This document shows, in pieces, positions 1 to 64,000 of a DNA stretch of 64,000 bases. The translations under genes and the position numbers were made by a program. Within the stretch, counting starts at the first letter, position 1; each line of letters opens with the position of its first letter. Under the pieces are notes generated by a model. That model saw nothing but the letters and a program-made list of their open reading frames with translations, ran no database searches and was not told the origin of the DNA. Source of the DNA: Alphaproteobacteria bacterium (GTDB taxonomy: Bacteria > Pseudomonadota > Alphaproteobacteria > UBA2966 > CAIVPW01); assembly GCA_947481575.1 (NCBI GenBank), contig CANKGV010000003.1, positions 51,934 through 115,933 of the forward strand, written 5' to 3'.

Positions 1-128
1 GGGACGGGGGAGACGCCGGGAACGAACTGCGGCGGTGCGAACGCGGCCGCGTGGTACTCGCCGACCAACTCAAGGATGCGGCCGCGGAGCGCGGCGCTGC
101 GATCGGCATTCGTCGTGGACTCAGTCAA
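1..128 (-). CDS. ddhC: CDP-4-keto-6-deoxy-D-glucose-3-dehydrase (DegT/DnrJ/EryC1 aminotransferase-like), N-terminal fragment only; putative TTG start at 128
   Basis: Minus-strand translation of 1-128 reads (M)TESTTNADRSAALRGRILELVGEYHAAAFAPPQFVPGVSPVP, the typical RfbH/DdhC N-terminus; GAAGG SD 8 nt upstream of the TTG; runs off the window edge. Confidence 0.45.
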   Translation of the reverse strand, partial: MTESTTNADRSAALRGRILELVGEYHAAAFAPPQFVPGVSPV

Positions 129-171
129 TTCTAGCTACCTTCTGCGAATCTCAACCACCGCGGCAATCGCA

Positions 172-1245
172 TCATACCGGGCTGGTATGAGCCAAGGCCT
201 CGTAGTCGGCAATTTGTGCGTGAGTGACCGCCAATGCGTCGACCCCATGGGCGACCGAACGATACCAATCGGTGGTCATCTTGATCGAATCATCGAACGA
301 GAGCCGGGACTGCCAATCGAGACGTTCTGCTGCGCGGGCGGGGTTGAGCGTCAAGATCGCCGTCTCGGCGGGGTGGATTCCGGTGTCGTTGACCCATGGC
401 ACCGCGCCGCGGCCCCAGTGCCGGACGACCGCATCCGCGACATCGGCGACACTGCGCAACTCGTCGCTGCGCGGGCCAAAATTCCAGGCAACGGCATAGC
501 TGCGATCCCGCGCCAACAGGCGTTCCGCGAGCCGGAGATAACCGGCGAGGGGTTCCAGAACGTGCTGCCAGGGGCGGATCGCGTGTGGTGCCCGAATCCG
601 TGCCGGTACGCCGCTCAGGATGGCGCGCACCAAGTCAGGAACGAGGCGATCCTCGGCCCAGTCGCCGCCACCGATGACGTTGCCCGCGCGCGCAGTGGCG
701 ATCAGCGGATCGTCGGCTCGGTCGAAGAACGACGCGCGATACGAACTGGACACCAGTTCCGCGCACGCCTTGCTGGCGCTGTACGGGTCGTGCCCGCCTA
801 GCGGGTCGTCCTCGGCGTTGCCGGCTGCGCTGGCACCGGCACGATAGACCTTGTCCGTCGTGATGATCACCGACGCTCTCACGCTGGGGCAGGTCCGGAC
901 CGCCTCTAGGACGTGTACGGTTCCCATCACGTTGGTCGTGAACGTTGCGACCGGATCGGCGTAGGACGCCCGGACCAGCGGCTGGGCGGCCATGTGAAAG
1001 ACGACATCCGGCTCCGCCCGTTCCATCGCGCCGCGAACGAGCGCGCGGTCGCGAATGTCGCCGAGAGTCTCGGAAAATCGCCCCGGCAGTCCGGCGGCAC
1101 GATGGAGGGAGTCCGGATCGGCCGGCAACGCGAAGCCGACGACGCGCGCGCCCAAGCGTTCCAGCCACAGGGCCATCCAACTGCCCTTGAACCCAGTGTG
1201 TCCGGTCAGGAATACGCGCTTACCCGCCCAAGCGGTTGCGGGCAT
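172..1245 (-). CDS. rfbG: CDP-glucose 4,6-dehydratase
   Basis: KRVFLTGHTGFKGSWMALWL Rossmann N-terminus, YSASK active-site motif; ATG at 1245 chosen (MPATAWAGKRVFLTG) rather than upstream track start. Confidence 0.85.
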   Translation of the reverse strand: MPATAWAGKRVFLTGHTGFKGSWMALWLERLGARVVGFALPADPDSLHRAAGLPGRFSETLGDIRDRALVRGAMERAEPDVVFHMAAQPLVRASYADPVATFTTNVMGTVHVLEAVRTCPSVRASVIITTDKVYRAGASAAGNAEDDPLGGHDPYSASKACAELVSSSYRASFFDRADDPLIATARAGNVIGGGDWAEDRLVPDLVRAILSGVPARIRAPHAIRPWQHVLEPLAGYLRLAERLLARDRSYAVAWNFGPRSDELRSVADVADAVVRHWGRGAVPWVNDTGIHPAETAILTLNPARAAERLDWQSRLSFDDSIKMTTDWYRSVAHGVDALAVTHAQIADYEALAHTSPV

Positions 1246-1255
1246 GGTCAGGTCA

Positions 1256-2026
1256 CTATTCCCATTTGCGCCACGGGGGGCGGGGGGTGGCCCACAGCGT
1301 CTCAAGTTCCTTCTTGTCGCGCAGCGTGTCCATGCAGTGCCAGAAGCCAGTGTGGTGATGTACCGATATCTGACGTGCTTGCGTCAGGCGCGCCATCGGT
1401 TCCTGTTCCCACACCGTGTCGTCACCGCGAATGTAGTCGAGGACCGTAGGCGACAGAACGAAGAAGCCGCCGTTGATCCACTGGCCGTCGCCGGCCGGCT
1501 TCTCGTCAAATCCAGTCACCGTGTGGCCGTCGAACCGGATTGCGCCGAAGCGCCCCAGGGGCCGCACCGCCGTTACGGCGGCTAGGGTGCCGGCCCTGCG
1601 CCGCAGTTCAACCACGCTGTTGATGTCGAGGTCCGTCACCGCGTCGCCGTAGGTCATGCAGAACGGCTCGTCGTCCAAGTAGCGCGCAATGCGTTTCAGC
1701 CGGCCGCCGGTCTGCGTGCCGACACCCGTATCAACCAGGGTGACGCGCCAATCCTCGGCAGGCCCGGAATGGGGCGACACCGTGTTGGTCGCGAGGTCGA
1801 CGGTCAGATCCGACGCGCGCTCGTGATAGTCGAGGAAGTAGCGCTTGATCATGTCGCCCTTGTACCCAAGGCACAGGACGAAATCCTTGAAGCCGTGCGC
1901 GGCGTAGATCTTCATGATGTGCCAAAGCATCGGCTGCTCGCCGATTTCCACCAGGGGCTTCGGCTTCAGGGAAGTCTCTTCGGACAGGCGGCTGCCAAGC
2001 CCGCCGGCAAGAATTACAACCTTCAT
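1256..2026 (-). CDS. rfbF: glucose-1-phosphate cytidylyltransferase
   Basis: MKVVILAGGLGSRLSEETSLKPKPLVEIG nucleotidyltransferase signature; GGGGAG SD 7 nt upstream of ATG 2026 (track start is GTG 2032). Confidence 0.85.
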   Translation of the reverse strand: MKVVILAGGLGSRLSEETSLKPKPLVEIGEQPMLWHIMKIYAAHGFKDFVLCLGYKGDMIKRYFLDYHERASDLTVDLATNTVSPHSGPAEDWRVTLVDTGVGTQTGGRLKRIARYLDDEPFCMTYGDAVTDLDINSVVELRRRAGTLAAVTAVRPLGRFGAIRFDGHTVTGFDEKPAGDGQWINGGFFVLSPTVLDYIRGDDTVWEQEPMARLTQARQISVHHHTGFWHCMDTLRDKKELETLWATPRPPWRKWE

Positions 2027-2047
2027 CGCCACGCTCCCCCGAAGACG

Positions 2048-2629
2048 TCAGCCACCGCACGCGGCGGGCTGATCCGCTTGGAACAGAATATCGCCAGCTG
2101 GCTCAAGCGTCGCACCCGTTACCCGTCCGCGGAAGTAGAACCCATCCACTACTTCGTACATGACTTCCTCGACCACGAAATCCGCGCGCACGTCTCCGGC
2201 TAGGCCGTCCGGAACGACGATCTGCGCCCGTCCCGAACTGCGATCGAAGGCGGTTACCCTCGGCCCATGAATTCCCCAGATCACGTTGAGTCCGTTGCGC
2301 GCGGCAAGCGCACAACCAAAGCGCTGCGCCGCGAGGGTGCCGTAGTCTTCGTTAAAGGCGCCCTCGCTGGGAAACACCCAGACTACGCTTGGTGGCTTCC
2401 CGTCGCGAACCCCGGTCCAAATCCGCTCGGCGAACGGCATGAGATACTGGTCGGTCGTGGCGAAAATCAACTCTCCCGGGCGCGCTCGGTTGACGACCTG
2501 CTCGACTACGGCCTGCTGGCTGAAGCGCGGGGTCGCCTGGGGCAGCCGCTTAAGCGTGTGCGACGCTGGTACATACCCTGCGGTGAGGATACCCAGCGCG
2601 ATCGGTACCAGCCGCAGCTTGGCATTCAT
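2048..2629 (-). CDS. hypothetical exported protein (N-terminal signal/anchor MNAKLRLVPIALGILTAGYVPA); no recognisable catalytic motif
   Basis: 193-aa ORF with coding-like composition, packed between cysNC and ddhA on the same strand. Confidence 0.4.
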   Translation of the reverse strand: MNAKLRLVPIALGILTAGYVPASHTLKRLPQATPRFSQQAVVEQVVNRARPGELIFATTDQYLMPFAERIWTGVRDGKPPSVVWVFPSEGAFNEDYGTLAAQRFGCALAARNGLNVIWGIHGPRVTAFDRSSGRAQIVVPDGLAGDVRADFVVEEVMYEVVDGFYFRGRVTGATLEPAGDILFQADQPAACGG

Positions 2630-2717
2630 GGTGGGCCGTGCTCCAAGAGGCTGGGCGGATTTGGGTCGTGCGGCATGATCGGAAGCAGTCCACTGACCGC
2701 CGCGGGCCGCGGCAGGA

Positions 2718-4610
2718 TCACCGTTTTCCGCCGGCCGCCTGCGCCGCGCGATCCGCGAACTGCTCGCGGACGTAGCTGACGATCGCGTCTACGGACTGCT
2801 CCACGTCCATCGCAGCGGTGTCGACAACCAGTTCTGCGGTCTCGGGCGGCTCGTAGGGCGCCGAGATGCCGGTGAACTCTTGGATCTCGCCGGCACGCGC
2901 CTTGCGGTACAGCCCCTTGGGGTCGCGCCGCTCGCAGGTGGCGAGGTCGGCCTTCACGTACACTTCGTGGAACGAGTCGCCGACCGCCTTGCGGGCGCGG
3001 GCGCGGTCGGACCGGTACGGCGAGATGAATGCCGTCAGCACGACCATGCCGGCCCGGCTCATCAGGGCAGCCACTTCGCCGACGCGGCGGATGTTTTCCG
3101 CGCGCTCGTCGGGCGAGAAGCCCAGGTCCGAGTTGAGGCCGTGGCGCATGTTGTCGCCGTCCAGGACGAACACTTGATAGCCGAGGCTGAACAGACGGCG
3201 CTCGACAGCGCTGGATAACGTCGATTTCCCCGAGCCGGACAAGCCAGTGAACCAGATGACCCCGCCGCGGTGGCCGTTGCGGCGCGCGCGCGCCTCGACC
3301 GAGACAGCCTGTTCGGTCCAGGTGATGTTGCGCGACTTGACGGTGAGCGCCTGGCGCTGATCGGCGTACCCGGCCATCGAGATGATGCCGCCGCCGGCGA
3401 TGTCGTAGCCGTCGACGAGCACGAAGCGGCCGGACAGGGGCGCGCTGGTGAATTCATCCAGCGCCAGCACGCGATCCGCCTGCAGGATGACTTCCGCGAC
3501 CGCATTGCGCTCGACCTTGTCGGAGGCGGCGGTGGACAGATCGCCGGTGTCGACTACGTGTTCGATCGCCTGGACGCGCACTTGTGCCTCGGCGGTAGCG
3601 AGCTTCAAGCGGTAGCGCGAGCCGACGGTGAGCGAGGTCTTGCCGAGCCAGAACAGGCGGGCGCGGAACACGTCGCTTTCGATCGGCGGCTGCGCCTCGT
3701 GGCTAACGATCTCGCCGCGCTCGACGAAGATTTGTTCGTCGAGGGTGAATCCGGTGGAGATGCCCGCGCGCACTTCCGTGGGCGTGCCGGGTACCAACCA
3801 TGCTTCGATGGAGGCCACGCGCGCCGACTTATTGCTCGGCGAGAACAACACGCGGTCGCCGACCTTGAGCACGCCGGAATCGATGCGGCCGGCGATGATG
3901 CGGCGGTGGTCGAACTTGTAGACGTCTTGCACCGGCATGCGCAGCGGCAGGCCTTCGGGCTGGGTCACCACCTTGAAGCGCTCGAGGGCGCCCATGACGG
4001 TCGGGCCCTTGTACCAGGGCATGTTGACCGACTGGGTCACCACGTTGTCGCCGCCACGGCCAGAGATCGGCACGATGTGGGTGGGGGTGACGCCGACGCC
4101 GATCAGATAGGCGCGGTATTCCTTTTCGATTTCCTCGAAGCGCGCCTGGCTGAAGCCGACCAGGTCCATCTTGTTCACGGCGACGGCGATCTGGCGCACG
4201 CCGAGCAGATGCAGCAAGTAGCCGTGGCGGCGGGACTGTTCCTTCACGCCCTCGGCGCCGTCGATCACCAGCAAGGCGGCATCCGACGCCGCGGCGCCGG
4301 TGATCATGTTCTTCAGGAACTCTTTGTGGCCTGGCGCGTCGATGATGACGTAGTCGCGCGACTGGCTCTTGATCCAGATTTGCGACGTGTCGATGGTGAT
4401 GCCCTGGTCGCGCTCGGCCTGCAGCGCGTCCATCAAGAACGCCCACTCGAACTCGACGCCGCGGCGGCGGCACACTTCGCGGATCGCTTCGACCTTGCCT
4501 TCCGGCAGGCTGCCGGTGTCGTGCAGCAAGCGGCCGACCAGCGTGGACTTGCCGTGGTCGACGTGGCCGACGATCGCGACCTTCAGGCCTTCGCGCGAGG
4601 TTCCCGGCAT
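2718..4610 (-). CDS. cysNC: bifunctional sulfate adenylyltransferase subunit 1 / adenylyl-sulfate kinase (CysN-CysC fusion, NodQ-like)
   Basis: GTPase P-loop [11 protein letters not shown] at N-terminus; C-terminal APS kinase P-loop [10 protein letters not shown]. Confidence 0.9.
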
Positions 4611-4614
4611 GGGC

Positions 4615-5415
4615 TTACATGTACCCGTCGGCGCGCAGGCGCTCGAACGCGTCTTCGGCCTCGTGATCCATGGCGCGGCCGGAGCGTTCGGCGACCTTGG
4701 TGGTCTCGAGTTCGGCGATCACTTCCGCAACAGTGGATGCGTTGGAGCTCACCGGCGAGGTGATGTCCTGGTCGCCGAGCGAACGGTAGCGCTTGCCGTT
4801 GCGGGCGAAGTACAGCGGGACCATCGGAATCTTCTCGCGGTCCGAATACTTCCAGATGTCGAGCTCGGTCCAATGCAGGAGCGGGTGAATGCGCAGATGG
4901 GTGCCGGGCGGGAAGTCGGTGTTGAACTGGCCCCAGAACTCGGGCGGCTGATCCCGCACGTCCCACTTGCCGGCGCCGGCGCCGCTGCGCGGAGAGAAGT
5001 AGCGTTCCTTGGCGCGGGTGCCTTCTTCGTCGCGGCGGATGCCGGCGAACACGCCTTCAAATCCGTGCGCTTTCAACACGCGCTTCAGGCCGGCGGTCTT
5101 GCGCGCGGCCGAACGGGCGGCGGGGGGCAGGGACGGGTCCATTTCTTCGACCGGCGGGCAGTCGCCGAGGATGAGGTCCAAGCCCCACTCCTTCGCGTAC
5201 TGGTCGCGGAAGTCGTACATTTCCTTGAATTTCTTGCCGGTATCGATGTGCAGTACCGGGAACGGCAGGCGGCCAAAGAACGCCTTGCGCGCCAGCCACA
5301 CCATGACGTTCGAGTCTTTGCCGAGCGACCACAGCATCGCAAGTTTGCCGATGCGGTTGAACGCCTCACGAAAGATGTAAATGCTCTGGCTTTCCAGAGC
5401 GTCTAGCGGGGTCAT
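4615..5415 (-). CDS. cysD: sulfate adenylyltransferase subunit 2
   Basis: PAPS-reductase-like [17 protein letters not shown] and [16 protein letters not shown] motifs; 4-nt gap to cysNC start. Confidence 0.9.
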
Positions 5416-5554
5416 GCTGCGGCGCTGGTGTTACGGCGGAGGATCCGACCGGTGGCCGGAAAAGAGCCGGTTTCGCCTTGGATTGTCAAGTTTCCGCGCG
5501 GGTTTGGGGCGATCCTATCTAGGCGTCTTGTTGGGCCGCTCAAAACGGTCGATG

Positions 5555-8488
5555 TCATCGGAACAATTGCGGCCAGTCACGCGTTACCGCGTCGAGGTTC
5601 CCTGCGCTGGTAACGTCATACAGGCGGGTAGTCATGATCAGGCGTTGACCGCCGTCCCGGGAAAGAGGGCGGAACGCGAAGACGCTAGCGCTCGGGGTCG
5701 AATGAGTGAGTAGTAGGTCGAATGGCACAACAATGAAGAACCCTTTGTCGAACGAGCCTTCGCCGAACCGTTGCGCCGAGACATTTGTAAACGTTGTCCA
5801 CAGGCCTACACGGACACCGCTATCAAAACGTCGAGACAACTCGTACGTCGCGCCAACATCGCCTGCGAGGTAACGCCCCACGTGGGCCATGAGCAGAAGG
5901 TTCTTGTAGGGAAGTTCGTAGTACAGGCTGAAATGGCCGGTGGTTACCGCGTACTCGCGGAACGCAAAGAGCTGCTGGTAGTCACGTTGCCGGACCCGGT
6001 CCAGTTCCAGGCCGAGCGACAGCCGCGAATTGAACGGCCGGAACAGAGTCTCGGCGCTAACGCCTCCGAACATTTCTTCAAACAGACCTAGTGACATCCG
6101 GGTGTAGAGCTCTGGGCCCGCCTTGAAGAAGAAGTCGGTTTGTAGTCGGGTAATGTTATTGGCACCCTCCTGCAAGTAGTTGCGAATATCACTGCGAACG
6201 TGTGGCAGGACGCTGTCTGACACTAACGTTATCTTCTTGAAGTTGTTGTAGAGATCTAGCCCGAAACTTGTCTCTGCTGACCAACCGCGTCTGATCTCGA
6301 CACCGGCGTTGAATGCTAGCCAGAACTGATACAGGAGGAACTGGTTGGGCCCGCCAATGTGCTGGCGAGTCTGTGGCGCAGCGCTCCAAGTAAAACGAGG
6401 ATAGCGGCCGGTGTTGGAGTCGGCAGCAAGCCCCGGCATGCCGGGTTGTCCAGGTTCCCAAACTGCATGCGCCATAACTTCTTCTGGCGTTCCCTCGCCC
6501 GCGGCCTGACGCTCAAGGTCGGTGCGGCGAAAAGTGACGCGCGCGAGTTGCATTCCACCGCTGAGCGACGCGACCGTTATCTCTTCGATGGGCGCAGGAA
6601 TGTAGCTGGCGATGACTCGGGCGGCCGTGCCGAAGTTTCTCGCCTCCTGCGGAAACTGATTCATCGTTACTTCGGCTACTACAGAGCGCGAGCCCAAACG
6701 TAGAGAGTCCAATGAGAAACCGTACTTAGAGAGTTCTTGCCCCACGCGACTGCGGACTGCGGCGATTTGTTCGCGTGTATACGCCGGATCGGCAGGAACT
6801 GTGTCGTGGTCGATTCCGGCGGCGGCAGCAAGCTGCGCGAAGTCAAGACGATCCAATGTCAGCGGGTAGATCTGGAGCGGTGGGGTTGCCGCTAGCGGTC
6901 CAAGTGGCGTGATGGCGGGCGCAGTTAAGGGTGCGAGCAACGTCACCGAGTTCAGCGGAGGCGCGGCCGCAATCGTCTTAGCTGGTCTTGCTGCCCGAAC
7001 GATGGCGACTGAGACCTCCAGACTAGCGGCGGCAACGCGTGCGGCAGCAGCCAAGTCAAACCGGGCGCCTGCTAGAATGGGAGTGACAGAAACTGTGGCG
7101 GCCGCGCCTATGATACGGACGTCACTGATATCCAGGCCGAGGGCAGCGAGGCTGTCGAAGAGGTCAGGCATTGGAGGCATCGACCTGATGCCTGGGAATC
7201 GCTGAACGCGAGTCGCAATGACCCCAGGATCGACAACGATGACCGAATCAACGTCCTCTGGCACGCCCCCGAACGCGGCGCGGGCGGCACTCTCGTAGTC
7301 GGTATCGCTAGTGCCATCCACCGTCACGACGTATTCATCGCCAACGACAGCAACGTCCAGGACAGAAAGGCCAAAGCTGCCGAAGATGCCGTACAGTTCC
7401 ACGCCCAAGTCGGGAGAAGGTGGCCTTCGGCCCGCCAAATTCGCTACGGATGGCGTTGGGGTTGGGCGGGTTTCAGAGAATGGCGCGGCGGCGACCTTCG
7501 ACGCGGAAGGGGGTGGTGACGGCCGCAATGGGGTTGTCGGCACCGCATCGGCGTTTGGCCCGGCGAGCATTGCGATGGTCTGGCGGGGCTCGATTGAAGG
7601 GGGCGGCGGGTCAAATTTCGGCAGACTGGCTTGGTCCTGCAGATTTGCGCGCAAGGTGACGCGCGTCGAGAGAGTGTCACCCCGTTCCCGCCCCACTGAG
7701 ATGTCGATCCAGGACCACGGCCGGAAATTGAAGCCGTAGTTGATCGGAGATTTGTAGGGGAGGGCATTGTCCAAGGCCTCTTTTGCGGGGTCGTGCCCGT
7801 CGTATTCGATCTTTAGGCTGAGGCCTTCGATTGGCGTGTGGTACTCGATTCCGCCAAACGGCCCGATCGTGTCGCCAGAGAACAGTCGAGACAGGTTCAC
7901 TTGACCCCCCTGGCCCTGTTCTGGCTTGAAGGTCCTGCTGAAATTGCGGAGTGGGTTTGGCAGATTGCCCCGTGACCCGAGGTAGTCCCAGCCCAGGCCC
8001 AAACTAAAATCTAGGTCACGGTAGCGCTTGCTTGCGACAACGTATTCACCCTCAAACACGCCGGTGCCAAGCAGATCCTGAAACCCAATCGCTACCTCTG
8101 GGAGGTAATCGCTTTCTGACCACAGGTGAAATTTAAGATCGGCGCTGCGGTCCTTGTAGGTCTGCGTGCCGCTGAAACGAGGGTCGCTCGAGTAAAGGCG
8201 ATTTTGCACCTCAGTGTAGCGGAACGTGGCTTCGAGCCACGGCATCACGTGAAGCGTCAGCAGAGTGCGCTTGTATGGGAACGCCTGCGAGAGGCCGATC
8301 GTCGCGAGGCCGTCTGGTCCCATTCGCGCACTGCGAGTTTCGATCAATCCGACGCCGCCGAAATTGCCGGGAGACACCAAGTTGGCGACTGCTGGCGCGA
8401 TTTCTGCTGAACTGGCGGGCAATGGCGCAACCAACGCTAAAGCAACGAAACCTGCCACCACCCTGGCAGTGACCACGGAGTCTTTCAC
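5555..8488 (-). CDS. yjbH: YjbH/GfcD-family outer-membrane exopolysaccharide protein (977 aa, GTG start, signal peptide, Pro/Ala-rich central insert)
   Basis: Signal peptide VVAGFVALALVAPLPASSAEI; YjbH-like N- and C-terminal beta-rich regions (FDKGFFIVVPFDLL near C-terminus); residues ~290-560 low complexity (PPPPSIEP, PTPTPS, AAPPLNSV). Confidence 0.55.
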   Translation of the reverse strand: MKDSVVTARVVAGFVALALVAPLPASSAEIAPAVANLVSPGNFGGVGLIETRSARMGPDGLATIGLSQAFPYKRTLLTLHVMPWLEATFRYTEVQNRLYSSDPRFSGTQTYKDRSADLKFHLWSESDYLPEVAIGFQDLLGTGVFEGEYVVASKRYRDLDFSLGLGWDYLGSRGNLPNPLRNFSRTFKPEQGQGGQVNLSRLFSGDTIGPFGGIEYHTPIEGLSLKIEYDGHDPAKEALDNALPYKSPINYGFNFRPWSWIDISVGRERGDTLSTRVTLRANLQDQASLPKFDPPPPSIEPRQTIAMLAGPNADAVPTTPLRPSPPPSASKVAAAPFSETRPTPTPSVANLAGRRPPSPDLGVELYGIFGSFGLSVLDVAVVGDEYVVTVDGTSDTDYESAARAAFGGVPEDVDSVIVVDPGVIATRVQRFPGIRSMPPMPDLFDSLAALGLDISDVRIIGAAATVSVTPILAGARFDLAAAARVAAASLEVSVAIVRAARPAKTIAAAPPLNSVTLLAPLTAPAITPLGPLAATPPLQIYPLTLDRLDFAQLAAAAGIDHDTVPADPAYTREQIAAVRSRVGQELSKYGFSLDSLRLGSRSVVAEVTMNQFPQEARNFGTAARVIASYIPAPIEEITVASLSGGMQLARVTFRRTDLERQAAGEGTPEEVMAHAVWEPGQPGMPGLAADSNTGRYPRFTWSAAPQTRQHIGGPNQFLLYQFWLAFNAGVEIRRGWSAETSFGLDLYNNFKKITLVSDSVLPHVRSDIRNYLQEGANNITRLQTDFFFKAGPELYTRMSLGLFEEMFGGVSAETLFRPFNSRLSLGLELDRVRQRDYQQLFAFREYAVTTGHFSLYYELPYKNLLLMAHVGRYLAGDVGATYELSRRFDSGVRVGLWTTFTNVSAQRFGEGSFDKGFFIVVPFDLLLTHSTPSASVFAFRPLSRDGGQRLIMTTRLYDVTSAGNLDAVTRDWPQLFR

Positions 8489-8543
8489 TATCTATGTTCC
8501 GGTGGAGTGGATGTAGGAGTCGGTCGACCCAGGGGCAAGCCGA

Positions 8544-11417
8544 CTACCGACTGATCACAGCCAGAGACGCCATTGTGATCGCGATCTGGCTCACTAGTTG
8601 GGCGATGCTTCCGGTAACTGCGAGAAGATTCAGTGGTGCAGCGTTCTTCGGGGCGACGATCGCGCTGCCCGGCGGGATTTGGACAGGGTTATAGTTCCAA
8701 ATGCTGGTCGATATGGGCTGCGCCGAACCGTTCGGGAAGATAAGGAACAGTCGGCTCTGATCGGCCGAGCGCTCGAACCCACCTGCCCGTTTGATGTACT
8801 CGTCAGCGGTAGAGCCCGACCGGAATTGTAGAGCACCGGGGTTGAGGACATCGCCAAGCACGAGTACGGAGTTTGGGCGCTTCGGCATGAATACTGTGTC
8901 ACCCGGTTCCAAGGCGGTGTCGAACTCGGGTCGAACCTGCAACACGGTCGGATCGGCCTCGATCACGACCCGACCCACCGCCGGGGTCTGTGCAATCTGA
9001 TCAGTCAAGGCTTGGAGCGCGCCGACGGCTCCGGCGCTAATTTCGCCCTTGGTGGTCGCGAATACCGCCGCTGCCGACAATTCCCGAGCGGCTTTGGCGA
9101 AGCCCTCTTGTTGCGCACGCTTAACACTTTCACGCGTGAATACAGCGCCGTAGGGATACGCCTGTGCAGTTAGCCCGCCCGCGCGGATCATTAGCTGCGA
9201 CAGCGTCTCCCCCCGACGAATCTCATAGTAGCCGGGGTGAACAAAGTCTCCGGCTAGCAGCACCGGGCCGCTTTCGCGGTCGGCAAACACTGGGTTGAAG
9301 CGCACGATATCGCCGGGATTTACCACGGCGGTCGCGGCCTGTGCGCCGCTCAAATCAAGGTTGGCCCGCGTCGCCTGGCCGGCCGTGACGGTGCTGCGTG
9401 TTATTTCTACCCGCTTGAGGTCGGCGGTCCGGGTGACCCCGCCCGCAGCGGCGACCACGCTTGTGATGGGAGCGCCATCTACGACCGGGTAGGCTCCTGG
9501 GGTTCGGACTTCGCCGCTGAGCGCGACAACGTATTCCAATGCAAAAGGCAGCAGGGCGGCATTCTGCTGGAAGAGTCGGGGACACACCTGCGCCGCCGTG
9601 GCTCGCTCTTGCGGCTGAACTAGCGCAGCCGTCTGCGCATTCTGCCGGGCTGCAGCGCCCGCCGCCTGGATTGCGTTGTCAAATCGCCCAGAGCGCGTGG
9701 TGCTCACGACACGAGCGAGAGCATCCAGCCCGCTGCAGGAAGGTTGCTGCTGGGAGGGCCCAATTGCCTTCTTGTCCTCGCCCGCAGCAAGCAACTCGAT
9801 CTTGCGATTTGCTACGTTCAGTTGCTCGGTGAGGTCCCTCAGTTGGCCTGCTATGGGCACTCCCTCCGGTGCCATCCCGGCCGCGTCCGGCTGGACAGCG
9901 ATCACCTTTTGGACGTACGGGGAAGACAGGAACTGGATGTCGCTGACCGTGAAGACGTATAAACGGTCCGCGTCGCTCAGTAGGTAGTCCAACTGGCCCG
10001 ACATGATTCGCTGCAGGTCGACTGGGAACAGCCGGCGACTAAGTGCGCCGGGATCGGTCGTCTCCAAGACGGCGAACGGCGTATACGCGTCAGGCTGCAA
10101 GTTGTCCGAGGCGCCGATCAATGCGCGCACGCTGGGGGCCGCGCCAAGTGTTCTGATCCCCGGCGCGCGCACTGCTCCAACGAGTTCTACAACTCCAACA
10201 TTGATCTCTCCGCCGAAGTCGACGCGCACAAGCGTTCCACTCAGGATCGGCGCTGTCAGGGAACTATTCTCGCTCACCTGCGAGCGCCCCGCGGCGTCGA
10301 ACGAGTACGTTGAAATGCGCGAGCCCTGGGGACGAAGGGTGTTGCCAGCCATGGCCAACGCCTCGCCTACGGTGAGGGAATTGCGGTCGGACGCAAGTTC
10401 ATAGATCCCGGGGCGCTTGACCTTGCCGGCGACGGCTACGGTTGCGCCAATTGTGGGCACAATGATTCGATCTCCTTCGTACAGCGCCAGATTGCGAGTC
10501 AAAGTTCCGTAGAAGATGAGGTCATAGAGATCAATCGTAAACGAGGCGCCCCCACGCTGGACGATCACGTGGCGGAGACTGCCTGTCTTCTTGATTCCCC
10601 CCGCCTGAGCTAACGCATCGAGGATCGTCGAAAGGCCGGTCAGTTGGTGGACGCCGGGCTGGGAGACTTCCCCCAGAACCGAGACTGCCACTAGACGCAC
10701 CGAACCAAGTGACACAAATACTTCGGTGCCGACATACGCCGATCGAACCCGGGCCTGCAGTTCATTTCGCAGTTCACCGAACGTCCTACCCGCCGCCAAG
10801 ATCGGCGGGAGGTTCTGGACGGTAATGTGGCCCTCGCGGTCGACCACCAAACGGTTTGCCCCATTGGCTTGACCGCGCAATGTGACCACTAGTTCATCGC
10901 CGATGCCGAGAAGGTAATCGGCGGGAATAGTCCCGTTCACCAGGACACTTGGGGTGCGCGCGCCGTCAAACGTTTCATACCCGAATTGAAGCAGTGCTTC
11001 GCGCGCCCGTTGGCAATAGTCCTGCTCCAGCGCGCCGAAATTGCCGATCGCCTCAAGCGCGTCGCGTTCGGCGTCTTTCAGGCGCCCCTCACAAAACCGC
11101 CGCACCACCAGCATTTCCGTCTCGGAAAGCTTCATCGTGCTCCGACCTTGCGTGGTCGGTTGCGCACGGGATGACAGCGGCGAAGCCGTCGCCTGTCCTT
11201 GGGCCGCAGGGGCCCGCGCGGCATCAATGGGCGTGGTCGTGCCACCTCCGGCCGCCGTAGCAGCACCGATGGCCGGAGTCTGAAGGAGTTGCTGCAGCAA
11301 GGTGGGAAAATCTTGCGCCGCGCCGGGAAGTGCAATGATCGAGTTCAGCAACGTCAACGCGACGGCGAATGCAACGACCGGTGAACTGCGGTTGAGCATC
11401 GAGTACAGTGTCTCCAT
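8544..11417 (-). CDS. Wza-like outer-membrane polysaccharide export protein with ~6-7 tandem SLBB (beta-grasp) repeats and C-terminal hydrophobic helix
   Basis: Start reassigned to ATG 11417 (METLYSMLNRSSPVVAFAVALTLLNSIIALPGAAQ signal peptide); Poly_export-like GDELVVTLRG...VQNLPPILAAGRTFGEL then repeated G-V-x-x-PG-x-Y...AGG modules; C-terminal LNLLAVTGSIAQLVSQIAITMASLAVI. Confidence 0.7.
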   Translation of the reverse strand: METLYSMLNRSSPVVAFAVALTLLNSIIALPGAAQDFPTLLQQLLQTPAIGAATAAGGGTTTPIDAARAPAAQGQATASPLSSRAQPTTQGRSTMKLSETEMLVVRRFCEGRLKDAERDALEAIGNFGALEQDYCQRAREALLQFGYETFDGARTPSVLVNGTIPADYLLGIGDELVVTLRGQANGANRLVVDREGHITVQNLPPILAAGRTFGELRNELQARVRSAYVGTEVFVSLGSVRLVAVSVLGEVSQPGVHQLTGLSTILDALAQAGGIKKTGSLRHVIVQRGGASFTIDLYDLIFYGTLTRNLALYEGDRIIVPTIGATVAVAGKVKRPGIYELASDRNSLTVGEALAMAGNTLRPQGSRISTYSFDAAGRSQVSENSSLTAPILSGTLVRVDFGGEINVGVVELVGAVRAPGIRTLGAAPSVRALIGASDNLQPDAYTPFAVLETTDPGALSRRLFPVDLQRIMSGQLDYLLSDADRLYVFTVSDIQFLSSPYVQKVIAVQPDAAGMAPEGVPIAGQLRDLTEQLNVANRKIELLAAGEDKKAIGPSQQQPSCSGLDALARVVSTTRSGRFDNAIQAAGAAARQNAQTAALVQPQERATAAQVCPRLFQQNAALLPFALEYVVALSGEVRTPGAYPVVDGAPITSVVAAAGGVTRTADLKRVEITRSTVTAGQATRANLDLSGAQAATAVVNPGDIVRFNPVFADRESGPVLLAGDFVHPGYYEIRRGETLSQLMIRAGGLTAQAYPYGAVFTRESVKRAQQEGFAKAARELSAAAVFATTKGEISAGAVGALQALTDQIAQTPAVGRVVIEADPTVLQVRPEFDTALEPGDTVFMPKRPNSVLVLGDVLNPGALQFRSGSTADEYIKRAGGFERSADQSRLFLIFPNGSAQPISTSIWNYNPVQIPPGSAIVAPKNAAPLNLLAVTGSIAQLVSQIAITMASLAVISR

Positions 11418-11463
11418 GAACGATTTCCCCGACCGCAACAGACCAAAGCAAACACGCGCATAC

Positions 11464-12114
11464 ATGCGGCGAGAGGTGCTCACCGCATCTACCGCATTCG
11501 TCTTGTCCGGCTGCACGGTACCAGCAGTGTTCGCGAACATTGGGACGGTCACCCGTACCAGCATCCTGGGCTTGCCGGATGCCCCGGTAGCCACTGCATA
11601 TATTCAAAGTTTACCATACGCGACCATCAGCGCAAAGATCGGCAAGGGGCAACGGTCGGTCCTGGTGCTGGCGCGATTTGACGGTCCGGACCTGCACTGG
11701 GTTTCGGCGGACCATGCTGTGTTTGTGACTCGCAATGGTCGGCTGATCCGCGTGTTTGGAGTTGGCGCGAGTCTAACTGACACGCTTCAACTGGATCGCG
11801 ATCCGATATGCAGCGGCAGCTACGACTTTGATCGCGAGTCGGTTCGTGCTGTCGATCTTGCGGCTGACCAGCGCTACGGAGTTCCCATCAAGTCAACGTA
11901 CCGAGTGTTGGGACGGGAGACGATCGCGATCATGGACCATCAAATCGACGTACTCCGAGTGCGCGAGTTCAGCTCAGCGGTATCCTTTCGTTGGACGTTC
12001 GAGAATGATTTCTGGTTTGATTTTTCGGACGGGTTTCTGTGGAAGAGCGTCCAGAACTTCAACCCCGAAATGGCGCCCGCGGAAATCACGGTGTTGAAGC
12101 CGGCGCGCGTCTAG
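11464..12114 (+). CDS. yjbF: YjbF/GfcB-like lipoprotein
   Basis: ATG 11464 gives MRREVLTASTAFVLSGC lipobox (LSGC); ~216 aa; divergent from the Wza-like gene. Confidence 0.45.
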   Translation: MRREVLTASTAFVLSGCTVPAVFANIGTVTRTSILGLPDAPVATAYIQSLPYATISAKIGKGQRSVLVLARFDGPDLHWVSADHAVFVTRNGRLIRVFGVGASLTDTLQLDRDPICSGSYDFDRESVRAVDLAADQRYGVPIKSTYRVLGRETIAIMDHQIDVLRVREFSSAVSFRWTFENDFWFDFSDGFLWKSVQNFNPEMAPAEITVLKPARV

Positions 12115-12179
12115 AGGCATTGTCCGGCGCAATACCACCGGACAATCAATCGATGCCGACCCCCGCTCCGCTCGGTGCC

Positions 12180-12215
12180 AAAAAAAACTGGGCGACCCGC
12201 AACTGAGTCGCCCAG
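12180..12215. terminator. bidirectional hairpin terminator (A8 - CTGGGCGAC - 10-nt loop - GTCGCCCAG)
   Basis: Perfect 9-bp inverted repeat 12188-12215 preceded by an A-run on plus (U-run on the minus transcript of the yjbE-like gene). Confidence 0.55.
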
Positions 12216-12273
12216 TCCCTCAGAAGATGTTTTGCCCACCGCGCCGAGTAGGGCGGGCAGCTGCCGTGCAGCG

Positions 12274-12690
12274 CTAGCGGTCGAGGTAAACGTCGTAACG
12301 GTACGTCGTTTGTGATGCCGATACAGTCGCTGTCGAGGTCGACGTAGACGTGCTGATAACCGAGCGCGCGCCGCCAGCGCCAGCAACGGCGGCGATTGCA
12401 ACCGCAACAGCAGCCGCAACGGCAATGGCTCCCCCGACGCCTAACCCCACCGCACCGATTCCCAGTCCGGCCGCCGCACCGCCGGCCGCGCCGCCGCCCG
12501 CACCAGCAGCAGCAGCAGCAGCATCCTGGCCGGCTACCGCGGTCGGAACCGACTTCTGCGAAAGCATGTTCTGTTGGAACTGCAGCGAGACTGCGGCCGC
12601 CGCGGCATCAGCGGCCAACGCCAAAGTCGGCGCAACGACCAGCGCAACTGCTACCCCAAACGCCATCGCCTTCATACGGAACTGGTTCAT
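12274..12690 (-). CDS. yjbE: YjbE-like small secreted Ala/Gly/Ser/Thr-rich protein
   Basis: GGAGG SD 4 nt upstream of ATG 12690; signal peptide MKAMAFGVAVALVVAPTLALA; then poly-Ala/Gly and STSTSTSTAT low complexity, resembling E. coli YjbE composition. Confidence 0.45.
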   Translation of the reverse strand: MNQFRMKAMAFGVAVALVVAPTLALAADAAAAAVSLQFQQNMLSQKSVPTAVAGQDAAAAAAGAGGGAAGGAAAGLGIGAVGLGVGGAIAVAAAVAVAIAAVAGAGGARSVISTSTSTSTATVSASQTTYRYDVYLDR

Positions 12691-12907
12691 TAGGCCTCCA
12701 AACGCTACAGAAATCCAAATCTTACGACCGCCGCCATGAGCACCGACGCAACTCCGAACCTACAGAAAGAATTATGCGTGCTCAAGGAGTGTTTTTTCCA
12801 ATGCAGATACTTCGTCACGCTTAGTAAGCGTAACCCTCGGGAAACCATGATTGGCTGGGAAATCGCGGCTACTTTAGCATCCCTGCTGGTGACGCTAAGG
12901 ATTCCCC

Positions 12908-14653
12908 ATGGTTGAGCCTCCCTGGCTGGCCGGCTATCCGCCCGCCATCGACTGGCATGCAGCGATCCCGGTGCAGCCCTTGCCGGCCCTGTTTGCCCAG
13001 TCAGCGCGCCGGTTTGGGCCGCGGCCGTGCCTTGATTTTCTCGGCCGCCGCTACAGCTATGCGGACGTCGAGCGTCTGATCGAGCGGGCGGCGCGCGGTT
13101 TTCAGAACCTTGGGGTAACCAAAGGTGCGCGGGTAGGCCTGTTCCTACCCAACTGCCCGCAATTCGTGGTCGCGTACTTTGCGATCCTGCGCGCCGGCGG
13201 GACCGTGGTGACCTTTAGTCCGCTCTACGCTGAGGCGGAACTGCGCCACCAAGTGCTGGATTCCGGTACGGAATTCATGGTGACGCTGAATCTGACGGCG
13301 CTGTACCCGCGGGCGCAGGCGCTGATCGGCGGGACCCAACTGCGCCGCCTGGTCGTGGGCACGTTGAGCGAAGTCCTGCCGTTCCCGAAGAATTTCCTGC
13401 ACCCGATTTTCCATCGCCGCGAGATTGCCGAAATCGACGGCGACGCGGTGCGTTTTTCGGACTTGATTGCCGACGCAACGCCACCGGCGCCGGTGGCGAT
13501 CAACCCCGACACCGATATCGCGCTGCTGCAGTACACCGGCGGCACCACCGGCACCCCGAAAGGCGCGATGCTGACCCACGCGAATCTCTCGGCGAACGCA
13601 CACCAAGCCCTGCTGTGGCTGGACGGCGTCCGCTGGGGCGAAGAGAAGATGTTGGCGGTGTTGCCGTTCTTCCACGTCTTTGCGATGACGGTCGCAATGA
13701 ACCTCGCCCTATACGTGGGCGCGGAGATCATCATCCATCCGCGGTTCAGGCTCGAAGACGTGCTGCGCGACATTCACCGCAAGCGGCCGACGCTGCTGCC
13801 GGGCGTGCCGACGATGTATGCGGCGATCAATTCCGCGGACCTGCGAAAGTTCGATCTCACGTCGATCCGGTTCTGCATATCGGGCGGCGCACCGCTGCCG
13901 GTCGAGGTGAAGCAACGCTTTGAGACGCTCACCGGGTGCAAATTGGTCGAAGGCTACGGCCTAACCGAGACGGCGCCGGTGGCGACCTGCAACCCGTTGT
14001 ACGGGGTCAATAAGGCTGGCTCGATCGGGCTGCCGCTGCCCGGGACGACGGTCACGATCACCGACCGGAATGACCCGTCACGGGTTCTGGGCGCGGGCGA
14101 GAGGGGGGAGATCTGCATCTCCGGCCCACAGGTCATGCGCGGGTACTGGAATCGTGCCGACGAAACCGGCGCCGCGATCGTGGACGGACGGCTCCGCACC
14201 GGGGATATCGGATACCTCGATGCCCAGGGATACGTGTTCTTGGTCGATCGTATCAAAGACTTGATCCTGGTCGGCGGATTCAACGTGTATCCGCGTGTGG
14301 TCGAGGAGGCGATTTACCAGCACGACGCCGTGGTCGAGACGATCGTGATCGGCATTCCAGACGACTACCGCGGCCAGGCCGTGAAGGCGTTCGTTCGCGT
14401 CCGCGACGGTGCGCGGCTCACGCAGGCCGAGTTGCTGGCGTTCCTTGAGTCACGGGTCGGCCGCCACGAGATGCCTCACGAAGTCGAATTCCGCGCCGCC
14501 CTGCCGCGGACCTTGGTGGGGAAGTTGTCCAAGAAGGAATTGGTTGAGGAGGAACTGGCGAAGGCGCGCGTCAAGTCCGGCGCCAACGTCCCGGCTACGG
14601 ACGCAGGCGCCGACCTCGCGCGCGGATCGCCGGTTGCCGACCCTGCTCGTTAG
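12908..14653 (+). CDS. fadD: long-chain-fatty-acid--CoA ligase (AMP-binding)
   Basis: LQYTGGTTGTPKGAMLTHANL AMP-binding motif, GYGLTE, C-terminal K of PEVEF..LPRTLVGKLSKKEL. Confidence 0.8.
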   Translation: MVEPPWLAGYPPAIDWHAAIPVQPLPALFAQSARRFGPRPCLDFLGRRYSYADVERLIERAARGFQNLGVTKGARVGLFLPNCPQFVVAYFAILRAGGTVVTFSPLYAEAELRHQVLDSGTEFMVTLNLTALYPRAQALIGGTQLRRLVVGTLSEVLPFPKNFLHPIFHRREIAEIDGDAVRFSDLIADATPPAPVAINPDTDIALLQYTGGTTGTPKGAMLTHANLSANAHQALLWLDGVRWGEEKMLAVLPFFHVFAMTVAMNLALYVGAEIIIHPRFRLEDVLRDIHRKRPTLLPGVPTMYAAINSADLRKFDLTSIRFCISGGAPLPVEVKQRFETLTGCKLVEGYGLTETAPVATCNPLYGVNKAGSIGLPLPGTTVTITDRNDPSRVLGAGERGEICISGPQVMRGYWNRADETGAAIVDGRLRTGDIGYLDAQGYVFLVDRIKDLILVGGFNVYPRVVEEAIYQHDAVVETIVIGIPDDYRGQAVKAFVRVRDGARLTQAELLAFLESRVGRHEMPHEVEFRAALPRTLVGKLSKKELVEEELAKARVKSGANVPATDAGADLARGSPVADPAR

Positions 14654-15569
14654 CCACCCGGCGTGCCTGGAACACGCGGTGCCCGGTCACCCGGAAAGCC
14701 CCGCGCGGCTGGAATCGGTGCTGGCGGCGCTGGCGGCGCCCGCGTTTGCCGGCCTGGTGCGGCGCGAGGCGCCGGAGGCCACGCGCGAGGAACTCGGGCG
14801 GGTTCACGAACTTGGCTACATCGACGCTGTACTCGCCGCCGTTCCGCCCCGCGGCATCGTCGAACTCGATCCGGACACCGCCCTTACCCCGGGGTCGGGG
14901 CGCGCGGCGCTGCGCGCGGCGGGCGCGGTCGTGATGGCGGTCGATGCGGTGGTCGGAGGCTCCGTCACGAATGCCTTTTGCGCCGTGCGGCCACCCGGGC
15001 ACCACGCCGAACGCGGCCGGCCGATGGGGTTCTGCATCTTCAACAACGTGGCGGTGGGGGCCTTGCACGGGCGCGCGGCCCACGGGCTGGAGCGGGTCGC
15101 GATCCTGGATTTTGATGTCCATCACGGCAACGGCTCGCAAAATGTGTGCGCGCCGGATTCCGCGTTGTTTTACGGCAGTACCCATCAGAGTCCGGCGTAT
15201 CCAGGGACCGGGCGCGCCCACGAGACGGGGGTAGCCGGCAACGTCGTCAACGTGCCCTTGCCGCCCGGCACCGGCGGGGCCAAGTTCCGCAACGCCTGGG
15301 CCGAACAGATTCTCCCGGCGCTCGACGCGTTCGCCCCGGATCTGGTGATGGTTTCCGCCGGATTCGATGGGCACCGCGACGATCCGCTTGCGTCCCTGCT
15401 GCTGGAGGAGGCGGACTTCGCCTGGGTGACCAAGGCGATCGGGGCGGTGGCGGCGCGCCATGCGCGCGGCCGCCTTATTTCGGTGCTGGAGGGCGGCTAT
15501 GACGAGGACGCCCTGGCGTCGAGCGTGCAAGCGCACGTAGCGGAATTGATGCTCCTGCGGCAGGCATAG
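14634..15569 (+). CDS. histone-deacetylase-family protein (AcuC/acetylpolyamine amidohydrolase-like); start uncertain (TTG 14634 or CTG 14643; track ORF opens at 14409 inside fadD)
   Basis: LLVSHPACLEH...PPGHHAE...DFDVHHGNG...GGYD catalytic motifs of Zn-dependent deacetylases. Confidence 0.65.
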   Translation: MPTLLVSHPACLEHAVPGHPESPARLESVLAALAAPAFAGLVRREAPEATREELGRVHELGYIDAVLAAVPPRGIVELDPDTALTPGSGRAALRAAGAVVMAVDAVVGGSVTNAFCAVRPPGHHAERGRPMGFCIFNNVAVGALHGRAAHGLERVAILDFDVHHGNGSQNVCAPDSALFYGSTHQSPAYPGTGRAHETGVAGNVVNVPLPPGTGGAKFRNAWAEQILPALDAFAPDLVMVSAGFDGHRDDPLASLLLEEADFAWVTKAIGAVAARHARGRLISVLEGGYDEDALASSVQAHVAELMLLRQA

Positions 15570-15630
15570 GATACCTTGTTCCCCTCGCAGCAGCGAGCAG
15601 TACACTTCATCCTTGTGCGGAGGGATGTGA

Positions 15631-15894
15631 ATGGCCCCCGACGAACTCTCCGAACCTGTGCCCGCCGACATCCGCAAGCTTTCCTTCGAGAAGGCGCTGC
15701 AGGAGTTGGAGGATATTGTGCGCCGGCTCGAAAGCGGCGAGGTCAGCCTGGAAGAATCCATTGCCACGTACAGCCGCGGTATTCAGTTGAAGCGCCACTG
15801 CGAGGCGAAGCTGGAATCAGCCCGCCAGCAGGTCGAGCGCATCGAACTGAAGCCGGGCGGCGCACCCGCGTCCGAGCCGGCTGCCTTTGAATAG
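15631..15894 (+). CDS. xseB: exodeoxyribonuclease VII small subunit
   Basis: SFEKALQELEDIVRRLESGEVSLEESI signature, 87 aa. Confidence 0.85.
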   Translation: MAPDELSEPVPADIRKLSFEKALQELEDIVRRLESGEVSLEESIATYSRGIQLKRHCEAKLESARQQVERIELKPGGAPASEPAAFE

Positions 15895-15904
15895 CGCCGC
15901 ACCC

Positions 15905-16810
15905 ATGCGGGCGCGCCGGGTCGAACCATCGGCGGCCGAGGCGATGGCGGCGACGGGCCGTGCGGTCGACGCCTTTGTGCGCGATCACCTGACCGGTTCG
16001 AGCGCGCCGGATGGCGGACTGTTCGAGGCGATGCAGTATGCGGCGCTCGGGCCCGGCAAGCGGTTCCGGCCGGCGCTGGTGATGGCGGGTGCCGAGTTGT
16101 TTGCCCTGCCGCATCCATCGGCGCTGCGCGTGGCGGCGGCGATCGAGCTGGTACACACCTATTCGCTCGTCCACGACGACCTGCCGTGCATGGACGACGA
16201 CGATTTGCGCCGCGGCCGGCCGACCACCCATGTGAAGTTCGGCGAGGCGACGGCGGTGCTGGTGGGCGATGCCTTGTTGCCCCTCGCCTTCGAGCTGCTC
16301 GTGCATCCGGAGACTCATTCGCGCGCAGAGGTTCGGATCGAACTGGTGCGGGGCCTTGCGGTCGCCTCCGGCGCCCATGGCATGGTCGTCGGGCAGATGC
16401 TGGATCTGGCGGCCGAACACCGGGTGCTGGACTTGGACGGCATCACGCGCCTGCAGGAACTCAAAACCGGCGCTTTGATCACCTTTGCCTGCGAATCGCC
16501 GGCGGTACTCGCCGAAGCCAGCGGCGGCGAGCGGGCCGCGTTGCGCGCATTCGCCCGCGACTTGGGACTCGCGTTCCAGATCACCGACGACATCCTGGAT
16601 GTGGAAGGCACCGCCGCGGCGGTGGGCAAGGGCGTGGGCAAAGACGCCAGCGCGGGCAAAGCCACGTTTGTGTCGCTGCTGGGGGTGGAAGCGGCGCGCG
16701 CCCGGGCGGACGGGCTGATGGAACAAGCGGCCGCGCACCTTGATTGCTTCGGCGCACGTGCGGCAACCTTGCGTGCGCTGGGGCGATTTGTGGTACAGCG
16801 CAGTGCCTAA
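15905..16810 (+). CDS. ispA: farnesyl-diphosphate synthase / geranyltranstransferase
   Basis: [22 protein letters not shown] (first DDxxD) and FQITDDILD (second) motifs; ATG 15905 preferred over track TTG 15887. Confidence 0.8.
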
Positions 16811-16817
16811 GACACCG

Positions 16818-18734
16818 ATGCCCTACACACGCGACACCGCCCTGCTCGACACCGTCAAGTCGCCCGCCGAACTGCGGGAGCTGGAGCCCAATCAATTGGG
16901 CCAACTGGCGGACGAGGTGCGTGGTGAAATCATCCGCACCGTGGCGCGGACCGGCGGACACCTTGGAGCGGGTCTGGGCGTCGTCGAACTCACGGTTGCC
17001 CTGCACTACGTGTTCGACACGCCCACGGACCGGTTGATCTGGGACGTGGGTCACCAGGCGCACGCCCACAAGATTTTGACCGGCCGCCGGGCGCGCCTGC
17101 ACACGATGCGGCAGGCCGGCGGGCTGGCGGGCTTCACCCGGCGCGCCGAGAGCGAGTACGACCCGTTCGGCGCCGGGCACAGTTCGACTTCGATTTCGGC
17201 CGGGCTGGGCATGGCGGTGGCGCGCGATCTGGCGGGCCAGGACCACAACGTGGTGTGCGTGATCGGCGACGGTGCGATGACTGCCGGCATGGCGTTCGAG
17301 GCCATGAACAACGCCGGTGCAATGGCGAGCCGGCTGATCGTCGTGCTCAACGACAACGACATGTCGATCGCGCGCAATGTCGGCGCGATGCGCGCGTACC
17401 TTTCGCGGCTGATTTCTTCGCGGCAGTACCGCGATTTCCGCGGCATCGCCAAGCGGGTCGCCAAACGTCTGCCGCGCACGGTGGAGCGCACGGCGCAGCG
17501 GGCGGAGGAATACGTGCGCGGGTTGGCGACCGGCGGCACGTTGTTCGAAGAACTGGGCTTCTACTACATCGGGCCGCTCGACGGCCACAACATCGACCGC
17601 CTGCTGCCGGTGTTGCGCAACGTGCGCGACTTCCGCGGCGAGGGCCCGGTGCTGGTGCACGTGCGGACCCAAAAGGGCAAGGGCTACGGCCCCGCCGAGG
17701 ATTCGCACGACAAGTTCCACGGCGTCGGCAAGTTCGACGTGGTGACCGGCGCGCAGATCGGACAGCGCCCGGCGTTGCCGACCTACACCCAGGTGTTTTC
17801 CGATGCGCTGGTCTCCGAAGCCGAGCGCGACCCGCGCATCGTCGCGATCACCGCCGCAATGCCGCACGGCACCGGGCTGGACAAGTTCGCCGCGCGGTTC
17901 CCGGAGCGCTGCTTCGACGTGGGCATTGCCGAGCAGCATGCGGTGACCTTTGCCGCGGGCCTGGCGGCAGAGGGCTACAAGCCGTTCGCGGCGCTGTATT
18001 CCACGTTCTTGCAACGCGCCTACGATCAGGTGGTGCACGACGTTGCGGTGCAGCGCCTGCCGGTGCGCTTCGCGGTAGACCGGGCCGGACTGGTCGGCGC
18101 CGATGGCCCTACGCACGCTGGATCGTTCGATATCGGGTTCCTCTCGGCGCTGCCCGGCTTCGTGGTCATGGGCGCGGGCGATGAGGCGGACCTGGCGCGC
18201 ATGGTGGCGACCGCCGTGGCGATCGACGACCGGCCCTCGGCAGTCCGCTATCCGCGCGGCGAGGGCGTCGGCATGCCGGTGCCGCTCCAGGCGGAGCCGC
18301 TGGAGGTTGGCCGCGGCCGGGTGCTGCGCGAGGGCGCCGCGCTTGCCATCCTGTCGTTCGGCGCACGCTTGGCGGATGCGCTGAAGGCGGCGACGGAGCT
18401 GGACGCCATGGGGTTCACGACGACGGTTGCCGACGCTCGGTTCGCGCGGCCGATGGACTACGATTTGGTGCGCCGCTTGGCCGCGAACCATCCGCTGCTG
18501 ATCACCCTGGAAGAAGGGGCTTCCGGCGGGTTCGGGGCGCATGTGCTGGAATACCTGGCCGAGCACGACCTGCTGAAAGCAGGTCTGAAGGTGCGCCCGA
18601 TGTTCCTGCCCGACCGGTTCTTGGAACACGACACGCCGGCGGGTCAGCTTCGCACGGCGGGGTTGGACACCGCCGGTATCGTCGCCACGGCGCTTGCGGT
18701 GGTTGCCGCCGGTGCCCGGGAGGCGCGCGCCTAA
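16818..18734 (+). CDS. dxs: 1-deoxy-D-xylulose-5-phosphate synthase
   Basis: Start reassigned to ATG 16818 ([16 protein letters not shown]); TPP motif [18 protein letters not shown]; classic xseB-ispA-dxs order. Confidence 0.9.
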
Positions 18735-18744
18735 CGAGCCCGCG

Positions 18745-19500
18745 ATGAGCGGGGTGGTGAAGCAGCGGCTCGACGTATTGTTGGTGGCGCGCGGCCTGGC
18801 CGAAACGCGGGCCCGCGCGCACGCGCTCGTGCTGGCCGGGCTGGTGTTCAGCGGCGAGCAGAGGCTCGATAAGCCGGGACTGACGGTGCGCGAGGACGTG
18901 GACCTCGAAGTGCGCGGGGCGCCGCACCCGTGGGTCAGCCGGGGTGGCGTCAAACTCGCCCACGCGCTGGAACACTTTCGCCTGGATCCCACCGGCGCGG
19001 TCGCCGTCGATGTGGGGGCGTCGACCGGCGGGTTCACCGATGTGCTGCTGACGCATGGAGCCGCGAAGGTTTATGCGGTCGACGTCGGCCGCGCGCAGTT
19101 GGCGTGGAAGTTGCGCCAGGATCCGCGCGTGGTGGTATTGGAAGGCGTCAACGCGCGCACCCTGAGCAGCGCCGAGATTCCCGAACCGCCGGATTGGATC
19201 GTGTGCGATGCAAGCTTCATCGGCCTGGAAGTGTTGTTGCCCGCCGCTCTTGCGCTTGCTGCGCCGCGCGCAACACTCGTGGCGTTGATCAAGCCGCAAT
19301 TCGAGGTCGGGGCGTCCCGGGTGGGGAAGGGCGGGGTCGTGCGCGACCCGGCCCTGCACGTCGAGGTGTGCGAGCGCGTGCGTGGCTGGGTCGCGGGGCG
19401 CGGCTGGAGCGTGCTCGGCATTGCCGAGAGCCCAATCCAGGGACCGGCGGGCAACCGCGAGTTCCTGATCGCGGCCGAGCGGGGCCGGCCAAGCCAATGA
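18745..19500 (+). CDS. tlyA: TlyA-family rRNA 2'-O-methyltransferase (hemolysin A-like)
   Basis: S4-like N-terminus RLDVLLVARGLAETRARA, FtsJ-like VDVGASTGGFTDVLL. Confidence 0.8.
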   Translation: MSGVVKQRLDVLLVARGLAETRARAHALVLAGLVFSGEQRLDKPGLTVREDVDLEVRGAPHPWVSRGGVKLAHALEHFRLDPTGAVAVDVGASTGGFTDVLLTHGAAKVYAVDVGRAQLAWKLRQDPRVVVLEGVNARTLSSAEIPEPPDWIVCDASFIGLEVLLPAALALAAPRATLVALIKPQFEVGASRVGKGGVVRDPALHVEVCERVRGWVAGRGWSVLGIAESPIQGPAGNREFLIAAERGRPSQ

Positions 19501-20777
19501 CCGATACGATCGAGGTAACGATCGACGCGGTCGGCGCACGCGGCGACGGGCTGGCGCGGGCGCCCGATGGGACCGCGCTATTTGTGCCGTTCACCGTCCC
19601 GGGCGACCGGGTGCGCGTCCGCAGTGGGCAGGCACGGGCCGGCGGTGCGGTGGCCGAGGTGGTGGAATTGCTGGCGGCGGGCAGCGAGCGTGTTGCGGCC
19701 CGGTGCGCCCACTACGCCGATTGCGGCGGCTGTTCGCTGCAACATTGGTCCGACGCGGCGGTGCTGGAGTGGAAACGCGGCGAGGTGCGCGCGGCGCTCG
19801 CTCACCGCGCTTTGGAGACGGCGGTCGCCCCGACGCTGGCGACACCGCCGGGGGAGCGCCGCAGGGCGCGGCTGGCGGTGCGGCGCGATGGCGATGCCAT
19901 TGCGCTCGGGTTCCGCGCGCGGGCGAGCCGGCGGGTGGTGCCGGTCGGCCGGTGTCCGGTGTTGGCGCCGGGGCTGCAGATGCTGTTGGTGCCGCTGCGA
20001 GAGTTCGCGAGTGCGATGCTGCGGTCCGACGAGGAAGCACAGTTCGAACTGACCCAGACCGAAGGCGGCGTCGACCTGGTGATTGAGCGTGCCCGCCGGC
20101 CGGGTGCCGACGTGGTTTCGGCGGCTGCGGCATTTGCCAGGGCGCATCGTCTGGCGCGCGTGAGCTGGCGTGCGGACTCGGCGGGCGACGCAGACTTGGT
20201 GGTGCGGCAGGCGGCGGCGGAAGTCGTGTTCGGCGGTGTCCCGGTCGAGATTCCGGCCGGGGCGTTCATCCAAGCGAGCCCGGCGGCCGAGGCGGCGCTG
20301 GTGGGCGAAGTGCGGGCCGCAACGGCGAAGGCCCGGCGGGTGGCCGATCTGTTTGCTGGATGCGGGGCGTTTACCTTCCCCTTGGCGCTGCACGCGCGGG
20401 TGCACGCGGTGGAATCCAATGCGGCGGCGGTCGCGGCAATTGCGGCGGCAGCGTCCGGGCGGAGCGGCGTCAGCGTCACGGCAGAAGTGCGCGACTTGGA
20501 ACGGCGGCCCCTGATGGCCGATGAACTGGCCAAGTACGACGCCGTCGTGCTCGACCCGCCGCGTCCCGGCGCACGGGCACAGGCGGAAGCGCTGGCGAAG
20601 TCGGCAGTGCGCACGGTTGCGTATGTTTCGTGCGACATGGGAACGTTCGCCCGCGACGCGCGGCTGTTGGTGGACGGCGGCTACGTGCTGCAGCGGGTAG
20701 TTCCGGTCGATCAGTTCCTGTGGTCGGCACACGTGGAGTTGGTTGGGGTGTTTACCAAGGAGACTAGGCGGCGATGA
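19497..20777 (+). CDS. RlmD/RumA-like 23S rRNA (uracil-5)-methyltransferase (TRAM + Fe-S + SAM MTase)
   Basis: ATGA overlap with tlyA stop; TRAM-like N-terminus, CAHYADCGGCSLQHW cysteine cluster, C-terminal DPPRPG MTase motif. Confidence 0.75.
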   Translation: MTDTIEVTIDAVGARGDGLARAPDGTALFVPFTVPGDRVRVRSGQARAGGAVAEVVELLAAGSERVAARCAHYADCGGCSLQHWSDAAVLEWKRGEVRAALAHRALETAVAPTLATPPGERRRARLAVRRDGDAIALGFRARASRRVVPVGRCPVLAPGLQMLLVPLREFASAMLRSDEEAQFELTQTEGGVDLVIERARRPGADVVSAAAAFARAHRLARVSWRADSAGDADLVVRQAAAEVVFGGVPVEIPAGAFIQASPAAEAALVGEVRAATAKARRVADLFAGCGAFTFPLALHARVHAVESNAAAVAAIAAAASGRSGVSVTAEVRDLERRPLMADELAKYDAVVLDPPRPGARAQAEALAKSAVRTVAYVSCDMGTFARDARLLVDGGYVLQRVVPVDQFLWSAHVELVGVFTKETRRR

Positions 20778-21382
20778 GCGGTACGCTCGATTTCTATTTC
20801 AGCATCGGCAGCCGGTATTCGTACTTGGCTAGTACGCAAGTGGAGGCGCTGGCGGCCGAGTTCGGGCGCACGGTGCGGTGGCGGCCGATCCACAGCCGCG
20901 CGTTGTTCGCTGCCGTGGGCAGCGATCCGTTCAGTGGGCCGCCGGCATCGCGCCAGTACCAGCCGGAGTACCGCTCGCGCGACGCGAAGCGCTGGGCGGA
21001 CCTGTACGGCGTGCCCTACACCGATCCCGATTGGGAACACACCGATTGGTTCCGCATCGCCCTCGCCCTGGTGGCGGTAAGTCGCAACCGCGACTGTGCG
21101 CCGTTCGCCAAGGCCCTGTATGCCGCAACATTCGGCGCCGGCAAGGCGCCGGCCAACGACAAGGAGTTGGTTGCGATCGCCGAGGGCGCGGGGTGTTCGG
21201 GCGCCGAAGTGTTGCGCTCGGTCGACGCGCCGACGACCGCGGTGACTCACGAACGGATCGTCGCCGAGGCGGTGAAGGCCGGTGCGTTCGGGGTGCCGAC
21301 GATGGTGGTCGACGGCGAAGCGTTTTGGGGCAATGACCGGTTGCCGCTGGTGCGGCACCGGTTGCAGCAACAGAAGACCTAG
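20774..21382 (+). CDS. 2-hydroxychromene-2-carboxylate isomerase / DsbA-like thioredoxin-fold protein
   Basis: [17 protein letters not shown]-terminus typical of the HCCA isomerase family; 4-nt overlap with upstream gene. Confidence 0.6.
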
Positions 21383-22449
21383 CCGACCTGGCCGCGGTGC
21401 AGGAGCATGTGGTCGGCGAGTACGACGGCCAGCATCGCCTCCCCCACCGGTACCGCGCGGATGCCGACGCACGGATCGTGCCGCCCTTTGGTGGCGATGT
21501 CGGCGTCGGCGCCCGATTGGGTGACGGTACGGCGCGGCGTGGGCAGGCTCGACGTCGGCTTCACCGCGAACCGCACCACGATGTCCTGGCCGCTGGAAAT
21601 GCCGCCCAAGATGCCGCCCGCGTAGTTGGACAGGAAGGCGACCTTGCCGTTCTGCATGCGCATTTCGTCGGAGTTCACTTCGCCGCGCAGCGACGCCGCG
21701 CCGAAGCCGGCGCCGATCTCCACTCCCTTTACCGCGTTGATGCTCATCATGGCGGAGGCTAGGTCGGCGTCGAGCTTGGCGTAGAGCGGTGCGCCCCAGC
21801 CCGCAGGAACCCCTTCGGCCACGACTTCGATGATGGCGCCCACCGAGGATTGCTCCGAGCGCACCTCGTCGAGGTACTTCTCCCAGTGCGATACAACATC
21901 CGCGTCGGGCGAGAAGAACGGGTTGTTGCCGACTTCGTCCCAATTCCAGCGGGACCGGTCGATGGTCTCCGTCCCCATCTGCACCATGGCGCCGCGGATG
22001 CGGACCCCGTCTCCCAGCACCTTGCGGGCAACCGCGCCGGCGGCGACCCGCGAGGCGGTTTCGCGGGCGCTGGAGCGCCCGCCGCCGCGGTAGTCGCGGA
22101 TGCCGTACTTTTGGTCGTAGGTGTAGTCGGCGTGGCCGGGCCGGTACTTATCTTTGATGTCGCCGTAGTCCTTGGACCGTGCGTCGACGTTGTCGATCAT
22201 CAGGCTGACGGGCGCGCCGGTGGTCTGACCCTCGAACACGCCGGACAGGATGCGAACCTGATCCGGCTCGCGGCGCTGAGTCACGAATCGCGACGTGCCG
22301 GGTTTGCGGCGATCGAGGTAGGGCTGGATGTCGGCTTCGCTGAGTGCCAAGCGCGGCGGCACGCCGTCGACGACGCAGCCGATGGCGGGCCCGTGGCTTT
22401 CGCCCCAGGTGGTGAAGCTGAACAGGCGCCCGAAGGTATTGAGCGACAT
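21379..22449 (-). CDS. aroC: chorismate synthase
   Basis: Start reassigned to ATG 22449 ([20 protein letters not shown]); [10 protein letters not shown] motif. Confidence 0.9.
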
Positions 22450-22460
22450 CGGTGGCGAGA

Positions 22461-23288
22461 TCAGCCTTCTTGCGCGATGACGACGGCGATGTCGGGCGCG
22501 TCGACCCGCTTCATGCCGTTGATGTGGTAGCCGGCGTCGACGTGGTGCACTTCGCCGGTGACGGCGCGCGAGAGGTCGCTCAGCAGGTACAAGGCCGAGG
22601 CGCCGACGTCTTCGATGGTCACGTTGCGGCGCAACGCGGAGTTCAGCTCGCTCCACTTGAGGATGTAGCGGAAGTCGCCGATCGCCGAACTGGCCAGGGT
22701 CTTGAGCGGGCCCGCCGAGATTGCGTTGACGCGGATGTTGTTCGCGCCCAGGTCCATGGCCAGGTATTTGACCGACGCTTCCAGCGCTGCCTTGGCCACG
22801 CCCATGACGTTGTAGTGCGGCATAACCTTTTCGGCGCCGTAGTAGGACAGCGTGAGCAAGCTGCCGCCATTGGTCATCAGCGGCTCGGCGCGTTTGGCGA
22901 CGGCGGTGAACGTGAAACAGCTCGTGTTCATCGTGAGCTGGAAGTTCTCAGGCGTCGTGTCGACGTAGCGGCCCTTCAATTCTTCTTTGCGCGAGAAGGC
23001 GATGGCGTGGACGACGAAGTCGAGGCGGCCCCAAGTCTTGGCCAGCGTGTCGAACGTGCGGTCGAGGTCGGCGGCGCTGTTGGCGTCGCACGGCAGGATC
23101 ACTTTGGAGCCGACTTGTTCGGCGAGCGGACGCACCCGCTTTTCCAGGGTTTCGCCCATATAGGTGAATGCAAGTTCGGCACCGTGGTCGGCGCACGCTT
23201 TGGCGATGCCCCAGGCCAATGAGCGGTCGTTGGCGACCCCCATGATCAGTCCGCGCTTGCCGGCCATGAGTTGAACCGGGTCGGCCAT
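22461..23288 (-). CDS. fabI: enoyl-[acyl-carrier-protein] reductase (NADH)
   Basis: [22 protein letters not shown]-terminus and [23 protein letters not shown] catalytic region. Confidence 0.9.
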
Positions 23289-23366
23289 CGCGTACTCCTG
23301 TCAATCAACCGGGATGACGCAATCTACACACGATTGCGGACGGCGCAAAAAGGATTGCGTGGAGGA

Positions 23367-24344
23367 CTAGCCGCGCAACTTGCGGCGTGGGTCGTAAGGG
23401 TGAGCCGCGGACCAGCGGCCGACGAATTCGGTCAATTCTGGGTCCACGGCCTCGGGCAGCGCAACCACGAGGTGGACGTATTGGTTCCCGGCGTCTTTGC
23501 CCTTGCGGCGCACGCCTTGTTCCTTGAGGCGCAAGGTGCTGCCGCTGTTGGACCCCGCGGGGATGCCGAGGGTCACCGAGCCGTGGATCGTCGGCACCGC
23601 GATCTTGGCGCCTTGGAGCGCTTCGCCGAGGGTTACCGGCAAGTCCATATGAATGTCGTCGCCCTCGCGCCGGAACGTAGGGTGCGGCGCCACGCGCACG
23701 GTGATCAAGACGTCGCCGACGCCGGACGGGGACTGGGCTTGGCCACGCAGGCGCACCGCCTGGCCGGTCTCGATCCCCGCCGGGATCGCGACGTCGAGAC
23801 TGCGGCCATCGACCTGGACCCGGCGGGTGGCGCCGTTGACCGATTCCAGGAAGCCGATCTCCATCTCGGTCGCGGCATCGGGTCCGCGGCCACGGCCACG
23901 CTTAGCCCCACCGGCTTCGCGAGCGCCGCCGAACAGGGGCGAAAACAGGTCGTCGAAGCTGAAGCCGAAGCCGCTCGCATTGGGATCGAACGGACCTTCG
24001 CCGCCGGGCGGAATGGGACCTGCGCCGGCCCGGGACCGTGGGCCACCTTGGCCGGGGAAACCGAAGCCTTCCGGGCTGAACCCGCGCGGAGCGCCCTGTT
24101 GGAACCCGGCGTGGACGCGTTCGCGGCCATCGCTGTCGATCTCGCCGCGGTCGAAGCGCGCCCGCTGCTTCGCGTCGCCGACGATGCCGTATGCGGCGTT
24201 GATCTCCTTAAACCGTTCGACGGCCTTGGCGTCGCCGGGGTGGCGATCAGGGTGATTGTCCTTCGCCAGGTTCCGGTACTTCTTCTTGATCTCGGCCTGT
24301 GTCGCGGTTCGCGGCAAGCCAAGAACTTCGTACGGATTTCTCAT
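23367..24344 (-). CDS. cbpA: DnaJ-domain protein (CbpA-like curved-DNA-binding co-chaperone)
   Basis: J-domain YEVLGLPRTATQAEIKKKYRNLAKDNHPDR with HPD; Gly/Phe-rich linker; DnaJ C-terminal domains, no Zn finger. Confidence 0.7.
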   Translation of the reverse strand: MRNPYEVLGLPRTATQAEIKKKYRNLAKDNHPDRHPGDAKAVERFKEINAAYGIVGDAKQRARFDRGEIDSDGRERVHAGFQQGAPRGFSPEGFGFPGQGGPRSRAGAGPIPPGGEGPFDPNASGFGFSFDDLFSPLFGGAREAGGAKRGRGRGPDAATEMEIGFLESVNGATRRVQVDGRSLDVAIPAGIETGQAVRLRGQAQSPSGVGDVLITVRVAPHPTFRREGDDIHMDLPVTLGEALQGAKIAVPTIHGSVTLGIPAGSNSGSTLRLKEQGVRRKGKDAGNQYVHLVVALPEAVDPELTEFVGRWSAAHPYDPRRKLRG

Positions 24345-24441
24345 TCAGCGACCCTGCGCGTAACCCGGTGCGGCGAGCTCACGGGAGCCCGTTGGGGATG
24401 TGGCGCGCCCATCCCCCGGAGGCAAGTGCGGCGGCGCAGGT

Positions 24442-24921
24442 TCAGCCCTGAATCTTCCAGGACCCGTCAGGCTGGCGGCAGGCAGTCCCGTAAGCTTGTT
24501 CGGTCTGGCCGCCGATGGTCACGGTCTGCTGGTATTCGCGGCAATAGATGCCGGGGCGCGGCTCCGTGGTATTGCGCGGCGTAATCGTGCCGGCGTGGCC
24601 GTTGTCCGGGTTGCGCCATTGGGTGGTCTGGTTGCTCGGCACCTCGTTCAGAGCGTGCTCGGTTTCCTGCGCCATCAGTTGGCGGTCGACCGCATCCATC
24701 GAGCGGCCGACATTGCCGCCGATGGCGCCGCCGAGCAGCGCGCCGACGCCGATCATGACGTCACGGCCACCGCCCTTGCCGAACTGCGCGCCGGCGAGGC
24801 CGCCGGCGATCGCTCCCAACAGGGTACCCGCTTGTTCATTCGGGCCGGCGCCGGCGCAGCCAGCCAGTCCGAGCATGGCAACGGCCACCACGGTGGCTGT
24901 GGCGGAGGTAACAATGCGCAT
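24442..24921 (-). CDS. glycine-zipper outer-membrane lipoprotein (17-kDa surface-antigen-like)
   Basis: Start reassigned to ATG 24921 with GAGGAAA SD; lipobox LAGC; GxxxG glycine-zipper region; C-terminal YCREYQQTV...GTACRQPDGSWKI. Confidence 0.5.
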   Translation of the reverse strand: MRIVTSATATVVAVAMLGLAGCAGAGPNEQAGTLLGAIAGGLAGAQFGKGGGRDVMIGVGALLGGAIGGNVGRSMDAVDRQLMAQETEHALNEVPSNQTTQWRNPDNGHAGTITPRNTTEPRPGIYCREYQQTVTIGGQTEQAYGTACRQPDGSWKIQG

Positions 24922-25140
24922 CTTTAGGTTTCCTCGCGGTTGGATGGAATTGGGCGTCCCCCGAGCTTGAGGACAATCATAACAGTTTCGTGAGCGCGGA
25001 CCAATTGTACCCGTGCGTGCTTCCGCCACACTTGCGGCGCATTTCGCTTGGCTACCGCGGGCGTCCATCGACAACAGGATGGCCCCGTCGATACAATCCG
25101 CGCGCCGGCGTCGCGTCGGTTCGTAGGGGCCGGTGCAGGG

Positions 25141-25734
25141 ATGACGCAGGGCGATTCTGTCGATCCGATCGCGCGGTTTGCCGATTGGATGGAGGAAGCG
25201 GCTAAGTCTGAGCCGTCGAACCCGAATGCGATGGCGCTGGCGACCACGACCCCGGACGGGATTCCGTCGGTGCGGATGGTTCTGTTGAAGGGCGCCGACA
25301 CGCGCGGGTTCACGTTCTACACCAACCTTGAAAGCCGGAAGGGCGGCGAACTGCGGTCGAACCCGCATGCCGCACTGTGCTTCTACTGGAAGTCGCTGGA
25401 GCGGCAAGTGCGGGTGGAAGGGCGGATCGAAGCGGTTGACGCGGCCGAAGCGGACGAATACTTCGCCTCACGGCCGCGGCAGTCGCGCATCGGCGCGTGG
25501 GCCTCCAAACAGTCCCGCCCGATGGTGGGGATGTTCGAGCTGGAGCGCGAGGTCGCGAAAGCGGCGGCGAAGTTTGCCGTGGGCGAAGTGCCCAGACCGC
25601 CGCATTGGTCGGGGTTCCGGTTGGTGCCGGCGCGGATTGAGTTCTGGCGGGAGCGGCCATTCCGGCTCCATGAACGGATCGTATTTCGCCGTGCCGAGGC
25701 CGGCGGTTGGACGACAGAGGAGTTGTATCCATGA
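25141..25734 (+). CDS. pdxH: pyridoxamine 5'-phosphate oxidase
   Basis: [10 protein letters not shown]...[12 protein letters not shown]...PFRLHERI signature; start ATG 25141. Confidence 0.9.
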
Positions 25735-26669
25735 CGGTGGCGGAGGCCGCGGGCACGGGCGCCCGTCCGGCGGGGAAGACGGCGCACGCGCGGCGCATGC
25801 GATTGGCGACCTATGCATCGATCGCGGTCGCGGCCACGCTGATCATCACGAAGTTCTTCATTTGGCGGATTACCGGTTCGGTTGCACTGCTGAGTTCGTT
25901 GCTGGATTCGGCGCTGGACGTGATGGCATCGCTGATCAACGCGTTCGCAGTTCATCAGGCACTCCAGCCGGCTGACCGCGAACACCGCTTCGGTCACGGC
26001 AAGGCGGAGGCGCTGGCAGCCCTGGCCCAGGCCGTGATCGTCGGCGGATCGGCGATCTTCTTGATCCTGGAAGCGGGCAACCGCTTGGTGCACCCGAAAT
26101 TCATCGAGAACGGCGGCTGGGGCATCGCGGTGATGGCCTTGTCACTGGTGCTCTCGATCGTGTTGGTACGGTTCCAGCGCAAGGTTGTGCGGGAAACCGG
26201 GTCGCTGGCGGTTTCTGCGGATGCGGCGCACTACGCGACCGACACCGTGATCAACGTCGGCGTTCTGGTCGGCCTCGCGCTGATGACGTTTCTCGGGTGG
26301 AGCCTCCTCGATCCGCTCATCGCCATTGCGGTGTCGTTCTATCTGATCGCGACCGCGCTCAAAGTTGCCCGGGCGGCCTTCGACATGCTGATGGACCGCG
26401 AGTTCGGCGACGACGTGCGCAAGACGATCCGCGACACGGTGCTGGCGCATCCCGAGGTGAAGGCGATGCACGACCTGCGCACCCGGTCTTCGGGCATCCA
26501 TTCGTTTATCCAGTTCCACCTGGAAATGGATCCGAAGCTTACCCTCGAAGAAGCACACCGCATCTCCGACGAGGTGGAGCGGTCGCTGTACGTCAAGTTC
26601 CCGCACGCCGAGGTACTCATCCACGAAGACCCGGCCGGGATGGGCGAGAACCGGCCCAGCTTCGCCTGA
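25731..26669 (+). CDS. cation diffusion facilitator family transporter
   Basis: ATGA overlap with pdxH stop; 6 TM helices; [14 protein letters not shown] and [11 protein letters not shown] motifs. Confidence 0.8.
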
Positions 26670-26674
26670 CCAAC

Positions 26675-28213
26675 TTGGCGGAGAGCGACCAGCGCGAGGT
26701 CGTAGCCTTCCTGTCGCGGCCGGCCGCCTATCCGGGCGCGCCGGCCGTAACTCGCACGCAAACCCACATCTCGCTGGTGTTCCTGGCCGGGTCGCGCGCC
26801 TACAAGATGAAGCGGGCGGTCCGCTTCGACTACCTCGATTTCAGCACTCTCGCGTTGCGCCGCCGGTACGTCGAGGCGGAGGTACGGATCAATCGCCGTA
26901 CCGCACCGGAACTCTATCTTGGCGCGCTCGCGGTGACCCGCGAGCGCGACGGGCGCCTAGCGCTGGGCGGTTCCGGCGAACCGGTCGAGTGGCTGGTCGA
27001 GATGATCCGCTTCGACGCCAGCGCGACGTTTGACCAACTCGCCCTGCATGGCGCCCTGGGCGATGAACTGCTGGACCAGACCGGCCTGGCGATTGCCGCG
27101 TTTCACCACGGCGCCGAGGTCCGGACCGACCCGGGGGCAGGGGCGGCTCTTTCGGAGCTCGTCGATGTGAATGCGCGCCAGCTGGCGGCGGAGGTTGGCC
27201 GCACGTTTGAGTCCGGCGCGGTGGCGAGCCTCAATGACCGTGCCCGCGCTGCAGCCGTCCGGGTCGAGGGCATCCTGGACGCGCGCCGCGCCGCCGGATT
27301 CGTACGGCGCGGGCACGGCGACCTGCATCTGCGCAACATCTGCGCGTACCAGGGCCGCCCGACCCTGTTCGACGCGATCGAGTTCGATGAGCGGCTGGCG
27401 ATCATCGACGTGCTGTTCGATCTCGCGTTTCTGCTGATGGACCTGCTGCATCGCGGGCTCCGGCGCGCGGCGAATCAAGTGTTCAACAAGTACCTTGAGG
27501 TCACCCGCGATTACGACGGCCTAGCGGCGTTGCCGATCTTCCTGTCCGTGCGCGCGGCGATTCGCGCCCATGTATCCGCTGCGGCGGCCCGCACGGCGGC
27601 AGCGGCGGACGCGGACCGGCAGCGTGGCGAGGCGCGCTCGTACTTGAACCTTGCCAGCGAGCTGTTGGTTCCGGCGGCGCCCCGGCTGATTGCCATCGGC
27701 GGCCTGTCGGGCACCGGCAAGACGACACAGGCGCGGCGGCTCGCCCCCGATATCGGACCGGCTCCCGGTGCCGTGGTGCTACGCAGCGACGTGCGCCGGA
27801 AGCAGCGGCTGGGCGCGGCGGAGACCGCCCGGCTCGGGCCGGAGGGGTATCGTCCCGAAGTAACCGAGGCCGTCTATCGCGAGCTTGCGGCCGATGCCGG
27901 GCGCGTCGTGGCCGCCGGCCATGGGGCGGTTGCGGACGCGGTGTTCGCTCGTCCCGACGAGCGAGCGGCGATCGAAGCAGCCGCACGGGCGAGCAAGGCA
28001 GGGTTTACCGGGCTGTGGCTGGAGGCGCCGGAGGCCCAGCTGCAGGCCCGCGTCAGCGCCCGCCGCAACGATGCCTCGGATGCCGACGCCGGTGTGGTTG
28101 CGCGCCAAGCGCACTACGCGCTGGGCTCGGTGGACTGGGCGCGGATCGACGCCAGCGGTGCTGCGGACCAAGTGGCGGCAAGGGTTGCGCGCGTTGTGGG
28201 AGCCGAGCCGTGA
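26675..28213 (+). CDS. bifunctional aminoglycoside-phosphotransferase-like kinase / P-loop ATPase protein; start uncertain (TTG 26675 or CTG 26666; first ATG far downstream)
   Basis: APH-like HGDLHLRNI catalytic loop in N-half; Walker A GGLSGTGKTT in C-half. Confidence 0.6.
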   Translation: MAESDQREVVAFLSRPAAYPGAPAVTRTQTHISLVFLAGSRAYKMKRAVRFDYLDFSTLALRRRYVEAEVRINRRTAPELYLGALAVTRERDGRLALGGSGEPVEWLVEMIRFDASATFDQLALHGALGDELLDQTGLAIAAFHHGAEVRTDPGAGAALSELVDVNARQLAAEVGRTFESGAVASLNDRARAAAVRVEGILDARRAAGFVRRGHGDLHLRNICAYQGRPTLFDAIEFDERLAIIDVLFDLAFLLMDLLHRGLRRAANQVFNKYLEVTRDYDGLAALPIFLSVRAAIRAHVSAAAARTAAAADADRQRGEARSYLNLASELLVPAAPRLIAIGGLSGTGKTTQARRLAPDIGPAPGAVVLRSDVRRKQRLGAAETARLGPEGYRPEVTEAVYRELAADAGRVVAAGHGAVADAVFARPDERAAIEAAARASKAGFTGLWLEAPEAQLQARVSARRNDASDADAGVVARQAHYALGSVDWARIDASGAADQVAARVARVVGAEP

Positions 28214-28728
28214 AGCAGCGCGTGCTACTGGACGCCGCGACCATCGCCTCGCGTGTCGCGGAGCTTGCGGACGAAATCGCGGCCGCGATGCCGCGCGAAT
28301 TTGTTGTGGTGGGAGTCCTGCGTGCGAGTTTCGTGTTCGTTGCCGACCTCGTGCGCCAACTGGACCGGGCCGGCGCGGCGCCGCTCGTGGAATTCGTTCA
28401 CCTATCCAGCTACGGGGCGGGCCGTACCGGTGGCGCGGTTCAGCTTGTCGGCGCACCGCCACAGAATGTGGCCGGGCGGGATGTTGTACTGGTCGACACC
28501 GTGGTCGAGTCGGGACGGTCGCTGGTCGCGGCGCGCGAGATTCTGCGCGCGCAGAACTGTGGCCAAGTCCGCACCTGCGCCCTGATCGAAAAGCGCGGCG
28601 GCAACGCTATCGCGCCGCGTCCAGACTTCATTGGGTTCGCGGCCGCCGCAGATCAGTTCCTCGTCGGCTACGGCCTGGACGACGGGGGCCAACTGCGGCA
28701 TTTGCGCCACGTGGCGGTGGTGGAATAG
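28210..28728 (+). CDS. hpt: hypoxanthine phosphoribosyltransferase
   Basis: GTGA overlap with upstream stop; PRPP-binding VVLVDTVVESGRSL motif. Confidence 0.8.
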   Translation: MKQRVLLDAATIASRVAELADEIAAAMPREFVVVGVLRASFVFVADLVRQLDRAGAAPLVEFVHLSSYGAGRTGGAVQLVGAPPQNVAGRDVVLVDTVVESGRSLVAAREILRAQNCGQVRTCALIEKRGGNAIAPRPDFIGFAAAADQFLVGYGLDDGGQLRHLRHVAVVE

Positions 28729-29135
28729 TAGCGACGAAATCGCGCCCCATTCCCGGAGTTGTGCATTCTTACGAAGATTGGCCAAGACACCGATTGAATA
28801 CATGCCTCATTGTTGCGTCCCTCCAGATATTCATAGGAATACTCCCTGACGCTGCTGGCGATTGCTGAACAGATTCGCTGGGCGGGTCGCGGCAGGTGCC
28901 CTGCTGGGACGGCCAAAATGGCGCAAACTGTGTTCACAGAAGCGAGAGCGAATGGTCAATGTCGCTGACATTTGCCCGGTCATAGCCACAACCTGTTGTG
29001 TCATGGTCAGGGTGATACCCTACCAGTAGGGCCTTGCGAATCTCCGGGTGGGCCCCCTATTCTCCGAACTTGGGAGGCGCGAGAAAACAAAATCGCCATG
29101 GGCCTCTCGGTGTGCAAATCGATAGGAGAATCACA
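28729..29135. promoter_or_regulatory. AT-rich (~50% GC) intergenic regulatory region upstream of the DUF1344 gene pair; contains perfect palindrome CAATGTCGCTGACATTG at 28957-28973
   Basis: 407-bp non-coding stretch in an otherwise ~68% GC, gene-dense context; 7-3-7 inverted repeat. Confidence 0.4.
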
Positions 29136-29393
29136 ATGAAGAACGTTGTCGCCGCTGTGCTGGCGGTTGCTATGGTCATGTTCGCGGGCGCTGCTTTCGC
29201 CGGCGACATTAAGGGTGCGATTAAGTCGGTTTCGGGCCGCACTGTTACCCTCGATAACGGCCAGACCTACACGTTCGCGGCTGCGGCCGCGGGCGCTGCT
29301 GACATGATGGCCGGCTTGGCCGCTGGTCAGACCGTCACCCTGACGTTCACGACCGCGAACAACGTCAACACCGTTTCGAAGGTCGCGAAGTAA
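29136..29393 (+). CDS. DUF1344-like small secreted protein (85 aa)
   Basis: AGGAGA SD; signal peptide MKNVVAAVLAVAMVMFAGAAFA; GDIKGAIKSV...TVTLDNGQTYTF core. Confidence 0.55.
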   Translation: MKNVVAAVLAVAMVMFAGAAFAGDIKGAIKSVSGRTVTLDNGQTYTFAAAAAGAADMMAGLAAGQTVTLTFTTANNVNTVSKVAK

Positions 29394-29447
29394 TTTACCT
29401 CAACCGGTTTTCCCGGCGTTCGCGCCGGGACTAGTCGATTAGGGTTT

Positions 29448-29485
29448 TGGACGGGCGCGCTGCAAAGCGCGCCCGTTTGATTCTG
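29448..29485 (+). terminator. rho-independent terminator (ACGGGCGCGC-tgcaaa-GCGCGCCCGT + TTTGATTCT)
   Basis: Perfect 10-bp stem followed by T-rich tract, ~55 nt after the first DUF1344 gene; preceded by a CCCGGCG-TTCG-CGCCGGG tetraloop hairpin at 29411-29428. Confidence 0.55.
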
Positions 29486-29599
29486 GGCCTGCCTTGCCTC
29501 GCAATCATTCGTGTTCCATTGTTCCAGTGGGAGGCGCGGAACTGTTTGCCGGTACTTTGCCGGTCCCGCGGAGCTCTCGGTTCCACTGGAGGTACTAAG

Positions 29600-29872
29600 A
29601 TGAAGAAGATGCTTGGCGCCGTGCTTGCGGTTGCCGTTGTGGCTTCGGCGGCCGCCGCCGTGGCCGGGGACATCAATGGCACGGTTAAGGCGGTCGATGC
29701 TGCCAACCGCCTTGTGACCCTGCAGGACGGCACGGTCTACAAGTTCGGTAACGACATGGCGATGCCCAACATTCCGGTTGGCGCGGAAATCACCCTCACG
29801 TTCACCACCACACAGATTCCGCAGAACAACGTGAGCAAGGCTGTCGTGACGCCGAAGGCAGCCGCGAAGTAG
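29600..29872 (+). CDS. DUF1344-like small secreted protein, paralog (90 aa)
   Basis: GGAGGT SD; signal peptide MKKMLGAVLAVAVVASAAAAVA; GDINGTVKAVD...LVTLQDGTVYKF core parallel to the upstream paralog. Confidence 0.55.
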   Translation: MKKMLGAVLAVAVVASAAAAVAGDINGTVKAVDAANRLVTLQDGTVYKFGNDMAMPNIPVGAEITLTFTTTQIPQNNVSKAVVTPKAAAK

Positions 29873-29924
29873 TTTGTTGATTGTCTCCGCTCGGGTCCCA
29901 TCGGGGCAGGCGGATCCATCGAAT

Positions 29925-29970
29925 GGGCGCGCCTGTGGGGGGTGCGCCCGTTTGTTTTTCCGGGCCGTTG
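29925..29970 (+). terminator. rho-independent terminator (imperfect GC stem + TTTGTTTTT)
   Basis: ATGGGCGCGCC-tgtgggg-GGTGCGCCCGT with T-run 29959-29967, after the second DUF1344 gene. Confidence 0.5.
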
Positions 29971-30087
29971 GGGCAAGGGGCGTGATCACGGATGCGTGAG
30001 GCGGCCCGAACGGCCTGCCAGTTGCCGTCCCGGCGCTTTGTTTGGGCGGTGATCGTTTGACCATCGTCGTCGTATTCGGGGGCAGCC

Positions 30088-30642
30088 TTGAGCCGCGCTA
30101 TTCTTGTTCTGTATGCCCACCCGGATCCGCCGGCGTCGCGGGTCAACCAGGCGATGGCCGAAGCGGCTGGGGACGTGGCCGGGGTGACCGTCCGCGACCT
30201 CTATGCGCGCTACCCCGATTTCTTCATTGATGTGCCTGCGGAACAGGAACTCCTCACCGCCGCGGACATCATTGTGTTTCACCATCCGCTACAGTGGTAC
30301 GGCAGCCCGCCGCTCCTGAAGGAGTGGATCGACCGGGTACTGACGCGCGGTTGGGCCTATGGGCGCGGCGCCACGGTGCTGCGCGGCAAGTCGGTGCTGT
30401 CGGCGGTGTCGACCGGCGGGGAGCGCGAGGCCTATCAGCGCGACGGATTTCACGGCTACACGGTGGCTGAATTTCTGCGGCCGTTCGAGCGCACCGCAAC
30501 CCTGTGCGGGATGCGGTACCTTGATCCGTTCGTGTTTTACGGCGCCTACCAGACCAACGCGGCCCAGGTGCGCGACCACGCCGACGCGTACCGCCGCCAC
30601 CTGACGCAACTGCGCGACGACGCGCCGCCGGAGGTCGCGTAG
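30088..30642 (+). CDS. kefG: glutathione-regulated K+-efflux system ancillary oxidoreductase (KefG/KefF, flavodoxin-like NAD(P)H quinone reductase)
   Basis: ILVLYAHPDP...SRVN and HHPLQWYGSP motifs; immediately upstream of kefC-like gene. Confidence 0.75.
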   Translation: MSRAILVLYAHPDPPASRVNQAMAEAAGDVAGVTVRDLYARYPDFFIDVPAEQELLTAADIIVFHHPLQWYGSPPLLKEWIDRVLTRGWAYGRGATVLRGKSVLSAVSTGGEREAYQRDGFHGYTVAEFLRPFERTATLCGMRYLDPFVFYGAYQTNAAQVRDHADAYRRHLTQLRDDAPPEVA

Positions 30643-32552
30643 TGGCAGGTCACAACTTCCTTCTCAGTGCGTTCTTCTTTTTAGCCGCCGCGGTTGCGGT
30701 CGTGCCGTTTGCGCGGCGCGGCGGGCTCGGCTCCGTGCTGGGCTATCTGCTGGCCGGCGTGCTGATCGGGCCATTCGGACTACGCTTGGTTACCGAGCCT
30801 GCCGAGATTCTTGAGTTCGCGGAATTCGGCGTCGTGATGATGCTGTTCTTGGTCGGCTTGGAACTGGAGCCGGCCAAGTTGTGGCGCTTGCGCATGCCAA
30901 TTCTCGGAACCGGCGGGGCCCAGGTGTTGGCGACCACGCTGGCGGTGGCGGCCATCGCCATGGTGTTCGGTGAGCCGTGGCGCGCCGGCCTTGCGATGGG
31001 CATGGGCCTGGCGATGTCGTCCACGGCGATTGCGCTGCAACTCCTCAACGAGCGCAACGTCATGGGCACCACCGCCGGGCGCTCGGCGTTCTCGGTGCTT
31101 CTGTTCCAAGACATCTCGGTGATTCCGATCTTGGCGATTCTGCCGTTGCTGGCGCTCCCGGGCGCGGGCACGGCGGCGGCGGTCGATGACGGCAGCGGCA
31201 AGCCGGCGTGGCTGTCGGCGCTCATCGTGTTCGGGGTGGTGGCGGGGATCGTTGGCGCCGGCCGGTTCTTGATGCGGCCGCTGTTCCGGTTCATCGCCGG
31301 CTCCGGCATCCGCGAGATCTTTACCGCCACCGCGCTCCTGCTGGTTATCGGCACGGCGCTGCTGATGCAGCAGATCGGCCTGTCGCCCGCGTTGGGCACG
31401 TTCCTCGCGGGCGTCGTACTGGCGGACTCCGAATATAAGCTCGCCCTCGAATCCGACATCGAGCCGTTCAAAGCGTTGCTGCTCGGCTTGTTCTTCCTGT
31501 CGGTCGGGATGTCGGTGAATTTCGGCGTGCTGGCCGACCATCCGTTCTCGATCGTTGGCATGACGCTCGGCCTGATCGTGCTGAAGCTCGCCATCCTCAC
31601 GGTGCTGGCGCGCTTGTCCGGCATGCGTCTGGAGGAGAACCTGCTGTTCGGCTTCACCTTGGCCCAAGGCGGCGAGTTCGCGTTTGTGCTGTACCAGTTT
31701 GCGGTCGGGCAGGGTGCGCTCTCCGCCGCGCAGGCGGAGCCGCTGGTCGTGGTAGTGGCGCTAAGTATGGCGGCGACACCGCTGATGATGATTCTGCTGG
31801 AGCGGGTGGTGCAACCGCGGTTGCGCACTGCCGCCCCGGTCCGGGCGCCGGATACCGTTACATCCGACGGTCACCCGGTGATCATCATCGGCTACGGCCG
31901 CTTCGGGCAGATTGTCGGCCGGTTCCTCGCGGCCAACGGTGTGCGCACGGTCATCCTCGACAACGACCCCGAACACGTCGAGGTGTTGCGCAAGTTCGGT
32001 GCGCCGGTGTTTTACGGCGACGCCACGCGTCTCGATCTGCTCGAGGCTGCCGGCGGCGATCAGGCGCAGATGTTCATCGTCGCGATCGACGACCTCGACA
32101 AGTCGGTGGCCACCGTGGAAGCGATCGTCGGCCGGTTTCCCAAGGCCAAGGTCCTGGCGCGCGCCCGCAACCGCGAGCACGTGTACCGTCTGACCGAGGC
32201 GGGCGCGCACATCACCCGGCGCGAGACATTCGATTCCGCGCTCATTGTCGGACGCCAGGCGCTTGAGTTGCTTGGCGAACACCCCTATGCGGCACGGCGC
32301 CGGGCGCGCCTATTTGCCCGCCACGACGAGCAGGTCCTTAAGGAAGGCTACGCGATTCGCGACAATTTCGATTCGCTCGTTACGCTTTCGCGCCAGGCGC
32401 GCACGCAGCTCGAGGACCTGTTCCGTCAGGACCGCGCACCGGCGGAGCGCACGGACCGCGACGGTGGGTTCGGCGATCACGATCAGGTTGGAGAGGGTTC
32501 ACCCGCGCCGCCGGCCGACCAACCCATCCAACCCGGGCGAGGGGGCCCATAA
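30642..32552 (+). CDS. kefC: glutathione-regulated potassium-efflux system protein (KefB/KefC, CPA2 antiporter + TrkA-N)
   Basis: GTG start overlapping kefG stop; 12-13 TM segments; C-terminal Rossmann IIIGYGRFGQIVGRFL (KTN domain). Confidence 0.85.
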   Translation: MAGHNFLLSAFFFLAAAVAVVPFARRGGLGSVLGYLLAGVLIGPFGLRLVTEPAEILEFAEFGVVMMLFLVGLELEPAKLWRLRMPILGTGGAQVLATTLAVAAIAMVFGEPWRAGLAMGMGLAMSSTAIALQLLNERNVMGTTAGRSAFSVLLFQDISVIPILAILPLLALPGAGTAAAVDDGSGKPAWLSALIVFGVVAGIVGAGRFLMRPLFRFIAGSGIREIFTATALLLVIGTALLMQQIGLSPALGTFLAGVVLADSEYKLALESDIEPFKALLLGLFFLSVGMSVNFGVLADHPFSIVGMTLGLIVLKLAILTVLARLSGMRLEENLLFGFTLAQGGEFAFVLYQFAVGQGALSAAQAEPLVVVVALSMAATPLMMILLERVVQPRLRTAAPVRAPDTVTSDGHPVIIIGYGRFGQIVGRFLAANGVRTVILDNDPEHVEVLRKFGAPVFYGDATRLDLLEAAGGDQAQMFIVAIDDLDKSVATVEAIVGRFPKAKVLARARNREHVYRLTEAGAHITRRETFDSALIVGRQALELLGEHPYAARRRARLFARHDEQVLKEGYAIRDNFDSLVTLSRQARTQLEDLFRQDRAPAERTDRDGGFGDHDQVGEGSPAPPADQPIQPGRGGP

Positions 32553-32652
32553 ACCGCGGGTGGATGGCCAGCGCGTCTCTGTGACCTGCGGTAGCGATGC
32601 GGAGACGTGTGGTCCCTGAGGCGAAGGGCCAAGATCAAGCGTGTGCCTCGGC

Positions 32653-33816
32653 CTAGTTCGTCCTGCTGACGCAGTGCGCCCCGGTCTGAGAGGGAAATCG
32701 TGATGCCAGTACTGGGCACAACGCCGCCGCGACGAAGGCCGCAACGGCGGTGGCGCCGTCGTTGTTGAAATGCATCGAGTCGTAGAAATAGAGCGTCGTC
32801 TTTGGCATCAGTCGCGCAAGATCGATGACCGACACATTCAGGGTTGCTGCGACATCGCGGGTGACGTCGTTGTAGGAGTCTAACAGGCGCCACTGCGTGT
32901 GACCGTCGAGGACGGAACCCCAAAGGTCCAGCCGCACTCGCGACAGGTCGACGCCGGTCCGAGGATCGACAGCGTCGCCCAACAGAAATGGTTGGGTGAT
33001 CAACACCGGCAGGATTCCGGCTGCGACACTTTCCCGCACCAGATTCTCCAGTCGTGCTCGATAGCCGTCGCGAAACGCGGCGTGTGCGGCGATGAGGGTG
33101 GTGGCGGTCGCGTCCGGCGTTTCCGTGGTAGCGGGCGCGAAACTGCCCGGGTCTCGCGGCACATGGAATTCGCCCTGTGCCAGGCCCCATCGCACGGTAT
33201 GCCAGTACCGGTAGAGATTGAGGCCCAGCGCGCCGATCTCAGTGTGTTGCGCAAGAGCGAGAAGGAACCCTCTCGGGCTGCTCCACGCGGATGCAGGATT
33301 AAGCCGGTCGTCATCGCCCTTCTGGTTGCTGAGTCCCACGTCGTTGGCGCCGACCAGGAACAGGACCACGTTGGGCTGCATTGGCGCGACGGCTTGGTGG
33401 AGAAGCACCGTGTGGCCGAACGAGGAATGTCCGTCGAGGCCGGCGTTCTCGACCCATAGCCGCGGGAAGTTTGGCACGAGGTTTCCAGCCAGCAGTGCTG
33501 GCCAATCCTTGCCGTCGGAAAGGTAGAAGCACTCGGTGGTACTGCCGCCGATCGCAACCACAGTGAGATGGTTCGCCCAATCGGGCGGCGGCATCGGCCC
33601 GCGAAACCCTATTGCGTTCTTGGTATGGACTATTTCGGAGTCGAGGCCATTTCCGGTGGCTCCGTTGAACGCATACCGCATGGTTGCGGGCAATACGATG
33701 CTGTTGCCGCGCAGCCGGAAACCAAAGGGATGGTAAACGTGTAAAAAGCCCTCGATGGCGAGAAGAGCCAGGAGGGTCGCGGCCAAGAGGACCAGAATGT
33801 TAGAAGTTGGGCGCAA
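32653..33816 (-). CDS. membrane-anchored SGNH/GDSL-family hydrolase (putative glycan O-acyl esterase/transferase)
   Basis: N-terminal TM anchor ILVLLAATLLALLAI; block I VVAIGGSTTE and block V DSMHFNNDG motifs. Confidence 0.5.
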   Translation of the reverse strand: MRPTSNILVLLAATLLALLAIEGFLHVYHPFGFRLRGNSIVLPATMRYAFNGATGNGLDSEIVHTKNAIGFRGPMPPPDWANHLTVVAIGGSTTECFYLSDGKDWPALLAGNLVPNFPRLWVENAGLDGHSSFGHTVLLHQAVAPMQPNVVLFLVGANDVGLSNQKGDDDRLNPASAWSSPRGFLLALAQHTEIGALGLNLYRYWHTVRWGLAQGEFHVPRDPGSFAPATTETPDATATTLIAAHAAFRDGYRARLENLVRESVAAGILPVLITQPFLLGDAVDPRTGVDLSRVRLDLWGSVLDGHTQWRLLDSYNDVTRDVAATLNVSVIDLARLMPKTTLYFYDSMHFNNDGATAVAAFVAAALCPVLASRFPSQTGAHCVSRTN

Positions 33817-33825
33817 AGAGCAGCC

Positions 33826-35100
33826 TCATGCCTTAGCGTCCGGAGTTCGAAGTGCCGCCTTGACCGTTCGAGGTACAACGGCGGGTAGATGGGAAATGGC
33901 AGATTTCCATGCGCGCGACGCGCCCATGGCCGCTAGGAAGATCAGCGCCGGGTAAGTGGGAGCGCGGTACCGCCAGTCAAAGTCGAGCAGCGTGAGCGCG
34001 TGGTAAAGGGCGGTGGCGACGATCCACGCGATACTCGCGAACCCCGCCGCAGCGGCGAACCGGCTGTTGCCGCGCAAGGTCGTGGCGGCGCCTACGACAG
34101 CGAGCAAATACAACGGTACGTGGGCGGCGACGTTCATCAGGCGATGCGCGGGACTGTAACCGTCGGCGAGGAACCAGAAGAAGTAACCGGCGCGGGCCAA
34201 GACGACGCGCGTATAGCCCGCGATCGAGGCGTTAGGTCGCAGGTAGGTCTCCGGACGTTGGAACACGACGGCGCCACTCCCAACCTCCGCGCCATAGGCT
34301 GTGGCTACGTCGCGTAGTGCGCCCGGGGGAAGCATCTGCGGATTCCACAACAAGGCGATGCCAGCGGCGAGGCCCACGGCCACTAGGACCATGCCAAGCG
34401 CACAAATCCAAGTGTATCGGAGTCGGGCAGCCCCTTCGGTGGGCGCGTTGTATGCCCAGGCGCCGACTGCCACGGCGGCCACTGCCAGCGCTACGGGCGG
34501 CCATGCTGGCCGGCACAGTGCGGCGGCCGCTAACATGACCGCCGTCCCGCTCCACGCGGCGGTGCGCGTCGGTGTTGGACCCTCACGGCAGCCCCAAAGG
34601 GCCAGCAATACAGCGGCCGTACTGAGCAGGATGAAGAGCGGGTCCGATTGGGTCATGGCGACCCACTGATAGAAATCGAACAGCGACATTAGGAAAGCAA
34701 CGGCCACCCAAAGCGCGAGTGTGCCAGCTTGAGCCTGCCCAAGCATGAGCAACACCAATGCCCCGGTTGCGGCGTAGGCGACCGCGTTCAGAACTACCAA
34801 CGCCTGGGGCCAATGTGGCCCAAACCCTGCCTCGGCCGCGGCGAAGACGTAGATATAGGTGAGGTAGAACTGAACGAGGACGGTATGCGAGGTGCCCGGC
34901 ATTCCGCCGAGCCCATCCGCCGTGTTGCGTGCATCCAACAGGTAGCGCAGTGGACTGTAGTGAAGCGTTGCCAAGGCCTGCGCCATGCTTCGATAGGCCA
35001 ATGAATCTGGAGTGACGATCGGGCCGAACCAGAACCCAAACGCCAGATAGGCCACGCCGAGGCCAAGCCCCACCCCTAAGGCTATCGCGGTCGTCTTCAT
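33826..35100 (-). CDS. polytopic GT-C-like membrane protein (ArnT/PMT_2-like glycosyltransferase or polymerase)
   Basis: ATG 35100 (MKTTAIALGVG); >10 predicted TM helices, no soluble domain. Confidence 0.5.
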   Translation of the reverse strand: MKTTAIALGVGLGLGVAYLAFGFWFGPIVTPDSLAYRSMAQALATLHYSPLRYLLDARNTADGLGGMPGTSHTVLVQFYLTYIYVFAAAEAGFGPHWPQALVVLNAVAYAATGALVLLMLGQAQAGTLALWVAVAFLMSLFDFYQWVAMTQSDPLFILLSTAAVLLALWGCREGPTPTRTAAWSGTAVMLAAAALCRPAWPPVALAVAAVAVGAWAYNAPTEGAARLRYTWICALGMVLVAVGLAAGIALLWNPQMLPPGALRDVATAYGAEVGSGAVVFQRPETYLRPNASIAGYTRVVLARAGYFFWFLADGYSPAHRLMNVAAHVPLYLLAVVGAATTLRGNSRFAAAAGFASIAWIVATALYHALTLLDFDWRYRAPTYPALIFLAAMGASRAWKSAISHLPAVVPRTVKAALRTPDAKA

Positions 35101-35119
35101 AGGCCCTAGTCGCATTTCG

Positions 35120-37018
35120 CTAATGTTGAAGGTGCGGAGCGGCATCGGCGGTCACGGCTCTAGGACCCACCATCCACCGGTCCAGGCTCAGCCAAGCGAA
35201 CAGGACGCCGCGATGGTCGGCTCGCCCCTCGCGGTGCTCTGACCACAGGCGCGCTAGGTGGCCTGCGTCCAGTCCCGCTTCTTCGGCGCGCCCCAAATCG
35301 GGGATGGGCCACTGGCGCAGCCACGCCGCAATCGGGATGCCGAAGCCCTTCTTCGGCCGGCGCAAGACGTCCGGTGGGAGCAACCCCTCGACCGCCCGCC
35401 GGAAGATCCACTTGCGCTCGCCATGCCGGTGCTTGGCGCGATACGGCAGGCGCATACAGAACTCGGCAACAGCGGTATCCAACAACGGGCACCGCACTTC
35501 GAGGGATGTCAGCATGCTGGCCCGATCGACCTTCGCAAGGATGTCGCCGGTCAAGTAGAACCGCGCGTAAAACTCCAACAAGCGGTCGCGCGGGTCGTCG
35601 CTCGCGCAACTGTTCCACAGTGCGATCACGTCGTCGTATACGGCGTCGGCGGCGACCGGAGATCGGCAGATCGCCGACACTTGGTCCAGGTCGGCGGGCG
35701 CCATCCACTGGGCCGCCCACACGGGTGGCGGGTAGGAGACGCCGCGGAGTGCGCGCCGCAGCTTGAAGTCCAAGCTGAGGTTCGAGTCACGCCGGGGCAG
35801 CCACTCGACGGCTCGCCGAAGCGCCCGGTGCAGGGCACGGGGAACCGCAGCGTAATAGAGGCGCGCCGGGGTCATCGCGGTGAAGGTGTCGTATCCGGCA
35901 AACATCTCGTCACCGCCATCGCCGGAAAGCGCCACCGTGACCTGGGTGCGGGCGAATCGCGACAGCAGGTGGGTCGGCAATAGCGACGGGTCGGACACCG
36001 GTTCGTCGATCGATTCGAGCAACGTGCCCAACAGTCCGCGGGAAGCATCCAGACTCAGGCGTTGATGGTGATGCCGTACGCCGAGCGCCGCGGCGGTCGC
36101 CCGCGCCGCATCCACTTCGTCATAACTTGGATCCTCGAACCCGACCGTGAACGCCTGGGCGGTGCCGGCGCCGCGAAGCTGGCAGGCCAGGGCCAACACT
36201 GCCGCCGAATCGATACCGCCGCTCAGGAAGAATCCCAGTGGAACGTCCGCTTCCAGGCGGCGCTCGACCCCGGCGCGCAAAAGGCGCTGCAGCTCCTCGA
36301 TCCAGTCCGCAGCGCTGCCGGAAAGCGGCTGCGCGGCGATGCGGTAGCGCCAATACGGGCGCACTTCCAGACTGCCGGTGGCCACGTCGTACAAGGCGAG
36401 GTCGCCGGCCTCGAGCTTGCTGGCGCCGGCGATCAGCGTACGGGGCGCCGGCACATACCCGAGGGCGAAGAACCGGACCAACGCGTCGCGGTCGAGGTGG
36501 CCGGCCACAGACGGGTGGCGCCGCAGCGCCGTCAGCTCAGACGCGAAAACGATGCCGCGCGCATGGACCGCGTAGTAGAGCGGCTTCTTACCGAATCGGT
36601 CGCGCGCAAACAGGATGCGGTGCCTGTGGCGGTCGTACAGCGCGAACGCGAACATGCCGTCCAAGCGCGGCACCATGCCCTCACCCCACTGGGCGTAGGC
36701 GTGGAGCAGCACCTCGGTGTCGGAGTGGTCGGACCGAAATACAGCGCCCTGCGCGGCAAGCTCGGTCCGCAAGGCTCGGTGGTTGTAGATTTCGCCGTTG
36801 AACACGACGACGAAACGGCCCGCCGAATCCGCCATCGGTTGCGCGCCGCCGACGCTATCCAGAATCGTCAGGCGGCGGAACCCGAGTCCGACCGGCCGGG
36901 CGGACTCAGGCTCAAACCACGCACCCTCGGCGTCGGGTCCGCGATGGACCAGTGCCGCGCACATCGCGGCAAGATCCCCGCGGGTGCCGGGGCCGGCGAA
37001 ACCCGCAATGCCGCACAT
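35120..37018 (-). CDS. asnB: asparagine synthetase (glutamine-hydrolysing) family amidotransferase
   Basis: N-terminal Ntn MCGIAG; synthetase SGGIDSAAV PP-loop. Confidence 0.85.
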   Translation of the reverse strand: MCGIAGFAGPGTRGDLAAMCAALVHRGPDAEGAWFEPESARPVGLGFRRLTILDSVGGAQPMADSAGRFVVVFNGEIYNHRALRTELAAQGAVFRSDHSDTEVLLHAYAQWGEGMVPRLDGMFAFALYDRHRHRILFARDRFGKKPLYYAVHARGIVFASELTALRRHPSVAGHLDRDALVRFFALGYVPAPRTLIAGASKLEAGDLALYDVATGSLEVRPYWRYRIAAQPLSGSAADWIEELQRLLRAGVERRLEADVPLGFFLSGGIDSAAVLALACQLRGAGTAQAFTVGFEDPSYDEVDAARATAAALGVRHHHQRLSLDASRGLLGTLLESIDEPVSDPSLLPTHLLSRFARTQVTVALSGDGGDEMFAGYDTFTAMTPARLYYAAVPRALHRALRRAVEWLPRRDSNLSLDFKLRRALRGVSYPPPVWAAQWMAPADLDQVSAICRSPVAADAVYDDVIALWNSCASDDPRDRLLEFYARFYLTGDILAKVDRASMLTSLEVRCPLLDTAVAEFCMRLPYRAKHRHGERKWIFRRAVEGLLPPDVLRRPKKGFGIPIAAWLRQWPIPDLGRAEEAGLDAGHLARLWSEHREGRADHRGVLFAWLSLDRWMVGPRAVTADAAPHLQH

Positions 37019-38082
37019 CAGTCGTCGGTCGCAGCGTTTCGGATTTCGCGCACCGAATAGGGCCTCTTGTCCTGACTCTCGTGGTAGGTCCGCATCAGCA
37101 TTTCGGCCAGGAGTCCGGACAGAATGCAGACGATGCCGAGCACCATCAGCATTACGACCAGCAATGGCAGCGGCGTGGTGATGAACGGGACGCCGCTAAA
37201 CAGCTTGAGCCAGATTGCCCACAACCCCGCGGCAAGGCCGCCGGCAATGGACGCAAGCCCGAGGCCGCCAAACAGATGCATGGGGCGGTTTGCTGCGCGT
37301 TCCAAGAACAGCACCAGCATCAGGTCGACGATTACGGCGCTCGTCCGGCTGAAGCCGTACTTGGACTTGCCGGTGGTGCGGGGGCGATGGTTGACCGCCA
37401 ATTGCGCGACGCGGGCGCCTTGCCAACTCGCGAAGATGGGGATGAAGCGATGCATCTCGCCGTACAGGCGGATACCTTCGAGCGCCGAGCGGCGGTACAC
37501 CTTTAGTGTGCAGCCGTAGTCGTTGAGCCGCACGCCGGTGAAGGCGGAGATGATCCGGTTGGCAATCTGGCTGACCAACACACGCGACGCGCCATCGCGG
37601 CGCGTGCGGCGCCATCCGGAAACGACGTCGTATCCTTCGTTCAGCTTGGCGAGCAACGCCTGGATATCGGCCGGGTCATTTTGGCCATCGCCGTCCAGCG
37701 TGATGATCAGGTCGCCGAGGGAAAGGTCGAAGCCGGCCATCAGAGCGGCGGTCTGACCGTAGTTGCGGGCAAACCGAACGGGCCGCACGCGGCGATCTAT
37801 GGCGGCGATCGCTGTGAGCTGGTCCCACGTGGCGTCGGTACTGCCGTCGTCAATGAGCAGGATTTCATAGCGGTAGGGCAGGCCGGCCAGCGTCGCCGTC
37901 AGTTCACGAACCAGCGGCGTCACCGATTCAGCTTCGTTGAAGACCGGCACTACGATCGAAAGGTCGGGCGGTGCTGCTACTGTGGTTGGGCGTTCGGGCA
38001 CGCCGGGCTCGCCTACTGCGTGCATCTGTTTGTGCGCCAACCGTCGCATTCCACGCTCACCGAACCTATCCCGGTATCCCAC
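37018..38082 (-). CDS. family-2 glycosyltransferase, polyprenyl-phosphate sugar synthase type (DPM1/ArnC/GtrB-like) with C-terminal TM helices
   Basis: LSIVVPVFNE...LLIDDGSTD...ITLDGDGQND motifs plus two C-terminal TM helices; stop overlaps asnB ATG (TGATG). Confidence 0.8.
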   Translation of the reverse strand: MGYRDRFGERGMRRLAHKQMHAVGEPGVPERPTTVAAPPDLSIVVPVFNEAESVTPLVRELTATLAGLPYRYEILLIDDGSTDATWDQLTAIAAIDRRVRPVRFARNYGQTAALMAGFDLSLGDLIITLDGDGQNDPADIQALLAKLNEGYDVVSGWRRTRRDGASRVLVSQIANRIISAFTGVRLNDYGCTLKVYRRSALEGIRLYGEMHRFIPIFASWQGARVAQLAVNHRPRTTGKSKYGFSRTSAVIVDLMLVLFLERAANRPMHLFGGLGLASIAGGLAAGLWAIWLKLFSGVPFITTPLPLLVVMLMVLGIVCILSGLLAEMLMRTYHESQDKRPYSVREIRNAATDD

Positions 38083-39196
38083 ACAGCCGCAGATATTGCG
38101 CGGCCACGGCCCGCCAGCCGAAGTCCTGCTCCATTCGCCGACGCGCGGCCGCCCCGAGCTGTGCGGCGGTGTTTGGGTTGGTCATCAGGCGGGTCACGGC
38201 CTGGGCCAAGGCGCCAGCGTCATCCACCGGCACTAGAATGCCGCATTCGCCGTTAGAAATCACCTCGCGGATCGACGGAATGTCGCTGGCCACCACGGCG
38301 AGTCCGCTCGCCATCGCCTCGAGCAGCGCGTTGGGTACGCCTTCATGGCGCGATGGGAACACAAAGATGTCGGCGGCGCGGTACAGGTCGGGGAGCGCGG
38401 CGCGCTCGACCCACCCGCGCATCCGCACCCACTCCGCGCACCCTAGCTGCTCGGCGTGACGTGCGATTCGCTCGCGGTCGGGGCCGTCGCCAACCAGTTC
38501 GAGTTCCCACGTCCCGGGTACGCGCGACAGACCTGTCAGCAGAACGTCCAGGCCCTTCTGTTCGGTGACCAGGCGCCCGACGAACAGTACCCGGGTCACC
38601 TCGCCGGGGGCCTTGGGCGGCACGGCGGGAGCGAACACGGTGGTATCGACCCCATTCGGCACCGCCGCGATTTCGAGCCCCGGCGCATATGCGCGCGCTA
38701 GCGTGCGAAGCCCAGACCCGTTGGCGATGATCACGGCGGCACGGCGCCACACCATGCGCAGGAGAAACCCGGATACCTGGTGGGCCCGGCGGAGTTGTTG
38801 CGGCAGGAAACCGGGAACGTCGCCGCCGCGCAAGGAGACGGCGTAGGGAATGCGGAACAACGCATAGAGAAGCCATGCGATCGGGCCCGACGGGAGCCCG
38901 AAGAAGGCGACAACGCGATCGGGCCGGTTGCGAAGCGCGATGAGAATAGCGGCGGGCGCGGCCATAGCCATGAAGCCGATCATCTCCGCGATGGTGGCAC
39001 GGTCACGCCGCCGGCGCCCCGACCACACGCGCCGGACATTCATCCCGGCCGTGAATTCGCTGTGCCGCAACCCGCGGTGCCACGCCGTCAGAACGGTCAC
39101 GTCGTGGCCCAGTTCAACCATCGCACGGCCGATCTCGAAGCTAGCCGTCGCGGCGCCTCCGCCCAGCGGAGGAAACTCGTAGTTGATCAGGAGCAG
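38066..39196 (-). CDS. family-4 glycosyltransferase; true start unresolved (first ATG at 39121 lies downstream of conserved N-terminal motif; CTG 39196 given as nominal start)
   Basis: In-frame upstream codons encode LLLINYEFPPLGGGAATASFEIGRA, the canonical GT4 Gly-rich N-terminus; C-terminal EGVPNALLEAMASGLAVVASD motif. Confidence 0.65.
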   Translation of the reverse strand: MLLINYEFPPLGGGAATASFEIGRAMVELGHDVTVLTAWHRGLRHSEFTAGMNVRRVWSGRRRRDRATIAEMIGFMAMAAPAAILIALRNRPDRVVAFFGLPSGPIAWLLYALFRIPYAVSLRGGDVPGFLPQQLRRAHQVSGFLLRMVWRRAAVIIANGSGLRTLARAYAPGLEIAAVPNGVDTTVFAPAVPPKAPGEVTRVLFVGRLVTEQKGLDVLLTGLSRVPGTWELELVGDGPDRERIARHAEQLGCAEWVRMRGWVERAALPDLYRAADIFVFPSRHEGVPNALLEAMASGLAVVASDIPSIREVISNGECGILVPVDDAGALAQAVTRLMTNPNTAAQLGAAARRRMEQDFGWRAVAAQYLRLCGIPG

Positions 39197-39274
39197 GCGC
39201 GTGGCAAAGCCTTGAGTCGACAGGGGTTCCGTGGCATTGCCTTCGGGCAGGGCGGATGGAGCCGTGCGACAAGT

Positions 39275-40234
39275 ATGCCACAGAATGTACGGGGATCTGC
39301 CTTGGCCTTCGCGCCCGCGGTTGCTACGGAGACGGTGCCGTGTCCGCTGTGCGCGAGCCTAGCATTCGAAATCCTGTTCTCGGCTGGGGACTATGAGTAC
39401 GGCCTTCCCGGAGAGTTCTTCGTTTCCCGGTGCCGGCAATGTGGCCTGATGGTGCAAAACCCACGGCCAGCGTTCTCCGAGATTCTGCGGTACTACACCG
39501 AGGCCTACGAGCCGCATCACAGTCCCGGAACCGCTCTTGTGCGCCGCCTGCGCCATCGCGTGCTGGTGCAACCCAAGCTGCGGCTTATCCGGTCGTTGGT
39601 GGGGGACACGGGTGATGTCATCGACATCGGTTGCGGGAGCGGTGCGTTGCTGGCGGATCTCGCCCAATTCGGACACTGGCGGCTGATGGGCGTTGAGCCC
39701 AACCGCGAAGCCGCCGCGTCGGCGCGTGGGCGCGGCCTTACGATCGCGGCGACGGTTGTCGAGGAGGCCCAGGTTGCTGCGCAGTCGCAGGACGTCGCCA
39801 TCATGAACCACGTCCTGGAACATCTGCCCGATCCCCGCCAAACGGTGGCTCATGTGCAGACGCTCCTGCGCCCCGGTGGTCATTTCATCGGCGAGGTCCC
39901 GAGCCCGCAATGCGTGGAGCGCGTGCTGTTCGGCCGGTACTGGGGCGGGTACCATTTGCCGCGGCACCTGACGTTCTTTTCGCGAGACCAGCTCACGCGG
40001 TTTCTGGCCCAAGCTGGATTCCGTGAGATCAGGGTCCGCCGGGTCATTCAGCCCTCGTCGTGGCTGACCAGTGCGTCAAACTACTTCCGTTCCCGCAACA
40101 GCGCGGCCGCCAGATTCGTGAGTCCACACGGCTTCATCTTGCTTGCGGCCGGGGTACTGCCGGCGCTCGCGCTCAAGGTCCTCGGCAGCGCTCCGATCTT
40201 GGCCTTTTCTTGCCGCAAGCCGAGTTGCCGGTGA
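39275..40234 (+). CDS. class I SAM-dependent methyltransferase with N-terminal zinc ribbon (alt GTG start 39332)
   Basis: CPLC...CRQC ribbon then VIDIGCGSGAL motif I. Confidence 0.65.
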   Translation: MPQNVRGSALAFAPAVATETVPCPLCASLAFEILFSAGDYEYGLPGEFFVSRCRQCGLMVQNPRPAFSEILRYYTEAYEPHHSPGTALVRRLRHRVLVQPKLRLIRSLVGDTGDVIDIGCGSGALLADLAQFGHWRLMGVEPNREAAASARGRGLTIAATVVEEAQVAAQSQDVAIMNHVLEHLPDPRQTVAHVQTLLRPGGHFIGEVPSPQCVERVLFGRYWGGYHLPRHLTFFSRDQLTRFLAQAGFREIRVRRVIQPSSWLTSASNYFRSRNSAAARFVSPHGFILLAAGVLPALALKVLGSAPILAFSCRKPSCR

Positions 40235-41172
40235 GCGCCGTCCACCAGGTTCGCGGTCTGCGGCGGCAACTGCGTCCGCTGCTAGTCGGCCTCGAGCCGT
40301 GCGACAACTGGCGGGCCGCGCTGGAGATCGGTGGAATCGTCGCTGCACTGATCGCGATTGAAGTTGCAGCCTTCGCTGCGGAGCGCACCGGGTACTGGGG
40401 CCTGTTCGTGCCGCTGGCGCTCGCGGTTGCTGTCGTTCAGGTGCGGATGGCGATCCTTCACCACGAGGCGGTGCATCGCCTGCTGTTCAGTAACCCCGCA
40501 CTGAACGATATCGTGGGGCTTCGCATCATCGGAGCGTCAATCGGCGCGCTGCCCAAATACTCGCGCCGGTCGCACCTCAGCCACCACGCCTACCTGGGCG
40601 ACCCCTGGGACCTGGAACGGGCAAACTACGACCCGCCGGCGAGCGCCCCGGCGTTCGTTCTGTGGCTAGCCCGCAAGGCGCTCGGCATTGAACCGCTGCA
40701 ACGGCTGGTCCGGCTGCTCCGGCACCGGCCCGCCGCCGCCGCCGGGCCGCCGCCGCCGCACAGTTCCGATTGGATCAACTTGGCGGTGATGCAGACGGCG
40801 ATTCTCGGGGGGCTGGCAGCGCTCGGTAGCGCCGAGCACTACCTGATCCTTTGGATCGCGCCGCTCATGACAGTGAGCCGCGCGCTCATGGGCGTGCGTG
40901 CTCTGGCGGAACACCTTCCGTTCCCCGGGCCGGAGGGGACGCGGTACCTGACGACGTTTGATGCTGGGCCGGTTGAGCGCCTGCTGCTTGCACCGCTGGG
41001 ATTTCAGTACCACGCGGAACATCATCTATTGCCGTCGATTCCGTCGTGGCGGCTATGGCGCGCCGCTGCGGCGATTCGTTCCCACGCGGAGTTTCCGCGC
41101 CTGGCGCGGCGCCGCGCCGGTTACGGCGCAGCCCTCCGGGAGTTCTATCGGGCCGGAGGCGCCGGTGTTTGA
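40231..41172 (+). CDS. membrane fatty-acid-desaturase-family di-iron oxygenase (desaturase/hydroxylase)
   Basis: GTGA overlap start; three His boxes HHEAVH, HLSHHAY, HAEHH. Confidence 0.7.
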   Translation: MSAVHQVRGLRRQLRPLLVGLEPCDNWRAALEIGGIVAALIAIEVAAFAAERTGYWGLFVPLALAVAVVQVRMAILHHEAVHRLLFSNPALNDIVGLRIIGASIGALPKYSRRSHLSHHAYLGDPWDLERANYDPPASAPAFVLWLARKALGIEPLQRLVRLLRHRPAAAAGPPPPHSSDWINLAVMQTAILGGLAALGSAEHYLILWIAPLMTVSRALMGVRALAEHLPFPGPEGTRYLTTFDAGPVERLLLAPLGFQYHAEHHLLPSIPSWRLWRAAAAIRSHAEFPRLARRRAGYGAALREFYRAGGAGV

Positions 41173-41869
41173 TTACGGTGACGTGTGGGTCGACGACTGG
41201 AGCGACATGCGGCAGTTCGGTCCCTCGGCGCGTCATCTGCGCAATATCGTCCTAGCGCTGCTTCGTGATCTGCAGTTTGCCACGGTCCTCGACGTTGGGT
41301 GTGGCGAAGGCTCGCTGCTGAACGATCTATACGGCGTGCAGCCGGCGCTGCTGCCGTTCGGAGTTGATCTCTCCGAGAGCGCCCTCGCCCGGGCGCGCCA
41401 GCGGGTGCCTGGCGGCGAGTTTGCGTCGCTCGATGTTGCCAGCGCGCGCTTGCAACGCCAGTTCGATCTGGTCGTCTGCACCGATGTGGTTGAGCACATC
41501 CCGGACGACCGCGCTGCGCTCGGCAACCTTGCCGGGATGACCGGGCGGTATCTCCTGGTCAGCAGTCTCCAAGGGCGCATGCGTGGGTTCGAAGCGACGG
41601 TCGGGCACGTGCGCAACTACAAGCTAGGCGAACTCGCAGCCAAGATCGAAGAGACGGGTCTTCGGGTGGTGCGGGTTGTCCAATGGGGGTTCCCGTTCTT
41701 CAGTCCGCTGTACCGGAACCTATTGGATGGGGTCGGGGGGCGCGGCACGACCGGGCAGTACGGACGGTTCCGCCGCCTGATTGCCGGGGCCCTCTATCAG
41801 TTGTTCCGCCTGAACACGTGGACACGCGGCGACGTGATCGTTGTTCTCGCGGAGCGCCCCCACGCATGA
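41165..41869 (+). CDS. class I SAM-dependent methyltransferase (alt ATG 41207)
   Basis: GTG overlapping desaturase stop; VLDVGCGEGSL motif I, DLVVCTDVVEHIPD motif. Confidence 0.65.
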   Translation: MFDYGDVWVDDWSDMRQFGPSARHLRNIVLALLRDLQFATVLDVGCGEGSLLNDLYGVQPALLPFGVDLSESALARARQRVPGGEFASLDVASARLQRQFDLVVCTDVVEHIPDDRAALGNLAGMTGRYLLVSSLQGRMRGFEATVGHVRNYKLGELAAKIEETGLRVVRVVQWGFPFFSPLYRNLLDGVGGRGTTGQYGRFRRLIAGALYQLFRLNTWTRGDVIVVLAERPHA

Positions 41870-42765
41870 AGCCGAGCGCTGCGGTCGTGCTGGGACGGCC
41901 CGAGTTGCGGTACTTGGACGACGTTATCGTGGAAAGCCTGCGGCGCGAGGGATTCTGTGGGCCCGTGTCGCGTCGCGATGCGCATGCGTTGGCGCACGAT
42001 GTTCTGTCCGACCAACGCATCGATGAGCAACTCGAGCTGCTGTCGCGGTCTACGCCGCTGCAGGGCCGGCGCATCCTTGAAGTGGGGAGCGGCTGGGGCG
42101 GACTGGTCGTGCGGGGCCGGGTCGCGTACGGACTGGAGATATTCGGGCTTGAGCCGTCGCGTGCCGAGTTCTCGTCCGCGTGGACAGTAAGCCGGGCGCT
42201 CCTGCAGGCGTTCAGCGTGCCGGACCACGTCATCGTCAACGGGCGCGGCGAGGCGATGCCGTTCGCCGACGCGAGCTTCGACGTCGTCTACTCCACCAAT
42301 GTTCTGGAGCATGTCGACGACCCCATCGCAGTCCTCAACGAGTCGCTGCGGGTGTTGCGGCCCGGTGGGGTGCTGCAAATGGTGGTGCCGAACTACGGTT
42401 CGTGGTGGGAGGGGCATTACGGCGTGTTCTGGCTGCCCCATCTCACGCCGGCGCTCGCGCGCATCTACGTACGGCTGCTGGGGCGGGATCCGAGCTATCT
42501 GCGGGGGTTGCGGTTCATCTCGCTCGGCACCCTCCGGCGTTGGGCGCGCACCAAGGCGGACACCGCGGTTGTACTGGGCTGGGGCGAAGACGTATTCGCC
42601 GAGCGGCTCCGCACCATCGAATTTCAGCCCTGGGCGGCACTGGGGAAGGTGCGCACCGCGGCGCACTGGTTGCGGCGCGCGGGGCTGACCGATGCGTTCA
42701 TTGCGATGAGCCGCTGGTTCGGCTGGGTCACGCCGATTGTTCTTACCTTGCGTAAGCGCGGCTGA
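41866..42765 (+). CDS. class I SAM-dependent methyltransferase (Methyltransf_11-like)
   Basis: ATGA overlap; ILEVGSGWGG motif I, FDVVYSTNVLEHVDDP, LRPGGVL. Confidence 0.65.
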   Translation: MKPSAAVVLGRPELRYLDDVIVESLRREGFCGPVSRRDAHALAHDVLSDQRIDEQLELLSRSTPLQGRRILEVGSGWGGLVVRGRVAYGLEIFGLEPSRAEFSSAWTVSRALLQAFSVPDHVIVNGRGEAMPFADASFDVVYSTNVLEHVDDPIAVLNESLRVLRPGGVLQMVVPNYGSWWEGHYGVFWLPHLTPALARIYVRLLGRDPSYLRGLRFISLGTLRRWARTKADTAVVLGWGEDVFAERLRTIEFQPWAALGKVRTAAHWLRRAGLTDAFIAMSRWFGWVTPIVLTLRKRG

Positions 42766-44219
42766 TGGGGCGCGGGCTGCCGGCCACGGCGATCCTGCTG
42801 CTGGCGGCGGGCGCGGCAATTCGGATCGCCGGCGCAGTGCTTTGGCCGACCGGCGGTGGCGATACCGCAATCTACATGACGGTTGCTGAGAACATTGCCC
42901 AACACGGATGCGTATCCGTGTCGCCGCCAGCGAGCGGCGCGTGCGTACCCCACTGGGGCGGGAATCAGCTGCCCCTGTACCCGGCCTTTCTGGCCGTGTG
43001 GCTGGTTGGCGGCGGCCTCTCGAGCACAACCATCGGGCTCGCCCAGGCGGTGCTGGAACTGCTGGCGATCGCGCGTCTTGGACAGGCGGTCGCCGACTTG
43101 GCGGGCCGCAAGGCCGGATGGCTGACGGTGGCCGTACTCGCAATCGCTCCGACGGAGTGGTTCTGGTCGCGGTACGTGCTGACCGAGTCGCTATCCATCG
43201 CCGCGCACCTGTGGCTGTGGGCCGAGCTTCTGCTGTGTTTGGCGCAGGCCCGGCCTCGCGCATTGCCTGTTGCCGTGGCGCTGGCGGTCAATGTCGGCTT
43301 GCGCCTCGATGCCGCATTCCTAGTTGCACCGGTGGTGGCGACCTTTTTCATGGTGGCGCCGCCGCGCGCGGCGCTACGCGGGCTGGTCGTTGCGGCGATG
43401 ATTGCCGGCGCCCCATTTTTGGCTTGGACGGTTCGCAGCCATCTTGCCGGGTTGCCGTGGTCGCCGATCGCCGCCCTCAGCAATCAAGACCGGAGCGCGG
43501 CGCCGGCTGGATACTTTGCGTGGCTGCGGACCTGGCAGGTCAATCAATACGACCTGCCCACGAACTCGTGGCCGGTTCTTACGCAGGAGTACTCCCGGGT
43601 TGTTTTGACGCCACGGGCCGTCGCTGGCGCGACGCCGGGCGAGGCCCGCGACCTTGCGCAGTTGTTCGCGGAACTGGCGAACCACGACCACGAGGCGTTT
43701 CCGCCGGAGATTGACGCCGCATTGGGGAAGCTGGCCGCGGACATGCGCGCGCGGGAGCCGATACGGCATTGGGTGCTGCTGCCCCTGGCGCGCGCAGGAT
43801 GGGCTTGGTTCAACCCATTCACGTCGTATGCGTGGCCGCAATTCGAGCGCGCGGGGCGTACCAGTGTCGACTACGTAACGATGAACTGGCGGTCGTTTCT
43901 CGACGAGCCGTCCTTCTTGGTGGCGCGAGTTGTTCCGAATGCCTGGCGCATCGCCGCGCTGCTGACGCTCGTGATTGCGCCCTTGTTCTGGCGCCGGCTC
44001 GGCGTAGATGCGCGCCGCGTCTACTGGCTGACCCTGCTCTACCTGGTTTTGCGCACGGCGGCGTTTGCGATGATTGCGGGGGTTGAGACCCGCTACATCG
44101 TCGAAACGGTCCCGCTCCTGGAATGCCTGGCGGTGCTAGTAGCGACGAGCCTGTGGCCCGCGCTCCGGCAGCATGCCCCGGCGCAGGCGTCCGGGCCTGT
44201 TGCGAGGCCCGGACGTTAG
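42765..44219 (+). CDS. ArnT/PMT_2-like GT-C family membrane glycosyltransferase
   Basis: TGATG overlap; ~12 TM helices; N-terminal loop with YMTVAENIAQHG; GT-C-like architecture. Confidence 0.55.
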   Translation: MGRGLPATAILLLAAGAAIRIAGAVLWPTGGGDTAIYMTVAENIAQHGCVSVSPPASGACVPHWGGNQLPLYPAFLAVWLVGGGLSSTTIGLAQAVLELLAIARLGQAVADLAGRKAGWLTVAVLAIAPTEWFWSRYVLTESLSIAAHLWLWAELLLCLAQARPRALPVAVALAVNVGLRLDAAFLVAPVVATFFMVAPPRAALRGLVVAAMIAGAPFLAWTVRSHLAGLPWSPIAALSNQDRSAAPAGYFAWLRTWQVNQYDLPTNSWPVLTQEYSRVVLTPRAVAGATPGEARDLAQLFAELANHDHEAFPPEIDAALGKLAADMRAREPIRHWVLLPLARAGWAWFNPFTSYAWPQFERAGRTSVDYVTMNWRSFLDEPSFLVARVVPNAWRIAALLTLVIAPLFWRRLGVDARRVYWLTLLYLVLRTAAFAMIAGVETRYIVETVPLLECLAVLVATSLWPALRQHAPAQASGPVARPGR

Positions 44220-44235
44220 TGCCGCGGTTGCGGGC

Positions 44236-44850
44236 TTAGAACTGGTAGAGCGCCCCCACCTTGAGCGCCCAGCCGTTGTAGCGATGGCTGCCGGCGCCGT
44301 CTTGGTGGACCATGTTCATCTCGCGTTCAACAATGCCGCGCAGGCCGATGCGCGTCGCGATCAAGATTTGGGCACCGATGCCGAGGTGCGCGCCCCTGCT
44401 CGTACCGGTGCTGGTGTCGGTGTTGTTGCCATCGGTAACCGACAGATTCAGGCGCGAACGCGAGACCCCGATCAGGCCGACAAGTTCGAGCCCGGGACGG
44501 CCTAGCGGTGCGTAGCCCATGAAATCGAAGGTCAGCCGGTCGCGCACATCAACGGTCGAGGTGATGCCGCTCGCCGAGTCGGTCCGGCTCGTCGAGCCGG
44601 ATGTGCCATAGCCGAGTTCGAGGCCGATGGTCGGGGTTACCCTGGCGCCGACAAAGACCGACTGCCCGCGCAGGCTGTTCTCTGGGCCACCCGTGGTCGT
44701 GTTAAGGCCTTCGATCGTCGGGTAGTGCCCTTTGTCGGAAGTGCCTTCGACGCCGGCATACGGACGGTAGTTGTAGGTCTGGGCGGTAGCGGCGCCGATG
44801 CCGGTGAGGCCAAATACAAGCGCACAGACGGTGACACGCAAACGATTCAT
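44236..44850 (-). CDS. outer-membrane beta-barrel protein (OmpW/OmpA-like small porin)
   Basis: ATG 44850 with signal peptide MNRLRVTVCALVFGLTGIGAATAQ; alternating beta-strand pattern; C-terminal ...ALKVGALYQF. Confidence 0.5.
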   Translation of the reverse strand: MNRLRVTVCALVFGLTGIGAATAQTYNYRPYAGVEGTSDKGHYPTIEGLNTTTGGPENSLRGQSVFVGARVTPTIGLELGYGTSGSTSRTDSASGITSTVDVRDRLTFDFMGYAPLGRPGLELVGLIGVSRSRLNLSVTDGNNTDTSTGTSRGAHLGIGAQILIATRIGLRGIVEREMNMVHQDGAGSHRYNGWALKVGALYQF

Positions 44851-45057
44851 GACGACTCCTACTGAATACGGGTACCCCGTACGCATAGGGCTCACACCGG
44901 CGTCACTGCGCGTGTGCGAAACGGCACATGCGTGGCTGGTTTGGCCGGGGGGCGCGCCCCAGGCGGACTGCGAGTGGAAGAGTAGGTGGAACGAGGGAAA
45001 TTTGGCTGCCCGACCGGGCCGGCGTCCGAACCGTTGACGCCTAGGCCCTTGGGCTGC

Positions 45058-45134
45058 TGGTCGGGGAGAGAGGATTCGAACCTCCGGCCCCCACGTCCCG
45101 AACGTGGTGCTCTACCAGGCTGAGCTACTCCCCG
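45058..45134 (-). tRNA. tRNA-Pro (anticodon CGG)
   Basis: 77-nt cloverleaf: acceptor CGGGGAG/CTCCCCG, D-arm GCTCAGCCTGGTAGAGC, anticodon loop TTCGGGA, T-arm GGTTCGAATCC, discriminator A, encoded CCA. Confidence 0.8.
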
Positions 45135-45194
45135 AAGCAGCCGCCTTATAGCCGCAAGCAGTCGGGACCCGCAAGGCGGAGCGCACGGCTCCGG

Positions 45195-46214
45195 TCAGTG
45201 CGCCCGTTCGATACAAAAATCGACCACCTGCATCAGTGCGTCCTTTTCCGCGCAGTGTGCAAAGATGCCCAGAGCGTCGCGGGCTTTGGCGCCGTAGTGG
45301 CGGGCCCGGTCGATGGTGTCATTCAGGCTGCCGTGAGCGATCAGGTAGGTCATGGCCTGTTCCAGGTCGCCGGGGTGCCGGTCGCCGTCTTCCAGGGTGC
45401 GGCGCCAGAAGGTGCGCTCGGCGTCGCTGCCGCGGCGGTAGGCAAGCACGATCGGCAGGGTGATTTTACCCTCGCGGAAGTCGTCGCCGATGGTCTTGCC
45501 CAGCACCGCCTCGCGGGCCGAGAAATCGAGCATGTCGTCCACCAGCTGGAACGCAATGCCGATGTTGCGGCCATAGCTATCCAGTGCGTCTTCGGCCTCC
45601 TGCGGCCGGCCTGCCAGTACCGCGCCAATCCGGCACGCGGCGGCGAACAGCGCCGCGGTCTTGGCGGTGATCACGTCCAGGTAGGCGTCTTCGGTGGTGC
45701 TGGTGTCGTTGCTCGTGAGGAGCTGAAGCACCTCGCCCTCGGCGATGATCGCCGCCGCATCGGCCAGAATGCCCAACACCTTGGGCGAGCCGGCTTCGAC
45801 CATCAGCTGGAACGAGCGGCTGAACAGGAAGTCGCCCACCAGCACGCTGGACTGGTTGCCCCACACCGCGTTGGCGGTGGCGTTGCCGCGCCGCAGAGCG
45901 CTGTCGTCCACCACGTCGTCGTGCAGCAGGGTGGCGGTGTGAATGAATTCCACGGCGGCCGCCAACAGCACGTGCTGGGTGCCGCGGTACCCGCACATGC
46001 GCGAGGACGCCAAGGTCAGCATCGGCCGCAGGCGCTTGCCGCCACCGGCGATCAGGTGGCCGGCCAGCTCCGGGATGCGATGCACCCGGCTGGTCATCCG
46101 GCGCAAAATCGTCTCGTTGACCTGAGTCAGGTCAGCGGCGACCAAGTCCTGCAACTGCTTGAGCGACGGGCGCGCTGGGCGCTCCCGCTTGCCTTCGAGC
46201 GGTACCACAACCAC
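45195..46214 (-). CDS. ispB: octaprenyl-diphosphate synthase
   Basis: HTATLLHDDVVDDSALRRG and FQLVDDMLD aspartate-rich motifs. Confidence 0.85.
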   Translation of the reverse strand: MVVVPLEGKRERPARPSLKQLQDLVAADLTQVNETILRRMTSRVHRIPELAGHLIAGGGKRLRPMLTLASSRMCGYRGTQHVLLAAAVEFIHTATLLHDDVVDDSALRRGNATANAVWGNQSSVLVGDFLFSRSFQLMVEAGSPKVLGILADAAAIIAEGEVLQLLTSNDTSTTEDAYLDVITAKTAALFAAACRIGAVLAGRPQEAEDALDSYGRNIGIAFQLVDDMLDFSAREAVLGKTIGDDFREGKITLPIVLAYRRGSDAERTFWRRTLEDGDRHPGDLEQAMTYLIAHGSLNDTIDRARHYGAKARDALGIFAHCAEKDALMQVVDFCIERAH

Positions 46215-46302
46215 GATGAGCCCTGTAGGAATACCCCGAGATTGACCGCAGCATAGGTGCGGTCACCGGCATCGGCAATGCGAAGCGGTCTGGCGTGGGG
46301 TC

Positions 46303-46521
46303 ATGAAGGAACTGCTGCGGACCAACGACGCCGTGTTGCTCTCGTTCCTGGAGGCGCTGCTGGCCGATTCCGGAATCCCGACGTTCGTGTTCGACCGCCA
46401 CACGTCGGCCATGGAAGGCAGCATCGGCGCGCTGCCGCGCCGGGTGCTGGTCAACGATGACGATTTGACCCGGGCGCAGGGCATTCTTGACGATGCCAAC
46501 ATCCCCTTCCGCAACGCCTGA
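46303..46521 (+). CDS. DUF2007-domain small protein
   Basis: 72 aa, conserved ispB-adjacent divergent partner in alphaproteobacteria; LLRTNDAVLLSFLEALL. Confidence 0.55.
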   Translation: MKELLRTNDAVLLSFLEALLADSGIPTFVFDRHTSAMEGSIGALPRRVLVNDDDLTRAQGILDDANIPFRNA

Positions 46522-47260
46522 GGCGCGCGCCGTGGCGACGACCGACGACCGCCTGCTGGGCGGGCGGGTCCAACTGCGCCAGCCGCTCAAGGGCTACCGG
46601 GCGGCGATTGACCCGGTGTTTCTGGCCGCGGCTGTGCCCGCCGGCCCGGGCGATTCCGTCCTTGACCTAGGCACCGGCCCCGGCGCCGCGGCGTTGTGCC
46701 TGGCGGTACGCACGGGGTGCGCGGTCACCGGGATCGAACTGGACCCCGCCGCGGTGACGCTGGCGCGGGAAAATGCGGTCACCAACGCGGTCCGCTTCAC
46801 GGTTATCGCCGCAGACATCGCCGATCCGGCTACGAGCTATGCCGGGTTCGATCACGCGATGGCCAACCCGCCGTTTCTCGGCGAAGGGCAGGGCACACCG
46901 CCGCCGAATCCGGGCAAACGGGCCGCGAACATGGCCGCGGGCGGTGCTGTGGACCGATGGGTCGACCTGGCGGTACGCGCGGTGCGCCCGGGGGGCACGG
47001 TTACCTTCGTCTACCGGGCCGACCAGTTGCCCGGTCTGCTCGCGGCGTTCCCGGACAGCGCGGCCGGGGTGGCCGTGTTTCCGCTGTGGCGGCGCGCTGG
47101 CGATACGGCGGAACGGGTGCTGGTGCAGGCCCGTGCCGGGGGCCGGGCGCCGTTCCAGCTGCTGGCCGGGCTGGTGTTGCACGAGTCCGCCGGACCCTAC
47201 ACCCGGGCGGCGGAAGCGGTCCTGCGGGGCGGATCGGCCATCGATTTGATGGCGGACTAG
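46487..47260 (+). CDS. SAM-dependent methyltransferase, small-domain N6-adenine type (TrmN6/YfiC-like)
   Basis: VLDLGTGPGAAAL motif I and NPPF motif IV. Confidence 0.6.
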   Translation: MTMPTSPSATPEARAVATTDDRLLGGRVQLRQPLKGYRAAIDPVFLAAAVPAGPGDSVLDLGTGPGAAALCLAVRTGCAVTGIELDPAAVTLARENAVTNAVRFTVIAADIADPATSYAGFDHAMANPPFLGEGQGTPPPNPGKRAANMAAGGAVDRWVDLAVRAVRPGGTVTFVYRADQLPGLLAAFPDSAAGVAVFPLWRRAGDTAERVLVQARAGGRAPFQLLAGLVLHESAGPYTRAAEAVLRGGSAIDLMAD

Positions 47261-47306
47261 GCCCGCGCCGTTGCGGCTGCGTACCTAAGGGCCGTATTCT
47301 CCGGCC

Positions 47307-48146
47307 ATGGCTTTCCCCTTCTTTGGCGGCGGCGCCCCGCGCGTGGCGGTGCTCCGGCTCTTTGGTACGATCGGCACCTCCACCACCGGCCGCGGGCTCT
47401 CGCTCGCGACGCTGGCGCGGGACTTGGAAACCGCATTCCGGATGCGCGGCGCCAAGGCGGTGGCCTTGTGCATCAACTCGCCCGGCGGATCGCCGGTGCA
47501 GTCGAACCTGATCTATGCCCGCATCCGCGCGCTGGCCACGGAAACCAAGATGCCGGTGTACGCGTTTGTTGAGGACGCGGCGGCGTCCGGCGGGTACTGG
47601 CTGGCGTGCGCGGCGGACGAAATCTTCGCTGACGCAAACTCCGTGGTCGGATCGATCGGCGTGATCTCGGCGGGGTTCGGCTTCCCCGGTCTGCTCGCCA
47701 AGCTTGGTGTCGAGCGCCGCCTGTACGCGGCCGGCGAGCACAAGGGCATGCTGGACGCGTTCAGCCCCGAGCGGCAGGACGACATCGCCCGGTTGCTGGA
47801 ACTGCAAAAGACGGTGCACCAAAGCTTCATCGACCTCGTGCGCGGCCGCCGCGGTGCCAAGCTGAAGGCGGACGACGCGAAGCTGTTCAGCGGCGAGTTC
47901 TGGAGCGGCAGCCAGGGCCTTGGCCTGGGCCTGGTCGACGGTCTTGGCGATCTGCGCACGATCCTGCGTCAGCGCTTCGGCGACAAAGTGCGGTTGAAGG
48001 TGGTGGGCAAGCGCGCCGGTGGTTTGCGCATGCTGCTGGGGCGCACGGCGATCGAAGCGCCGGACCTTTCTGCTTTGTCCGAGTGGCCCGACCGTTTGTT
48101 GGGTGCCCTGGAAGCGCGTGCCCTGTGGGCGCGGTTCGGGCTCTAG
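47307..48146 (+). CDS. sppA: signal peptide peptidase SppA, 36K type (S49 family)
   Basis: ALCINSPGGSPVQS and AASGGYWLACAADEIFA S49 motifs. Confidence 0.8.
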   Translation: MAFPFFGGGAPRVAVLRLFGTIGTSTTGRGLSLATLARDLETAFRMRGAKAVALCINSPGGSPVQSNLIYARIRALATETKMPVYAFVEDAAASGGYWLACAADEIFADANSVVGSIGVISAGFGFPGLLAKLGVERRLYAAGEHKGMLDAFSPERQDDIARLLELQKTVHQSFIDLVRGRRGAKLKADDAKLFSGEFWSGSQGLGLGLVDGLGDLRTILRQRFGDKVRLKVVGKRAGGLRMLLGRTAIEAPDLSALSEWPDRLLGALEARALWARFGL

Positions 48147-48149
48147 CCG

Positions 48150-48401
48150 ATGCTGAGCATCACCAAACTCATCGTCCTGTTCCTCGCCATCGTCGGCGTC
48201 TGGTACTTGTTCCGTATCGGTACGCGGGTGAACCAGGCGCGCGCCGACCGCTTCGGTGCGGACGGGGCCAAGGCTGAGAAGGCCACCGCGAAGTCGAATA
48301 AGCGCGAGATCGAAGACTTGGTGAAGTGCCGCCAGTGCGGCTCGTACGTTTCCCCCAGCGCGCGCGCATGCAGCCGCGAGGATTGTCCCTACCCCCGATG
48401 A
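48150..48401 (+). CDS. small membrane protein with C-terminal CxxC...C zinc-ribbon-like motif
   Basis: One TM helix [15 protein letters not shown]; [21 protein letters not shown]; stop overlaps glyQ ATG (ATGA). Confidence 0.4.
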
Positions 48402-49285
48402 ATGCGCCTGCGCGGTCCAGCCGCACGCCGCCGTCCAGCTTTCAGGACCTGATCCTCACCCTGCAGCAATACTGGGCTGCCCAGGGGTGCGTGATCGTGC
48501 AGCCGTACGACACGGAAGTGGGGGCGGCCACCTTCCATCCCGCCACGCTGCTCCGCGCACTCGGGCCGAAGCCGTGGAAGGCCGCGTTCCTACAGCCGTG
48601 CCGGCGCCCGAAGGACGGGCGCTACGGCGAGAACCCGAACCGGTTCCAGCACTACTACCAGTTCCAGGTGATCCTGAAGCCATCGCCGGAGAACATTCAG
48701 GAACTGTATCTCGGTAGCCTTGCCAAGCTTGGCATCGACCACCGCGTCCACGACATCCGCTTTGTCGAAGACGATTGGGAGAGCCCGACCCTCGGCGCGT
48801 GGGGCCTGGGCTGGGAAGTGTGGTGCGACGGCATGGAGGTGACGCAGTTCACCTACTTCCAACAGGTCGGCGGCTTCGACTGCAACCCGGTCGCGGGCGA
48901 GATCACCTACGGCATGGAACGTTTGGCGATGTTCATTCAGCAGAAGGAAAACGGCTTCGACCTGGATTGGAATGGCGCGGGGGTCTCCTACGGCGACGTG
49001 TTTCTGGAGGCCGAACGCGAGTTCTCCGCCTACAACTTCGAATTCGCCGACACCGACGTGCTGCGCCGCCATTTCGTGGACGCGGAAGGCGAGTGCGCGC
49101 GCCTGCTCGAGCGCAAGCTGCCGCTGCCGGCCTACGACCAGTGCATGAAGGCGAGCCACGCGTTCAACTTGCTTGACGCGCGCGGGGTGATTTCGGTCAC
49201 CGAGCGCGCCGCGTATATCGGCCGCGTGCGTGCCCTGGCGAAGGCGTGCTGCGAGGCTTGGCTCGCACACACGACGGGCGCGTAA
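48398..49285 (+). CDS. glyQ: glycine--tRNA ligase alpha subunit
   Basis: [19 protein letters not shown]-terminus and [22 protein letters not shown]. Confidence 0.9.
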
Positions 49286-49288
49286 GCC

Positions 49289-51367
49289 ATGCCCGAACTC
49301 CTGCTCGAACTCCTGTCCGAGGAGATTCCGGCGCGCATGCAGCAGCGCGCGGCAGCCGATTTACGCGAACTGGTCACCAAAGGCCTGACCGACGCCGGAT
49401 TGAAGTTCGACAGCGCCGAATCGTTCGCCACCCCGCGCCGCCTCGCGCTCGTGGTGCGCGGGCTGCCGGACCGGCAACCCGACCAGAAGACCGAGCGCAA
49501 AGGTCCGCGCGCCGATGCGCCCGCCGGAGCCGTCGATGGCTTCCTGCGTTCGACCGGCCTGCGCCGCGCCCAGCTTGAGGAACGTGACACCGACAAGGGC
49601 AAGGTGCTGTTCGCCGTGCAGGATGTGCCGGGCAAGGCGAGTGCCGAGGTGGTGCCGGCGCTGCTGAACGCGGCGATCACTGCGTTGCCTTGGCCCAAGA
49701 GCATGCGGTGGAAGGACCACGCAGCGCGGTGGGTGCGTCCGCTGCGTTCGGTCGTGGCCTTGCTGGGTGGTGCCGTGCTGCCGTTGGAACTGGTGCTGGG
49801 CCCCGACGCCAAGATGCTGGCGGGCAACACCACAGTCGGCCACCGCTTCATGGCGCCGAAGCTGTTCCCGGTCACCGGGTTCGACGACTACAGCGCCAAG
49901 CTGATGAAGGCATACGTGGTCCTCGACACGGCCGAGCGGAAGAAGATCATCCAGCGCAAGGGCAAGGCCCTCGCTGCCAAGGAAGGCCTGCGCATCCGCC
50001 GCGACGATGGGCTGCTCGACGAAGTGGCCGGCCTGATGGAATGGCCGGTGCCGTTGATCGGCACCATTGAGTCCCGGTTTATGGGCTTGCCGCCGGAAGT
50101 GCTCACCACGTCGATGCGCACGCACCAGCGCTACTTCGCGCTGGAGACAAAGGACGGTGTGTTTGCGCCGCGCTTCCTGGTGGTTGCGGGCACCCGGACG
50201 AAGGACGGCGGCGCGGCGGTGATCCGCGGCAACGAGCGGGTCCTACGCTCACGCCTGTCGGACGCGCAGTTCTTCTGGGACCAAGACCGCAAGGTCAAAC
50301 TTGAATCGCGGGTCGCGGCGCTGAAGGACATCACGTTCCACGCGAAGCTCGGCACGGTGTGGGACAAGGTTCACCGGGTGCAGAACTTGGCGGTGGCACT
50401 GAGCGAATTCATCGGCGATGCCGATACCGGCCGCGTCGGCCGGGCCGCGGAGCTCGCGCGCGCGGACCTGACCACAGGCATGGTGGGCGAGTTCCCCGAG
50501 CTGCAGGGTCTGATGGGCTCGTACTACGCAACGCTCGACGGCGAGGATGGCCAGGTGGCCAACGCCATCGCCGACATCTATTCGCCGAAGGGACCGGACG
50601 ATCGTTGTCCTACGGCCCCCGTGTCGGTCGCCGTCGCGCTTGCCGACCGGCTCGATACGCTGGTGGGCTTTTGGACCATCGACGAAAAGCCCACGGGGTC
50701 GAAGGACCCCTTTGCGCTGCGCCGGGCCGCCCTGGGTACTATCCGCTTGATCGTCGAGAACAAACTGCGGCTGAGCCTGGGTGAGGCGCTGAACGTTGCC
50801 GCGAGCGTCGGCTTTAACGCACCGCTCACGCCGGAAAAGCGCACGGACCTGCTCGCCTTCTTTGCCGACCGGCTGAAGGTCCAGCAGCGCGAACTGGGCG
50901 TGCGCCACGATCTCATCAGCGCGGTATTCACCCTTTCCGGTGAGGACGATCTCGTCCGGTTGCTGGCCCGTGTCGAGGCGCTGGCCAAGTTCGTTGCGTC
51001 CGCCGATGGCGCCGACTTGCTGGTGGCCTACCGGCGCGCCGCCAACATTGCGCGCATCGAAGAGAAGAAGGACGGCAAGGCGTACTCGGGCACCGCCGAC
51101 GCGACCTTGTTCCGACTGGAGGAAGAGCGGACGCTGTCGGCGGCGCTGGCAACGGCGCGTTCGGCGGTAGCGTCCGCGCTTGGCGCGGAGAAGTTCGGTG
51201 CCGCCATGGGTGCGCTGGCCAAGCTGCGCGGTCCGGTGGACGCGTTCTTCGACAAGGTGACGGTGAACGCCGAGGAACCGGCGTTGCGGGCCAATCGGCT
51301 CACGCTACTGACCGAGATCACGGCCACGCTCGAACAGGTCGCCGACTTCTCGCGCATCGAAGGGTAA
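49289..51367 (+). CDS. glyS: glycine--tRNA ligase beta subunit
   Basis: [19 protein letters not shown]-terminus, 692 aa, directly follows glyQ. Confidence 0.9.
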
Positions 51368-51371
51368 GGCA

Positions 51372-54023
51372 GTGGTGCGACGCGCACGCTGGGTGCGGCC
51401 CTTTGGGGCGGAGCCCGGTGGTGCGGCCCGGGCCGACGTTCCCTCGGTGGCGGACCTTGGCGGCAAGGGCGCGTCGCTGGCCGAGATGGCGGCGCTGGGA
51501 CTGCCGGTGCCGCCGGGGTTCACCCTGCCGACCGCGCTGTGCTCCGCGTATCTCGGCGCCGGCCGTAAACTTCCCCCGGATCTGGACGCCGAGTTCGACG
51601 GCGCGCTGGCGGAACTGGAACGCACCGCCGGGCTGCGCTTTGGCGACGCCGCCGATCCGTTGCTCGTGGCGGTGCGCTCCGGTGCGCCGGCTTCGATGCC
51701 GGGGATGATGGATACGGTCCTCAATGTCGGGCTCAACGACCGCACGGTGGAAGGCCTGGCCCAGCGCTCCGGCGATTCCCGGTTCGCGTGGGATACCTAC
51801 CGGCGCTTTATCCAGATGTATGCCGATGTCGTGCTCGGCCTCGACGTGGACCGGTTCGAGCGCCTGTATGAAGCCAGGCGCCGCGACCACGGCGAGCGGC
51901 CATGGTCCGACGCGGAACTGCGTGGCGTTACGACGGCGTTCCTTGATCTTGCCGCCACCGAGTCCGGCGCGCCGTTTCCGCAAGACCCGCGCGCCCAACT
52001 GTGGGGCGCGATCCGGGCGGTGTTGGAATCGTGGAACAGCCGCCGCGCCGTCACCTACCGGCGCTTGCGCGATATTCCCGACACGCCGGGAACGGCGGTC
52101 ACCATCCAGGCGATGGTGTTCGGCAATGCCGGCGATGGTTCGGCCACGGGCGTCGGCTTCACGCGCGATCCGGCAACCGGGGCACCGGCACCGTTCGGCG
52201 AGTATTTGCCCAACGCCCAAGGCGACGATGTCGTGTCGGGTACGCGCACGCCCCGGCCGTTGACGCAGCTGGGACGGATCGCCATCGGCGGCGCCGAGCC
52301 CTCGCTGGAGGAGGCGATGCCTGCGGTGTACGGGCGCCTCGTGGCGGCCTTCCGCGTGCTGGAGCAACGCTTCGGCACCATGCAGGACGTGGAGTTCACC
52401 GTCGAGCGCGGGAGGCTCTGGCTGCTGCAGACGCGCAGCGGCATGACCAGCACCACCGCGGCACTGCGCATTGCGGCCGACATGGCGGCCGAAGGCCTCA
52501 CGACACCGGAGGCGGCGCTGCGCCGCCTCGATCCGGCGTCTCTCGGGCGCCTGTTGCATCCTTCGGTGCCCGTGGACGTGAAGCGCGAAGTGCTGGCGCG
52601 CGGGCTGCCCGCATCGCCGGGCGCTGCGACCGGCGCCGTGGTGTTCACGGTCGAGGACGCCCAAGCCTATGCGGCGCGGCGCGAGCCGGCGGTGCTTGTG
52701 CTCACTGACACCAGCCCGCGCGACATTCACGGCATCCATGCGGCAGCGGCGGTGCTTACCAGCCGCGGCGGCGCCACCAGCCACGCGGCGATTGTCGCGC
52801 GCAGCATGGGCCGCCCGTGCGTCGTGGGCGCCGGCGACGTGCGCGTCGATGCGGGCGAGGGGCGGTTCACCGCCGCAGGCCGCAGCGTGAAGCGCGGCGA
52901 TATTGTTACGGTCGACGGCACGAGCGGCGAAGTCTCGCTTGGCGCGCTGCCGCTGGAGCGCGCGGCCCTCGGCGGTGCGTTCGACACAGTGCTGGGCTGG
53001 GCCGACCGCGCGCGCCGCCTGCGCGTGCGCGCCAATACCGAAACGCCGGAAGACGTGCGCCTGGCCCGCGAATTCGGCGCCGAGGGCATCGGCCTGTTCC
53101 GTACCGAGTACAGCTTTCTGGCGGCCGAGCCGCTTGCGCTCATGCGCCGCCTGATTCTCGCCGATGGCGCCGCCGCGCGCGCCGATACACTGGCGGCGCT
53201 GCGCCCGCTGCTGCAGGCGTCCTACACGCGCGTGTTCGCGCGCGGTGGGGGATTGCCGATCACGGTGCGCCTGCTCGACCTGCCGCTGGCGGCGTTCATG
53301 CCGCACACGCCCGAGGAAATCACCGAAGCCGCTCGCGCCGCCCGCACCACCGAGGCGGAGGTGGCAGCGCGGGCTCGTGCGCTGGCGGAGGTAAACCCGG
53401 TACTGGGCCATCGCGGCTGCCGCCTTGCCATCAGTTGGCCCGACCTGTACGCCGCCCAGGTGCGCGCAATTCTGCAGGCGGCGCTGGAAGCGGAAGCCGC
53501 GCCGCAAATTCTGGTGCCGGTGATTTCGTCCGCCGCCGAGTTCGAGGTGGTACACCGCAACGTTGCCGCGGTTGCCGCCGAAGTGGCGAAGTCGAGCGGC
53601 GCCCCGCCGCCCTACAGCATTGGCGCGATGATCGAGTTGCCGCGCGCGGCGCTGGAGGCGGGACGCCTCGCCCGCACGGCCGAGTTCTTGAGCTTCGGCA
53701 CCAACAACTTGACGCAGGCGACCCTGGGCGTGAGCCGCGACGATGCCGCGGCGTTCCTGGAACGCTACCGCCGCGAGCGCATCCTGAGCGGCGATCCCTT
53801 TGTTACGCTGGACACCGAAGGCGTCGGCGAACTCGTGGCGGGCGCGGTGCGCCGCAGCCGCGAAGTGCGCCCCGCGATCGAGATCGGCGTGTGCGGCGAA
53901 CACGGCGGCGATCCGGATTCGATTGCGTTCTTTCACCGCGCCGGGTTGGACTACGTGTCGTGCTCGCCGTACCGGGTGCCCGGCGCGCGCTTGGCGGCCG
54001 CACAGGCGGCGCTGGCGGACTGA
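51372..54023 (+). CDS. ppdK: pyruvate, phosphate dikinase
   Basis: GGKGASLAEMAALGLPVPPGF ATP-grasp start, phospho-His region GGATSHAAIVARSMGRPCVVG, C-terminal PEP-utilising TIM barrel. Confidence 0.9.
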   Translation: MVRRARWVRPFGAEPGGAARADVPSVADLGGKGASLAEMAALGLPVPPGFTLPTALCSAYLGAGRKLPPDLDAEFDGALAELERTAGLRFGDAADPLLVAVRSGAPASMPGMMDTVLNVGLNDRTVEGLAQRSGDSRFAWDTYRRFIQMYADVVLGLDVDRFERLYEARRRDHGERPWSDAELRGVTTAFLDLAATESGAPFPQDPRAQLWGAIRAVLESWNSRRAVTYRRLRDIPDTPGTAVTIQAMVFGNAGDGSATGVGFTRDPATGAPAPFGEYLPNAQGDDVVSGTRTPRPLTQLGRIAIGGAEPSLEEAMPAVYGRLVAAFRVLEQRFGTMQDVEFTVERGRLWLLQTRSGMTSTTAALRIAADMAAEGLTTPEAALRRLDPASLGRLLHPSVPVDVKREVLARGLPASPGAATGAVVFTVEDAQAYAARREPAVLVLTDTSPRDIHGIHAAAAVLTSRGGATSHAAIVARSMGRPCVVGAGDVRVDAGEGRFTAAGRSVKRGDIVTVDGTSGEVSLGALPLERAALGGAFDTVLGWADRARRLRVRANTETPEDVRLAREFGAEGIGLFRTEYSFLAAEPLALMRRLILADGAAARADTLAALRPLLQASYTRVFARGGGLPITVRLLDLPLAAFMPHTPEEITEAARAARTTEAEVAARARALAEVNPVLGHRGCRLAISWPDLYAAQVRAILQAALEAEAAPQILVPVISSAAEFEVVHRNVAAVAAEVAKSSGAPPPYSIGAMIELPRAALEAGRLARTAEFLSFGTNNLTQATLGVSRDDAAAFLERYRRERILSGDPFVTLDTEGVGELVAGAVRRSREVRPAIEIGVCGEHGGDPDSIAFFHRAGLDYVSCSPYRVPGARLAAAQAALAD

Positions 54024-54757
54024 TGCCGACGCTGCCGCCTCCCGACCGTACACTGCGCCTGGGCGCCACCGAGATTCCGTTTCGCCTAGTGCGCAGCCCC
54101 AACCGCCGCCGCACCATCGGCTTCGCCATTGACGACGCCGTGCTCACGGTGCGGGCTCCCACGCGGGCCAGCTTCAAGTCGATCGAGGAACTGGCCCAGC
54201 GCCACGCCGAGTGGATCCTGACGCGCCTCGCCGCGGCGCGGACCGTCCGTACCCGCACCTACGAGTCCGGCGAAAGCCTTCAGGTTTTGGGCACCGAGGT
54301 ACGCATCCTGGTGTTCGCGGCGGGTGGCCGCCGCAGCACGTGCACGTACCACGGTACCTGGATCGAAGTGCGGGTGCCGACCCTCGCGGAACCGGTGGCG
54401 CGCCGGGGCGCGGTCGCGGTGGCCCTGGAACGCTGGTACCGCGGGTTCGCCGCCGCGAAGTTCGCCGAGCGCAGCGAGCACTACGCCCACCGTCTCGGGG
54501 TCACGCCCGGCAAGATCCTGGTCAGCAATCCCCGCGCCCGCTGGGGCAGTTGCGATGCCGCCAACAACATCCGCCTCAACTGGCGTCTGGCCATGGCCCC
54601 CCAACACTTGTTGGATTACGTGGTCGCCCACGAGTTGTGCCACGTCGTGCACAAGAACCACGGCCCAAGGTTTTGGCGGCTCTTGGAGACCATCATGCCC
54701 GATTGCCGCGAGCGCCAGCGCGCATTGCAGGAGCTCGGACCCACCCTGGCGCTGTAA
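54023..54757 (+). CDS. YgjP-like M48/DUF45 zinc metallopeptidase-fold protein
   Basis: TGATG overlap with ppdK; HELCHVVHKNH HExxH motif. Confidence 0.7.
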   Translation: MPTLPPPDRTLRLGATEIPFRLVRSPNRRRTIGFAIDDAVLTVRAPTRASFKSIEELAQRHAEWILTRLAAARTVRTRTYESGESLQVLGTEVRILVFAAGGRRSTCTYHGTWIEVRVPTLAEPVARRGAVAVALERWYRGFAAAKFAERSEHYAHRLGVTPGKILVSNPRARWGSCDAANNIRLNWRLAMAPQHLLDYVVAHELCHVVHKNHGPRFWRLLETIMPDCRERQRALQELGPTLAL

Positions 54758-54877
54758 GGCTTGCGCCAGGAGGCTGTGATAAAGGTCACAGACTCAAGAT
54801 CCTAGGCGGCTCACTGGTACCCCTAGGATCGGAGCGGCCGGATCGGGACCCGGCCGCTGGGCACTCGGGGAGAACGC

Positions 54878-56035
54878 ATGACCCCACGCGAACTGGTTGA
54901 CGTTCTGCGCAAGCACGAACGATTCGTACGCGGCCAATTGGGCGGCCAGCGCGCCGATTTGCGCGGCGCCGACCTGTCGGGCCTGCGGCTGCGCGGCATC
55001 ACCTTGCGGGATGGCAGCTTGGCCGGCACCGACTTCCGCAAGGCGGACGTGTCGGAGTCGGATTTGAGCTCCGCCGACTTGTACGGGGCCAACTTTGAGC
55101 GCGCCACGGCGACGCAGACCAATTTCGAGCGGGCGGACCTGCGCGCCGCCAGCTTCCGCGGCACCGTGCTCACCAACGCGCGGTTGGCCGGGGCCGACCT
55201 GCGGGCGGGCGCCTTGATCGGTTCGATCGGTAAGCCCAAGGCGGCGGACCTTTCGGAAACGAACCTCGATGGCTCGGACCTTTCGGAGGCCAAGGCCACC
55301 GGCGGCAACCTGCGCAATGCGTCGCTGAAGGAAGCGAATTTGCAGCGCGCGACCATGGTGAAGGTCGACCTGCGCGGCGCCAACTTGTGTGGCGCGGATC
55401 TCACCGGCGCCACGCTTACCGGCGCCGATCTGGCCGGGGCCAACATGACCGGGGCGAATGTCATGCGCGCCAAGCTCAACGGCGCGCGCCTCACCGGCAC
55501 GATCATGACCGGCGTGGACCTCTCCTCGGCCGATCTGCGCGACGCCACGATCTCGCGCGGGGTGTTGAAGCTATCTGAAGAGCTGCAGTTGATGCTGAGC
55601 GCCCATGTGCTTTGGTCCGAGACGGGCGGGTCCGAAGGGGCCCGCGCCGTGTTGGATGGGCGCGACCTGTCCGGCCTCGACCTGTCGCACGTGTTCCTCA
55701 GCGGGGCCAGCCTGCGGGGCTGCAACTTTGCCAGCTCGACGCTGGTAGAGGCAGAGTTAGTGCTGGCAGACCTGCAGGAAGCTAACCTGTCGGGTGCCGA
55801 TCTGCGCCGCGCCGATCTATCGGGCGCCAGCTTCCTCAAGGCTGATCTACGCCACGCCAAATTGGCGAACGCGCTACTGAAGCCGGTGGAATTGCGCGGG
55901 TCGCACGGCGAGGTTAAGGGCCGCGCGATTCGTACCAGCCTGCGCGGGGCACTGACCGACGACATCGACATGACCCACGTCGATCTCACCGATGCCCAGG
56001 TCGATGAGGCCGCGCCGGGCACCGGCGACGCCTGA
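54878..56035 (+). CDS. pentapeptide-repeat protein
   Basis: Dozens of A(D/N)LxG-type pentapeptide repeats (ADLRGADLSGLRLRG...). Confidence 0.75.
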   Translation: MTPRELVDVLRKHERFVRGQLGGQRADLRGADLSGLRLRGITLRDGSLAGTDFRKADVSESDLSSADLYGANFERATATQTNFERADLRAASFRGTVLTNARLAGADLRAGALIGSIGKPKAADLSETNLDGSDLSEAKATGGNLRNASLKEANLQRATMVKVDLRGANLCGADLTGATLTGADLAGANMTGANVMRAKLNGARLTGTIMTGVDLSSADLRDATISRGVLKLSEELQLMLSAHVLWSETGGSEGARAVLDGRDLSGLDLSHVFLSGASLRGCNFASSTLVEAELVLADLQEANLSGADLRRADLSGASFLKADLRHAKLANALLKPVELRGSHGEVKGRAIRTSLRGALTDDIDMTHVDLTDAQVDEAAPGTGDA

Positions 56036-56041
56036 CCGGCG

Positions 56042-56605
56042 CTATACCTTTTTGTACCGGGCGCAGGTAACGACGTGGTCGTTGACCATGCCGACCGCCT
56101 GCATGAACGCGTAGCAGATCGTCGGGCCGCAAAACTTGAACCCGCGCGCCTTGAGCGCCTTGCTCATGGCCTTGCTCTCCGGCGTTTCGGCAGGAATGCC
56201 GGACCAAGTTTGCCAGCGGTTGCGGATGGTCTTGCCGTCGGTGAACTGCCACAGGAAACCATCCAGGGTCAGGCCCGCGTCGCGCATCGCCAAATAGGCC
56301 TTGGCGCTCTCGATCGCTCCGGTGATCTTGGCGCGATTGCGCACGATGCCGGCGTCGTTCATCAACGCCGCCACCTTGGGCGCCGTGAAGCGTGCCACGG
56401 TGCCGGGATCGAAGCCCTGGAACGCGCGGCGGAAATTCTCGCGCTTGCGCAGGATGGTCGCCCACGACAAGCCGGCCTGGAATCCGTCTAGGATCAGCTT
56501 TTCGTACAACGCGCGGTCGTCGTGTTCCGGCACGCCCCACTCGTCGTCGTGGTACGCCACCATCAAGGGGTCTTCCCCCGCCCACGTGCACCGGCCGGCG
56601 GGCAT
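56042..56605 (-). CDS. tag: DNA-3-methyladenine glycosylase I
   Basis: Start reassigned to ATG 56605; CTWAGEDPLMVAYHDDEWGVP and Zn-site C...H...C pattern. Confidence 0.8.
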   Translation of the reverse strand: MPAGRCTWAGEDPLMVAYHDDEWGVPEHDDRALYEKLILDGFQAGLSWATILRKRENFRRAFQGFDPGTVARFTAPKVAALMNDAGIVRNRAKITGAIESAKAYLAMRDAGLTLDGFLWQFTDGKTIRNRWQTWSGIPAETPESKAMSKALKARGFKFCGPTICYAFMQAVGMVNDHVVTCARYKKV

Positions 56606-56607
56606 CG

Positions 56608-57600
56608 TCAAGCAGTAGGGGGCGCCGCTACCGCCGAATGCGCAAACCAGGCCGGCCGCACCGCCCGCAAGGTGCTGGCGCCGGCGTGGAACGGTGTGCC
56701 GGAGCGTGCCGCTTCGTCCACGTGTTCGAGGCGCAGCATGGCGAGCCCGCTGGTGCCGGCGCCCGAGCGCATCTCGCCGCTCGCGATCCCGGCGAACGTC
56801 ACCTCCGTGCCCGGGGCGGGCAGAGGGCCATCCACGTCGACGCGGAACAGGCGCTTCCGAATCGTGCCGCGGTAGTGCGTGCGCGCGGTCAACTCCTGAC
56901 CGACATAGCACCCCTTGCCGTAGTCGATGGCGTGCAACTCATCGAGCCCCGCTTCCAGCGGCAGGGTCTTGTCGACCAGCAAATCGTGGCTGCCGTCCGG
57001 CACGCCCAATGCGATGCGCGCGGCGGTATACGTCTCGCCGCTCTTCGCCGTCAGTCCGGCATCCAGCAGCGCCGCGTCGATCGCCGCCGCCGGCGCAATC
57101 ACGCGCGCACCGAGTTCGGCCAAACGCGGGTCGATGAATGCGATTCCGTCACCGAACGCGGCGGCTGCGCCATCACCACCGTGCAGCCCGAGGCGCTGTG
57201 TGGCATCGCCGCCAAACACCGCTGCCACGGCGAACCGGGCACTGAGGTCGGTGAGCGTCACCGCTGCGTGCAGGCGGTAGAGGGTTAGGCGCCGCAGGAG
57301 GTCGGGCAGGCGGGCGGCTTCGACGTCGATCAGGATCGGCGTAGCGGCGTCGGCCCCCGGCGCGTCCGCCAAGAAGAAGTCGAACAGGCACTTACCCTGC
57401 GCCGTGAGCAGGAGGGCGTAGAGCGCGTGGGCCGGATCGAGCCGCCGCACGTCGTTGGACACGAGGTTCTGGAGGAATTCGCGCGCATCGCTGCCGCCCA
57501 CCCCGAGCACGCCGCGCTCGAACAAGCGCACGTACCCGGGCAAAGAATCGCCGGGGCCCACGCCCGCTGCCGTGACCACCGAGTTGTGAATCATGGTCAT
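56608..57600 (-). CDS. ygfZ: YgfZ/CAF17-family folate-binding Fe-S cluster repair protein (GcvT-like)
   Basis: Start reassigned to ATG 57600; LTLYRLHAAV and KGCYVGQELTARTHYRGTIRKRL signature. Confidence 0.7.
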   Translation of the reverse strand: MTMIHNSVVTAAGVGPGDSLPGYVRLFERGVLGVGGSDAREFLQNLVSNDVRRLDPAHALYALLLTAQGKCLFDFFLADAPGADAATPILIDVEAARLPDLLRRLTLYRLHAAVTLTDLSARFAVAAVFGGDATQRLGLHGGDGAAAAFGDGIAFIDPRLAELGARVIAPAAAIDAALLDAGLTAKSGETYTAARIALGVPDGSHDLLVDKTLPLEAGLDELHAIDYGKGCYVGQELTARTHYRGTIRKRLFRVDVDGPLPAPGTEVTFAGIASGEMRSGAGTSGLAMLRLEHVDEAARSGTPFHAGASTLRAVRPAWFAHSAVAAPPTA

Positions 57601-57748
57601 TGAAGTAAAGCGCAGGGGATAGCTTGGCAAGGCGGCGGATTTGCACCGATGGACTCTTGGAGCGCCGCGCAAAAGCCCGTATAACGGCTGGGGCAATGTT
57701 TGACGCGGCAATCCTCGGGAGGGAGAGCGTGCGGGTACCGGCCCGGTT

Positions 57749-58720
57749 ATGAAGATACTATTCATCACATCCAATCGGATCGGCGATGCCGTCTTGTCGA
57801 CGGGTCTGCTGAACCACGTCATCCGCGAGTATCCCGACTCGCGCATCACCCTGGCGTGCGGGCCCTTGGCGGCCCCGCTATTCGCCGAAACACCCAACAT
57901 CGACCGGATCATCGAACTGGTGAAGGGCACCGGCCATTGGCGCAAGCTGTGGCGCGAGACCTTTGGCACGCGGTGGGACCTGGTGGTCGATCTGCGGGCC
58001 TCGGCGTTCGTGTATTTCGTGCGCGCACGCAAACGCCGCACCTACCGCCCGTCGGATGAGCCGGTCCATCGCGTCGTGCAACTGTCGCGGTTCTATGGCT
58101 TGGCCGAGCCCGCCGCCCCCGGGTTGTGGTTCGGGCAAAAGCAGGTCGCGGCCGCGAAAGCGCTGATCCCGCCCGGCGATCCGGTGATCGCGCTCGCGCC
58201 TACCGCGAACTGGGCGGGCAAGCAGTGGCCGGCAGCGAAGTTCGCCGACATGGTGCTGCGTCTCACGGGCCCGCGCGGCATATTGGAAGGTGCCCGCGTC
58301 GCCGTGTTCGGTGCTGATGCGGAACGCAAAGTTGCCCTGCCGCTGCTTGAGCGCATCCGCAAGGATCACCGTATCGATCTCGTCGGCAAGGTCGATATCC
58401 TTACCGCTGCGGCGTGCCTGCAACAGTGCGCGCTGTTCATTGGCAATGACTCCGGCCTGATGCACCTGTCGGCCGCCGCCTACACCCCGACGCTGGGGTT
58501 GTTTGGGCCGAGCCGCGACGAACTGTACGCGCCGTGGGGCGCGCACTGCGCGGTGGTGCGCACCAAGGCGACCTACGACGAACTCAAGGCATCGCCCCAG
58601 TGGGCGCGCGGCGCCAGCTTGATGGGGTCCCTGTCGGTGGAAGCGGTGGAAGCCGCGGCCATCGACCTTTGGAACCGCTGTCATCCGCAGCAAGAGGTCG
58701 CCGAGGCGGCAGGGGCCTGA
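57749..58720 (+). CDS. family-9 glycosyltransferase (LPS heptosyltransferase-like)
   Basis: MKILFITSNRIGDAVLSTGLL N-terminus and GNDSGLMHLSAA motif. Confidence 0.75.
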   Translation: MKILFITSNRIGDAVLSTGLLNHVIREYPDSRITLACGPLAAPLFAETPNIDRIIELVKGTGHWRKLWRETFGTRWDLVVDLRASAFVYFVRARKRRTYRPSDEPVHRVVQLSRFYGLAEPAAPGLWFGQKQVAAAKALIPPGDPVIALAPTANWAGKQWPAAKFADMVLRLTGPRGILEGARVAVFGADAERKVALPLLERIRKDHRIDLVGKVDILTAAACLQQCALFIGNDSGLMHLSAAAYTPTLGLFGPSRDELYAPWGAHCAVVRTKATYDELKASPQWARGASLMGSLSVEAVEAAAIDLWNRCHPQQEVAEAAGA

Positions 58721-58752
58721 TCCCCGCCACCGGACGCGCTCACCAGCTTCCC

Positions 58753-59784
58753 GTGCGGGTACTGCAGGTAATGGCCGGGGCCGAAGCGGGCGGCGCCGAG
58801 ACCTTCTTTGTCGATCTCGTACTGGCGCTGCACCGCGCCGGTCTGGAGCAGCGGATCGTGATCCGCCGCAACTCGGCTCGTGCGGCAACGCTGGCCGCCG
58901 CGGGCCTCACCGTCGAACAGTTGCGGTTCGGCGGGCTGCTCGACTTCTCCACCCGCGGCGCGCTGGCGGCGATCGCGCGCGGCTTCCGTCCGGCGATTGT
59001 CCAATCGTGGATGACCCGCGCGGCGTCGTTCACCGGCAACGGCCCCTACGTCCGGGTCGGCTGGCTCGGCGGCTACTACCCGCCCAAAGGCTTCCGCGGC
59101 TCCGATCACGTCGTCGGCGTCACTGCCGACATTGCGCGGCACTTGGTTGAGGGTGGATTTCCGCCTGCGCGCACGCACTACTTGCCGACGTTCGCGGCGA
59201 TCGGTGCTGCGCCGGCAGTACCGCGGGCCAGCATCAATACTCCCGAGGGGGTGCCGCTGGTGCTGGCCTTGGGCCGTCTGCATCAGAAGAAAGGCTTCGA
59301 CATCCTGCTCGCGGCGCTCGCCCAGGTTCCGGGCGTGTGGCTGTGGCTGGCCGGCGAGGGCGAATTGCGCGGCACGTTGGAGGCGCAAGCTGCGCGCCTA
59401 AGGCTGTCGGATCGTGTCCGGTTCCTCGGCTGGCGCACCGATCGCGCGGCGCTGCTGGCCGCCTGCGACGTGTGCGTGATGCCGTCCCGCTACGAGCCGT
59501 TCGGCACCGTGATGATCGAGGCGTGGGCGGCGGGGCGCCCCCTGATCGCCGCCGCCGCGGCTGGGCCCAGGGGCTTGGTGCGCAACGAGGTCGACGCGCT
59601 GCTGGTACCGGTGGATGATGCGGCCGCGCTGGCCGCCGCCGTGCGGCGCGTGGTGACAGACCGTGGCCTTGCCGACCGACTCGCCAGCGCCGGCCGGGCG
59701 GTCTACGAACAGCGCTTTACCGAAGGGGCGATCGTGCGCCAGTACCTTGAGTTCTATCGCAGCATCGCATCGGGAGTGGCATGA
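58753..59784 (+). CDS. family-4 glycosyltransferase (LPS core-type); GTG 58753 start
   Basis: VRVLQVMAGAEAGGAETF GT4 N-terminus, EPFGTVMIEAWAAGRPLIA E-x7-E motif. Confidence 0.7.
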   Translation: MRVLQVMAGAEAGGAETFFVDLVLALHRAGLEQRIVIRRNSARAATLAAAGLTVEQLRFGGLLDFSTRGALAAIARGFRPAIVQSWMTRAASFTGNGPYVRVGWLGGYYPPKGFRGSDHVVGVTADIARHLVEGGFPPARTHYLPTFAAIGAAPAVPRASINTPEGVPLVLALGRLHQKKGFDILLAALAQVPGVWLWLAGEGELRGTLEAQAARLRLSDRVRFLGWRTDRAALLAACDVCVMPSRYEPFGTVMIEAWAAGRPLIAAAAAGPRGLVRNEVDALLVPVDDAAALAAAVRRVVTDRGLADRLASAGRAVYEQRFTEGAIVRQYLEFYRSIASGVA

Positions 59785-61115
59785 GCGAATCGTTCGATCT
59801 GGTCATCCGTGGCGGCGAGTGCGTCACTCCCGCCGGCGTTGAGCGCACCGACGTTGGCGTGCGGGCCGGGCGCATCGCGGCGATTGGCGACCTTGGCCGC
59901 GCACCCGCCGCTGCCGTGCTGGAAGCGGTGGGGCTGCACGTGTTGCCCGGCGCCATCGACACCCAAGTGCACTTCCGCGAGCCGGGCAACGAGCACAAAG
60001 AGAACCTCGACACCGGCACCCGCGCCGCGATCTTGGGCGGCATCACCGCGGTGTTCGAAATGCCGAACACCAGCCCGCCCACGACCACCGCAGCAGCTCT
60101 CAACGACAAGCTCGCCCGCGCCAGCGGCCGCGCCTGGTGCAACTACGCGTTCTATGCCGGCGCTACCGTGGACAACGCACCCACCCTGGCGGAGTTGGAG
60201 CGCACCCCCGGGTGTTGCGGGGTGAAGATCTTCATGGGGTCGTCCACCGGCAACCTGCTGGTGCCGGACGACGCCGCCGTCTTGTCGGTACTGCGCTCCG
60301 GCATGCGCCGCGTGGCGGTGCACTCGGAGGACGAAGAGCGTCTGCGCGAGCGCCGCGGCATTGCCGAGCGGGCCGGCGATCCCCACGCCCATCCGGAATG
60401 GCGCGACGTCGAAACAGCGCTGCGCGCAACTACGCGCCTGGTCGCCCTGGCGCGCCAAGCCGGCCGCCGCGTGCACGTGCTGCACGTAACTTCGGCGGAA
60501 GAGATCGCGTTTCTTGGCGCCAACAAGGACATCGCCAGCGTTGAAGTAACCCCGCAGCATCTCACGCTCGCTGCGCCCGATTGCTACGACCGCCTCGGCA
60601 CGTTGGCCCAAATGAACCCGCCGATCCGCGATGCACGCCATCGGGCAGCGCTGTGGGCTGGCGTCGCCAATGGCATCGTCGACGTGATTGGTTCCGATCA
60701 CGCCCCGCATACGCGCGAGGAAAAGGCGCGGCGCTATCCTGAGTCGCCGTCCGGCATGCCGGGGGTGCAGACCCTCTTGCCGCTCCTGCTCGACCACGCA
60801 GCCGCCGGGCGGCTGTCGCTGCTACGGGTCGTTGATCTGGTGGCGGGATCGCCGGCGCGGCTGTTCGGGCTGGCGGCAAAGGGCCGAATCGCGGTCGGCT
60901 ACGACGCCGACTTTTCGATCGTCGACTTGAAAGCCCGCCGCACCATTACCGACGCGTGGATCGCCAGCAAATGCGGCTGGACTCCGTTCAACGGCGACAC
61001 CGTTACCGGCTGGCCCAAAGCCACGGTTATTGCCGGAGTGCCGGTGATGCGGGACGACGAGGTTCTGGGCGCCCCGGCCGGCCAGCCGCTCCGCTTCTTT
61101 GAAGCGTGGAAATAA
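59781..61115 (+). CDS. cyclic amidohydrolase (dihydroorotase/allantoinase/dihydropyrimidinase family)
   Basis: ATGA overlap with upstream GT4; IDTQVHFREPG metal-binding HxH, VIGSDHAPH. Confidence 0.7.
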   Translation: MSESFDLVIRGGECVTPAGVERTDVGVRAGRIAAIGDLGRAPAAAVLEAVGLHVLPGAIDTQVHFREPGNEHKENLDTGTRAAILGGITAVFEMPNTSPPTTTAAALNDKLARASGRAWCNYAFYAGATVDNAPTLAELERTPGCCGVKIFMGSSTGNLLVPDDAAVLSVLRSGMRRVAVHSEDEERLRERRGIAERAGDPHAHPEWRDVETALRATTRLVALARQAGRRVHVLHVTSAEEIAFLGANKDIASVEVTPQHLTLAAPDCYDRLGTLAQMNPPIRDARHRAALWAGVANGIVDVIGSDHAPHTREEKARRYPESPSGMPGVQTLLPLLLDHAAAGRLSLLRVVDLVAGSPARLFGLAAKGRIAVGYDADFSIVDLKARRTITDAWIASKCGWTPFNGDTVTGWPKATVIAGVPVMRDDEVLGAPAGQPLRFFEAWK

Positions 61116-61212
61116 ATCGGGGCGCCGATCCTGGTGCCGGACAATGCCGAAGAGTAGTTTTGTGCCCGTGGTCCTCAATTCCCCAGTAGGACTAAAGAAC
61201 GAGGGCAAACTG

Positions 61213-61560
61213 ATGAAGTTCGAAACCCGTAAACTACGCGCGGCCGTGGCCGCCGTTGTCGTGACTGGTGTTGCGGCTGGTCTTGTGATGCCCACCGCTG
61301 CGTTTGCCGTTGCCGCCCCGCTTCCTGCCGGTGTGGCCATGCCGGACACGGAATTGCTTCAGGTTGCGGCGGTGATGGCCGATCCGAAGGTGAAGTCGGC
61401 GCAGATGGCGCTGATGACGCAGAAGTTCAACCCCGGCTCCACCGACGGCAAGATGGGCCCGAAGACGCGCGCCGCGGTCAAGGCGTTCCAGAAGGCGCAC
61501 AACATGGCGCAGACCGGCGAACTCGACGCCGCCACGCTCGGCGCGCTCGGCGTTCGCTAG
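61213..61560 (+). CDS. secreted peptidoglycan-binding-domain protein
   Basis: GAGGG SD; signal peptide; PG_binding_1-like GKMGPKTRAAVKAFQKAHNMAQTGELDAATLGAL. Confidence 0.55.
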   Translation: MKFETRKLRAAVAAVVVTGVAAGLVMPTAAFAVAAPLPAGVAMPDTELLQVAAVMADPKVKSAQMALMTQKFNPGSTDGKMGPKTRAAVKAFQKAHNMAQTGELDAATLGALGVR

Positions 61561-61576
61561 GTTCCGTTTGCTGGTA

Positions 61577-61606
61577 TGTGACCGAGTCCGGGGGGGGCTC
61601 GGTCAC
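61577..61606. terminator. strong hairpin between convergent genes (GTGACCGAGTCC-GGGGG-GGGCTCGGTCAC)
   Basis: 12-bp stem (incl. one G-U) with G5 loop, between PG-binding protein gene (+) and cysQ (-). Confidence 0.4.
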
Positions 61607-61638
61607 ACCTACCGCAGTGGGGAATACACCCCCCGCGC

Positions 61639-62418
61639 CTATCTTCCGCTTGCGCCCTTCGCGATGAAGCCGGGGTTCTTGAAGGCCGGCTTGGCGTAGC
61701 CCAAATCGGCGCCGTCACGGGTGACGACGCGGCCGCCGGCGGCAGACAGCACGGCGTGGCCCGCCGCAGTATCCCACTCGTTGGTGGTGCCGAAGCGCGG
61801 GTACAGGTCGGCTTCGCCCGCTGCAACAAGGCAAAACTTCAGCGAACTGCCGGCCGAGGTGATGCTCTTCACCGGGATGCCTGCCAGATATTCGTCGGTG
61901 TCGGGATCGCGGTGCGAGCGGCTAGCGACGACCACCATGCCGTCGGCAGCAGGGACTCGCGCCGTCACCTTGCGCTTCGGCGCTCCGCCTTCCTCGGCCC
62001 AGGCTACGTCGCCAGCAGTCCAGAACAGGCGGTTCACGGCGGGCGCGTAGACCGCACCCAGTACCGGCTTGCCCGCCACGACCAAGCCGACGTTCACGGT
62101 GAACTCGCCGTTGCGGCTCACGAATTCCTTGGTTCCGTCCAACGGGTCGACCAACCAGAACGGGCGCGAGCCCACGGAAGGGATCCGGCCCTTGGCCACG
62201 CTCTCTTCTGCTACCACCGGCAACTGCGGTGACAGGCGCTCCAACTCGCCGATGATGTACGCCTCGGCGGCCTCGTCGGCTGCGGTGACCGGCGAACGGT
62301 CGGCCTTGGCCTGCACCGCGAAGTCGCTGCGGTACACCTCCATGATCCGGTCGCCGGCGTCCAACACGATCTGACGAACGGCGATGGCAAAGGCGGCGAG
62401 GGGCAGGTCGGCGGTCAT
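61639..62418 (-). CDS. cysQ: 3'(2'),5'-bisphosphate nucleotidase (inositol monophosphatase family)
   Basis: Start reassigned to ATG 62418; FWLVDPLDGTKEF and WDTAAGHAVL motifs. Confidence 0.7.
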   Translation of the reverse strand: MTADLPLAAFAIAVRQIVLDAGDRIMEVYRSDFAVQAKADRSPVTAADEAAEAYIIGELERLSPQLPVVAEESVAKGRIPSVGSRPFWLVDPLDGTKEFVSRNGEFTVNVGLVVAGKPVLGAVYAPAVNRLFWTAGDVAWAEEGGAPKRKVTARVPAADGMVVVASRSHRDPDTDEYLAGIPVKSITSAGSSLKFCLVAAGEADLYPRFGTTNEWDTAAGHAVLSAAGGRVVTRDGADLGYAKPAFKNPGFIAKGASGR

Positions 62419-63299
62419 CGGCGGATCGGGCTCCGGGCCGCCCAGGGCGGCGCCAAACGGGGGCGGAGTGCAACACTCCGGCGCCACGCGGTCAACCCAG
62501 CGCCCCGTCTCCCGGACGCCGGACGGTTTGCGATGTTAGCGACCTTGCTTCCGCGCTCGCCGCGGCACGCGAGGGCAGGACCAACCGCCCAGCGGCGCCA
62601 AGGTCCGCGCGCTACTCGGCTTCGGCGCGCTTGCGGCCGGTGAACATCGCTTTGATCAGGTTTTCCCGGTGCGCCCAACTGCGCGAGCAGTACGCCGCCA
62701 ATGTGCAGCAGGGTCAGCCAGAACGTCACGTTGCCGATCAGCTGGTGTGCCTCTTCCATGAGAGTCGGCGCCCGGCGCTGAAATCCCTGACCCGGCGGCG
62801 CGCCGATAGCGCGAGGTGGCGCCGTGACGGCCGGCCGCTCAACTTGTTGAACCCACGACGATAACGGACCTTTGCCCTGGGTCTGGGCATATGCCCACAG
62901 CCCGGTGAAGCCGGTGGCGGCGATGCCGAAGATCAGGGTGAACACCATCGCCGCGCCCGCCGGGCTGTGTCCCAGGTAGCGCGGGGATTTGCGTTGCAGC
63001 AAGCCAACGAGATAGGGCCGCACGGCGAACGGCGAATAGACGAAGCTTCGGAAACGCGCGTGCGTGGTGCCAATGAAGCCCCACACGATGCGGAGTGCCA
63101 GCACCGCCCCGACGAGGTATCCGCCCCACGTGTGGATGAGGAGCAACGTCCCCTCCCGCCCGACGATGAAGTAGGCGGTAAAGAACCCCGCGACGATCAA
63201 CCAATGACCGATGCGCACGAACGGGTCCCATACCGTGACCTCTTGGGCGGCGGCGGCGGCGGCGGCACGGTTGGCGGCAGAGGCTGTCATGGCGTTCAT
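62415..63299 (-). CDS. cytochrome b561-family protein; 3' end uncertain (Arg/Ala/Gly-rich ~90-aa tail with no stop until 62415)
   Basis: WDPFVRIGHWLIVAGFFTAYF...HTWGGY...TFWLTLLHIGGVLL di-heme b561 pattern in first ~200 aa. Confidence 0.55.
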   Translation of the reverse strand: MNAMTASAANRAAAAAAAQEVTVWDPFVRIGHWLIVAGFFTAYFIVGREGTLLLIHTWGGYLVGAVLALRIVWGFIGTTHARFRSFVYSPFAVRPYLVGLLQRKSPRYLGHSPAGAAMVFTLIFGIAATGFTGLWAYAQTQGKGPLSSWVQQVERPAVTAPPRAIGAPPGQGFQRRAPTLMEEAHQLIGNVTFWLTLLHIGGVLLAQLGAPGKPDQSDVHRPQARRSRVARGPWRRWAVGPALACRGERGSKVANIANRPASGRRGAGLTAWRRSVALRPRLAPPWAARSPIRR

Positions 63300-63477
63300 C
63301 CAATCGCTGCGGGATCCACAAGTGCAACGGCGCGGCCAGTCGAGGCCATCGGGATTGGTGGGCCATCAAGAAATCAGCGCGTCGATATGCGGTCTGGCGC
63401 GGCCGCTCCGCAAGGGTATAGCATTACTTGATTTGTTTTTTGATCTCACCGACTAGCACCGCAGGGAGGGAAACATG

Positions 63478-64000
63478 AGGTTTGCCAATTCCTTATTGAG
63501 CGCCGTCATGGTTATGGGCGGCGTTGCCGGGTTTGGATTGGGAGCCGATGCGGCTCCGACTACACCGGATCGGCTTAAGAACGCTGTCAATGAGCCGCAA
63601 AACTGGCTGATGGCACACGAGAATTACAACTCGTGGCGGTATTCGAAGCTCACTCAAATTAACAAGAGCAACGTTGCCAACTTGCACGTCGTGTACATGG
63701 CGGCAATTGGCGGCGGCGCAACTTCGAACCTCGCCGGGCGGCCGAACAACAACGAGCAGGCCGCGCCGCTGGTCGAAGACGGAATGATGTACGTCGTCGA
63801 CTCGGCCAACAAGATCATGAAGTTCGATGTGCGCAGCGGCGATCGCGCCGTGCCGCTATGGCGGTACGACCCGAAAGTCGAAAACGTTCAGAACACGCTG
63901 GGCATCGCCCTGTGGCAAGACACCGTGGTGATGGCGGCGCGCGACGCTCGCATCATGGCGATCGGCAAAGACACGGGCGAGGTCGTTTGGGAGGCAAACG
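63478..64000 (+). CDS. PQQ-dependent dehydrogenase (methanol/ethanol family), N-terminal part; continues beyond window
   Basis: Signal peptide then NWLMAHENYNSWRYSKLTQIN and PLVEDGMMYVV propeller-blade motifs; ~57% GC vs ~68% window average. Confidence 0.7.

Follow-up and report, generated by a model that had tools for sequence, protein, structure and literature searches.

A putative three-module surface-glycan locus in an uncultured high-GC alphaproteobacterium

Gene content and the export set

The window (the whole 64,000-nucleotide stretch of DNA that we analysed) carries at positions 1-12690 seven complete minus-strand genes and the start of rfbH, arranged head-to-tail. The short spacing that had been described for these genes was confirmed: the gaps between successive minus-strand genes measure 43, 10, 21, 88, 4, 139 and 55 nt, and the genes may be co-transcribed. 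The family assignments of the original prediction likewise hold, with profile searches backing YjbH, YjbF, the exporter, CysD, CysN-CysC, DdhA, DdhB and RfbH/DdhC. The features are as follows.

1..128, minus: 5' end of rfbH/ddhC, CDP-6-deoxy-D-xylo-4-hexulose-3-dehydrase (E1)
172..1245, minus: ddhB, CDP-glucose 4,6-dehydratase, 357 aa (TIGR02622, 445 bits; cut-off 278)
1256..2026, minus: ddhA, glucose-1-phosphate cytidylyltransferase, 256 aa (TIGR02623, 390 bits; cut-off 300)
2048..2629, minus: 193-aa C-terminal half, anchored in the membrane, of a GT-C-fold glycosyltransferase that is split over two genes (profile and P0127 match)
2718..4610, minus: cysNC, sulfate adenylyltransferase large subunit fused to APS kinase, 630 aa (TIGR02034, TIGR00455, PF01583)
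4615..5415, minus: cysD, sulfate adenylyltransferase small subunit, compact 266-aa form (NF003587, 343 bits; cut-off 195)
5416..5554, minus: yjbH-cysD intergenic region, with a TTGACA hexamer at 5489-5484 and the left breakpoint of the cassette
5511..12521, unstranded: exchangeable cassette covering yjbH, the exporter gene, yjbF and the part of yjbE that encodes the mature protein, defined by the drop in identity to L087
5555..8488, minus: yjbH/gfcD-type double-barrel outer-membrane protein, 977 aa (PF06082, 678 bits)
8544..11417, minus: class-2 KpsD-like outer-membrane polysaccharide exporter (Pfam Poly_export, five SLBB and GfcC_C; YjbG identity; class as defined in PMC9603273)
11464..12114, plus: yjbF/gfcB-type lipoprotein, divergent from the exporter gene (PF11102, 120 bits)
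12274..12690, minus: yjbE/gfcA-like small secreted protein, 138 aa (position and design kept in relatives)

The profiles proposed for checking the export genes (YjbH PF06082, YjbF and Poly_export/SLBB) were all matched, and we compared the products directly with those of E. coli K-12 by BLASTP. YjbH, whose start we corrected to give the 977-aa form with a signal peptide, is 42% and 35% identical to E. coli YjbH in two blocks (residues 39-296 and 622-961), and its middle region is ~270 aa longer; Alphaproteobacteria MAGs commonly encode homologues of 900-1060 aa. YjbF is 26% identical to its E. coli counterpart (E=5e-18) and most likely starts at 11464, with the lipobox LSGC. The exporter had been called Wza-like; it is indeed an export protein with Poly_export, but of class 2 and KpsD-like, and its C-terminus is, by sequence, a fused YjbG/GfcC module (27.5% identical to E. 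coli YjbG, E=1e-10). Its translation most likely starts at 11417 (METLYS...) with a signal peptide; it lacks a lipobox, and Pfam Wza_C was not detected in it, though a hydrophobic C-terminal helix is present.

The ORF at 12274-12690 has no Pfam or profile match. The YjbE-like call stands instead on its design, which is that of E. coli YjbE (a signal peptide, a Gly/Ala-rich stretch, a hydrophobic stretch and a (Ser-Thr)n repeat tail), and on its position, both kept in the related loci L087, L089 and L170. A promoter-like site lies at 12800-12771, at this gene. Together, the YjbE-like protein, the YjbF lipoprotein, the KpsD-like exporter and the long YjbH barrel would form an outer-membrane export and anchoring set. 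By analogy with E. coli, for which a GfcB-GfcC-GfcD complex (PMC8592465) and a lateral-gate model (PMC11494523) have been published, this set may assemble at the outer membrane and pass the glycan, possibly lipid-anchored, to the surface.

The swapped cassette and the sulfate-activation genes

Comparison with the related locus L087 gave an unexpected result: the export module, 7 kb long, is a cassette that has been swapped and is foreign in composition. At the DNA level the two loci are 94% identical in the flanks and 65-70% identical within the cassette, where the proteins are only 55-57% identical. GC3 is 0.65-0.70 in the cassette versus 0.82-0.89 in the flanks; the L087 allele, at 0.74-0.84, is near-native. 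The left recombination breakpoint falls at ~5511-5554, in the yjbH-cysD intergenic region (where we found no convincing terminator or promoter in 5416..5554), and the other falls within yjbE, which leaves the mature portion of YjbE varying together with the export proteins.

Outside the cassette lie cysD and cysNC. The CysN part matches TIGR02034 (356.5 bits; cut-off 336) and the CysC domain TIGR00455 (254 bits; cut-off 139); the APS kinase domain is full-length (PF01583 covered 2-152 of 152), and its P-loop, GLSGSGKST, is intact. CysD and CysN-CysC would make PAPS in the cytoplasm. The original prediction was of a sulfated polymer. The PAPS-making genes and their intact APS kinase agree with it, but no sulfotransferase was recognised among the Pfam/NCBIfam-annotated genes, whether in the window, in the adjoining 10 kb on the left (where one had been suspected) or in the related loci scanned. 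The prediction thus keeps only half of its expected hallmark, with ~74 kb covered at this locus; sulfation of the glycan by an as-yet-unrecognised sulfotransferase is plausible.

The arrangement of these genes recurs. Gene order is identical in L087/L088 and L090; a convergent cysDNC adjoins yjbH in L089 and also in L170/L092, the latter with ddhA/B-like genes, a split transketolase and a GT2; the P0128 contig reads yjbH-cysD-cysNC...ddhA-ddhB-TK-GT-C; and in Rhizomicrobium-like MAGs a second cysDNC clade, only 38% identical, lies beside yjbH-yjbF. The neighbourhood comparison suggested with the original prediction thus shows that the module linkage is conserved in several lineages and arrangements and is not accidental. 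Functional coupling of yjbH, cysD-cysNC and the CDP-sugar/transketolase/GT-C genes is plausible, since several lineages keep them together.

It is possible, though doubtful, that cysD-cysNC is instead a general assimilatory operon, kept beside glycan genes by inherited order, and that the locus makes no sulfated glycan. These are the most constrained genes of the locus (dN/dS versus L087 of 0.011 for cysD and 0.019 for cysNC), with native codon usage (GC3 0.85-0.89); they lie outside the recombining cassette, with ~95 bp of conserved DNA upstream of cysD that includes the TTGACA hexamer. More distant orthologues (<=76% identity) are not near yjbH, and some adjoin sulfate ABC-transporter and sulfite-reductase genes; the lack of a recognised sulfotransferase in any related locus scanned points the same way. 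However, the genes are linked to yjbH in at least three arrangements and in both cysDNC clades, and in the window they are wedged, at spacings of 4-139 nt, between yjbH and the glycosyltransferase fragment gene. The intact APS kinase would also count against this reading if the organism reduces APS directly, since such bacteria need no APS kinase for assimilation. Moreover, in Vibrio sp. KMM 8419 the cysNDC genes beside yjbFGH form a second set, used for a sulfated capsule (PMC11641403).

The CDP-sugar genes and a split GT-C glycosyltransferase

An RfbH-type E1 dehydrase had been predicted to begin at position 128, and it does: the complete 457-aa RfbH, which continues left of the window (contig extension L002), matches NF011936 (711 bits; cut-off 423) and PDB 3BCX (E=9e-169); like the Yersinia enzyme, it has the active-site His and the iron-sulfur motif C...CxC...C. 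For DdhA, the exact protein is already on record. Also left of the window lie genes for an SDR, a split transketolase, an FkbM methyltransferase and a 374-aa GT-C membrane half; a GT2 belongs to the same sugar module. The search to the left of coordinate 1 that had been advised yielded the remainder of rfbH, but within 10 kb no recognisable sulfotransferase and no ddhD, whose product, the E3 reductase needed for C-3 deoxygenation, was not recognised in the ~74 kb comprising the window and those 10 kb. We propose that DdhA, DdhB and RfbH, with the SDR, the split transketolase and the FkbM methyltransferase, would yield a 3,6-dideoxy hexose in CDP-activated form that may be branched and methylated.

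The product of 2048-2629, initially an orphan and a candidate sulfotransferase, is rejected in that role. This 193-aa protein aligns with positions 381-542 of the GT-C family profile (E=2.3e-23) and is 42% identical to residues 398-567 of P0127, an unsplit protein of 581 aa (E=8e-42). Its partner, the 374-aa transmembrane half, is encoded ~9 kb left of the window; the model of that protein (pLDDT 93.7) has GT-C enzymes as all of its top 29 PDB matches, and the structural matches include Pmt4, PglB and STT3 (protein O-/N-glycosyltransferases), Emb and ArnT. From this homology and fold, we conclude that the two proteins are halves of one split GT-C glycosyltransferase. The 193-aa half is found in only 2 clusters among 5.8 billion proteins (word search), and its dN/dS versus L087 is 0.195.

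The GT2 is a polyprenyl-phosphate glycosyltransferase of the GtrB/ArnC type (GtrB 5EKP, E=6e-50; ArnC, E=2e-30) with two C-terminal membrane helices. It would load the CDP-derived sugar onto undecaprenyl phosphate, and the 193-aa and 374-aa halves of the GT-C enzyme might then transfer the sugar to a periplasmic acceptor; to our knowledge, use of a CDP-sugar has been demonstrated for no GtrB-type enzyme. The pairing of such a GT2 with a GT-C enzyme makes the special sugar more likely a lipid-carried, periplasmic decoration than a backbone unit, contrary to the earlier view of the dideoxyhexose as a polymer component. No polymerase or flippase was recognised in the same ~74 kb, and no Wzx/Wzy/Wzc or ABC exporter nearby; most likely the special sugar decorates a glycan whose genes for backbone, polymerase and inner-membrane export lie elsewhere.

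What is decorated could be LPS. The modules might be independent neighbours in a "glycan island", in which the CDP-sugar, GT2 and GT-C genes modify O-antigen, core or lipid A in the manner of Gtr or Arn and the Yjb proteins export an unrelated exopolysaccharide, a reading that we consider rather unlikely. The unsplit P0127 is accompanied by a cytidylyltransferase, a 4,6-dehydratase, a GT2 and a C-methyltransferase, which shows that the sugar module can stand as a separate unit, and L172 has this module with neither yjbH nor cysDNC; sugar genes are not linked to yjbEFGH in E. coli, the breakpoints cleanly part the export cassette from the remainder, and the nearest solved relatives of the GT2, GtrB and ArnC, serve O-antigen or lipid A modification. 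Against this, yjbH, cysDNC, ddhA/B-like genes, split transketolase and GT-C or GT2 stay together through rearrangements in several lineages, at 43-60% protein identity.

Alternatively, in a proposal that we consider improbable, the acceptor might be the Ser/Thr-tailed YjbE-like protein: the GT2 and GT-C would O-glycosylate it in the periplasm, it would perhaps carry sulfate, and it would serve as a mucin-like cargo or primer for YjbF, the exporter and YjbH. Among NCBIfam profiles the GT2 fits PgfS best, a member of a protein O-glycosylation system, but at 183 bits the match falls far below the cut-off of 500. Pmt4, PglB and STT3 are among the GT-C matches, but Emb and ArnT, with glycan or lipid acceptors, match at least equally well. 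The breakpoint inside yjbE, with its co-varying mature part, and the recurrence of (Ser/Thr)n tails in YjbE-like proteins of other loci are consistent with the proposal; L172, however, has the sugar module and no YjbE-like gene was seen there. We favour, with middling confidence, a conserved three-module surface-glycan locus comprising export, PAPS and unusual-sugar modules.

Comparison with known systems

The export set shares with E. coli yjbEFGH/gfcABCD (group 4 capsule) the YjbH/GfcD barrel, the YjbF/GfcB lipoprotein, the GfcC/YjbG module and the small secreted Ser/Thr-rich YjbE/GfcA-like protein. It differs in its rearranged order (yjbF divergent, yjbE convergent), in the fusion of YjbG to the Poly_export-SLBB exporter, in its longer YjbH, in the lack of GfcE, Etp and Etk, and in the attached PAPS and CDP-sugar genes. 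A Poly_export-SLBB(n)-GfcC exporter encoded beside a YjbH-like barrel also characterizes class-2 OPX proteins, for which 5 such pairs in class 2A and 19 in class 2B were surveyed (Saidi et al. 2022, PMC9603273). The subclasses are told apart by an outer-membrane-spanning Wza_C helix; the window exporter, with its hydrophobic C-terminal helix and no Pfam Wza_C match, may belong to either 2A or 2B.

Like the Gtr (GtrA/B/C) and Arn (ArnC/ArnT) systems, the locus pairs a polyprenyl-phosphate GT2 bearing two C-terminal helices with a GT-C-fold transferase; here, however, a CDP-sugar and not a UDP-sugar is the predicted source of the donor, two genes lying 9 kb apart encode the split GT-C, and no flippase gene was seen at the locus. 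The DdhA, DdhB and DdhC (E1) equivalogs are those of the Salmonella/Yersinia rfb/ddh pathway, without DdhD (E3) or a recognisable terminal abequose, paratose or tyvelose synthase equivalog, and the split transketolase and FkbM methyltransferase suggest a branched or methylated product. CysD with fused CysN-CysC has the NodP/NodQ architecture of dedicated PAPS supply (NodPQ/RaxPQ), although no partner sulfotransferase of the NodH or RaxST kind was recognised at the locus.

The combination of PAPS genes with yjbEFGH/G4C genes, at first thought to be new, is already on record in Vibrio: Vibrio sp. KMM 8419 has both in a locus whose sulfated capsule product was shown chemically (PMC11641403), and V. 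parahaemolyticus K loci have a conserved core that includes yjbH-yjbG-yjbF and a listed insertion with cysN, cysC and cysD (PMC7829505). The Vibrio loci (yjbH-yjbG-yjbF, or wbfB-C-D, with the KpsD-like WbfF) thus resemble ours in bringing together yjbFGH-type genes, a KpsD-like class-2 exporter and extra cysN/cysD/cysC. In them sulfotransferases and glycosyltransferases can also be recognised, as can an ABC (Kps) or Wzx export route; none of these was found at the window locus. In Vibrio, cysC is a separate gene, whereas here it is fused to cysN, the host is an uncultured alphaproteobacterium, and the sugar module consists of a CDP-3,6-dideoxyhexose pathway joined to a predicted lipid-carrier GT-C system.

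Gene content and conserved linkage of the locus

The original prediction placed a composite set of glycan genes in window 1-12690. Its gene-family calls were borne out: every name is backed by curated profiles, with start codons corrected, as listed here.

Genes of window 1-12690 and their profile matches
8544-11417, minus strand: exporter, 957 aa; Poly_export domain, five SLBB stretches and GfcC_C
5555-8488, minus strand: yjbH; PF06082, 678 bits (cut-off 24)
4615-5415, minus strand: cysD; NF003587, 343 bits, above cut-off
2718-4610, minus strand: cysNC; CysN TIGR02034, 356.5 bits, and APS kinase TIGR00455, 254 bits, both above cut-offs
2048-2629, minus strand: orphan gene, 193 aa; C-terminal half of a split GT-C protein by family profile
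1256-2026, minus strand: ddhA, glucose-1-phosphate cytidylyltransferase; TIGR02623, 390 bits, above cut-off
172-1245, minus strand: ddhB, CDP-glucose 4,6-dehydratase; TIGR02622, 445 bits, above cut-off
TTG start at 128, minus strand: rfbH; whole gene 457 aa, NF011936, 711 bits
11464-12114, divergent: yjbF/GfcB lipoprotein gene; PF11102, 120 bits (cut-off 25.9), lipobox LSGC
12274-12690: YjbE-like small ORF, without a profile match

From rfbH-ddhB to yjbH-exporter, in order of rising coordinates, the intergenic gaps are 43, 10, 21, 88, 4, 139 and 55 nt. Together, the curated profiles, direct comparison with E. coli proteins and the recurrence of the YjbE-like design in other lineages confirm the observation.

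Comparison of gene neighborhoods revealed that the modules are linked in several lineages and in several arrangements. Gene order is unchanged in the related loci L087/L088 (94% DNA identity in the flanks), and locus L090 carries yjbH-cysD-cysNC in the same orientation as the window. The cysD-cysNC pair is convergent with yjbH in loci L089 and L170/L092: in the former, the two genes are 79% and 73% identical to the window's cysD and cysNC and adjoin membrane GT-C-like proteins, an epimerase and a GtrB-like GT2; in the latter, they are accompanied by ddhA/B-like genes, a split transketolase, a GT2 and a sugar C-methyltransferase. The contig encoding the GT-C protein P0128 (43% identical) reads yjbH-cysD-cysNC...ddhA-ddhB-transketolase-GT-C, and in locus L007 yjbH and the exporter gene accompany ddhB, a split transketolase and a GT2 gene, without cysDN. 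Finally, 5 of 80 GTDB yjbH loci, from Rhizomicrobium-like MAGs, carry a cysD-cysNC pair of another clade, which shares only 38% identity with the window's and is located beside yjbH-yjbF (~9 kb off in one case). The composite is thus a conserved association. Because the yjbH-cysDNC linkage outlasts rearrangement and arose in two separate cysDNC clades, it is unlikely to be accidental.

In L170 (15617-16663) and L089 (16546-17514), a polytopic membrane protein with a weak DUF2142 match (78% identical between the two) is encoded immediately upstream of cysD in a shared orientation. This conserved neighbor ties cysDNC to membrane glycosylation genes in these two loci.

The export module, its divergence between strains and its possible cargo

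The window's YjbH aligned with E. coli K-12 YjbH in two blocks (42% and 35% identity, E. coli residues 30-294 and 348-691); the N- and C-terminal barrel regions of the family are both present, and ~270 extra residues relative to the E. coli protein lie between the blocks. Its closest GTDB relatives are only 34-45% identical. The lengthened middle region (residues ~297-621) is periplasmic, Pro/Ala-rich and contains several short beta-rich segments; BLASTP detected no internal repeats in the insert. Such long forms (900-1060 aa) are typical among alphaproteobacterial MAG homologues. YjbF is 26% identical to its E. coli counterpart (E=5e-18).

The exporter carries the Pfam domains PF02563, PF10531 (5 stretches), PF22461 and PF06251. 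GfcC_C matched its C-terminus at 31 bits (cut-off 20), and its last ~120 residues are 27.5% identical to E. coli YjbG (E=1e-10). We found no separate YjbG/GfcC gene, the GfcC/YjbG match being confined to this C-terminus; given the Poly_export-SLBB-GfcC architecture, YjbG is thus present as a fusion with the exporter rather than missing. Poly_export, SLBB repeats and a GfcC domain define class-2 (KpsD-like) OPX proteins, and class-2 exporters encoded beside YjbH/GfcD-like barrels have already been counted (Saidi et al., PMC9603273). By its domains, then, the gene originally termed "Wza-like" encodes a class-2, KpsD-like outer-membrane polysaccharide export protein. The description of the set as group-4-capsule-like and YjbEFGH-type held in part: YjbH and YjbF were supported by both profile and BLASTP, but GfcE (the class-1 Wza paralogue), the Etk tyrosine kinase and the Etp phosphatase were not found among the Pfam-annotated genes of the window and the 10 kb to its left. 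In gene content, the set is closer to yjbEFGH and the Vibrio wbf genes than to a full group 4 capsule operon. The biochemistry of GfcB-GfcC-GfcD (PMC8592465) and the lateral-gate model of GfcD (PMC11494523) offer mechanistic analogies for this module.

The YjbE-like ORF (12274-12690) gave no Pfam profile or BLAST match, including against E. coli YjbE, which is attributable to its low-complexity sequence. It does, however, share the design of E. coli YjbE: a signal peptide, a Gly/Ala-rich stretch, a hydrophobic stretch and a Ser/Thr-repeat tail. A gene of like design occupies the equivalent position in L087, L089 and L170. In L089, an IS110-family transposase gene (6035-7060) separates yjbF from the exporter gene, which is itself called in two parts; both features suggest a disrupted export set in that genome.

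DNA identity to L087 is 94% over 1-5510 and 12522-17170. The segment between them, which comprises precisely yjbH, the exporter gene, yjbF and the part of yjbE encoding the mature protein, is only 65-70% identical (protein 55-57%); its breakpoints fall just past the yjbH stop codon and within yjbE, after ~56 codons. In this ~7-kb block (5511-12521), GC3 is 0.65-0.70 in the window versus 0.82-0.89 in its flanks; the corresponding L087 allele is near-native, at 0.74-0.84. The drop in identity, together with the foreign GC3 in the window as against the near-native L087 allele, argues that the export module was exchanged as one cassette, probably acquired from a donor of lower GC, and that the PAPS and sugar genes stayed fixed. 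At capsule loci, the opposite pattern is the one usually described. A strain-level swap of the whole export cassette with fixed sugar genes suggests diversifying pressure on the export proteins themselves, phages being one possible source.

In a more speculative reading, to which we assign little probability, the system's true substrate would be the Ser/Thr-tailed YjbE/GfcA-like protein: a mucin-like protein O-glycosylated in the periplasm through an Und-P-sugar GT2 and a split GT-C enzyme, possibly sulfated, and either exported or anchored through YjbF, the exporter and YjbH. Strains would exchange the whole export set, mature YjbE included, as an antigenic cassette. If true, this reading would provide a function for GfcA/YjbE and for the GfcABCD/YjbEFGH family, whose function is still given as unknown in publications on E. 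coli.

The CDP-sugar module and a predicted split GT-C glycosyltransferase

The equivalog models for DdhA, DdhB and DdhC (E1) all exceeded their cut-offs. RfbH aligned end-to-end with the structure of the Yersinia E1 dehydrase (3BCX, E=9e-169), and the alignment keeps both SFYPAHHITMGEGG, which contains the active-site His, and the C...CxC...C [2Fe-2S] motif. The original prediction had pointed beyond the left edge of the window for the remaining ddh genes and a sulfotransferase: the flank completed the 457-aa rfbH, but its 10 kb yielded neither ddhD nor a recognizable sulfotransferase. The NAD(P)H-dependent iron-sulfur flavoprotein reductase DdhD/E3, which E1 requires, was not found in the window plus 10 kb to the left (~74 kb); its gene could lie elsewhere in the genome.

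To the left of the window are genes for a GT2, an FkbM methyltransferase, an SDR, a split transketolase and the membrane half of a GT-C protein. The nearest solved relatives of the GT2 are GtrB (5EKP, E=6e-50), ArnC (E=2e-30) and dolichol-phosphate mannose synthase, and it has two C-terminal membrane helices, with membrane segments within 224-297. Across ~74 kb we found neither a flippase nor a polymerase, Wzc or ABC exporter, nor any small flippase of the GtrA or ArnE/F type among the annotated genes of L002, a public-assembly copy of the contig that extends ~10 kb left of the window.

The membrane half is a 374-aa polytopic protein without annotation (L002 18202-19326, ~9 kb left of the window). 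An exhaustive HMMER search returned 61 relatives, many of 540-600 aa, and an AlphaFold model built from 48 relatives was confident (pLDDT 93.7). Its best 29 PDB matches are all GT-C proteins (STT3, EmbA/B/C, ArnT, Pmt4, AftA/B and PglB), with probability 1.0 and TM-scores up to 0.63. Positions 7-371 of the family profile match this protein, and positions 381-542 match the 193-aa orphan (E=2.3e-23), which is also 42% identical to residues 398-567 of P0127, an unsplit 581-aa member (E=8e-42). This profile match beyond the 374-aa half and the P0127 alignment identify the orphan as the C-terminal half, detached and membrane-anchored, of a split GT-C enzyme. On its own, the orphan had no Pfam, NCBIfam or PDB sequence match, formed just two clusters among 5.8 billion proteins in a word-based search, and gave a poor AlphaFold model (2 sequences, pLDDT 49.5) for which Foldseek found nothing meaningful (E>0.05, TM<=0.27); it is under purifying selection (dN/dS 0.195 versus L087). 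The earlier suggestion that it might be a sulfotransferase is contradicted by the same profile and alignment.

The GT-C family is absent from Pfam; its 540-600-aa relatives are single-chain, whereas the halves here (374 aa and 193 aa) lie in different operons. A GT-C relative at locus L174 adjoins SGNH and Asn-synthase genes. A second glycan- or lipid-related cluster in the window (32653-44219) encodes, on the minus strand, an SGNH/GDSL hydrolase, a 424-aa protein, an asparagine-synthase-like enzyme, a GT2 and a GT4 and, divergently on the plus strand, three SAM methyltransferases (one NodS-like), a fatty-acid desaturase and a 484-aa protein; it contains no GT-C of the split family. Elsewhere, window 26297-28730 encodes a P-loop kinase-like protein (AAA_33; weak TCAD9 and zeta-toxin matches) followed by a phosphoribosyltransferase.

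At locus L172, where neither yjbH nor cysDN is nearby, the gene for the unsplit GT-C protein P0127 occurs with genes for a cytidylyltransferase, a 4,6-dehydratase, a GT2 and a C-methyltransferase; this arrangement marks the CDP-sugar/GT2/GT-C set as an autonomous module. In the proposed pathway, a CDP-6-deoxyhexose derivative would be synthesized, moved onto polyprenyl phosphate, and transferred in the periplasm by the GT-C enzyme. The Gtr and Arn systems share this logic, in which a lipid-carrier GT2 is followed by periplasmic GT-C transfer, and by that analogy the special sugar more probably serves as a decoration than as part of a backbone.

The split transketolase pair (L002 16438-18170) also occurs in L007 (980-2778), L170 (17323-18653) and the P0128 contig, and thus accompanies CDP-glucose dehydratase genes in several lineages. 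This co-occurrence suggests that the sugar made carries a two-carbon branch and is not a plain 3,6-dideoxyhexose.

Sulfation and relation to known systems

The locus encodes CysD and a CysN with an APS kinase domain, whose P-loop reads GLSGSGKST. No member of the Sulfotransfer family was present among the Pfam/NCBIfam-annotated or -scanned genes of the window, the left flank and the related loci; the unannotated neighbors tried were likewise negative by Pfam/NCBIfam scans and one PDB sequence search, and all-against-all BLASTP detected no unannotated family shared among cysDNC loci that might supply a sulfotransferase. No other cys gene occurs within the ~74 kb read of a 184-304 kb MAG contig. 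The 80 closest metagenomic relatives of the 266-aa CysD range from 31 to 72% GC, and none of those at <=76% identity lies near yjbH. Many sugar epimerases/dehydratases and DegT proteins are encoded nearby, as are sulfate ABC-transporter and sulfite-reductase genes. We therefore rejected the idea that the compact CysD marks a glycan-specific clade: it is widespread, in both sugar and assimilatory contexts. The cysD and cysNC genes are the most constrained of the region (dN/dS 0.011 and 0.019). Between yjbH and cysD we found no convincing terminator or promoter (fold z-score 0.77); the conserved 95 bp upstream of cysD contain a TTGACA hexamer.

We consider that the locus has about an even chance of being a functionally coupled glycan locus, probably with sulfation, in which an export set, CysD/CysN-CysC and a CDP-sugar/GT2/GT-C set act together. 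That cysDNC are instead assimilatory genes held in place by synteny seems to us less likely. Both judgments reflect the same limits: no sulfotransferase was recognized, CysD is not special, the cysDNC genes are strongly constrained, and there is no clear yjbH-cysD boundary. The prediction of a sulfated polymer is unproven.

Proteins of the GfcABCD/YjbEFGH type are among the most widespread outer-membrane families, and their job is still unclear. In an uncultured alphaproteobacterial group, this locus ties a Yjb-type set genomically to PAPS synthesis and to rare-sugar lipid-carrier glycosylation, and it points to a specific, testable cargo: a decorated, possibly sulfated glycan. Its practical value is modest, as the host is uncultured and the sulfation claim comes without a sulfotransferase.

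The original prediction held the combination to be undescribed, but PAPS genes beside yjbFGH have already been reported in Vibrio (PMC11641403, PMC7829505). The capsule of Vibrio sp. KMM 8419 is chemically established as sulfated, and its locus contains second copies of cysC, cysN and cysD together with yjbFGH and three sulfotransferase genes (PMC11641403). Similarly, the V. parahaemolyticus K loci hold yjbH-yjbG-yjbF in their conserved core, and one listed insertion event holds cysN, cysC and cysD (PMC7829505). What is new here is the alphaproteobacterial version, in which the exporter is fused to GfcC and YjbH is long; its conserved association with a module that combines a CDP-3,6-dideoxyhexose pathway, a split transketolase and a lipid-carrier GT-C system; the split GT-C itself; and the exchangeable export cassette.

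Follow-up and report, generated by a model that had tools for sequence, protein, structure and literature searches.

The gene at 8544-11417 on the minus strand appears to encode a Sec-exported OPX protein of the KpsD type, made up of a Wza-like N-terminal half, the domain SLBB4 and a GfcC tail, which would form a conduit and dock on YjbF and YjbH; we put the probability of this reading at about 0.8. Its observed part comprises the domain composition, the homology to Wza, KpsD and GfcC, the lack of a separate gfcC gene, and a tight and conserved linkage to yjbH, joined by yjbF in closer relatives. From its N-terminus, the protein consists of a Sec signal, a conserved Cys-containing helical element, a Poly_export domain and six SLBB beta-grasp domains, and it ends in a helix that is hydrophobic and uncharged.

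The stretch of DNA analyzed (the window) is 64 kb long, and the OPX gene forms a continuous open reading frame on its minus strand. The product has 957 aa, followed by the stop codon, so that the 958 aa given in a preliminary description was close but not exact. The plus-strand frame at the same positions is riddled with stops. The mechanically called ORF spans 8544..11594 (minus strand), and its 1016-aa numbering equals the 957-aa numbering used here plus 59; the gene starts at 11417 (METLYS...), with GGGGA 7-13 nt upstream of the start. Pfam models for Poly_export, SLBB, SLBB_2 and GfcC_C all matched the product. We found relatives of the OPX protein in 513 species genomes, and 3,356 cluster representatives at E <= 1e-30.

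The N-terminal half of the protein is Wza-like, in that three SLBB beta-grasp domains come after a Poly_export domain. It is preceded by a Sec-type signal peptide (residues 1-35; 11313..11417, minus strand), which we read from the sequence and from conservation in the family; the signal lacks a lipobox cysteine, and A34-Q35 is nearly invariant. A family-specific element of three helices follows (residues 99-143; 10989..11123, minus strand), modelled by AlphaFold2 (AF2) with pLDDT >90. It contains invariant columns, among them C109 and C135, and has no match in Pfam. The Poly_export (PES) domain (residues 166-239; 10701..10922, minus strand) aligns to Wza, GfcE and KpsD, and PF02563 scored 43-47 bits at residues 165-237 against a cut-off of 28. 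SLBB1 (240-324), SLBB2 (325-405) and SLBB3 (406-497) occupy 9927..10700 of the minus strand. Pfam SLBB and SLBB_2 matches cover the first two; SLBB3 has no Pfam match, and its support comes from its motif and from a beta-grasp fold in the AF2 model (pLDDT >90). Wza (2J58) matched residues 167-358 in phmmer (E 1e-17), GfcE aligned with the N-terminal half in hhalign at a probability of 98.7%, and Foldseek recovered the Wza-like half at E 4e-15.

The preliminary description had counted about six to seven tandem SLBB repeats, and the number is six. The motif G-x-[VFIL]-x-x-P-G occurs exactly six times (residues 249, 331, 414, 635, 723 and 855), compared with a mean of 0.12 and a maximum of 2 in shuffled versions of the protein, and the AF2 model contains six beta-grasp units. 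Pfam identified five SLBB stretches (PF10531, 137.9 bits) and three SLBB_2 stretches (PF22461, 117.3 bits); hence the protein is not just low-complexity sequence with fewer than three SLBB hits, an outcome that would have spoken against the original reading. The fourth domain, SLBB4 (residues 629-714; 9276..9533, minus strand), scored 45 bits with PF10531 and 35 bits with PF22461.

Between SLBB3 and SLBB4 lies the region previously described as a Gln/Ala-rich linker at about residues 590-680. It is indeed rich in these residues (21% Ala and 11% Gln over residues 505-628), but it is more than low-complexity sequence and has conserved islands inside. Residues 505-555 and 581-610 are hypervariable in length and sequence and flank islands with the invariant residues C561, R578 and C612. 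The first of these stretches (9753..9905, minus strand) is an indel-rich linker with a column entropy of about 3 bits, a pLDDT of 43-76 and insertions of 33-36 alignment columns, and phmmer matches to relatives split there. It is followed by a conserved, Cys-bracketed helical element (residues 556-628; 9534..9752, minus strand) with invariant C561, R578, C612 and L623 and the pattern C561-x-G-L...G-R-F, a variable loop, and C612-P...L-L-P-F-x-L-E-H. In the 957-aa numbering, QQQPSCSG is at residues 556-563 and QNAQTAALVQPQERATAAQ at 592-610. The element is probably stapled by a disulfide. Pfam had no match to residues 556-628, and a profile of the insert 488-632 found no similar solved structure in the PDB.

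The last two of the six beta-grasp domains (residues 715-925; 8643..9275, minus strand) and the C-terminal helix make up a GfcC-like module (715-957). The module has a beta-grasp domain with a helical hairpin insert (763-810), followed by a second beta-grasp domain with the sequence W-N-x(3)-V-x-[IP]-P-P-G-S. The hairpin was modelled by AF2 and aligns with residues 73-110 of GfcC. Pfam Caps_syn_GfcC_C (PF06251) scored 31-36 bits against a cut-off of 20, with 35.6 bits on the last repeat alone, and PF20616 (GfcC_N) reached 17-20.6 bits, just below its cut-off of 22.1. Escherichia coli GfcC matched only about residues 774-921 in phmmer (38.5 bits), and hhalign aligned residues 754-921 with GfcC 59-219 (probability 94.7%, E 6e-8). 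A profile built from the C-terminal module of the family gave 66 bits with the KpsD C-terminus, 53 bits with GfcC and 27 bits with the Wza paralogue GfcE. These results bear out the suggested GfcC-Wza fusion for the C-terminal ~240 residues, that is, for two of the six repeats, and not for SLBB3 and SLBB4, which are extra ordinary SLBB domains. As the tail belongs to a protein of 957 aa, whose C-terminal part it forms, it is a GfcC-like domain and not a GfcC protein. The claim that gfcC is missing from the locus also held: no stand-alone gfcC was present in any frame of the window or in 78 related loci, and no further GfcC-like or OPX sequence was found in any frame of the window.

We compared the protein with known export systems. 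KpsD from E. coli group 2 capsules likewise has a Sec, non-lipoprotein signal, a Poly_export domain, SLBB domains, a GfcC-like C-terminal module with hairpin and a terminal hydrophobic helix. It matched the OPX protein in phmmer (E 1.4e-35, 108.8 bits) in two collinear blocks, KpsD 68-289 with residues 144-368 and KpsD 325-550 with residues 713-947, the latter including the terminal helix. Being collinear at both ends, KpsD seems from these alignments a better reference protein than Wza. KpsD has 558 aa compared with 957 aa here; the OPX protein contains ~345 extra residues (369-712), which are SLBB3, the hypervariable linker, the Cys-bracketed element and SLBB4, and in addition the N-terminal Cys-containing helical element. 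The proteins also differ in their neighbours, yjbF and yjbH here and kpsE/M/T for KpsD, and in their match to E. coli GfcC, for which the KpsD module scored 5.8 bits compared with 38.5 bits for the module studied here. GfcC/YjbG, encoded in the E. coli group 4 capsule and yjbEFGH operons (PDB 3P42), shares with the module the two beta-grasp domains, the hairpin and the WN..V..PPGS motif, and its neighbours gfcB/yjbF and gfcD/yjbH match those found here. However, GfcC is a stand-alone periplasmic protein of ~250 aa with an amphipathic, charged terminal helix, whereas the module is the C-terminal quarter of an OPX protein and ends in an uncharged, hydrophobic helix. Wza/GfcE (Class 1 OPX; PDB 2J58), which presumably has the same role as a periplasmic polysaccharide conduit, aligns with the Poly_export domain and the first two SLBB domains at 33% identity (hhalign). 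Compared with Wza/GfcE, the OPX protein is ~2.5 times as long, lacks a lipobox and Wza_C, and has four more beta-grasp domains and the GfcC module. OtnG of Burkholderia thailandensis (Larson et al. 2021, PMC8592465) is also a natural fusion in which GfcC is covalently joined to another component of its export machinery, in that case the beta-barrel GfcD; in the protein studied here GfcC is joined to the OPX part, and the barrel has a gene of its own.

Membership in Class 1 (Wza type) was rejected on account of the signal without cysteine, the lack of a PF18412 match and the presence of the GfcC module. Class 2 is recognized by non-overlapping regions matching Wza (2J58) and GfcC (3P42) together with PF06251, all of which were found, and judged by sequence the product is a KpsD-type Class 2 OPX protein, probably of Class 2B. 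Saidi et al. 2022 catalogued the Class 2 architecture, which accounts for ~11% of OPX proteins, and found GfcD/YjbH near 18-19 Class 2B genes (PMC9603273). The system is not of a new kind; earlier publications cover its architecture, its frequency and the linkage to GfcD/YjbH that is seen on occasion, and because the exporter-GfcC design has been described and is common in Alphaproteobacteria, the gene is an ordinary one. We found no literature on a characterized alphaproteobacterial yjbF-OPX-yjbH system.

The genes on either side encode homologues of GfcD and GfcB. A yjbH/gfcD homologue (5555..8488, minus strand) follows the OPX gene on its downstream side after 56 bp and encodes a double beta-barrel outer-membrane protein of 977 aa (PF06082 E 2e-203; GfcD 393.8 bits in two blocks) with an extra periplasmic insert of ~285 aa. 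Of 62 related loci, 55 have a yjbH homologue as the next gene downstream. A yjbF/gfcB homologue (11464..12114, plus strand) encodes a 216-aa lipoprotein with the lipobox L-S-G-C (PF11102 E 5e-35; GfcB 73.7 bits); it and the OPX gene diverge, their start codons lying 46 bp apart. Its position and orientation are conserved in 37 of 67 related loci, and it is not present within the 10-kb flanks of more distant relatives. Telmatospirillum sp. J64-1 and Oleisolibacter albus have yjbF, the OPX gene and yjbH; Roseococcus thiosulfatophilus and Iodidimonas muriae have only the OPX-yjbH pair, with no yjbF within 10 kb, and Roseomonas vinacea has the OPX gene alone. Next to yjbF is a gene (12274..12690, minus strand) for a secreted, Ala/Gly-rich protein of 138 aa with a Ser/Thr-rich tail, identified from its sequence and called on four independent contigs; its likeness to YjbE/GfcA is one of composition and position only, because no Pfam or NCBIfam model matched it.

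Downstream of yjbH, a cluster of genes on the same strand (172..5415, minus strand), assigned using Pfam and the NCBIfam equivalogs TIGR02623 and TIGR02622, encodes CDP-hexose and PAPS synthesis and continues past the left edge of the window. It contains cysD (4615-5415), a cysN/C fusion (2718-4610), a 193-aa ORF without assigned role (2048-2629) and genes for glucose-1-P cytidylyltransferase (1256-2032) and CDP-glucose 4,6-dehydratase (172-1305). We searched the window and 80 related loci for inner-membrane partners, using the E. coli proteins Etk, Etp, KpsE, KpsM, KpsT, KpsC, KpsS and KpsF as tblastn queries. The window contains no Wzc/Etk or KpsE/M/T homologue, and no PCP or ABC exporter was found by Pfam in its remainder. 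Etk was absent from all 80 related loci; KpsE/M/T occurred within 10 kb in a single locus (L038), and another (L029) had a weak KpsT-like ATPase. A scan of 5.3-13 kb for promoters and terminators gave results at chance level. The rest of the window contains housekeeping genes and a second small glycan cluster at 32.6-44.2 kb, as seen with Pfam, and Rfam identified only one tRNA in the whole window.

We considered whether the fusion could be an artefact, with adjacent OPX and GfcC-like genes merged because the low-complexity linker was sequenced or assembled wrongly. The linker is hypervariable, matches to relatives often break into two blocks there, and the OPX gene is interrupted in one related locus (L055). 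However, the frame has no stop over residues 505-628, the identical 957-aa product was called on 10 independent metagenome contigs, both halves are present in more than 150 cluster representatives of 850-1250 aa, and the GfcC module starts at residue 715, 160 residues beyond the linker. With this product on 10 contigs and more than 100 homologues aligning across at least 90% of its length, the gene has no internal frameshift. This rules out the frameshift or two-gene reading, which the preliminary description had named as a finding that would refute it, and the artefact, which we regard as having next to no probability, is refuted by the data. A second explanation takes the protein for an over-long Class 1 OPX protein (Wza) with added SLBB repeats that acts alone via a Wza-like alpha-helical pore; the GfcC match would then be cross-talk between beta-grasp profiles, and yjbF and yjbH would serve another function. 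We consider this very unlikely, because E. coli GfcC matches the C-terminal module but nothing in the remaining four repeats, and because the module profile favours KpsD and GfcC over GfcE. Against cross-talk also stand the hairpin insert and the WN..V..PPGS motif common to the module, GfcC and KpsD, the missing lipobox and Wza_C match, and the consistent lack of a stand-alone gfcC in loci containing yjbF and yjbH.

The role of the C-terminal helix (residues 929-957; 8547..8633, minus strand) allows more than one reading. A hydrophobic helix ending the protein had been noticed before, and residues 929-956 have no charge, the segment being uncharged until its final Arg, and a mean Kyte-Doolittle (KD) value of 1.6. 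A likeness to the Wza pore helix had no support from Pfam or hhalign: Wza_C (PF18412) has no Pfam match on the protein, and hhalign did not align the tail with the pore helix of Wza or GfcE. The helix was predicted at pLDDT <50. It might not form an outer-membrane pore but pack on the last beta-grasp domain like the GfcC D4 helix, plug the YjbH barrel or hold the protein in the inner membrane as a stop-transfer anchor; the polymer would then exit by the YjbH beta-barrel only. This possibility, which we hold to be a minority one, is favoured by the position of the helix ~8 residues past PPGS, where GfcC has its terminal helix, by the absence of similarity to Wza_C and by the GfcD-type barrel encoded next to the OPX gene almost always. 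The lack of charge and the mean KD of 1.6 are typical of inner-membrane helices and unlike Wza/GfcE (mean KD ~0), and the tail far exceeds the helices of Wza and GfcC in hydrophobicity. On the other side, it aligns with the last helix of KpsD, which has been argued to reach the cell surface (PMC9603273), and in most family members the consensus of the segment has two Asp and a lower hydrophobicity.

Returning to the reading of a KpsD-type exporter with a GfcC tail, the OPX protein would probably oligomerize like Wza into a stacked-ring periplasmic conduit. In E. coli, GfcB and GfcC form a heterodimer (KD about 100 nM) that binds GfcD (PMC8592465). By analogy, the GfcC module would probably bind the lipoprotein YjbF and dock on the double-barrel YjbH, and the most likely role of the fused module is to dock the export channel onto a YjbF-YjbH outer-membrane complex. 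The polymer that the variable cluster next to these genes produces could then cross the outer membrane via a pore formed by the helix, via the C-terminal barrel of YjbH, or both. For this alphaproteobacterial OPX family, we tentatively propose that the channel might be covalently tethered via its GfcC tail to a GfcB/GfcD-type complex, the polysaccharide leaving by the GfcD-type beta-barrel and not by a Wza-style helical pore, although we doubt this more than we believe it.

Overall, the locus shows clearly how in nature an exporter can incorporate a GfcC module with the GfcB and GfcD partners still encoded on either side, and the arrangement lends support to an idea in the literature, the docking of Class 2 OPX proteins on beta-barrel porins. 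If the proposed tethering is true, the extra SLBB domains and the ~285-aa insert in YjbH could mean a longer envelope-spanning assembly, and the near-universal pairing of OPX and yjbH genes without a free gfcC would be a 'Rosetta stone' identifying GfcBCD/YjbFGH as parts of an OPX machine. The family would then offer a tractable system to settle the long-unknown role of GfcBCD/YjbFGH. Telmatospirillum, Roseococcus and Iodidimonas are cultured Alphaproteobacteria open to genetic tests of their function.

The gene for the outer-membrane polysaccharide export (OPX) protein lies on the minus strand at 8544-11417 of the window, where the plus-strand frame is rich in stops. The mechanical open reading frame (ORF) spanning it is 8544..11594 (minus strand), and the ATG at 11417 (METLYS...), with GGGGA 7-13 nt 5' of it, gives 957 residues and a stop. 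On each of 10 independent metagenome contigs, an identical 957-aa product is predicted and its gene has the same neighbours, and more than 100 homologues of 900-1000 aa cover at least 90% of its length in alignment. The possibility of a frameshift or of two separate genes, raised in the preliminary description, is therefore excluded.

Searching the whole protein with Pfam identified Poly_export (residues 165-237), five SLBB stretches, three SLBB_2 stretches and Caps_syn_GfcC_C (860-924; 31 bits, cut-off 20), with Caps_syn_GfcC_N at 735-837 under its cut-off (17 bits, cut-off 22.1). The repeated G-x-V-x-x-PG module of the preliminary description was confirmed: the protein has six copies of the motif G-x-[VFIL]-x-x-P-G (residues 249, 331, 414, 635, 723 and 855), where shuffled versions of it average 0.12 and never exceed 2. 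We derived the layout from a piecewise Pfam scan and an AlphaFold2 model (56 homologues as input; mean pLDDT 76.5, above 90 over most of residues 100-500). A Sec-type signal without lipobox (1-35) is followed by a low-complexity stretch (36-98), a conserved three-helix element with the invariant C109 and C135 (99-143), the PES (Poly_export) domain (166-239), SLBB1 (240-324), SLBB2 (325-405) and SLBB3 (406-497), which has no Pfam match and is a confident beta-grasp in the model. A helical, partly disordered region (~491-628) then leads to SLBB4 (629-714), SLBB5 with a helical hairpin at 763-810 (715-848), SLBB6 (849-925) and a terminal helix (929-957). The Gln/Ala-rich linker of the preliminary description is real but composite, with stretches that are hypervariable across the family in both sequence and length (505-555 and 581-610) alternating with conserved islands, between and after them, that carry the invariant C561, R578, F579, C612 and P613. 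The C561-C612 region looks like a disulfide-stapled element running into SLBB4, and a linker-region profile of the family had no match in the PDB.

The last two beta-grasp domains and the helix (residues 715-957) form a GfcC-like module. With phmmer, GfcC from E. coli MG1655 matched the protein only at residues 775-921 (38.5 bits), with the common motif W-N-x(3)-V-x-[IP]-P-P-G-S, and profile-profile comparison of the family alignment placed 754-921 on GfcC 59-219 (probability 94.7%, E 6e-8). The Wza paralogue GfcE aligned with residues 167-360 only. The profile built from the C-terminal modules of the family scored 66 bits with the KpsD C-terminus, 53 bits with GfcC and only 27 bits, via generic SLBB matches, with GfcE, which supports the proposed GfcC-Wza fusion. 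Foldseek with the full model found both Wza (E 4e-15) and GfcC (3P42, E 6e-7 over 230 columns); structure alone is therefore not strongly discriminating between the two, whereas sequence, hairpin insert and motif do discriminate.

KpsD from E. coli CFT073 is collinear with the OPX protein at both ends (108.8 bits in total), KpsD 68-289 corresponding to residues 144-368 and KpsD 325-550 to residues 713-947, terminal helix included. This makes it a KpsD-type exporter with ~345 extra residues, which take in the remainder of SLBB2 as well as SLBB3, the linker, the Cys element and SLBB4. GfcC matched the GfcC module of this subfamily much more strongly than that of KpsD (38.5 versus 5.8 bits). The terminal helix has the same place as the amphipathic helix of GfcC and aligns with the KpsD tail, but residues 929-956 have zero charges and a mean Kyte-Doolittle value of 1.6, while the counterparts in the GfcC and GfcE tails average ~0. 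Neither Pfam (Wza_C) nor hhalign matched the helix to that of Wza-type proteins, and it was modelled at pLDDT <50.

Directly 3' of the OPX gene, on the same strand and after a 56-bp gap, is a gene for a 977-aa YjbH/GfcD homologue (PF06082, E 2e-203; GfcD, 394 bits). A YjbF/GfcB lipoprotein gene (PF11102, E 5e-35) lies upstream and divergent, with 46 bp between the start codons (11418-11463), a spacing at which the promoters must overlap one another or extend into coding sequence; a promoter scan of 5.3-13 kb returned nothing above chance. As the preliminary description had stated, yjbG/gfcC is missing: all frames of the 64-kb window contain no further GfcC-like or OPX sequence. The window has no Wzc/Etk or KpsE/M/T homologues. 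The YjbH homologue (5555-8488, minus strand) is longer than the 698-aa E. coli protein; relatives have 720-1100 aa. A ~285-aa Pro/Ala-rich insertion (residues 303-587) separates its N-terminal barrel from the middle domain and contains two units of ~75 aa that resemble each other (355-432 and 436-512; Smith-Waterman z 7.2 versus shuffles) and show no significant likeness to the GfcD middle domain. Beyond yjbF lies a 138-aa ORF (12274-12690, minus strand) that is predicted as a gene on four independent contigs. Its secreted product has a signal peptide, is rich in Ala and Gly over a long core and ends in a tail rich in Ser and Thr. Neither Pfam nor NCBIfam has a model that matches it, and its resemblance to YjbE/GfcA is one of composition and position only. 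Within 5000-13000, yjbH-OPX-yjbF has a G+C content per kb of 0.585-0.637 versus 0.65-0.72 in flanking genes, and a GC3 (codon third position) of 0.66-0.70 versus 0.82-0.89, for which horizontal origin or differing codon constraints could be responsible.

A pattern scan with one genome per species found OPX relatives in 513 genomes, nearly all from Alphaproteobacteria (Rhodospirillales, Sphingomonadales, Acetobacteraceae, Kordiimonadaceae, Emcibacteraceae, Iodidimonas and many MAGs). Their top identity was ~50-54%, and the source organism therefore has no close sequenced representative. An exhaustive HMMER search gave 3,356 cluster representatives at E <= 1e-30, including at least 150 full-length relatives of 850-1250 aa. 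Six relatives of 1150-1260 aa (P0049, P0123, P0149, P0151, P0174 and P0176) are 200-300 residues longer, with the extra sequence near query residues 400-410 or between the query's halves, and family members probably differ in how many beta-grasp repeats they have. We fetched 80 related loci. The yjbH gene directly follows the OPX gene in 55 of the 62 with enough flank. In 37 of 67 loci, yjbF lies upstream in divergent orientation; it is present in all closer relatives except two (L029 and L033) and absent within 10 kb of the OPX gene in the more distant clade. A stand-alone gfcC was found in none of 78 loci. The sole outside match to the GfcC module, in locus L055 (10001-14407), belongs to an apparently interrupted copy of the OPX gene, with residues 40-815 at 10001-12319 and the C-terminal module 1.6 kb further (13937-14407); an insertion or an assembly problem could be the cause. 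The related loci follow the usual pattern, in which a variable biosynthetic region adjoins export genes that are conserved: the flank 3' of yjbH varies (sugar-nucleotide, glycosyltransferase, Wzz-like and polymerase-like genes), and housekeeping genes (ispE, ETF-QO) often make up the upstream flank.

In the window, the genes downstream of yjbH (172-5415, minus strand) are cysD, a cysN/C fusion (PAPS synthesis), an ORF for an unknown 193-aa protein (2048-2629), and those for glucose-1-phosphate cytidylyltransferase and CDP-glucose 4,6-dehydratase. From cysD, cysN/C and the CDP-glucose genes it is reasonable to infer a sulfated polysaccharide with a 3,6-dideoxyhexose; this cluster extends past the left window edge, and its part in the window contains no identified sulfotransferase. 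Only the four closest relatives (L001, L004, L006 and L080) have cysD/cysNC after yjbH. A second, separate glycan-type cluster (32653-44219) encodes a GDSL acylhydrolase, asparagine synthase, GT2 and GT4 glycosyltransferases, a fatty-acid desaturase, a methyltransferase, and 439-aa and 484-aa proteins without match. It is followed by a gene for a small OMP beta-barrel (44236-44895) and a tRNA gene (45061-45134, minus strand), the sole Rfam match in the window.

Saidi et al. (2022) used Pfam and HHpred searches to divide OPX proteins into classes. In their Class 2, separate regions are homologous to Wza and to GfcC; Class 2B, typified by KpsD, has an additional C-terminal helix, a median length of 824 aa and mostly Sec/SPI signals; it comprises ~11% of all OPX proteins in NR and occurs in 15 of 55 Rhodospirillales genomes, and 18-19 of its genes have GfcD/YjbH homologues nearby. 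The authors put forward contact between the built-in GfcC module and a partner barrel as a possibility (PMC9603273). Larson et al. (2021) showed that GfcB and GfcC associate at 100 nM into a heterodimer, which binds GfcD, and pointed out that OtnG is a GfcC-GfcD fusion (PMC8592465). The OPX protein therefore fits a class and a hypothesis already described, and its architecture is known and common. Overall, we consider it a Class 2, KpsD-type OPX protein that has a true GfcC module and acts together with YjbF/YjbH (probability about 0.8). Domain composition, homologies and gene linkage were observed directly; by analogy with Wza, the protein may form oligomers that make up a periplasmic conduit of stacked rings, and the GfcC tail, as in E. 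coli GfcBCD, would bind the lipoprotein YjbF and dock on the YjbH double barrel. The polymer might exit via the terminal helices and/or the C-terminal barrel of YjbH. For the protein here, we regard exit through the barrel instead of a helical pore as rather unlikely. In the model of GfcD by Fruet et al. (2024), chains with a lipid anchor are exported through a lateral gate (PMC11494523).

What our analysis adds is modest. In hundreds of species of Alphaproteobacteria, the OPX gene and yjbH, joined by yjbF in the closer clade, form a tightly conserved unit, and none of the 78 related loci combines it with a free gfcC. The subfamily has decorations of its own in a hypervariable linker and two pairs of invariant Cys residues, and its GfcC module resembles free GfcC much more closely than that of KpsD does.

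Follow-up and report, generated by a model that had tools for sequence, protein, structure and literature searches.

A divergent ten-gene locus as a candidate system for envelope-glycan modification

Do two operons that diverge from a shared 5′ region in an alphaproteobacterial genome serve one pathway, and what would that pathway modify? The locus that raises this question spans positions 32653–44219 of a 64-kb window, the whole stretch of DNA that was analyzed, and measures 11,567 bp, close to the ~11.5 kb given in an earlier note made from the sequence alone.

Layout of the locus and its divergent 5′ region

The minus-strand operon encodes, in order, a GT4 glycosyltransferase, an ArnC-like GT2, an AsnB-type amidotransferase, a 439-aa membrane protein (MP439), and an SGNH hydrolase, and the plus-strand operon (39275/39302–44219) encodes three methyltransferases (MT1 to MT3), a di-iron oxygenase, and a 484-aa membrane protein (GTC484). 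Every gene call made from the raw sequence was upheld, as were the strand and order proposed for the five minus-strand genes and their tight packing: the stop codon of GT2 overlaps the asnB start by a single base (GAC TGATG TGC), and the remaining junctions of this operon are 9–16 nt gaps or short overlaps. The plus-operon junctions, which overlap by 4, 8, 4, and 1 nt, are packed equally closely. None of the ten reading frames is disrupted, and the catalytic motifs are conserved. The same arrangement, with identical intergenic DNA, recurs in three metagenome contigs from different samples (L001–L003), so the locus is not an assembly artefact; the complete ten-gene set was seen only in such 100%-identical contigs. 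GC3 is lower in the locus (0.782) than in the flanking housekeeping genes (0.842). A tRNA-Pro adjoins the locus, and a gene for an 8-stranded outer membrane protein (OMP_b-brl) lies 17 nt 3′ of GTC484 in convergent orientation.

The 5′ end of the GT4 (GT-B) gene (38066–39196/39202, minus strand; Pfam Glyco_trans_1_4, 6e-40, and Glyco_transf_4, 8e-15) bears on the distance between the two operons. The conserved N terminus, RLLLINYEFPPLGGG, is encoded upstream of the sole canonical in-frame start, ATG 39121, and the 80 codons 5′ of this ATG are open, contain no ATG, GTG, or TTG, and are identical in DNA sequence in L001–L003. The Pfam GT4 domains start at residue 13 of the translation from 39196, solved GT4 structures align from residues 8–9, and an Azospirillum ortholog (47–48% identity, full length) begins MARLLLINYEFPPLGGG. 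The ancestral start is now probably an ACG (39202–39200), apparently the product of an ATG-to-ACG change. With GT4 starting at ~39196–39202 and MT1 at ATG 39275 or TTG 39302, the 5′ ends are 78–105 bp apart, in line with the ~80–130 bp first proposed; that figure does not hold if GT4 starts at ATG 39121, which gives 153–180 bp. The intergenic region (39203–39274) harbors two copies of CGTGGCAWWGCCTT, 30 bp apart (39200–39213 and 39230–39243), which are the sole two matches in 64 kb versus 0.11 expected, an expectation qualified by the post hoc choice of the pattern. A scan of 32300–45300 for sigma-70-like promoters returned 0 sites versus 1.9 expected.

Enzymes of the two operons

The GT2 (37018–38049, minus strand, 343 aa; Glycos_transf_2, 5.7e-31) is a polyprenyl-phosphate glycosyltransferase of the ArnC/GtrB type, with a DGD motif at 119 and hydrophobic segments at 263–321. 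ArnC is its best match in both NCBIfam (199.9 bits over model positions 8–311 of 316, short of the equivalog cut-off of 529) and the PDB (189 bits over residues 29–337, versus 113 for GtrB and 56 for DPMS). The end-to-end alignment with the ArnC structure includes the C-terminal membrane hairpin, bearing out the earlier assignment of an ArnC-type enzyme with C-terminal transmembrane helices.

The AsnB-type glutamine-dependent amidotransferase (35120–37018, minus strand, 632 aa; Asn_synthase, 4.7e-80; GATase_7, 1.4e-44) passes the cut-off of TIGR01536 (439 bits versus 267) and falls below that of TIGR03108, the XrtA amidotransferase model (474 versus 817); it retains both the Cys2 nucleophile (MCG) and the PP-loop SGGIDS(266), and its best solved relative is the hydroxyamidotransferase 7ylz (188 bits). 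AsnB orthologs of 46–59% identity adjoin GT2/GT-C orthologs and also occur in Azospirillum. The one-base GT2/AsnB overlap recurs in locus L080, and L079 shares the TAATG junction, although its GT2 ORF on the upstream side is truncated where the contig stops. Amidation of a uronic acid, as the earlier note had suggested, gains indirect support from TviB/WbpO-like NDP-sugar 6-dehydrogenase genes directly beside GT2-AsnB in L080 and L092, and the lipid-linked donor is probably a uronamide; the identity of the sugar rests on these two sibling loci because the 64-kb window contains no uronic-acid-forming dehydrogenase. In Azospirillum sp. TSA2s, ~50 kb separate the AsnB ortholog from GT2, and the polysaccharide cluster around this ortholog has neither an adjacent GT2 nor a recognizable GT-C; this AsnB subfamily is therefore not strictly bound to lipid-linked donors.

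Pfam proved insufficient for the two polytopic proteins, MP439 (33826–35145, minus strand; 424 aa with the alternative start of the L001 gene call) and GTC484 (42765–44219, plus strand). Neither has a Pfam match of its own, and the MP439 family lacks a Pfam model altogether; PF13231 is present in the GTC484 homologs P0006, P0007, and P0009. Both GT-C calls were verified by structure prediction with fold search and by profile-profile comparison. The AF2 model of GTC484, a distant PMT_2/ArnT relative, has a pLDDT of 84.5, and its best 39 Foldseek matches, led by ArnT (5f15, E 1.4e-4), STT3, AglB, and Pmt, are all GT-C-fold proteins. MP439 is a compact version of the fold: the two families are homologous and align at an invariant Asp right after TM1 (D47 of MP439 and D33 of GTC484, the latter within a GDT motif) and at a C-terminal RY motif. 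ArnT, AglB, and ALG12 yield fold scores that differ by no more than noise, so similarity cannot discriminate between types of acceptor.

The remaining enzymes could tailor the donor or its product. The SGNH/GDSL-family hydrolase (32653–33816, minus strand, 387 aa; Lipase_GDSL_2, 8.8e-14) carries the catalytic blocks GGS(92)TT, GAND(156), and DSMH(346) and scores 17.1 bits against AlgX, under the cut-off of 26.5; a hydrophobic segment at 1–28 predicts an N-terminal membrane anchor with the catalytic domain in the periplasm. Homologs (45–46% identity) lie near MP439 homologs in L014 and L087, and the locus encodes no acyl-translocating partner of the MBOAT or AT3 type. The three methyltransferases are all class I SAM enzymes encoded on the plus strand. 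MT1 (39275–40234; Methyltransf_23, 6.3e-26; 310 aa in the gene call from 39302) has an N-terminal CxxC...CxxC zinc ribbon (CPLC(14), CRQC(44)) and a hydrophobic C-terminal tail (272–304). MT2 (41165–41869, 234 aa; Methyltransf_23/12/25, with a NodS-like match at 1.7e-7) is the best-conserved protein of the locus, with 61% identity to an Azospirillum lipoferum 4B methyltransferase encoded between the GT4 and GT2 orthologs, and L079–L081 encode fusions of MT2-homologous domains with a GT2 domain. MT3 (41866–42765, 299 aa; Methyltransf_11, 3.5e-17) has no clear ortholog in Azospirillum. The membrane di-iron oxygenase (40231–41172, plus strand, 313 aa; FA_desaturase, 3.3e-28), of the fatty-acid desaturase/hydroxylase superfamily, retains three His boxes, HHEAVH(77), HLSHH(115), and HAEHH(261); its best NCBIfam match, the L-arginine gamma-hydroxylase GntB, reaches 82 bits, far under the cut-off of 380, and neither the related loci nor the plasmid collection contain a homolog.

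Related loci in metagenomes and Azospirillum

Do the operons belong together? The earlier note proposed that they do, and related genomes, far from carrying them separately, intermix orthologs of minus-operon genes (GT4, GT2, AsnB, MP439, and SGNH) and plus-operon genes (MT2 and GTC484) in single loci and even in single operons. Seven metagenomic loci combine GT2, AsnB, and a GTC484-type GT-C, and an eighth, L076, which is too short to reveal a GT2, has AsnB and the GT-C. These eight (L076–L081, L092, and L093) hold the closest GTC484 homologs (36–39% identity over the best segment), with AsnB at 39–59% and, in seven of the eight, GT2 at 50–57%. L092 is a colinear operon of a 6-dehydrogenase, GT2, AsnB, and GT-C; in L080, a TviB-like dehydrogenase (458 bits) and an epimerase diverge from GT2-AsnB; on contig P0008, GT2-AsnB diverges from a GT-C-methyltransferase pair. 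MP439 and GTC484 homologs co-occur in L013, L016, L087, L093, and L109, and on contig P0002 an MP439 homolog adjoins a 478-aa PMT_2-type GT-C and AsnB. An LPG_synthase_TM gene is present in most sibling loci, and Fcl, GMD, ManC, and TviB-like genes flank the conserved core in metagenome loci.

Four cultured Azospirillum strains carry GT2 and AsnB orthologs 2–4 kb apart, with O-antigen genes adjoining in two of the four; rfbF/rfbG adjoin the module in A. oryzae and Azospirillum sp. TSH100. Plasmid AZO_p6 of A. lipoferum 4B encodes GT4 (47%), a methyltransferase, MT2 (61%), an LPG_synthase_TM protein, and GT2 (52%), and, convergent with this group, AsnB (53%) and a 659-aa polytopic membrane protein. 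This layout is shared by A. oryzae; in A. ramasamyi, it is broken up by the insertion of a DUF6492 gene and by an IS200/TnpB element, and TSH100 has a reduced version. Judged from such comparisons, the locus is a mosaic in which the oxygenase, MT1, and MT3 are without conserved partners elsewhere.

A possible pathway, its alternatives, and known systems

We posit, with somewhat more confidence than doubt, that the divergent operons constitute one accessory envelope-glycan modification locus that performs periplasmic glycosylation of the three-component type with an amidation-tailored lipid-linked donor. At the cytoplasmic face, GT2 would load undecaprenyl phosphate with the sugar moiety of a nucleotide sugar, most likely a hexuronic or N-acetylhexosaminuronic acid produced elsewhere in the genome, and the translationally coupled AsnB would convert the carboxylate of this sugar to a carboxamide with glutamine and ATP, before or after lipid loading. 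MT2 would tailor the donor further, as may MT1, MT3, and the oxygenase. The lipid-linked sugar would then be flipped by a flippase encoded outside the locus (neither the locus nor the 64-kb window contains a candidate of the GtrA, ArnE/F, MATE, or LPG_synthase_TM type), after which GTC484 and MP439, working in the periplasm, could attach it at one or two sites on an acceptor. The likeliest acceptor is LPS, through its O-antigen, core, or lipid A, or else a different glycan or glycolipid of the outer envelope. SGNH could then edit an O-acyl group in the periplasm, and GT4, which may be poorly expressed, would act on the acceptor or a precursor in the cytoplasm.

The same machinery could instead modify a lipid or glycolipid head group in the membrane, with lipid A, a glycosyl-diacylglycerol, a glycosphingolipid, or an aminolipid as candidates, rather than a polysaccharide, an option that we regard as clearly less probable but worth keeping in view. 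In this reading, GT4 would make the glycolipid, the lipid would be the substrate of the oxygenase and the tail-anchored MT1, and periplasmic extension of the head group would fall to MP439. The FA_desaturase-superfamily enzyme with its intact His boxes and the hydrophobic tail of MT1 are consistent with such a substrate, as is the abundance of the MP439 family in MAGs of Allosphingosinicella and other Sphingomonadales, which carry glycosphingolipids with uronic acids in place of LPS; lipid A is also what ArnT, the prototype partner of ArnC, modifies. However, the oxygenase occurs in no related locus, which places it outside the conserved mechanism, the locus contains no lipid-synthesis genes, and the core adjoins O-antigen and NDP-sugar genes both in Azospirillum (rfbF/rfbG) and in metagenomes (Fcl, GMD, ManC, and TviB-like).

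Conventional cytoplasmic polysaccharide assembly, in which GT4 and GT2 build a repeat unit, the membrane proteins are Wzy-type polymerases or WaaL-type ligases, and the neighboring operons share no lipid-phosphate-sugar donor, appears improbable. O-antigen and EPS clusters often contain GT4, GT2, AsnB, and methyltransferases, the MP439 family member P0060 clusters with a WecA/MraY-type initiating transferase and GT4s, and the TSA2s AsnB cluster lacks an adjacent ArnC-like GT2. Yet the locus encodes no initiating phosphoglycosyltransferase, Wzx, Wzz, ABC transporter, or export proteins, the GT2 is of the ArnC/GtrB type throughout, membrane hairpin included, and the uniformly GT-C-fold matches of GTC484 and the interleaving of both operons' genes elsewhere also argue against this route. 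Slightly harder still to credit is protein O-glycosylation, with PMT-, TMEM260-, or PgfM-like GT-Cs decorating periplasmic or outer-membrane proteins such as the adjacent, convergently encoded OMP_b-brl: although TMEM260, a protein O-mannosyltransferase, is the only significant PDB sequence match of the GTC484 family profile (E 6e-4) and PgfS, from the streptococcal Pgf protein-glycosylation system, gives 152 bits with GT2, the equal fold scores favor no one type of acceptor, a Ser/Thr-rich target is not evident, and the sibling loci sit amid LPS and polysaccharide sugar-nucleotide genes. Least credible is a horizontally acquired mosaic in decay, partly or wholly nonfunctional in this organism, which the apparent loss of the GT4 start codon, a window with neither flippase nor sugar dehydrogenase, the lower GC3, and the adjoining tRNA-Pro would fit, but against which stand ten intact frames with conserved catalytic motifs, still tightly coupled junctions, and identical sequence in contigs from several samples.

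The proposed periplasmic glycosylation with a lipid-linked, amidated donor has several familiar counterparts. The ArnC/ArnT (Arn/Pmr) pathway of lipid A aminoarabinose modification employs one GT-C, whereas this locus has two, lacks ArnA, ArnB, ArnD, and ArnE/F, encodes a GT2 well short of the ArnC equivalog cut-off, and replaces the aminotransferase, formyltransferase, and deformylase chemistry with an AsnB amidotransferase. Three-component systems proceed from a polyprenyl-phosphate sugar synthase through a flippase to a GT-C transferase. Like GtrA/GtrB/Gtr*, CsbB/GtcA/YfhO, GacI/GacL, and the pentofuranose/GT136 system of periplasmic glycosylation (PMC11127046), the locus pairs a polyprenyl-phosphate sugar synthase with a GT-C that would use a lipid-monophosphate donor, as an accessory module beside glycan genes. 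Unlike them, it has no flippase gene in the window, its donor is apparently amidated and methylated by enzymes translationally coupled to the synthase, and its GT-Cs match no Pfam family themselves. The alphaproteobacterial Rgt system of Rhizobium, RgtE with RgtA/B/C/D/F, galacturonosylates LPS core and lipid A: a single ArnC-like GT2 makes a polyprenyl-phosphate uronic acid, and several GT-C paralogs add it to different LPS positions. The one-synthase/two-GT-C layout and the probable uronic-acid donor are alike, but we know of no amidotransferase or methyltransferases associated with Rgt systems, and whereas Rgt adds negative charge, the present system would neutralize it. AsnB itself resembles WbpS, WbtH, and WbmC in length and context, as a long (~620–650 aa) glutamine-dependent paralog in a surface-glycan locus, and the 6-dehydrogenase and epimerase of L080 and the 6-dehydrogenase of L092, beside GT2-AsnB, echo the WbpO/WbpP/WbpS route to GalNAcAN (PMC2615507). 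Those enzymes serve cytoplasmic repeat-unit assembly, whereas AsnB here is coupled to a polyprenyl-phosphate sugar synthase; the system is a variation on a well-known bacterial theme rather than a new kind.

Organization of the divergent operons

The two operons lie in a chromosomal region of about 66% GC, with housekeeping genes on both flanks: cysNC, dxs and kefGB on one, tRNA-Pro, ispB, sppA, glyQS, ppdK and pyrC on the other. GlyS is nearest to alphaproteobacterial sequences (55% identity to Tistrella, the closest, 51% to Methylobacterium and 48% to Sinorhizobium, versus 38% to Acinetobacter). Bounded by kefB (ending at 32552) and, directly beyond the locus, by a gene for an eight-stranded OMP_b-brl protein (44236-44895) and tRNA-Pro(CGG) (45058-45134, minus strand), the operons are divergent and tightly packed. 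On the minus strand lie genes for a GT4 glycosyltransferase (38066 to about 39200), an ArnC-like GT2 (37018-38049), an AsnB-type amidotransferase (35120-37018), a 439-aa membrane protein, MP439 (33826-35145), and an SGNH hydrolase (32653-33816); on the plus strand follow the methyltransferase MT1 (39275/39302-40234), a di-iron oxygenase of the FA-desaturase type (40231-41172), the methyltransferases MT2 (41165-41869) and MT3 (41866-42765), and a 484-aa membrane protein, GTC484 (42765-44219). A TGATG contains both the GT2 stop and the asnB start, and the MT3/GTC484 junction overlaps likewise. Three metagenome contigs, which come from different samples, have all ten genes and the intergenic DNA in identical form; the NCBI MAG GCA_947471125.1 holds part of the same locus. 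GC3 is 0.06 lower in the locus (0.782) than in the flanking housekeeping genes (0.842), and this, taken with the adjoining tRNA-Pro, fits an acquired accessory island; a search of the locus flanks for direct repeats beside tRNA-Pro, as integration scars, gave no convincing ones. Elsewhere in the window, a second GT4 glycosyltransferase gene (58534-59784) sits immediately upstream of pyrC, near the gene for a 385-aa pentapeptide-repeat protein (54878-56035).

Upstream of the GT4 ATG at 39121, the frame stays open for 80 codons, none of which is ATG, GTG or TTG. Three alignments nonetheless extend into this stretch: those to the Pfam domain, to solved GT4 structures and to the Azospirillum orthologue (MARLLLINYEFPPLGGG). 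An ACG at 39202-39200 (minus strand), with AAGG 7 nt upstream, matches the Azospirillum start region, the window reading GCC ACG CGC CTG versus ATG GCA CGG CTT in Azospirillum; three independent assemblies agree in this sequence. This suggests that the start has changed from ATG to ACG and, since a canonical start is missing for a conserved N-terminus, GT4 may be weakly translated or inactive. A 16-codon upstream ORF in another frame (39187-39237, minus strand, ATG at 39237; MPRNPCRLKALPRACS) stops at a TGA that lies, as part of CTGATC, within the sequence coding for the GT4 N-terminus. The junction so formed, TGATC, is similar to the TGATG by which other genes of the locus are coupled; translation of GT4 by termination-reinitiation after this ORF is conceivable. 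The divergent gap (39203-39274) is also marked by repeats (CGTGGCAWWGCCTT) of the form CGTGGCA(AA/TT)GCCTT, at 39200-39213 and 39230-39243, 30 bp apart; the pattern, chosen post hoc, has no other copy in 64 kb, where 0.11 would be expected. The repeats could be (i) a regulator site or (ii) merely a duplicated AAGG-containing leader; a sigma-54-like reading of TGGCA was dismissed by eye, the spacing being wrong. Scans of 32300-45300 found no sigma-70-like promoter and terminator-like sites at chance level only.

Association of the two operons in relatives

Metagenome contigs were scanned for the GTC484 family and then searched by tblastn with all window proteins. The full ten-gene set was seen only in the identical contigs, and subsets recur elsewhere, crossing the operon boundaries. 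In eight loci (L076 to L081, L092 and L093), the nearest GTC484 homologues, from the plus operon, are accompanied by AsnB (39-59%), from the minus operon, and seven of the eight also carry GT2 (50-57% identity), the 2.7-kb L076 being too short to show it. Several of these GT2-AsnB-GT-C loci have an MT2-like methyltransferase nearby, in some cases fused to a second GT2 domain. The arrangement varies: a dehydrogenase, GT2, AsnB and GT-C form one colinear run in L092; GT2-AsnB is divergent from GT-C-MT in the contig of the homologue P0008; and in L080 GT2, AsnB and an MT-GT2 fusion converge on the GT-C gene, show the one-base overlap of stop and start seen in the window, and point away from the genes for a TviB-like UDP-GlcNAc 6-dehydrogenase (458 bits) and an epimerase. 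Homologues of MP439 and GTC484 occur together in five loci (L013, L016, L087, L093 and L109), of which L087 has a divergent layout like that of the window and an SGNH protein 46% identical to its counterpart; an SGNH gene beside the MP439 homologue of L007 is not detectably orthologous. In the contig of P0002, the MP439 homologue adjoins a 478-aa GT-C of the PMT_2 type, and elsewhere the partners of MP439 homologues are either a GMC oxidoreductase plus a DegT aminotransferase or other GT2 genes.

Cultured Azospirillum strains carry a related set. One strand of plasmid AZO_p6 of A. lipoferum 4B encodes GT4 (47%, full length), a methyltransferase, an MT2 orthologue (61%), an LPG_synthase_TM protein and GT2 (52%); AsnB (53%) and a 659-aa polytopic membrane protein are convergent with this run. 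A. oryzae retains the layout, and A. ramasamyi does so with an interruption, caused by an inserted DUF6492 gene and an IS200/TnpB element; in Azospirillum sp. TSH100 it is reduced to LPG_TM and GT2, convergent with AsnB and the membrane protein. The module adjoins rfbF/rfbG in A. oryzae and TSH100. The linkage of AsnB is not constant, since in Azospirillum sp. TSA2s its orthologue lies about 50 kb from GT2. The second Azospirillum methyltransferase was rejected on comparison as an orthologue of MT3. The co-linearity of GT4 and GT2, from the minus operon, with MT2, from the plus operon, implies that the two operons belong together. The earlier note had proposed, from sequence alone, a five-gene minus operon facing a plus operon as one glycoconjugate locus, a view that separate occurrence of the operons in relatives would undermine. 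The layout is real and correctly placed, as the identical locus in contigs from different samples attests; sibling and Azospirillum loci mix genes of both operons; and the overall interpretation is supported.

The same contigs contain other recurrent associations. An MP439-type GT-C accompanies a GMC-family FAD oxidoreductase of about 520-545 aa in L013, L015, L016, L093 and the P0002 contig, with a DegT aminotransferase in most and GNAT or MBOAT genes in some; in the P0008 contig, the oxidoreductase and aminotransferase stand beside a GTC484-type rather than an MP439-type GT-C. This set looks like a separate recurrent module that possibly oxidises and transaminates a lipid-linked sugar. Fusions of an MT2-like methyltransferase to a second GT2 domain (494-536 aa) are found in L079, L080, L081, L091 and L095; they lie downstream of the GT2-AsnB pair in L079 and L080 and upstream in L081, and the pair is missing from L091 and L095. 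L081 also encodes, in the same cluster as GT2-AsnB-GT-C, a protein with a transglutaminase core and TPRs (14572-15747), and a GT4 rejected as a counterpart of the window GT4, with which it aligns in the C-terminal domain only.

Enzymes of the locus

Neither membrane protein of the window has any Pfam or NCBIfam match (for GTC484, no Pfam model at E <= 0.01), and MP439 falls outside the curated GT-C sequence families such as Pfam PMT and PMT_2. A word-indexed search was too weak for MP439, returning three proteins with a single query and four with a 62-sequence alignment, as its candidate list fills with low-complexity membrane words; an exhaustive HMMER profile search was needed and gave about 516 representatives at 50% identity. 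The 62-member alignment has invariant D47, H334, D388, R392 and R394, and weak PMT_2/PMT matches in only 4 of its members. The family profile found no significant match among PDB sequences, and fold comparison alone succeeded: the AlphaFold2 model built from this alignment (pLDDT 91, pTM 0.91) has a GT-C fold, with a multi-helix membrane core, helices in the first extracytoplasmic loop after TM1, and the acidic D47 at the start of that loop, just past TM1 (helix 15-40). For GTC484, nine relatives were retrieved beyond its own cluster, three of which (P0006, P0007 and P0009) match PF13231; the family profile matches the O-mannosyltransferase TMEM260 (E 6e-4), and the model (pLDDT 84.5) has ArnT, STT3, AglB, Pmt, Emb and AftB as its top Foldseek matches. 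Aligned to each other by hhalign, the two families give a probability of 96.7% (E 4.5e-10, 349 columns), with the post-TM1 Asp (PD47 of MP439, GD33 of GTC484) and a C-terminal (W)RY(R) motif paired. A tblastn search of the plasmid collection with both proteins gave no match. In Azospirillum, AZOLI_RS30150 (L113, 12873-14852) and its orthologues in L114-L116, of 635-659 aa and translationally coupled to AsnB, combine about 11 hydrophobic segments with a soluble C-terminal domain, and their TM1 is followed by a YWDDWGY motif. The 659-aa protein has no Pfam match, its PDB search was empty, and hhalign against both GT-C family profiles, with the protein alone or in a four-sequence alignment (Neff only 1.2), gave no signal; these proteins may be another undescribed GT-C family.

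A GT-C-fold transferase is thus encoded together with a GT2 synthase. GT2 aligns over its full length with solved ArnC (189 bits), then with GtrB (113 bits) and DPMS (56 bits), and carries a DGD motif and, at its C-terminus, a hydrophobic hairpin (hydrophobic segments 263-321). These alignments and segments bear out its assignment in the earlier note as a polyprenyl-phosphate glycosyltransferase with C-terminal membrane helices, as the models, fold search and hhalign do for the two GT-C calls, made for proteins that themselves match no curated family model. GT2 is ArnC-like only: orthology to ArnC, the undecaprenyl-phosphate Ara4FN transferase, is ruled out by its score against the equivalog NF007986 (199.9 bits, below the cut-off of 529) and by context, the locus having no ArnA, ArnB, ArnD or ArnT orthologues. 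AsnB retains an intact Cys2 nucleophile (MCG at residue 1) and PP-loop (SGGIDS at 266) and passes TIGR01536, the glutamine-hydrolysing asparagine-synthase superfamily (439 bits versus a cut-off of 267). Its nearest solved relative is the hydroxyamidotransferase 7ylz (188 bits), with a non-aspartate carboxylate as substrate; the XrtA/PEP-CTERM amidotransferase model TIGR03108 was rejected (473.7 bits, cut-off 816.9).

The SGNH protein passes PF13472 (52.8 bits, cut-off 32.9) and has an N-terminal anchor and all four catalytic blocks, GGSTT(90), GLDG(126), GAND(156) and DSMH(346); it does not qualify as an AlgX/AlgJ-type periplasmic O-acetyltransferase (PF16822, 17.1 bits, cut-off 26.5). Because the locus has no MBOAT or Acyl_transf_3 (AT3) partner gene, of a kind present in sibling loci, the enzyme would be no less likely to act as an esterase than as an acyltransferase. 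The oxygenase, between methyltransferase genes, has three His boxes and a weak best match to GntB, the guanitoxin arginine hydroxylase (82 bits); no homologue was found in any related locus examined or, by tblastn, in the plasmid collection.

Donor, acceptor and known glycosylation systems

We posit that AsnB would amidate a (HexNAc-)uronic acid donor to a uronamide, before or after lipid loading. The translational coupling of the donor synthase to an AsnB-type amidotransferase, in a conserved module, points to such a donor, and we regard it as the most economical reading because a TviB/WbpO-like 6-dehydrogenase stands directly beside GT2-AsnB, the latter a candidate WbpS-type enzyme, in L080 and L092; because an epimerase accompanies the dehydrogenase in L080; and because L081 carries a transglutaminase-core/TPR protein of the family of WbmE, a periplasmic uronamide deamidase of Bordetella (PMC2615507). 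The 64-kb window itself encodes neither a uronic-acid dehydrogenase nor a flippase. The module has no flippase gene of the GtrA, ArnE/F, MATE or LPG_synthase_TM type, neither operon having room for an extra ORF, and a tblastn search of the window found no counterpart of the L080 and L081 LPG_synthase_TM proteins; sibling loci do carry such a gene.

Because the module adjoins rfb and other sugar-nucleotide genes, LPS or O-antigen is the favoured acceptor. A serious alternative is a lipid or glycolipid, since MP439 resembles ALG3/9/12 and PimE in being a minimal GT-C and a desaturase-type enzyme is encoded in the locus; protein O-glycosylation is an unlikely option. The fullest form of the LPS reading is that GT2, AsnB, a methyltransferase and GT-C would make an undescribed lipid-linked donor, a polyprenyl-phosphate uronamide, possibly methylated, with AsnB acting on membrane-bound Und-P-uronate and two GT-C families lacking Pfam and CAZy descriptions delivering the product to LPS; taken as a whole, this scheme is tentative and rather unlikely to hold in every part. 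The literature offered nothing specific on a system of AsnB, polyprenyl phosphate and GT-C or on Azospirillum uronamides.

Periplasmic decoration of LPS and cell-wall polymers from lipid-phosphate sugars governs serotype, phage receptors and resistance to cationic peptides. To our knowledge, the known donors of this kind are neutral or cationic sugars, and a uronamide donor, if real, would widen the chemistry of these systems. The main value of the analysis lies in a hypothesis that can be tested in cultured, genetically tractable hosts (A. lipoferum 4B, A. oryzae and A. ramasamyi) and in the structural assignment of two membrane-protein families without a Pfam model, now placed by their predicted folds in the GT-C superfamily. 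The conserved core combines AsnB with an ArnC-type synthase, a methyltransferase of the MT2 type and a polytopic (GT-C) membrane protein; LPG_synthase_TM is usually present as well. This core fits the three-component paradigm of periplasmic glycosylation (PMC11127046) and adds to it a donor-tailoring step. The category to which the locus probably belongs, periplasmic glycan modification of the three-component type, is already known; what is new is the coupled amidotransferase and the two undescribed GT-C families. If the lipid-linked uronamide donor is borne out, the locus would represent an alphaproteobacterial, amidation-based counterpart of the charge-neutralising Ara4N pathway.
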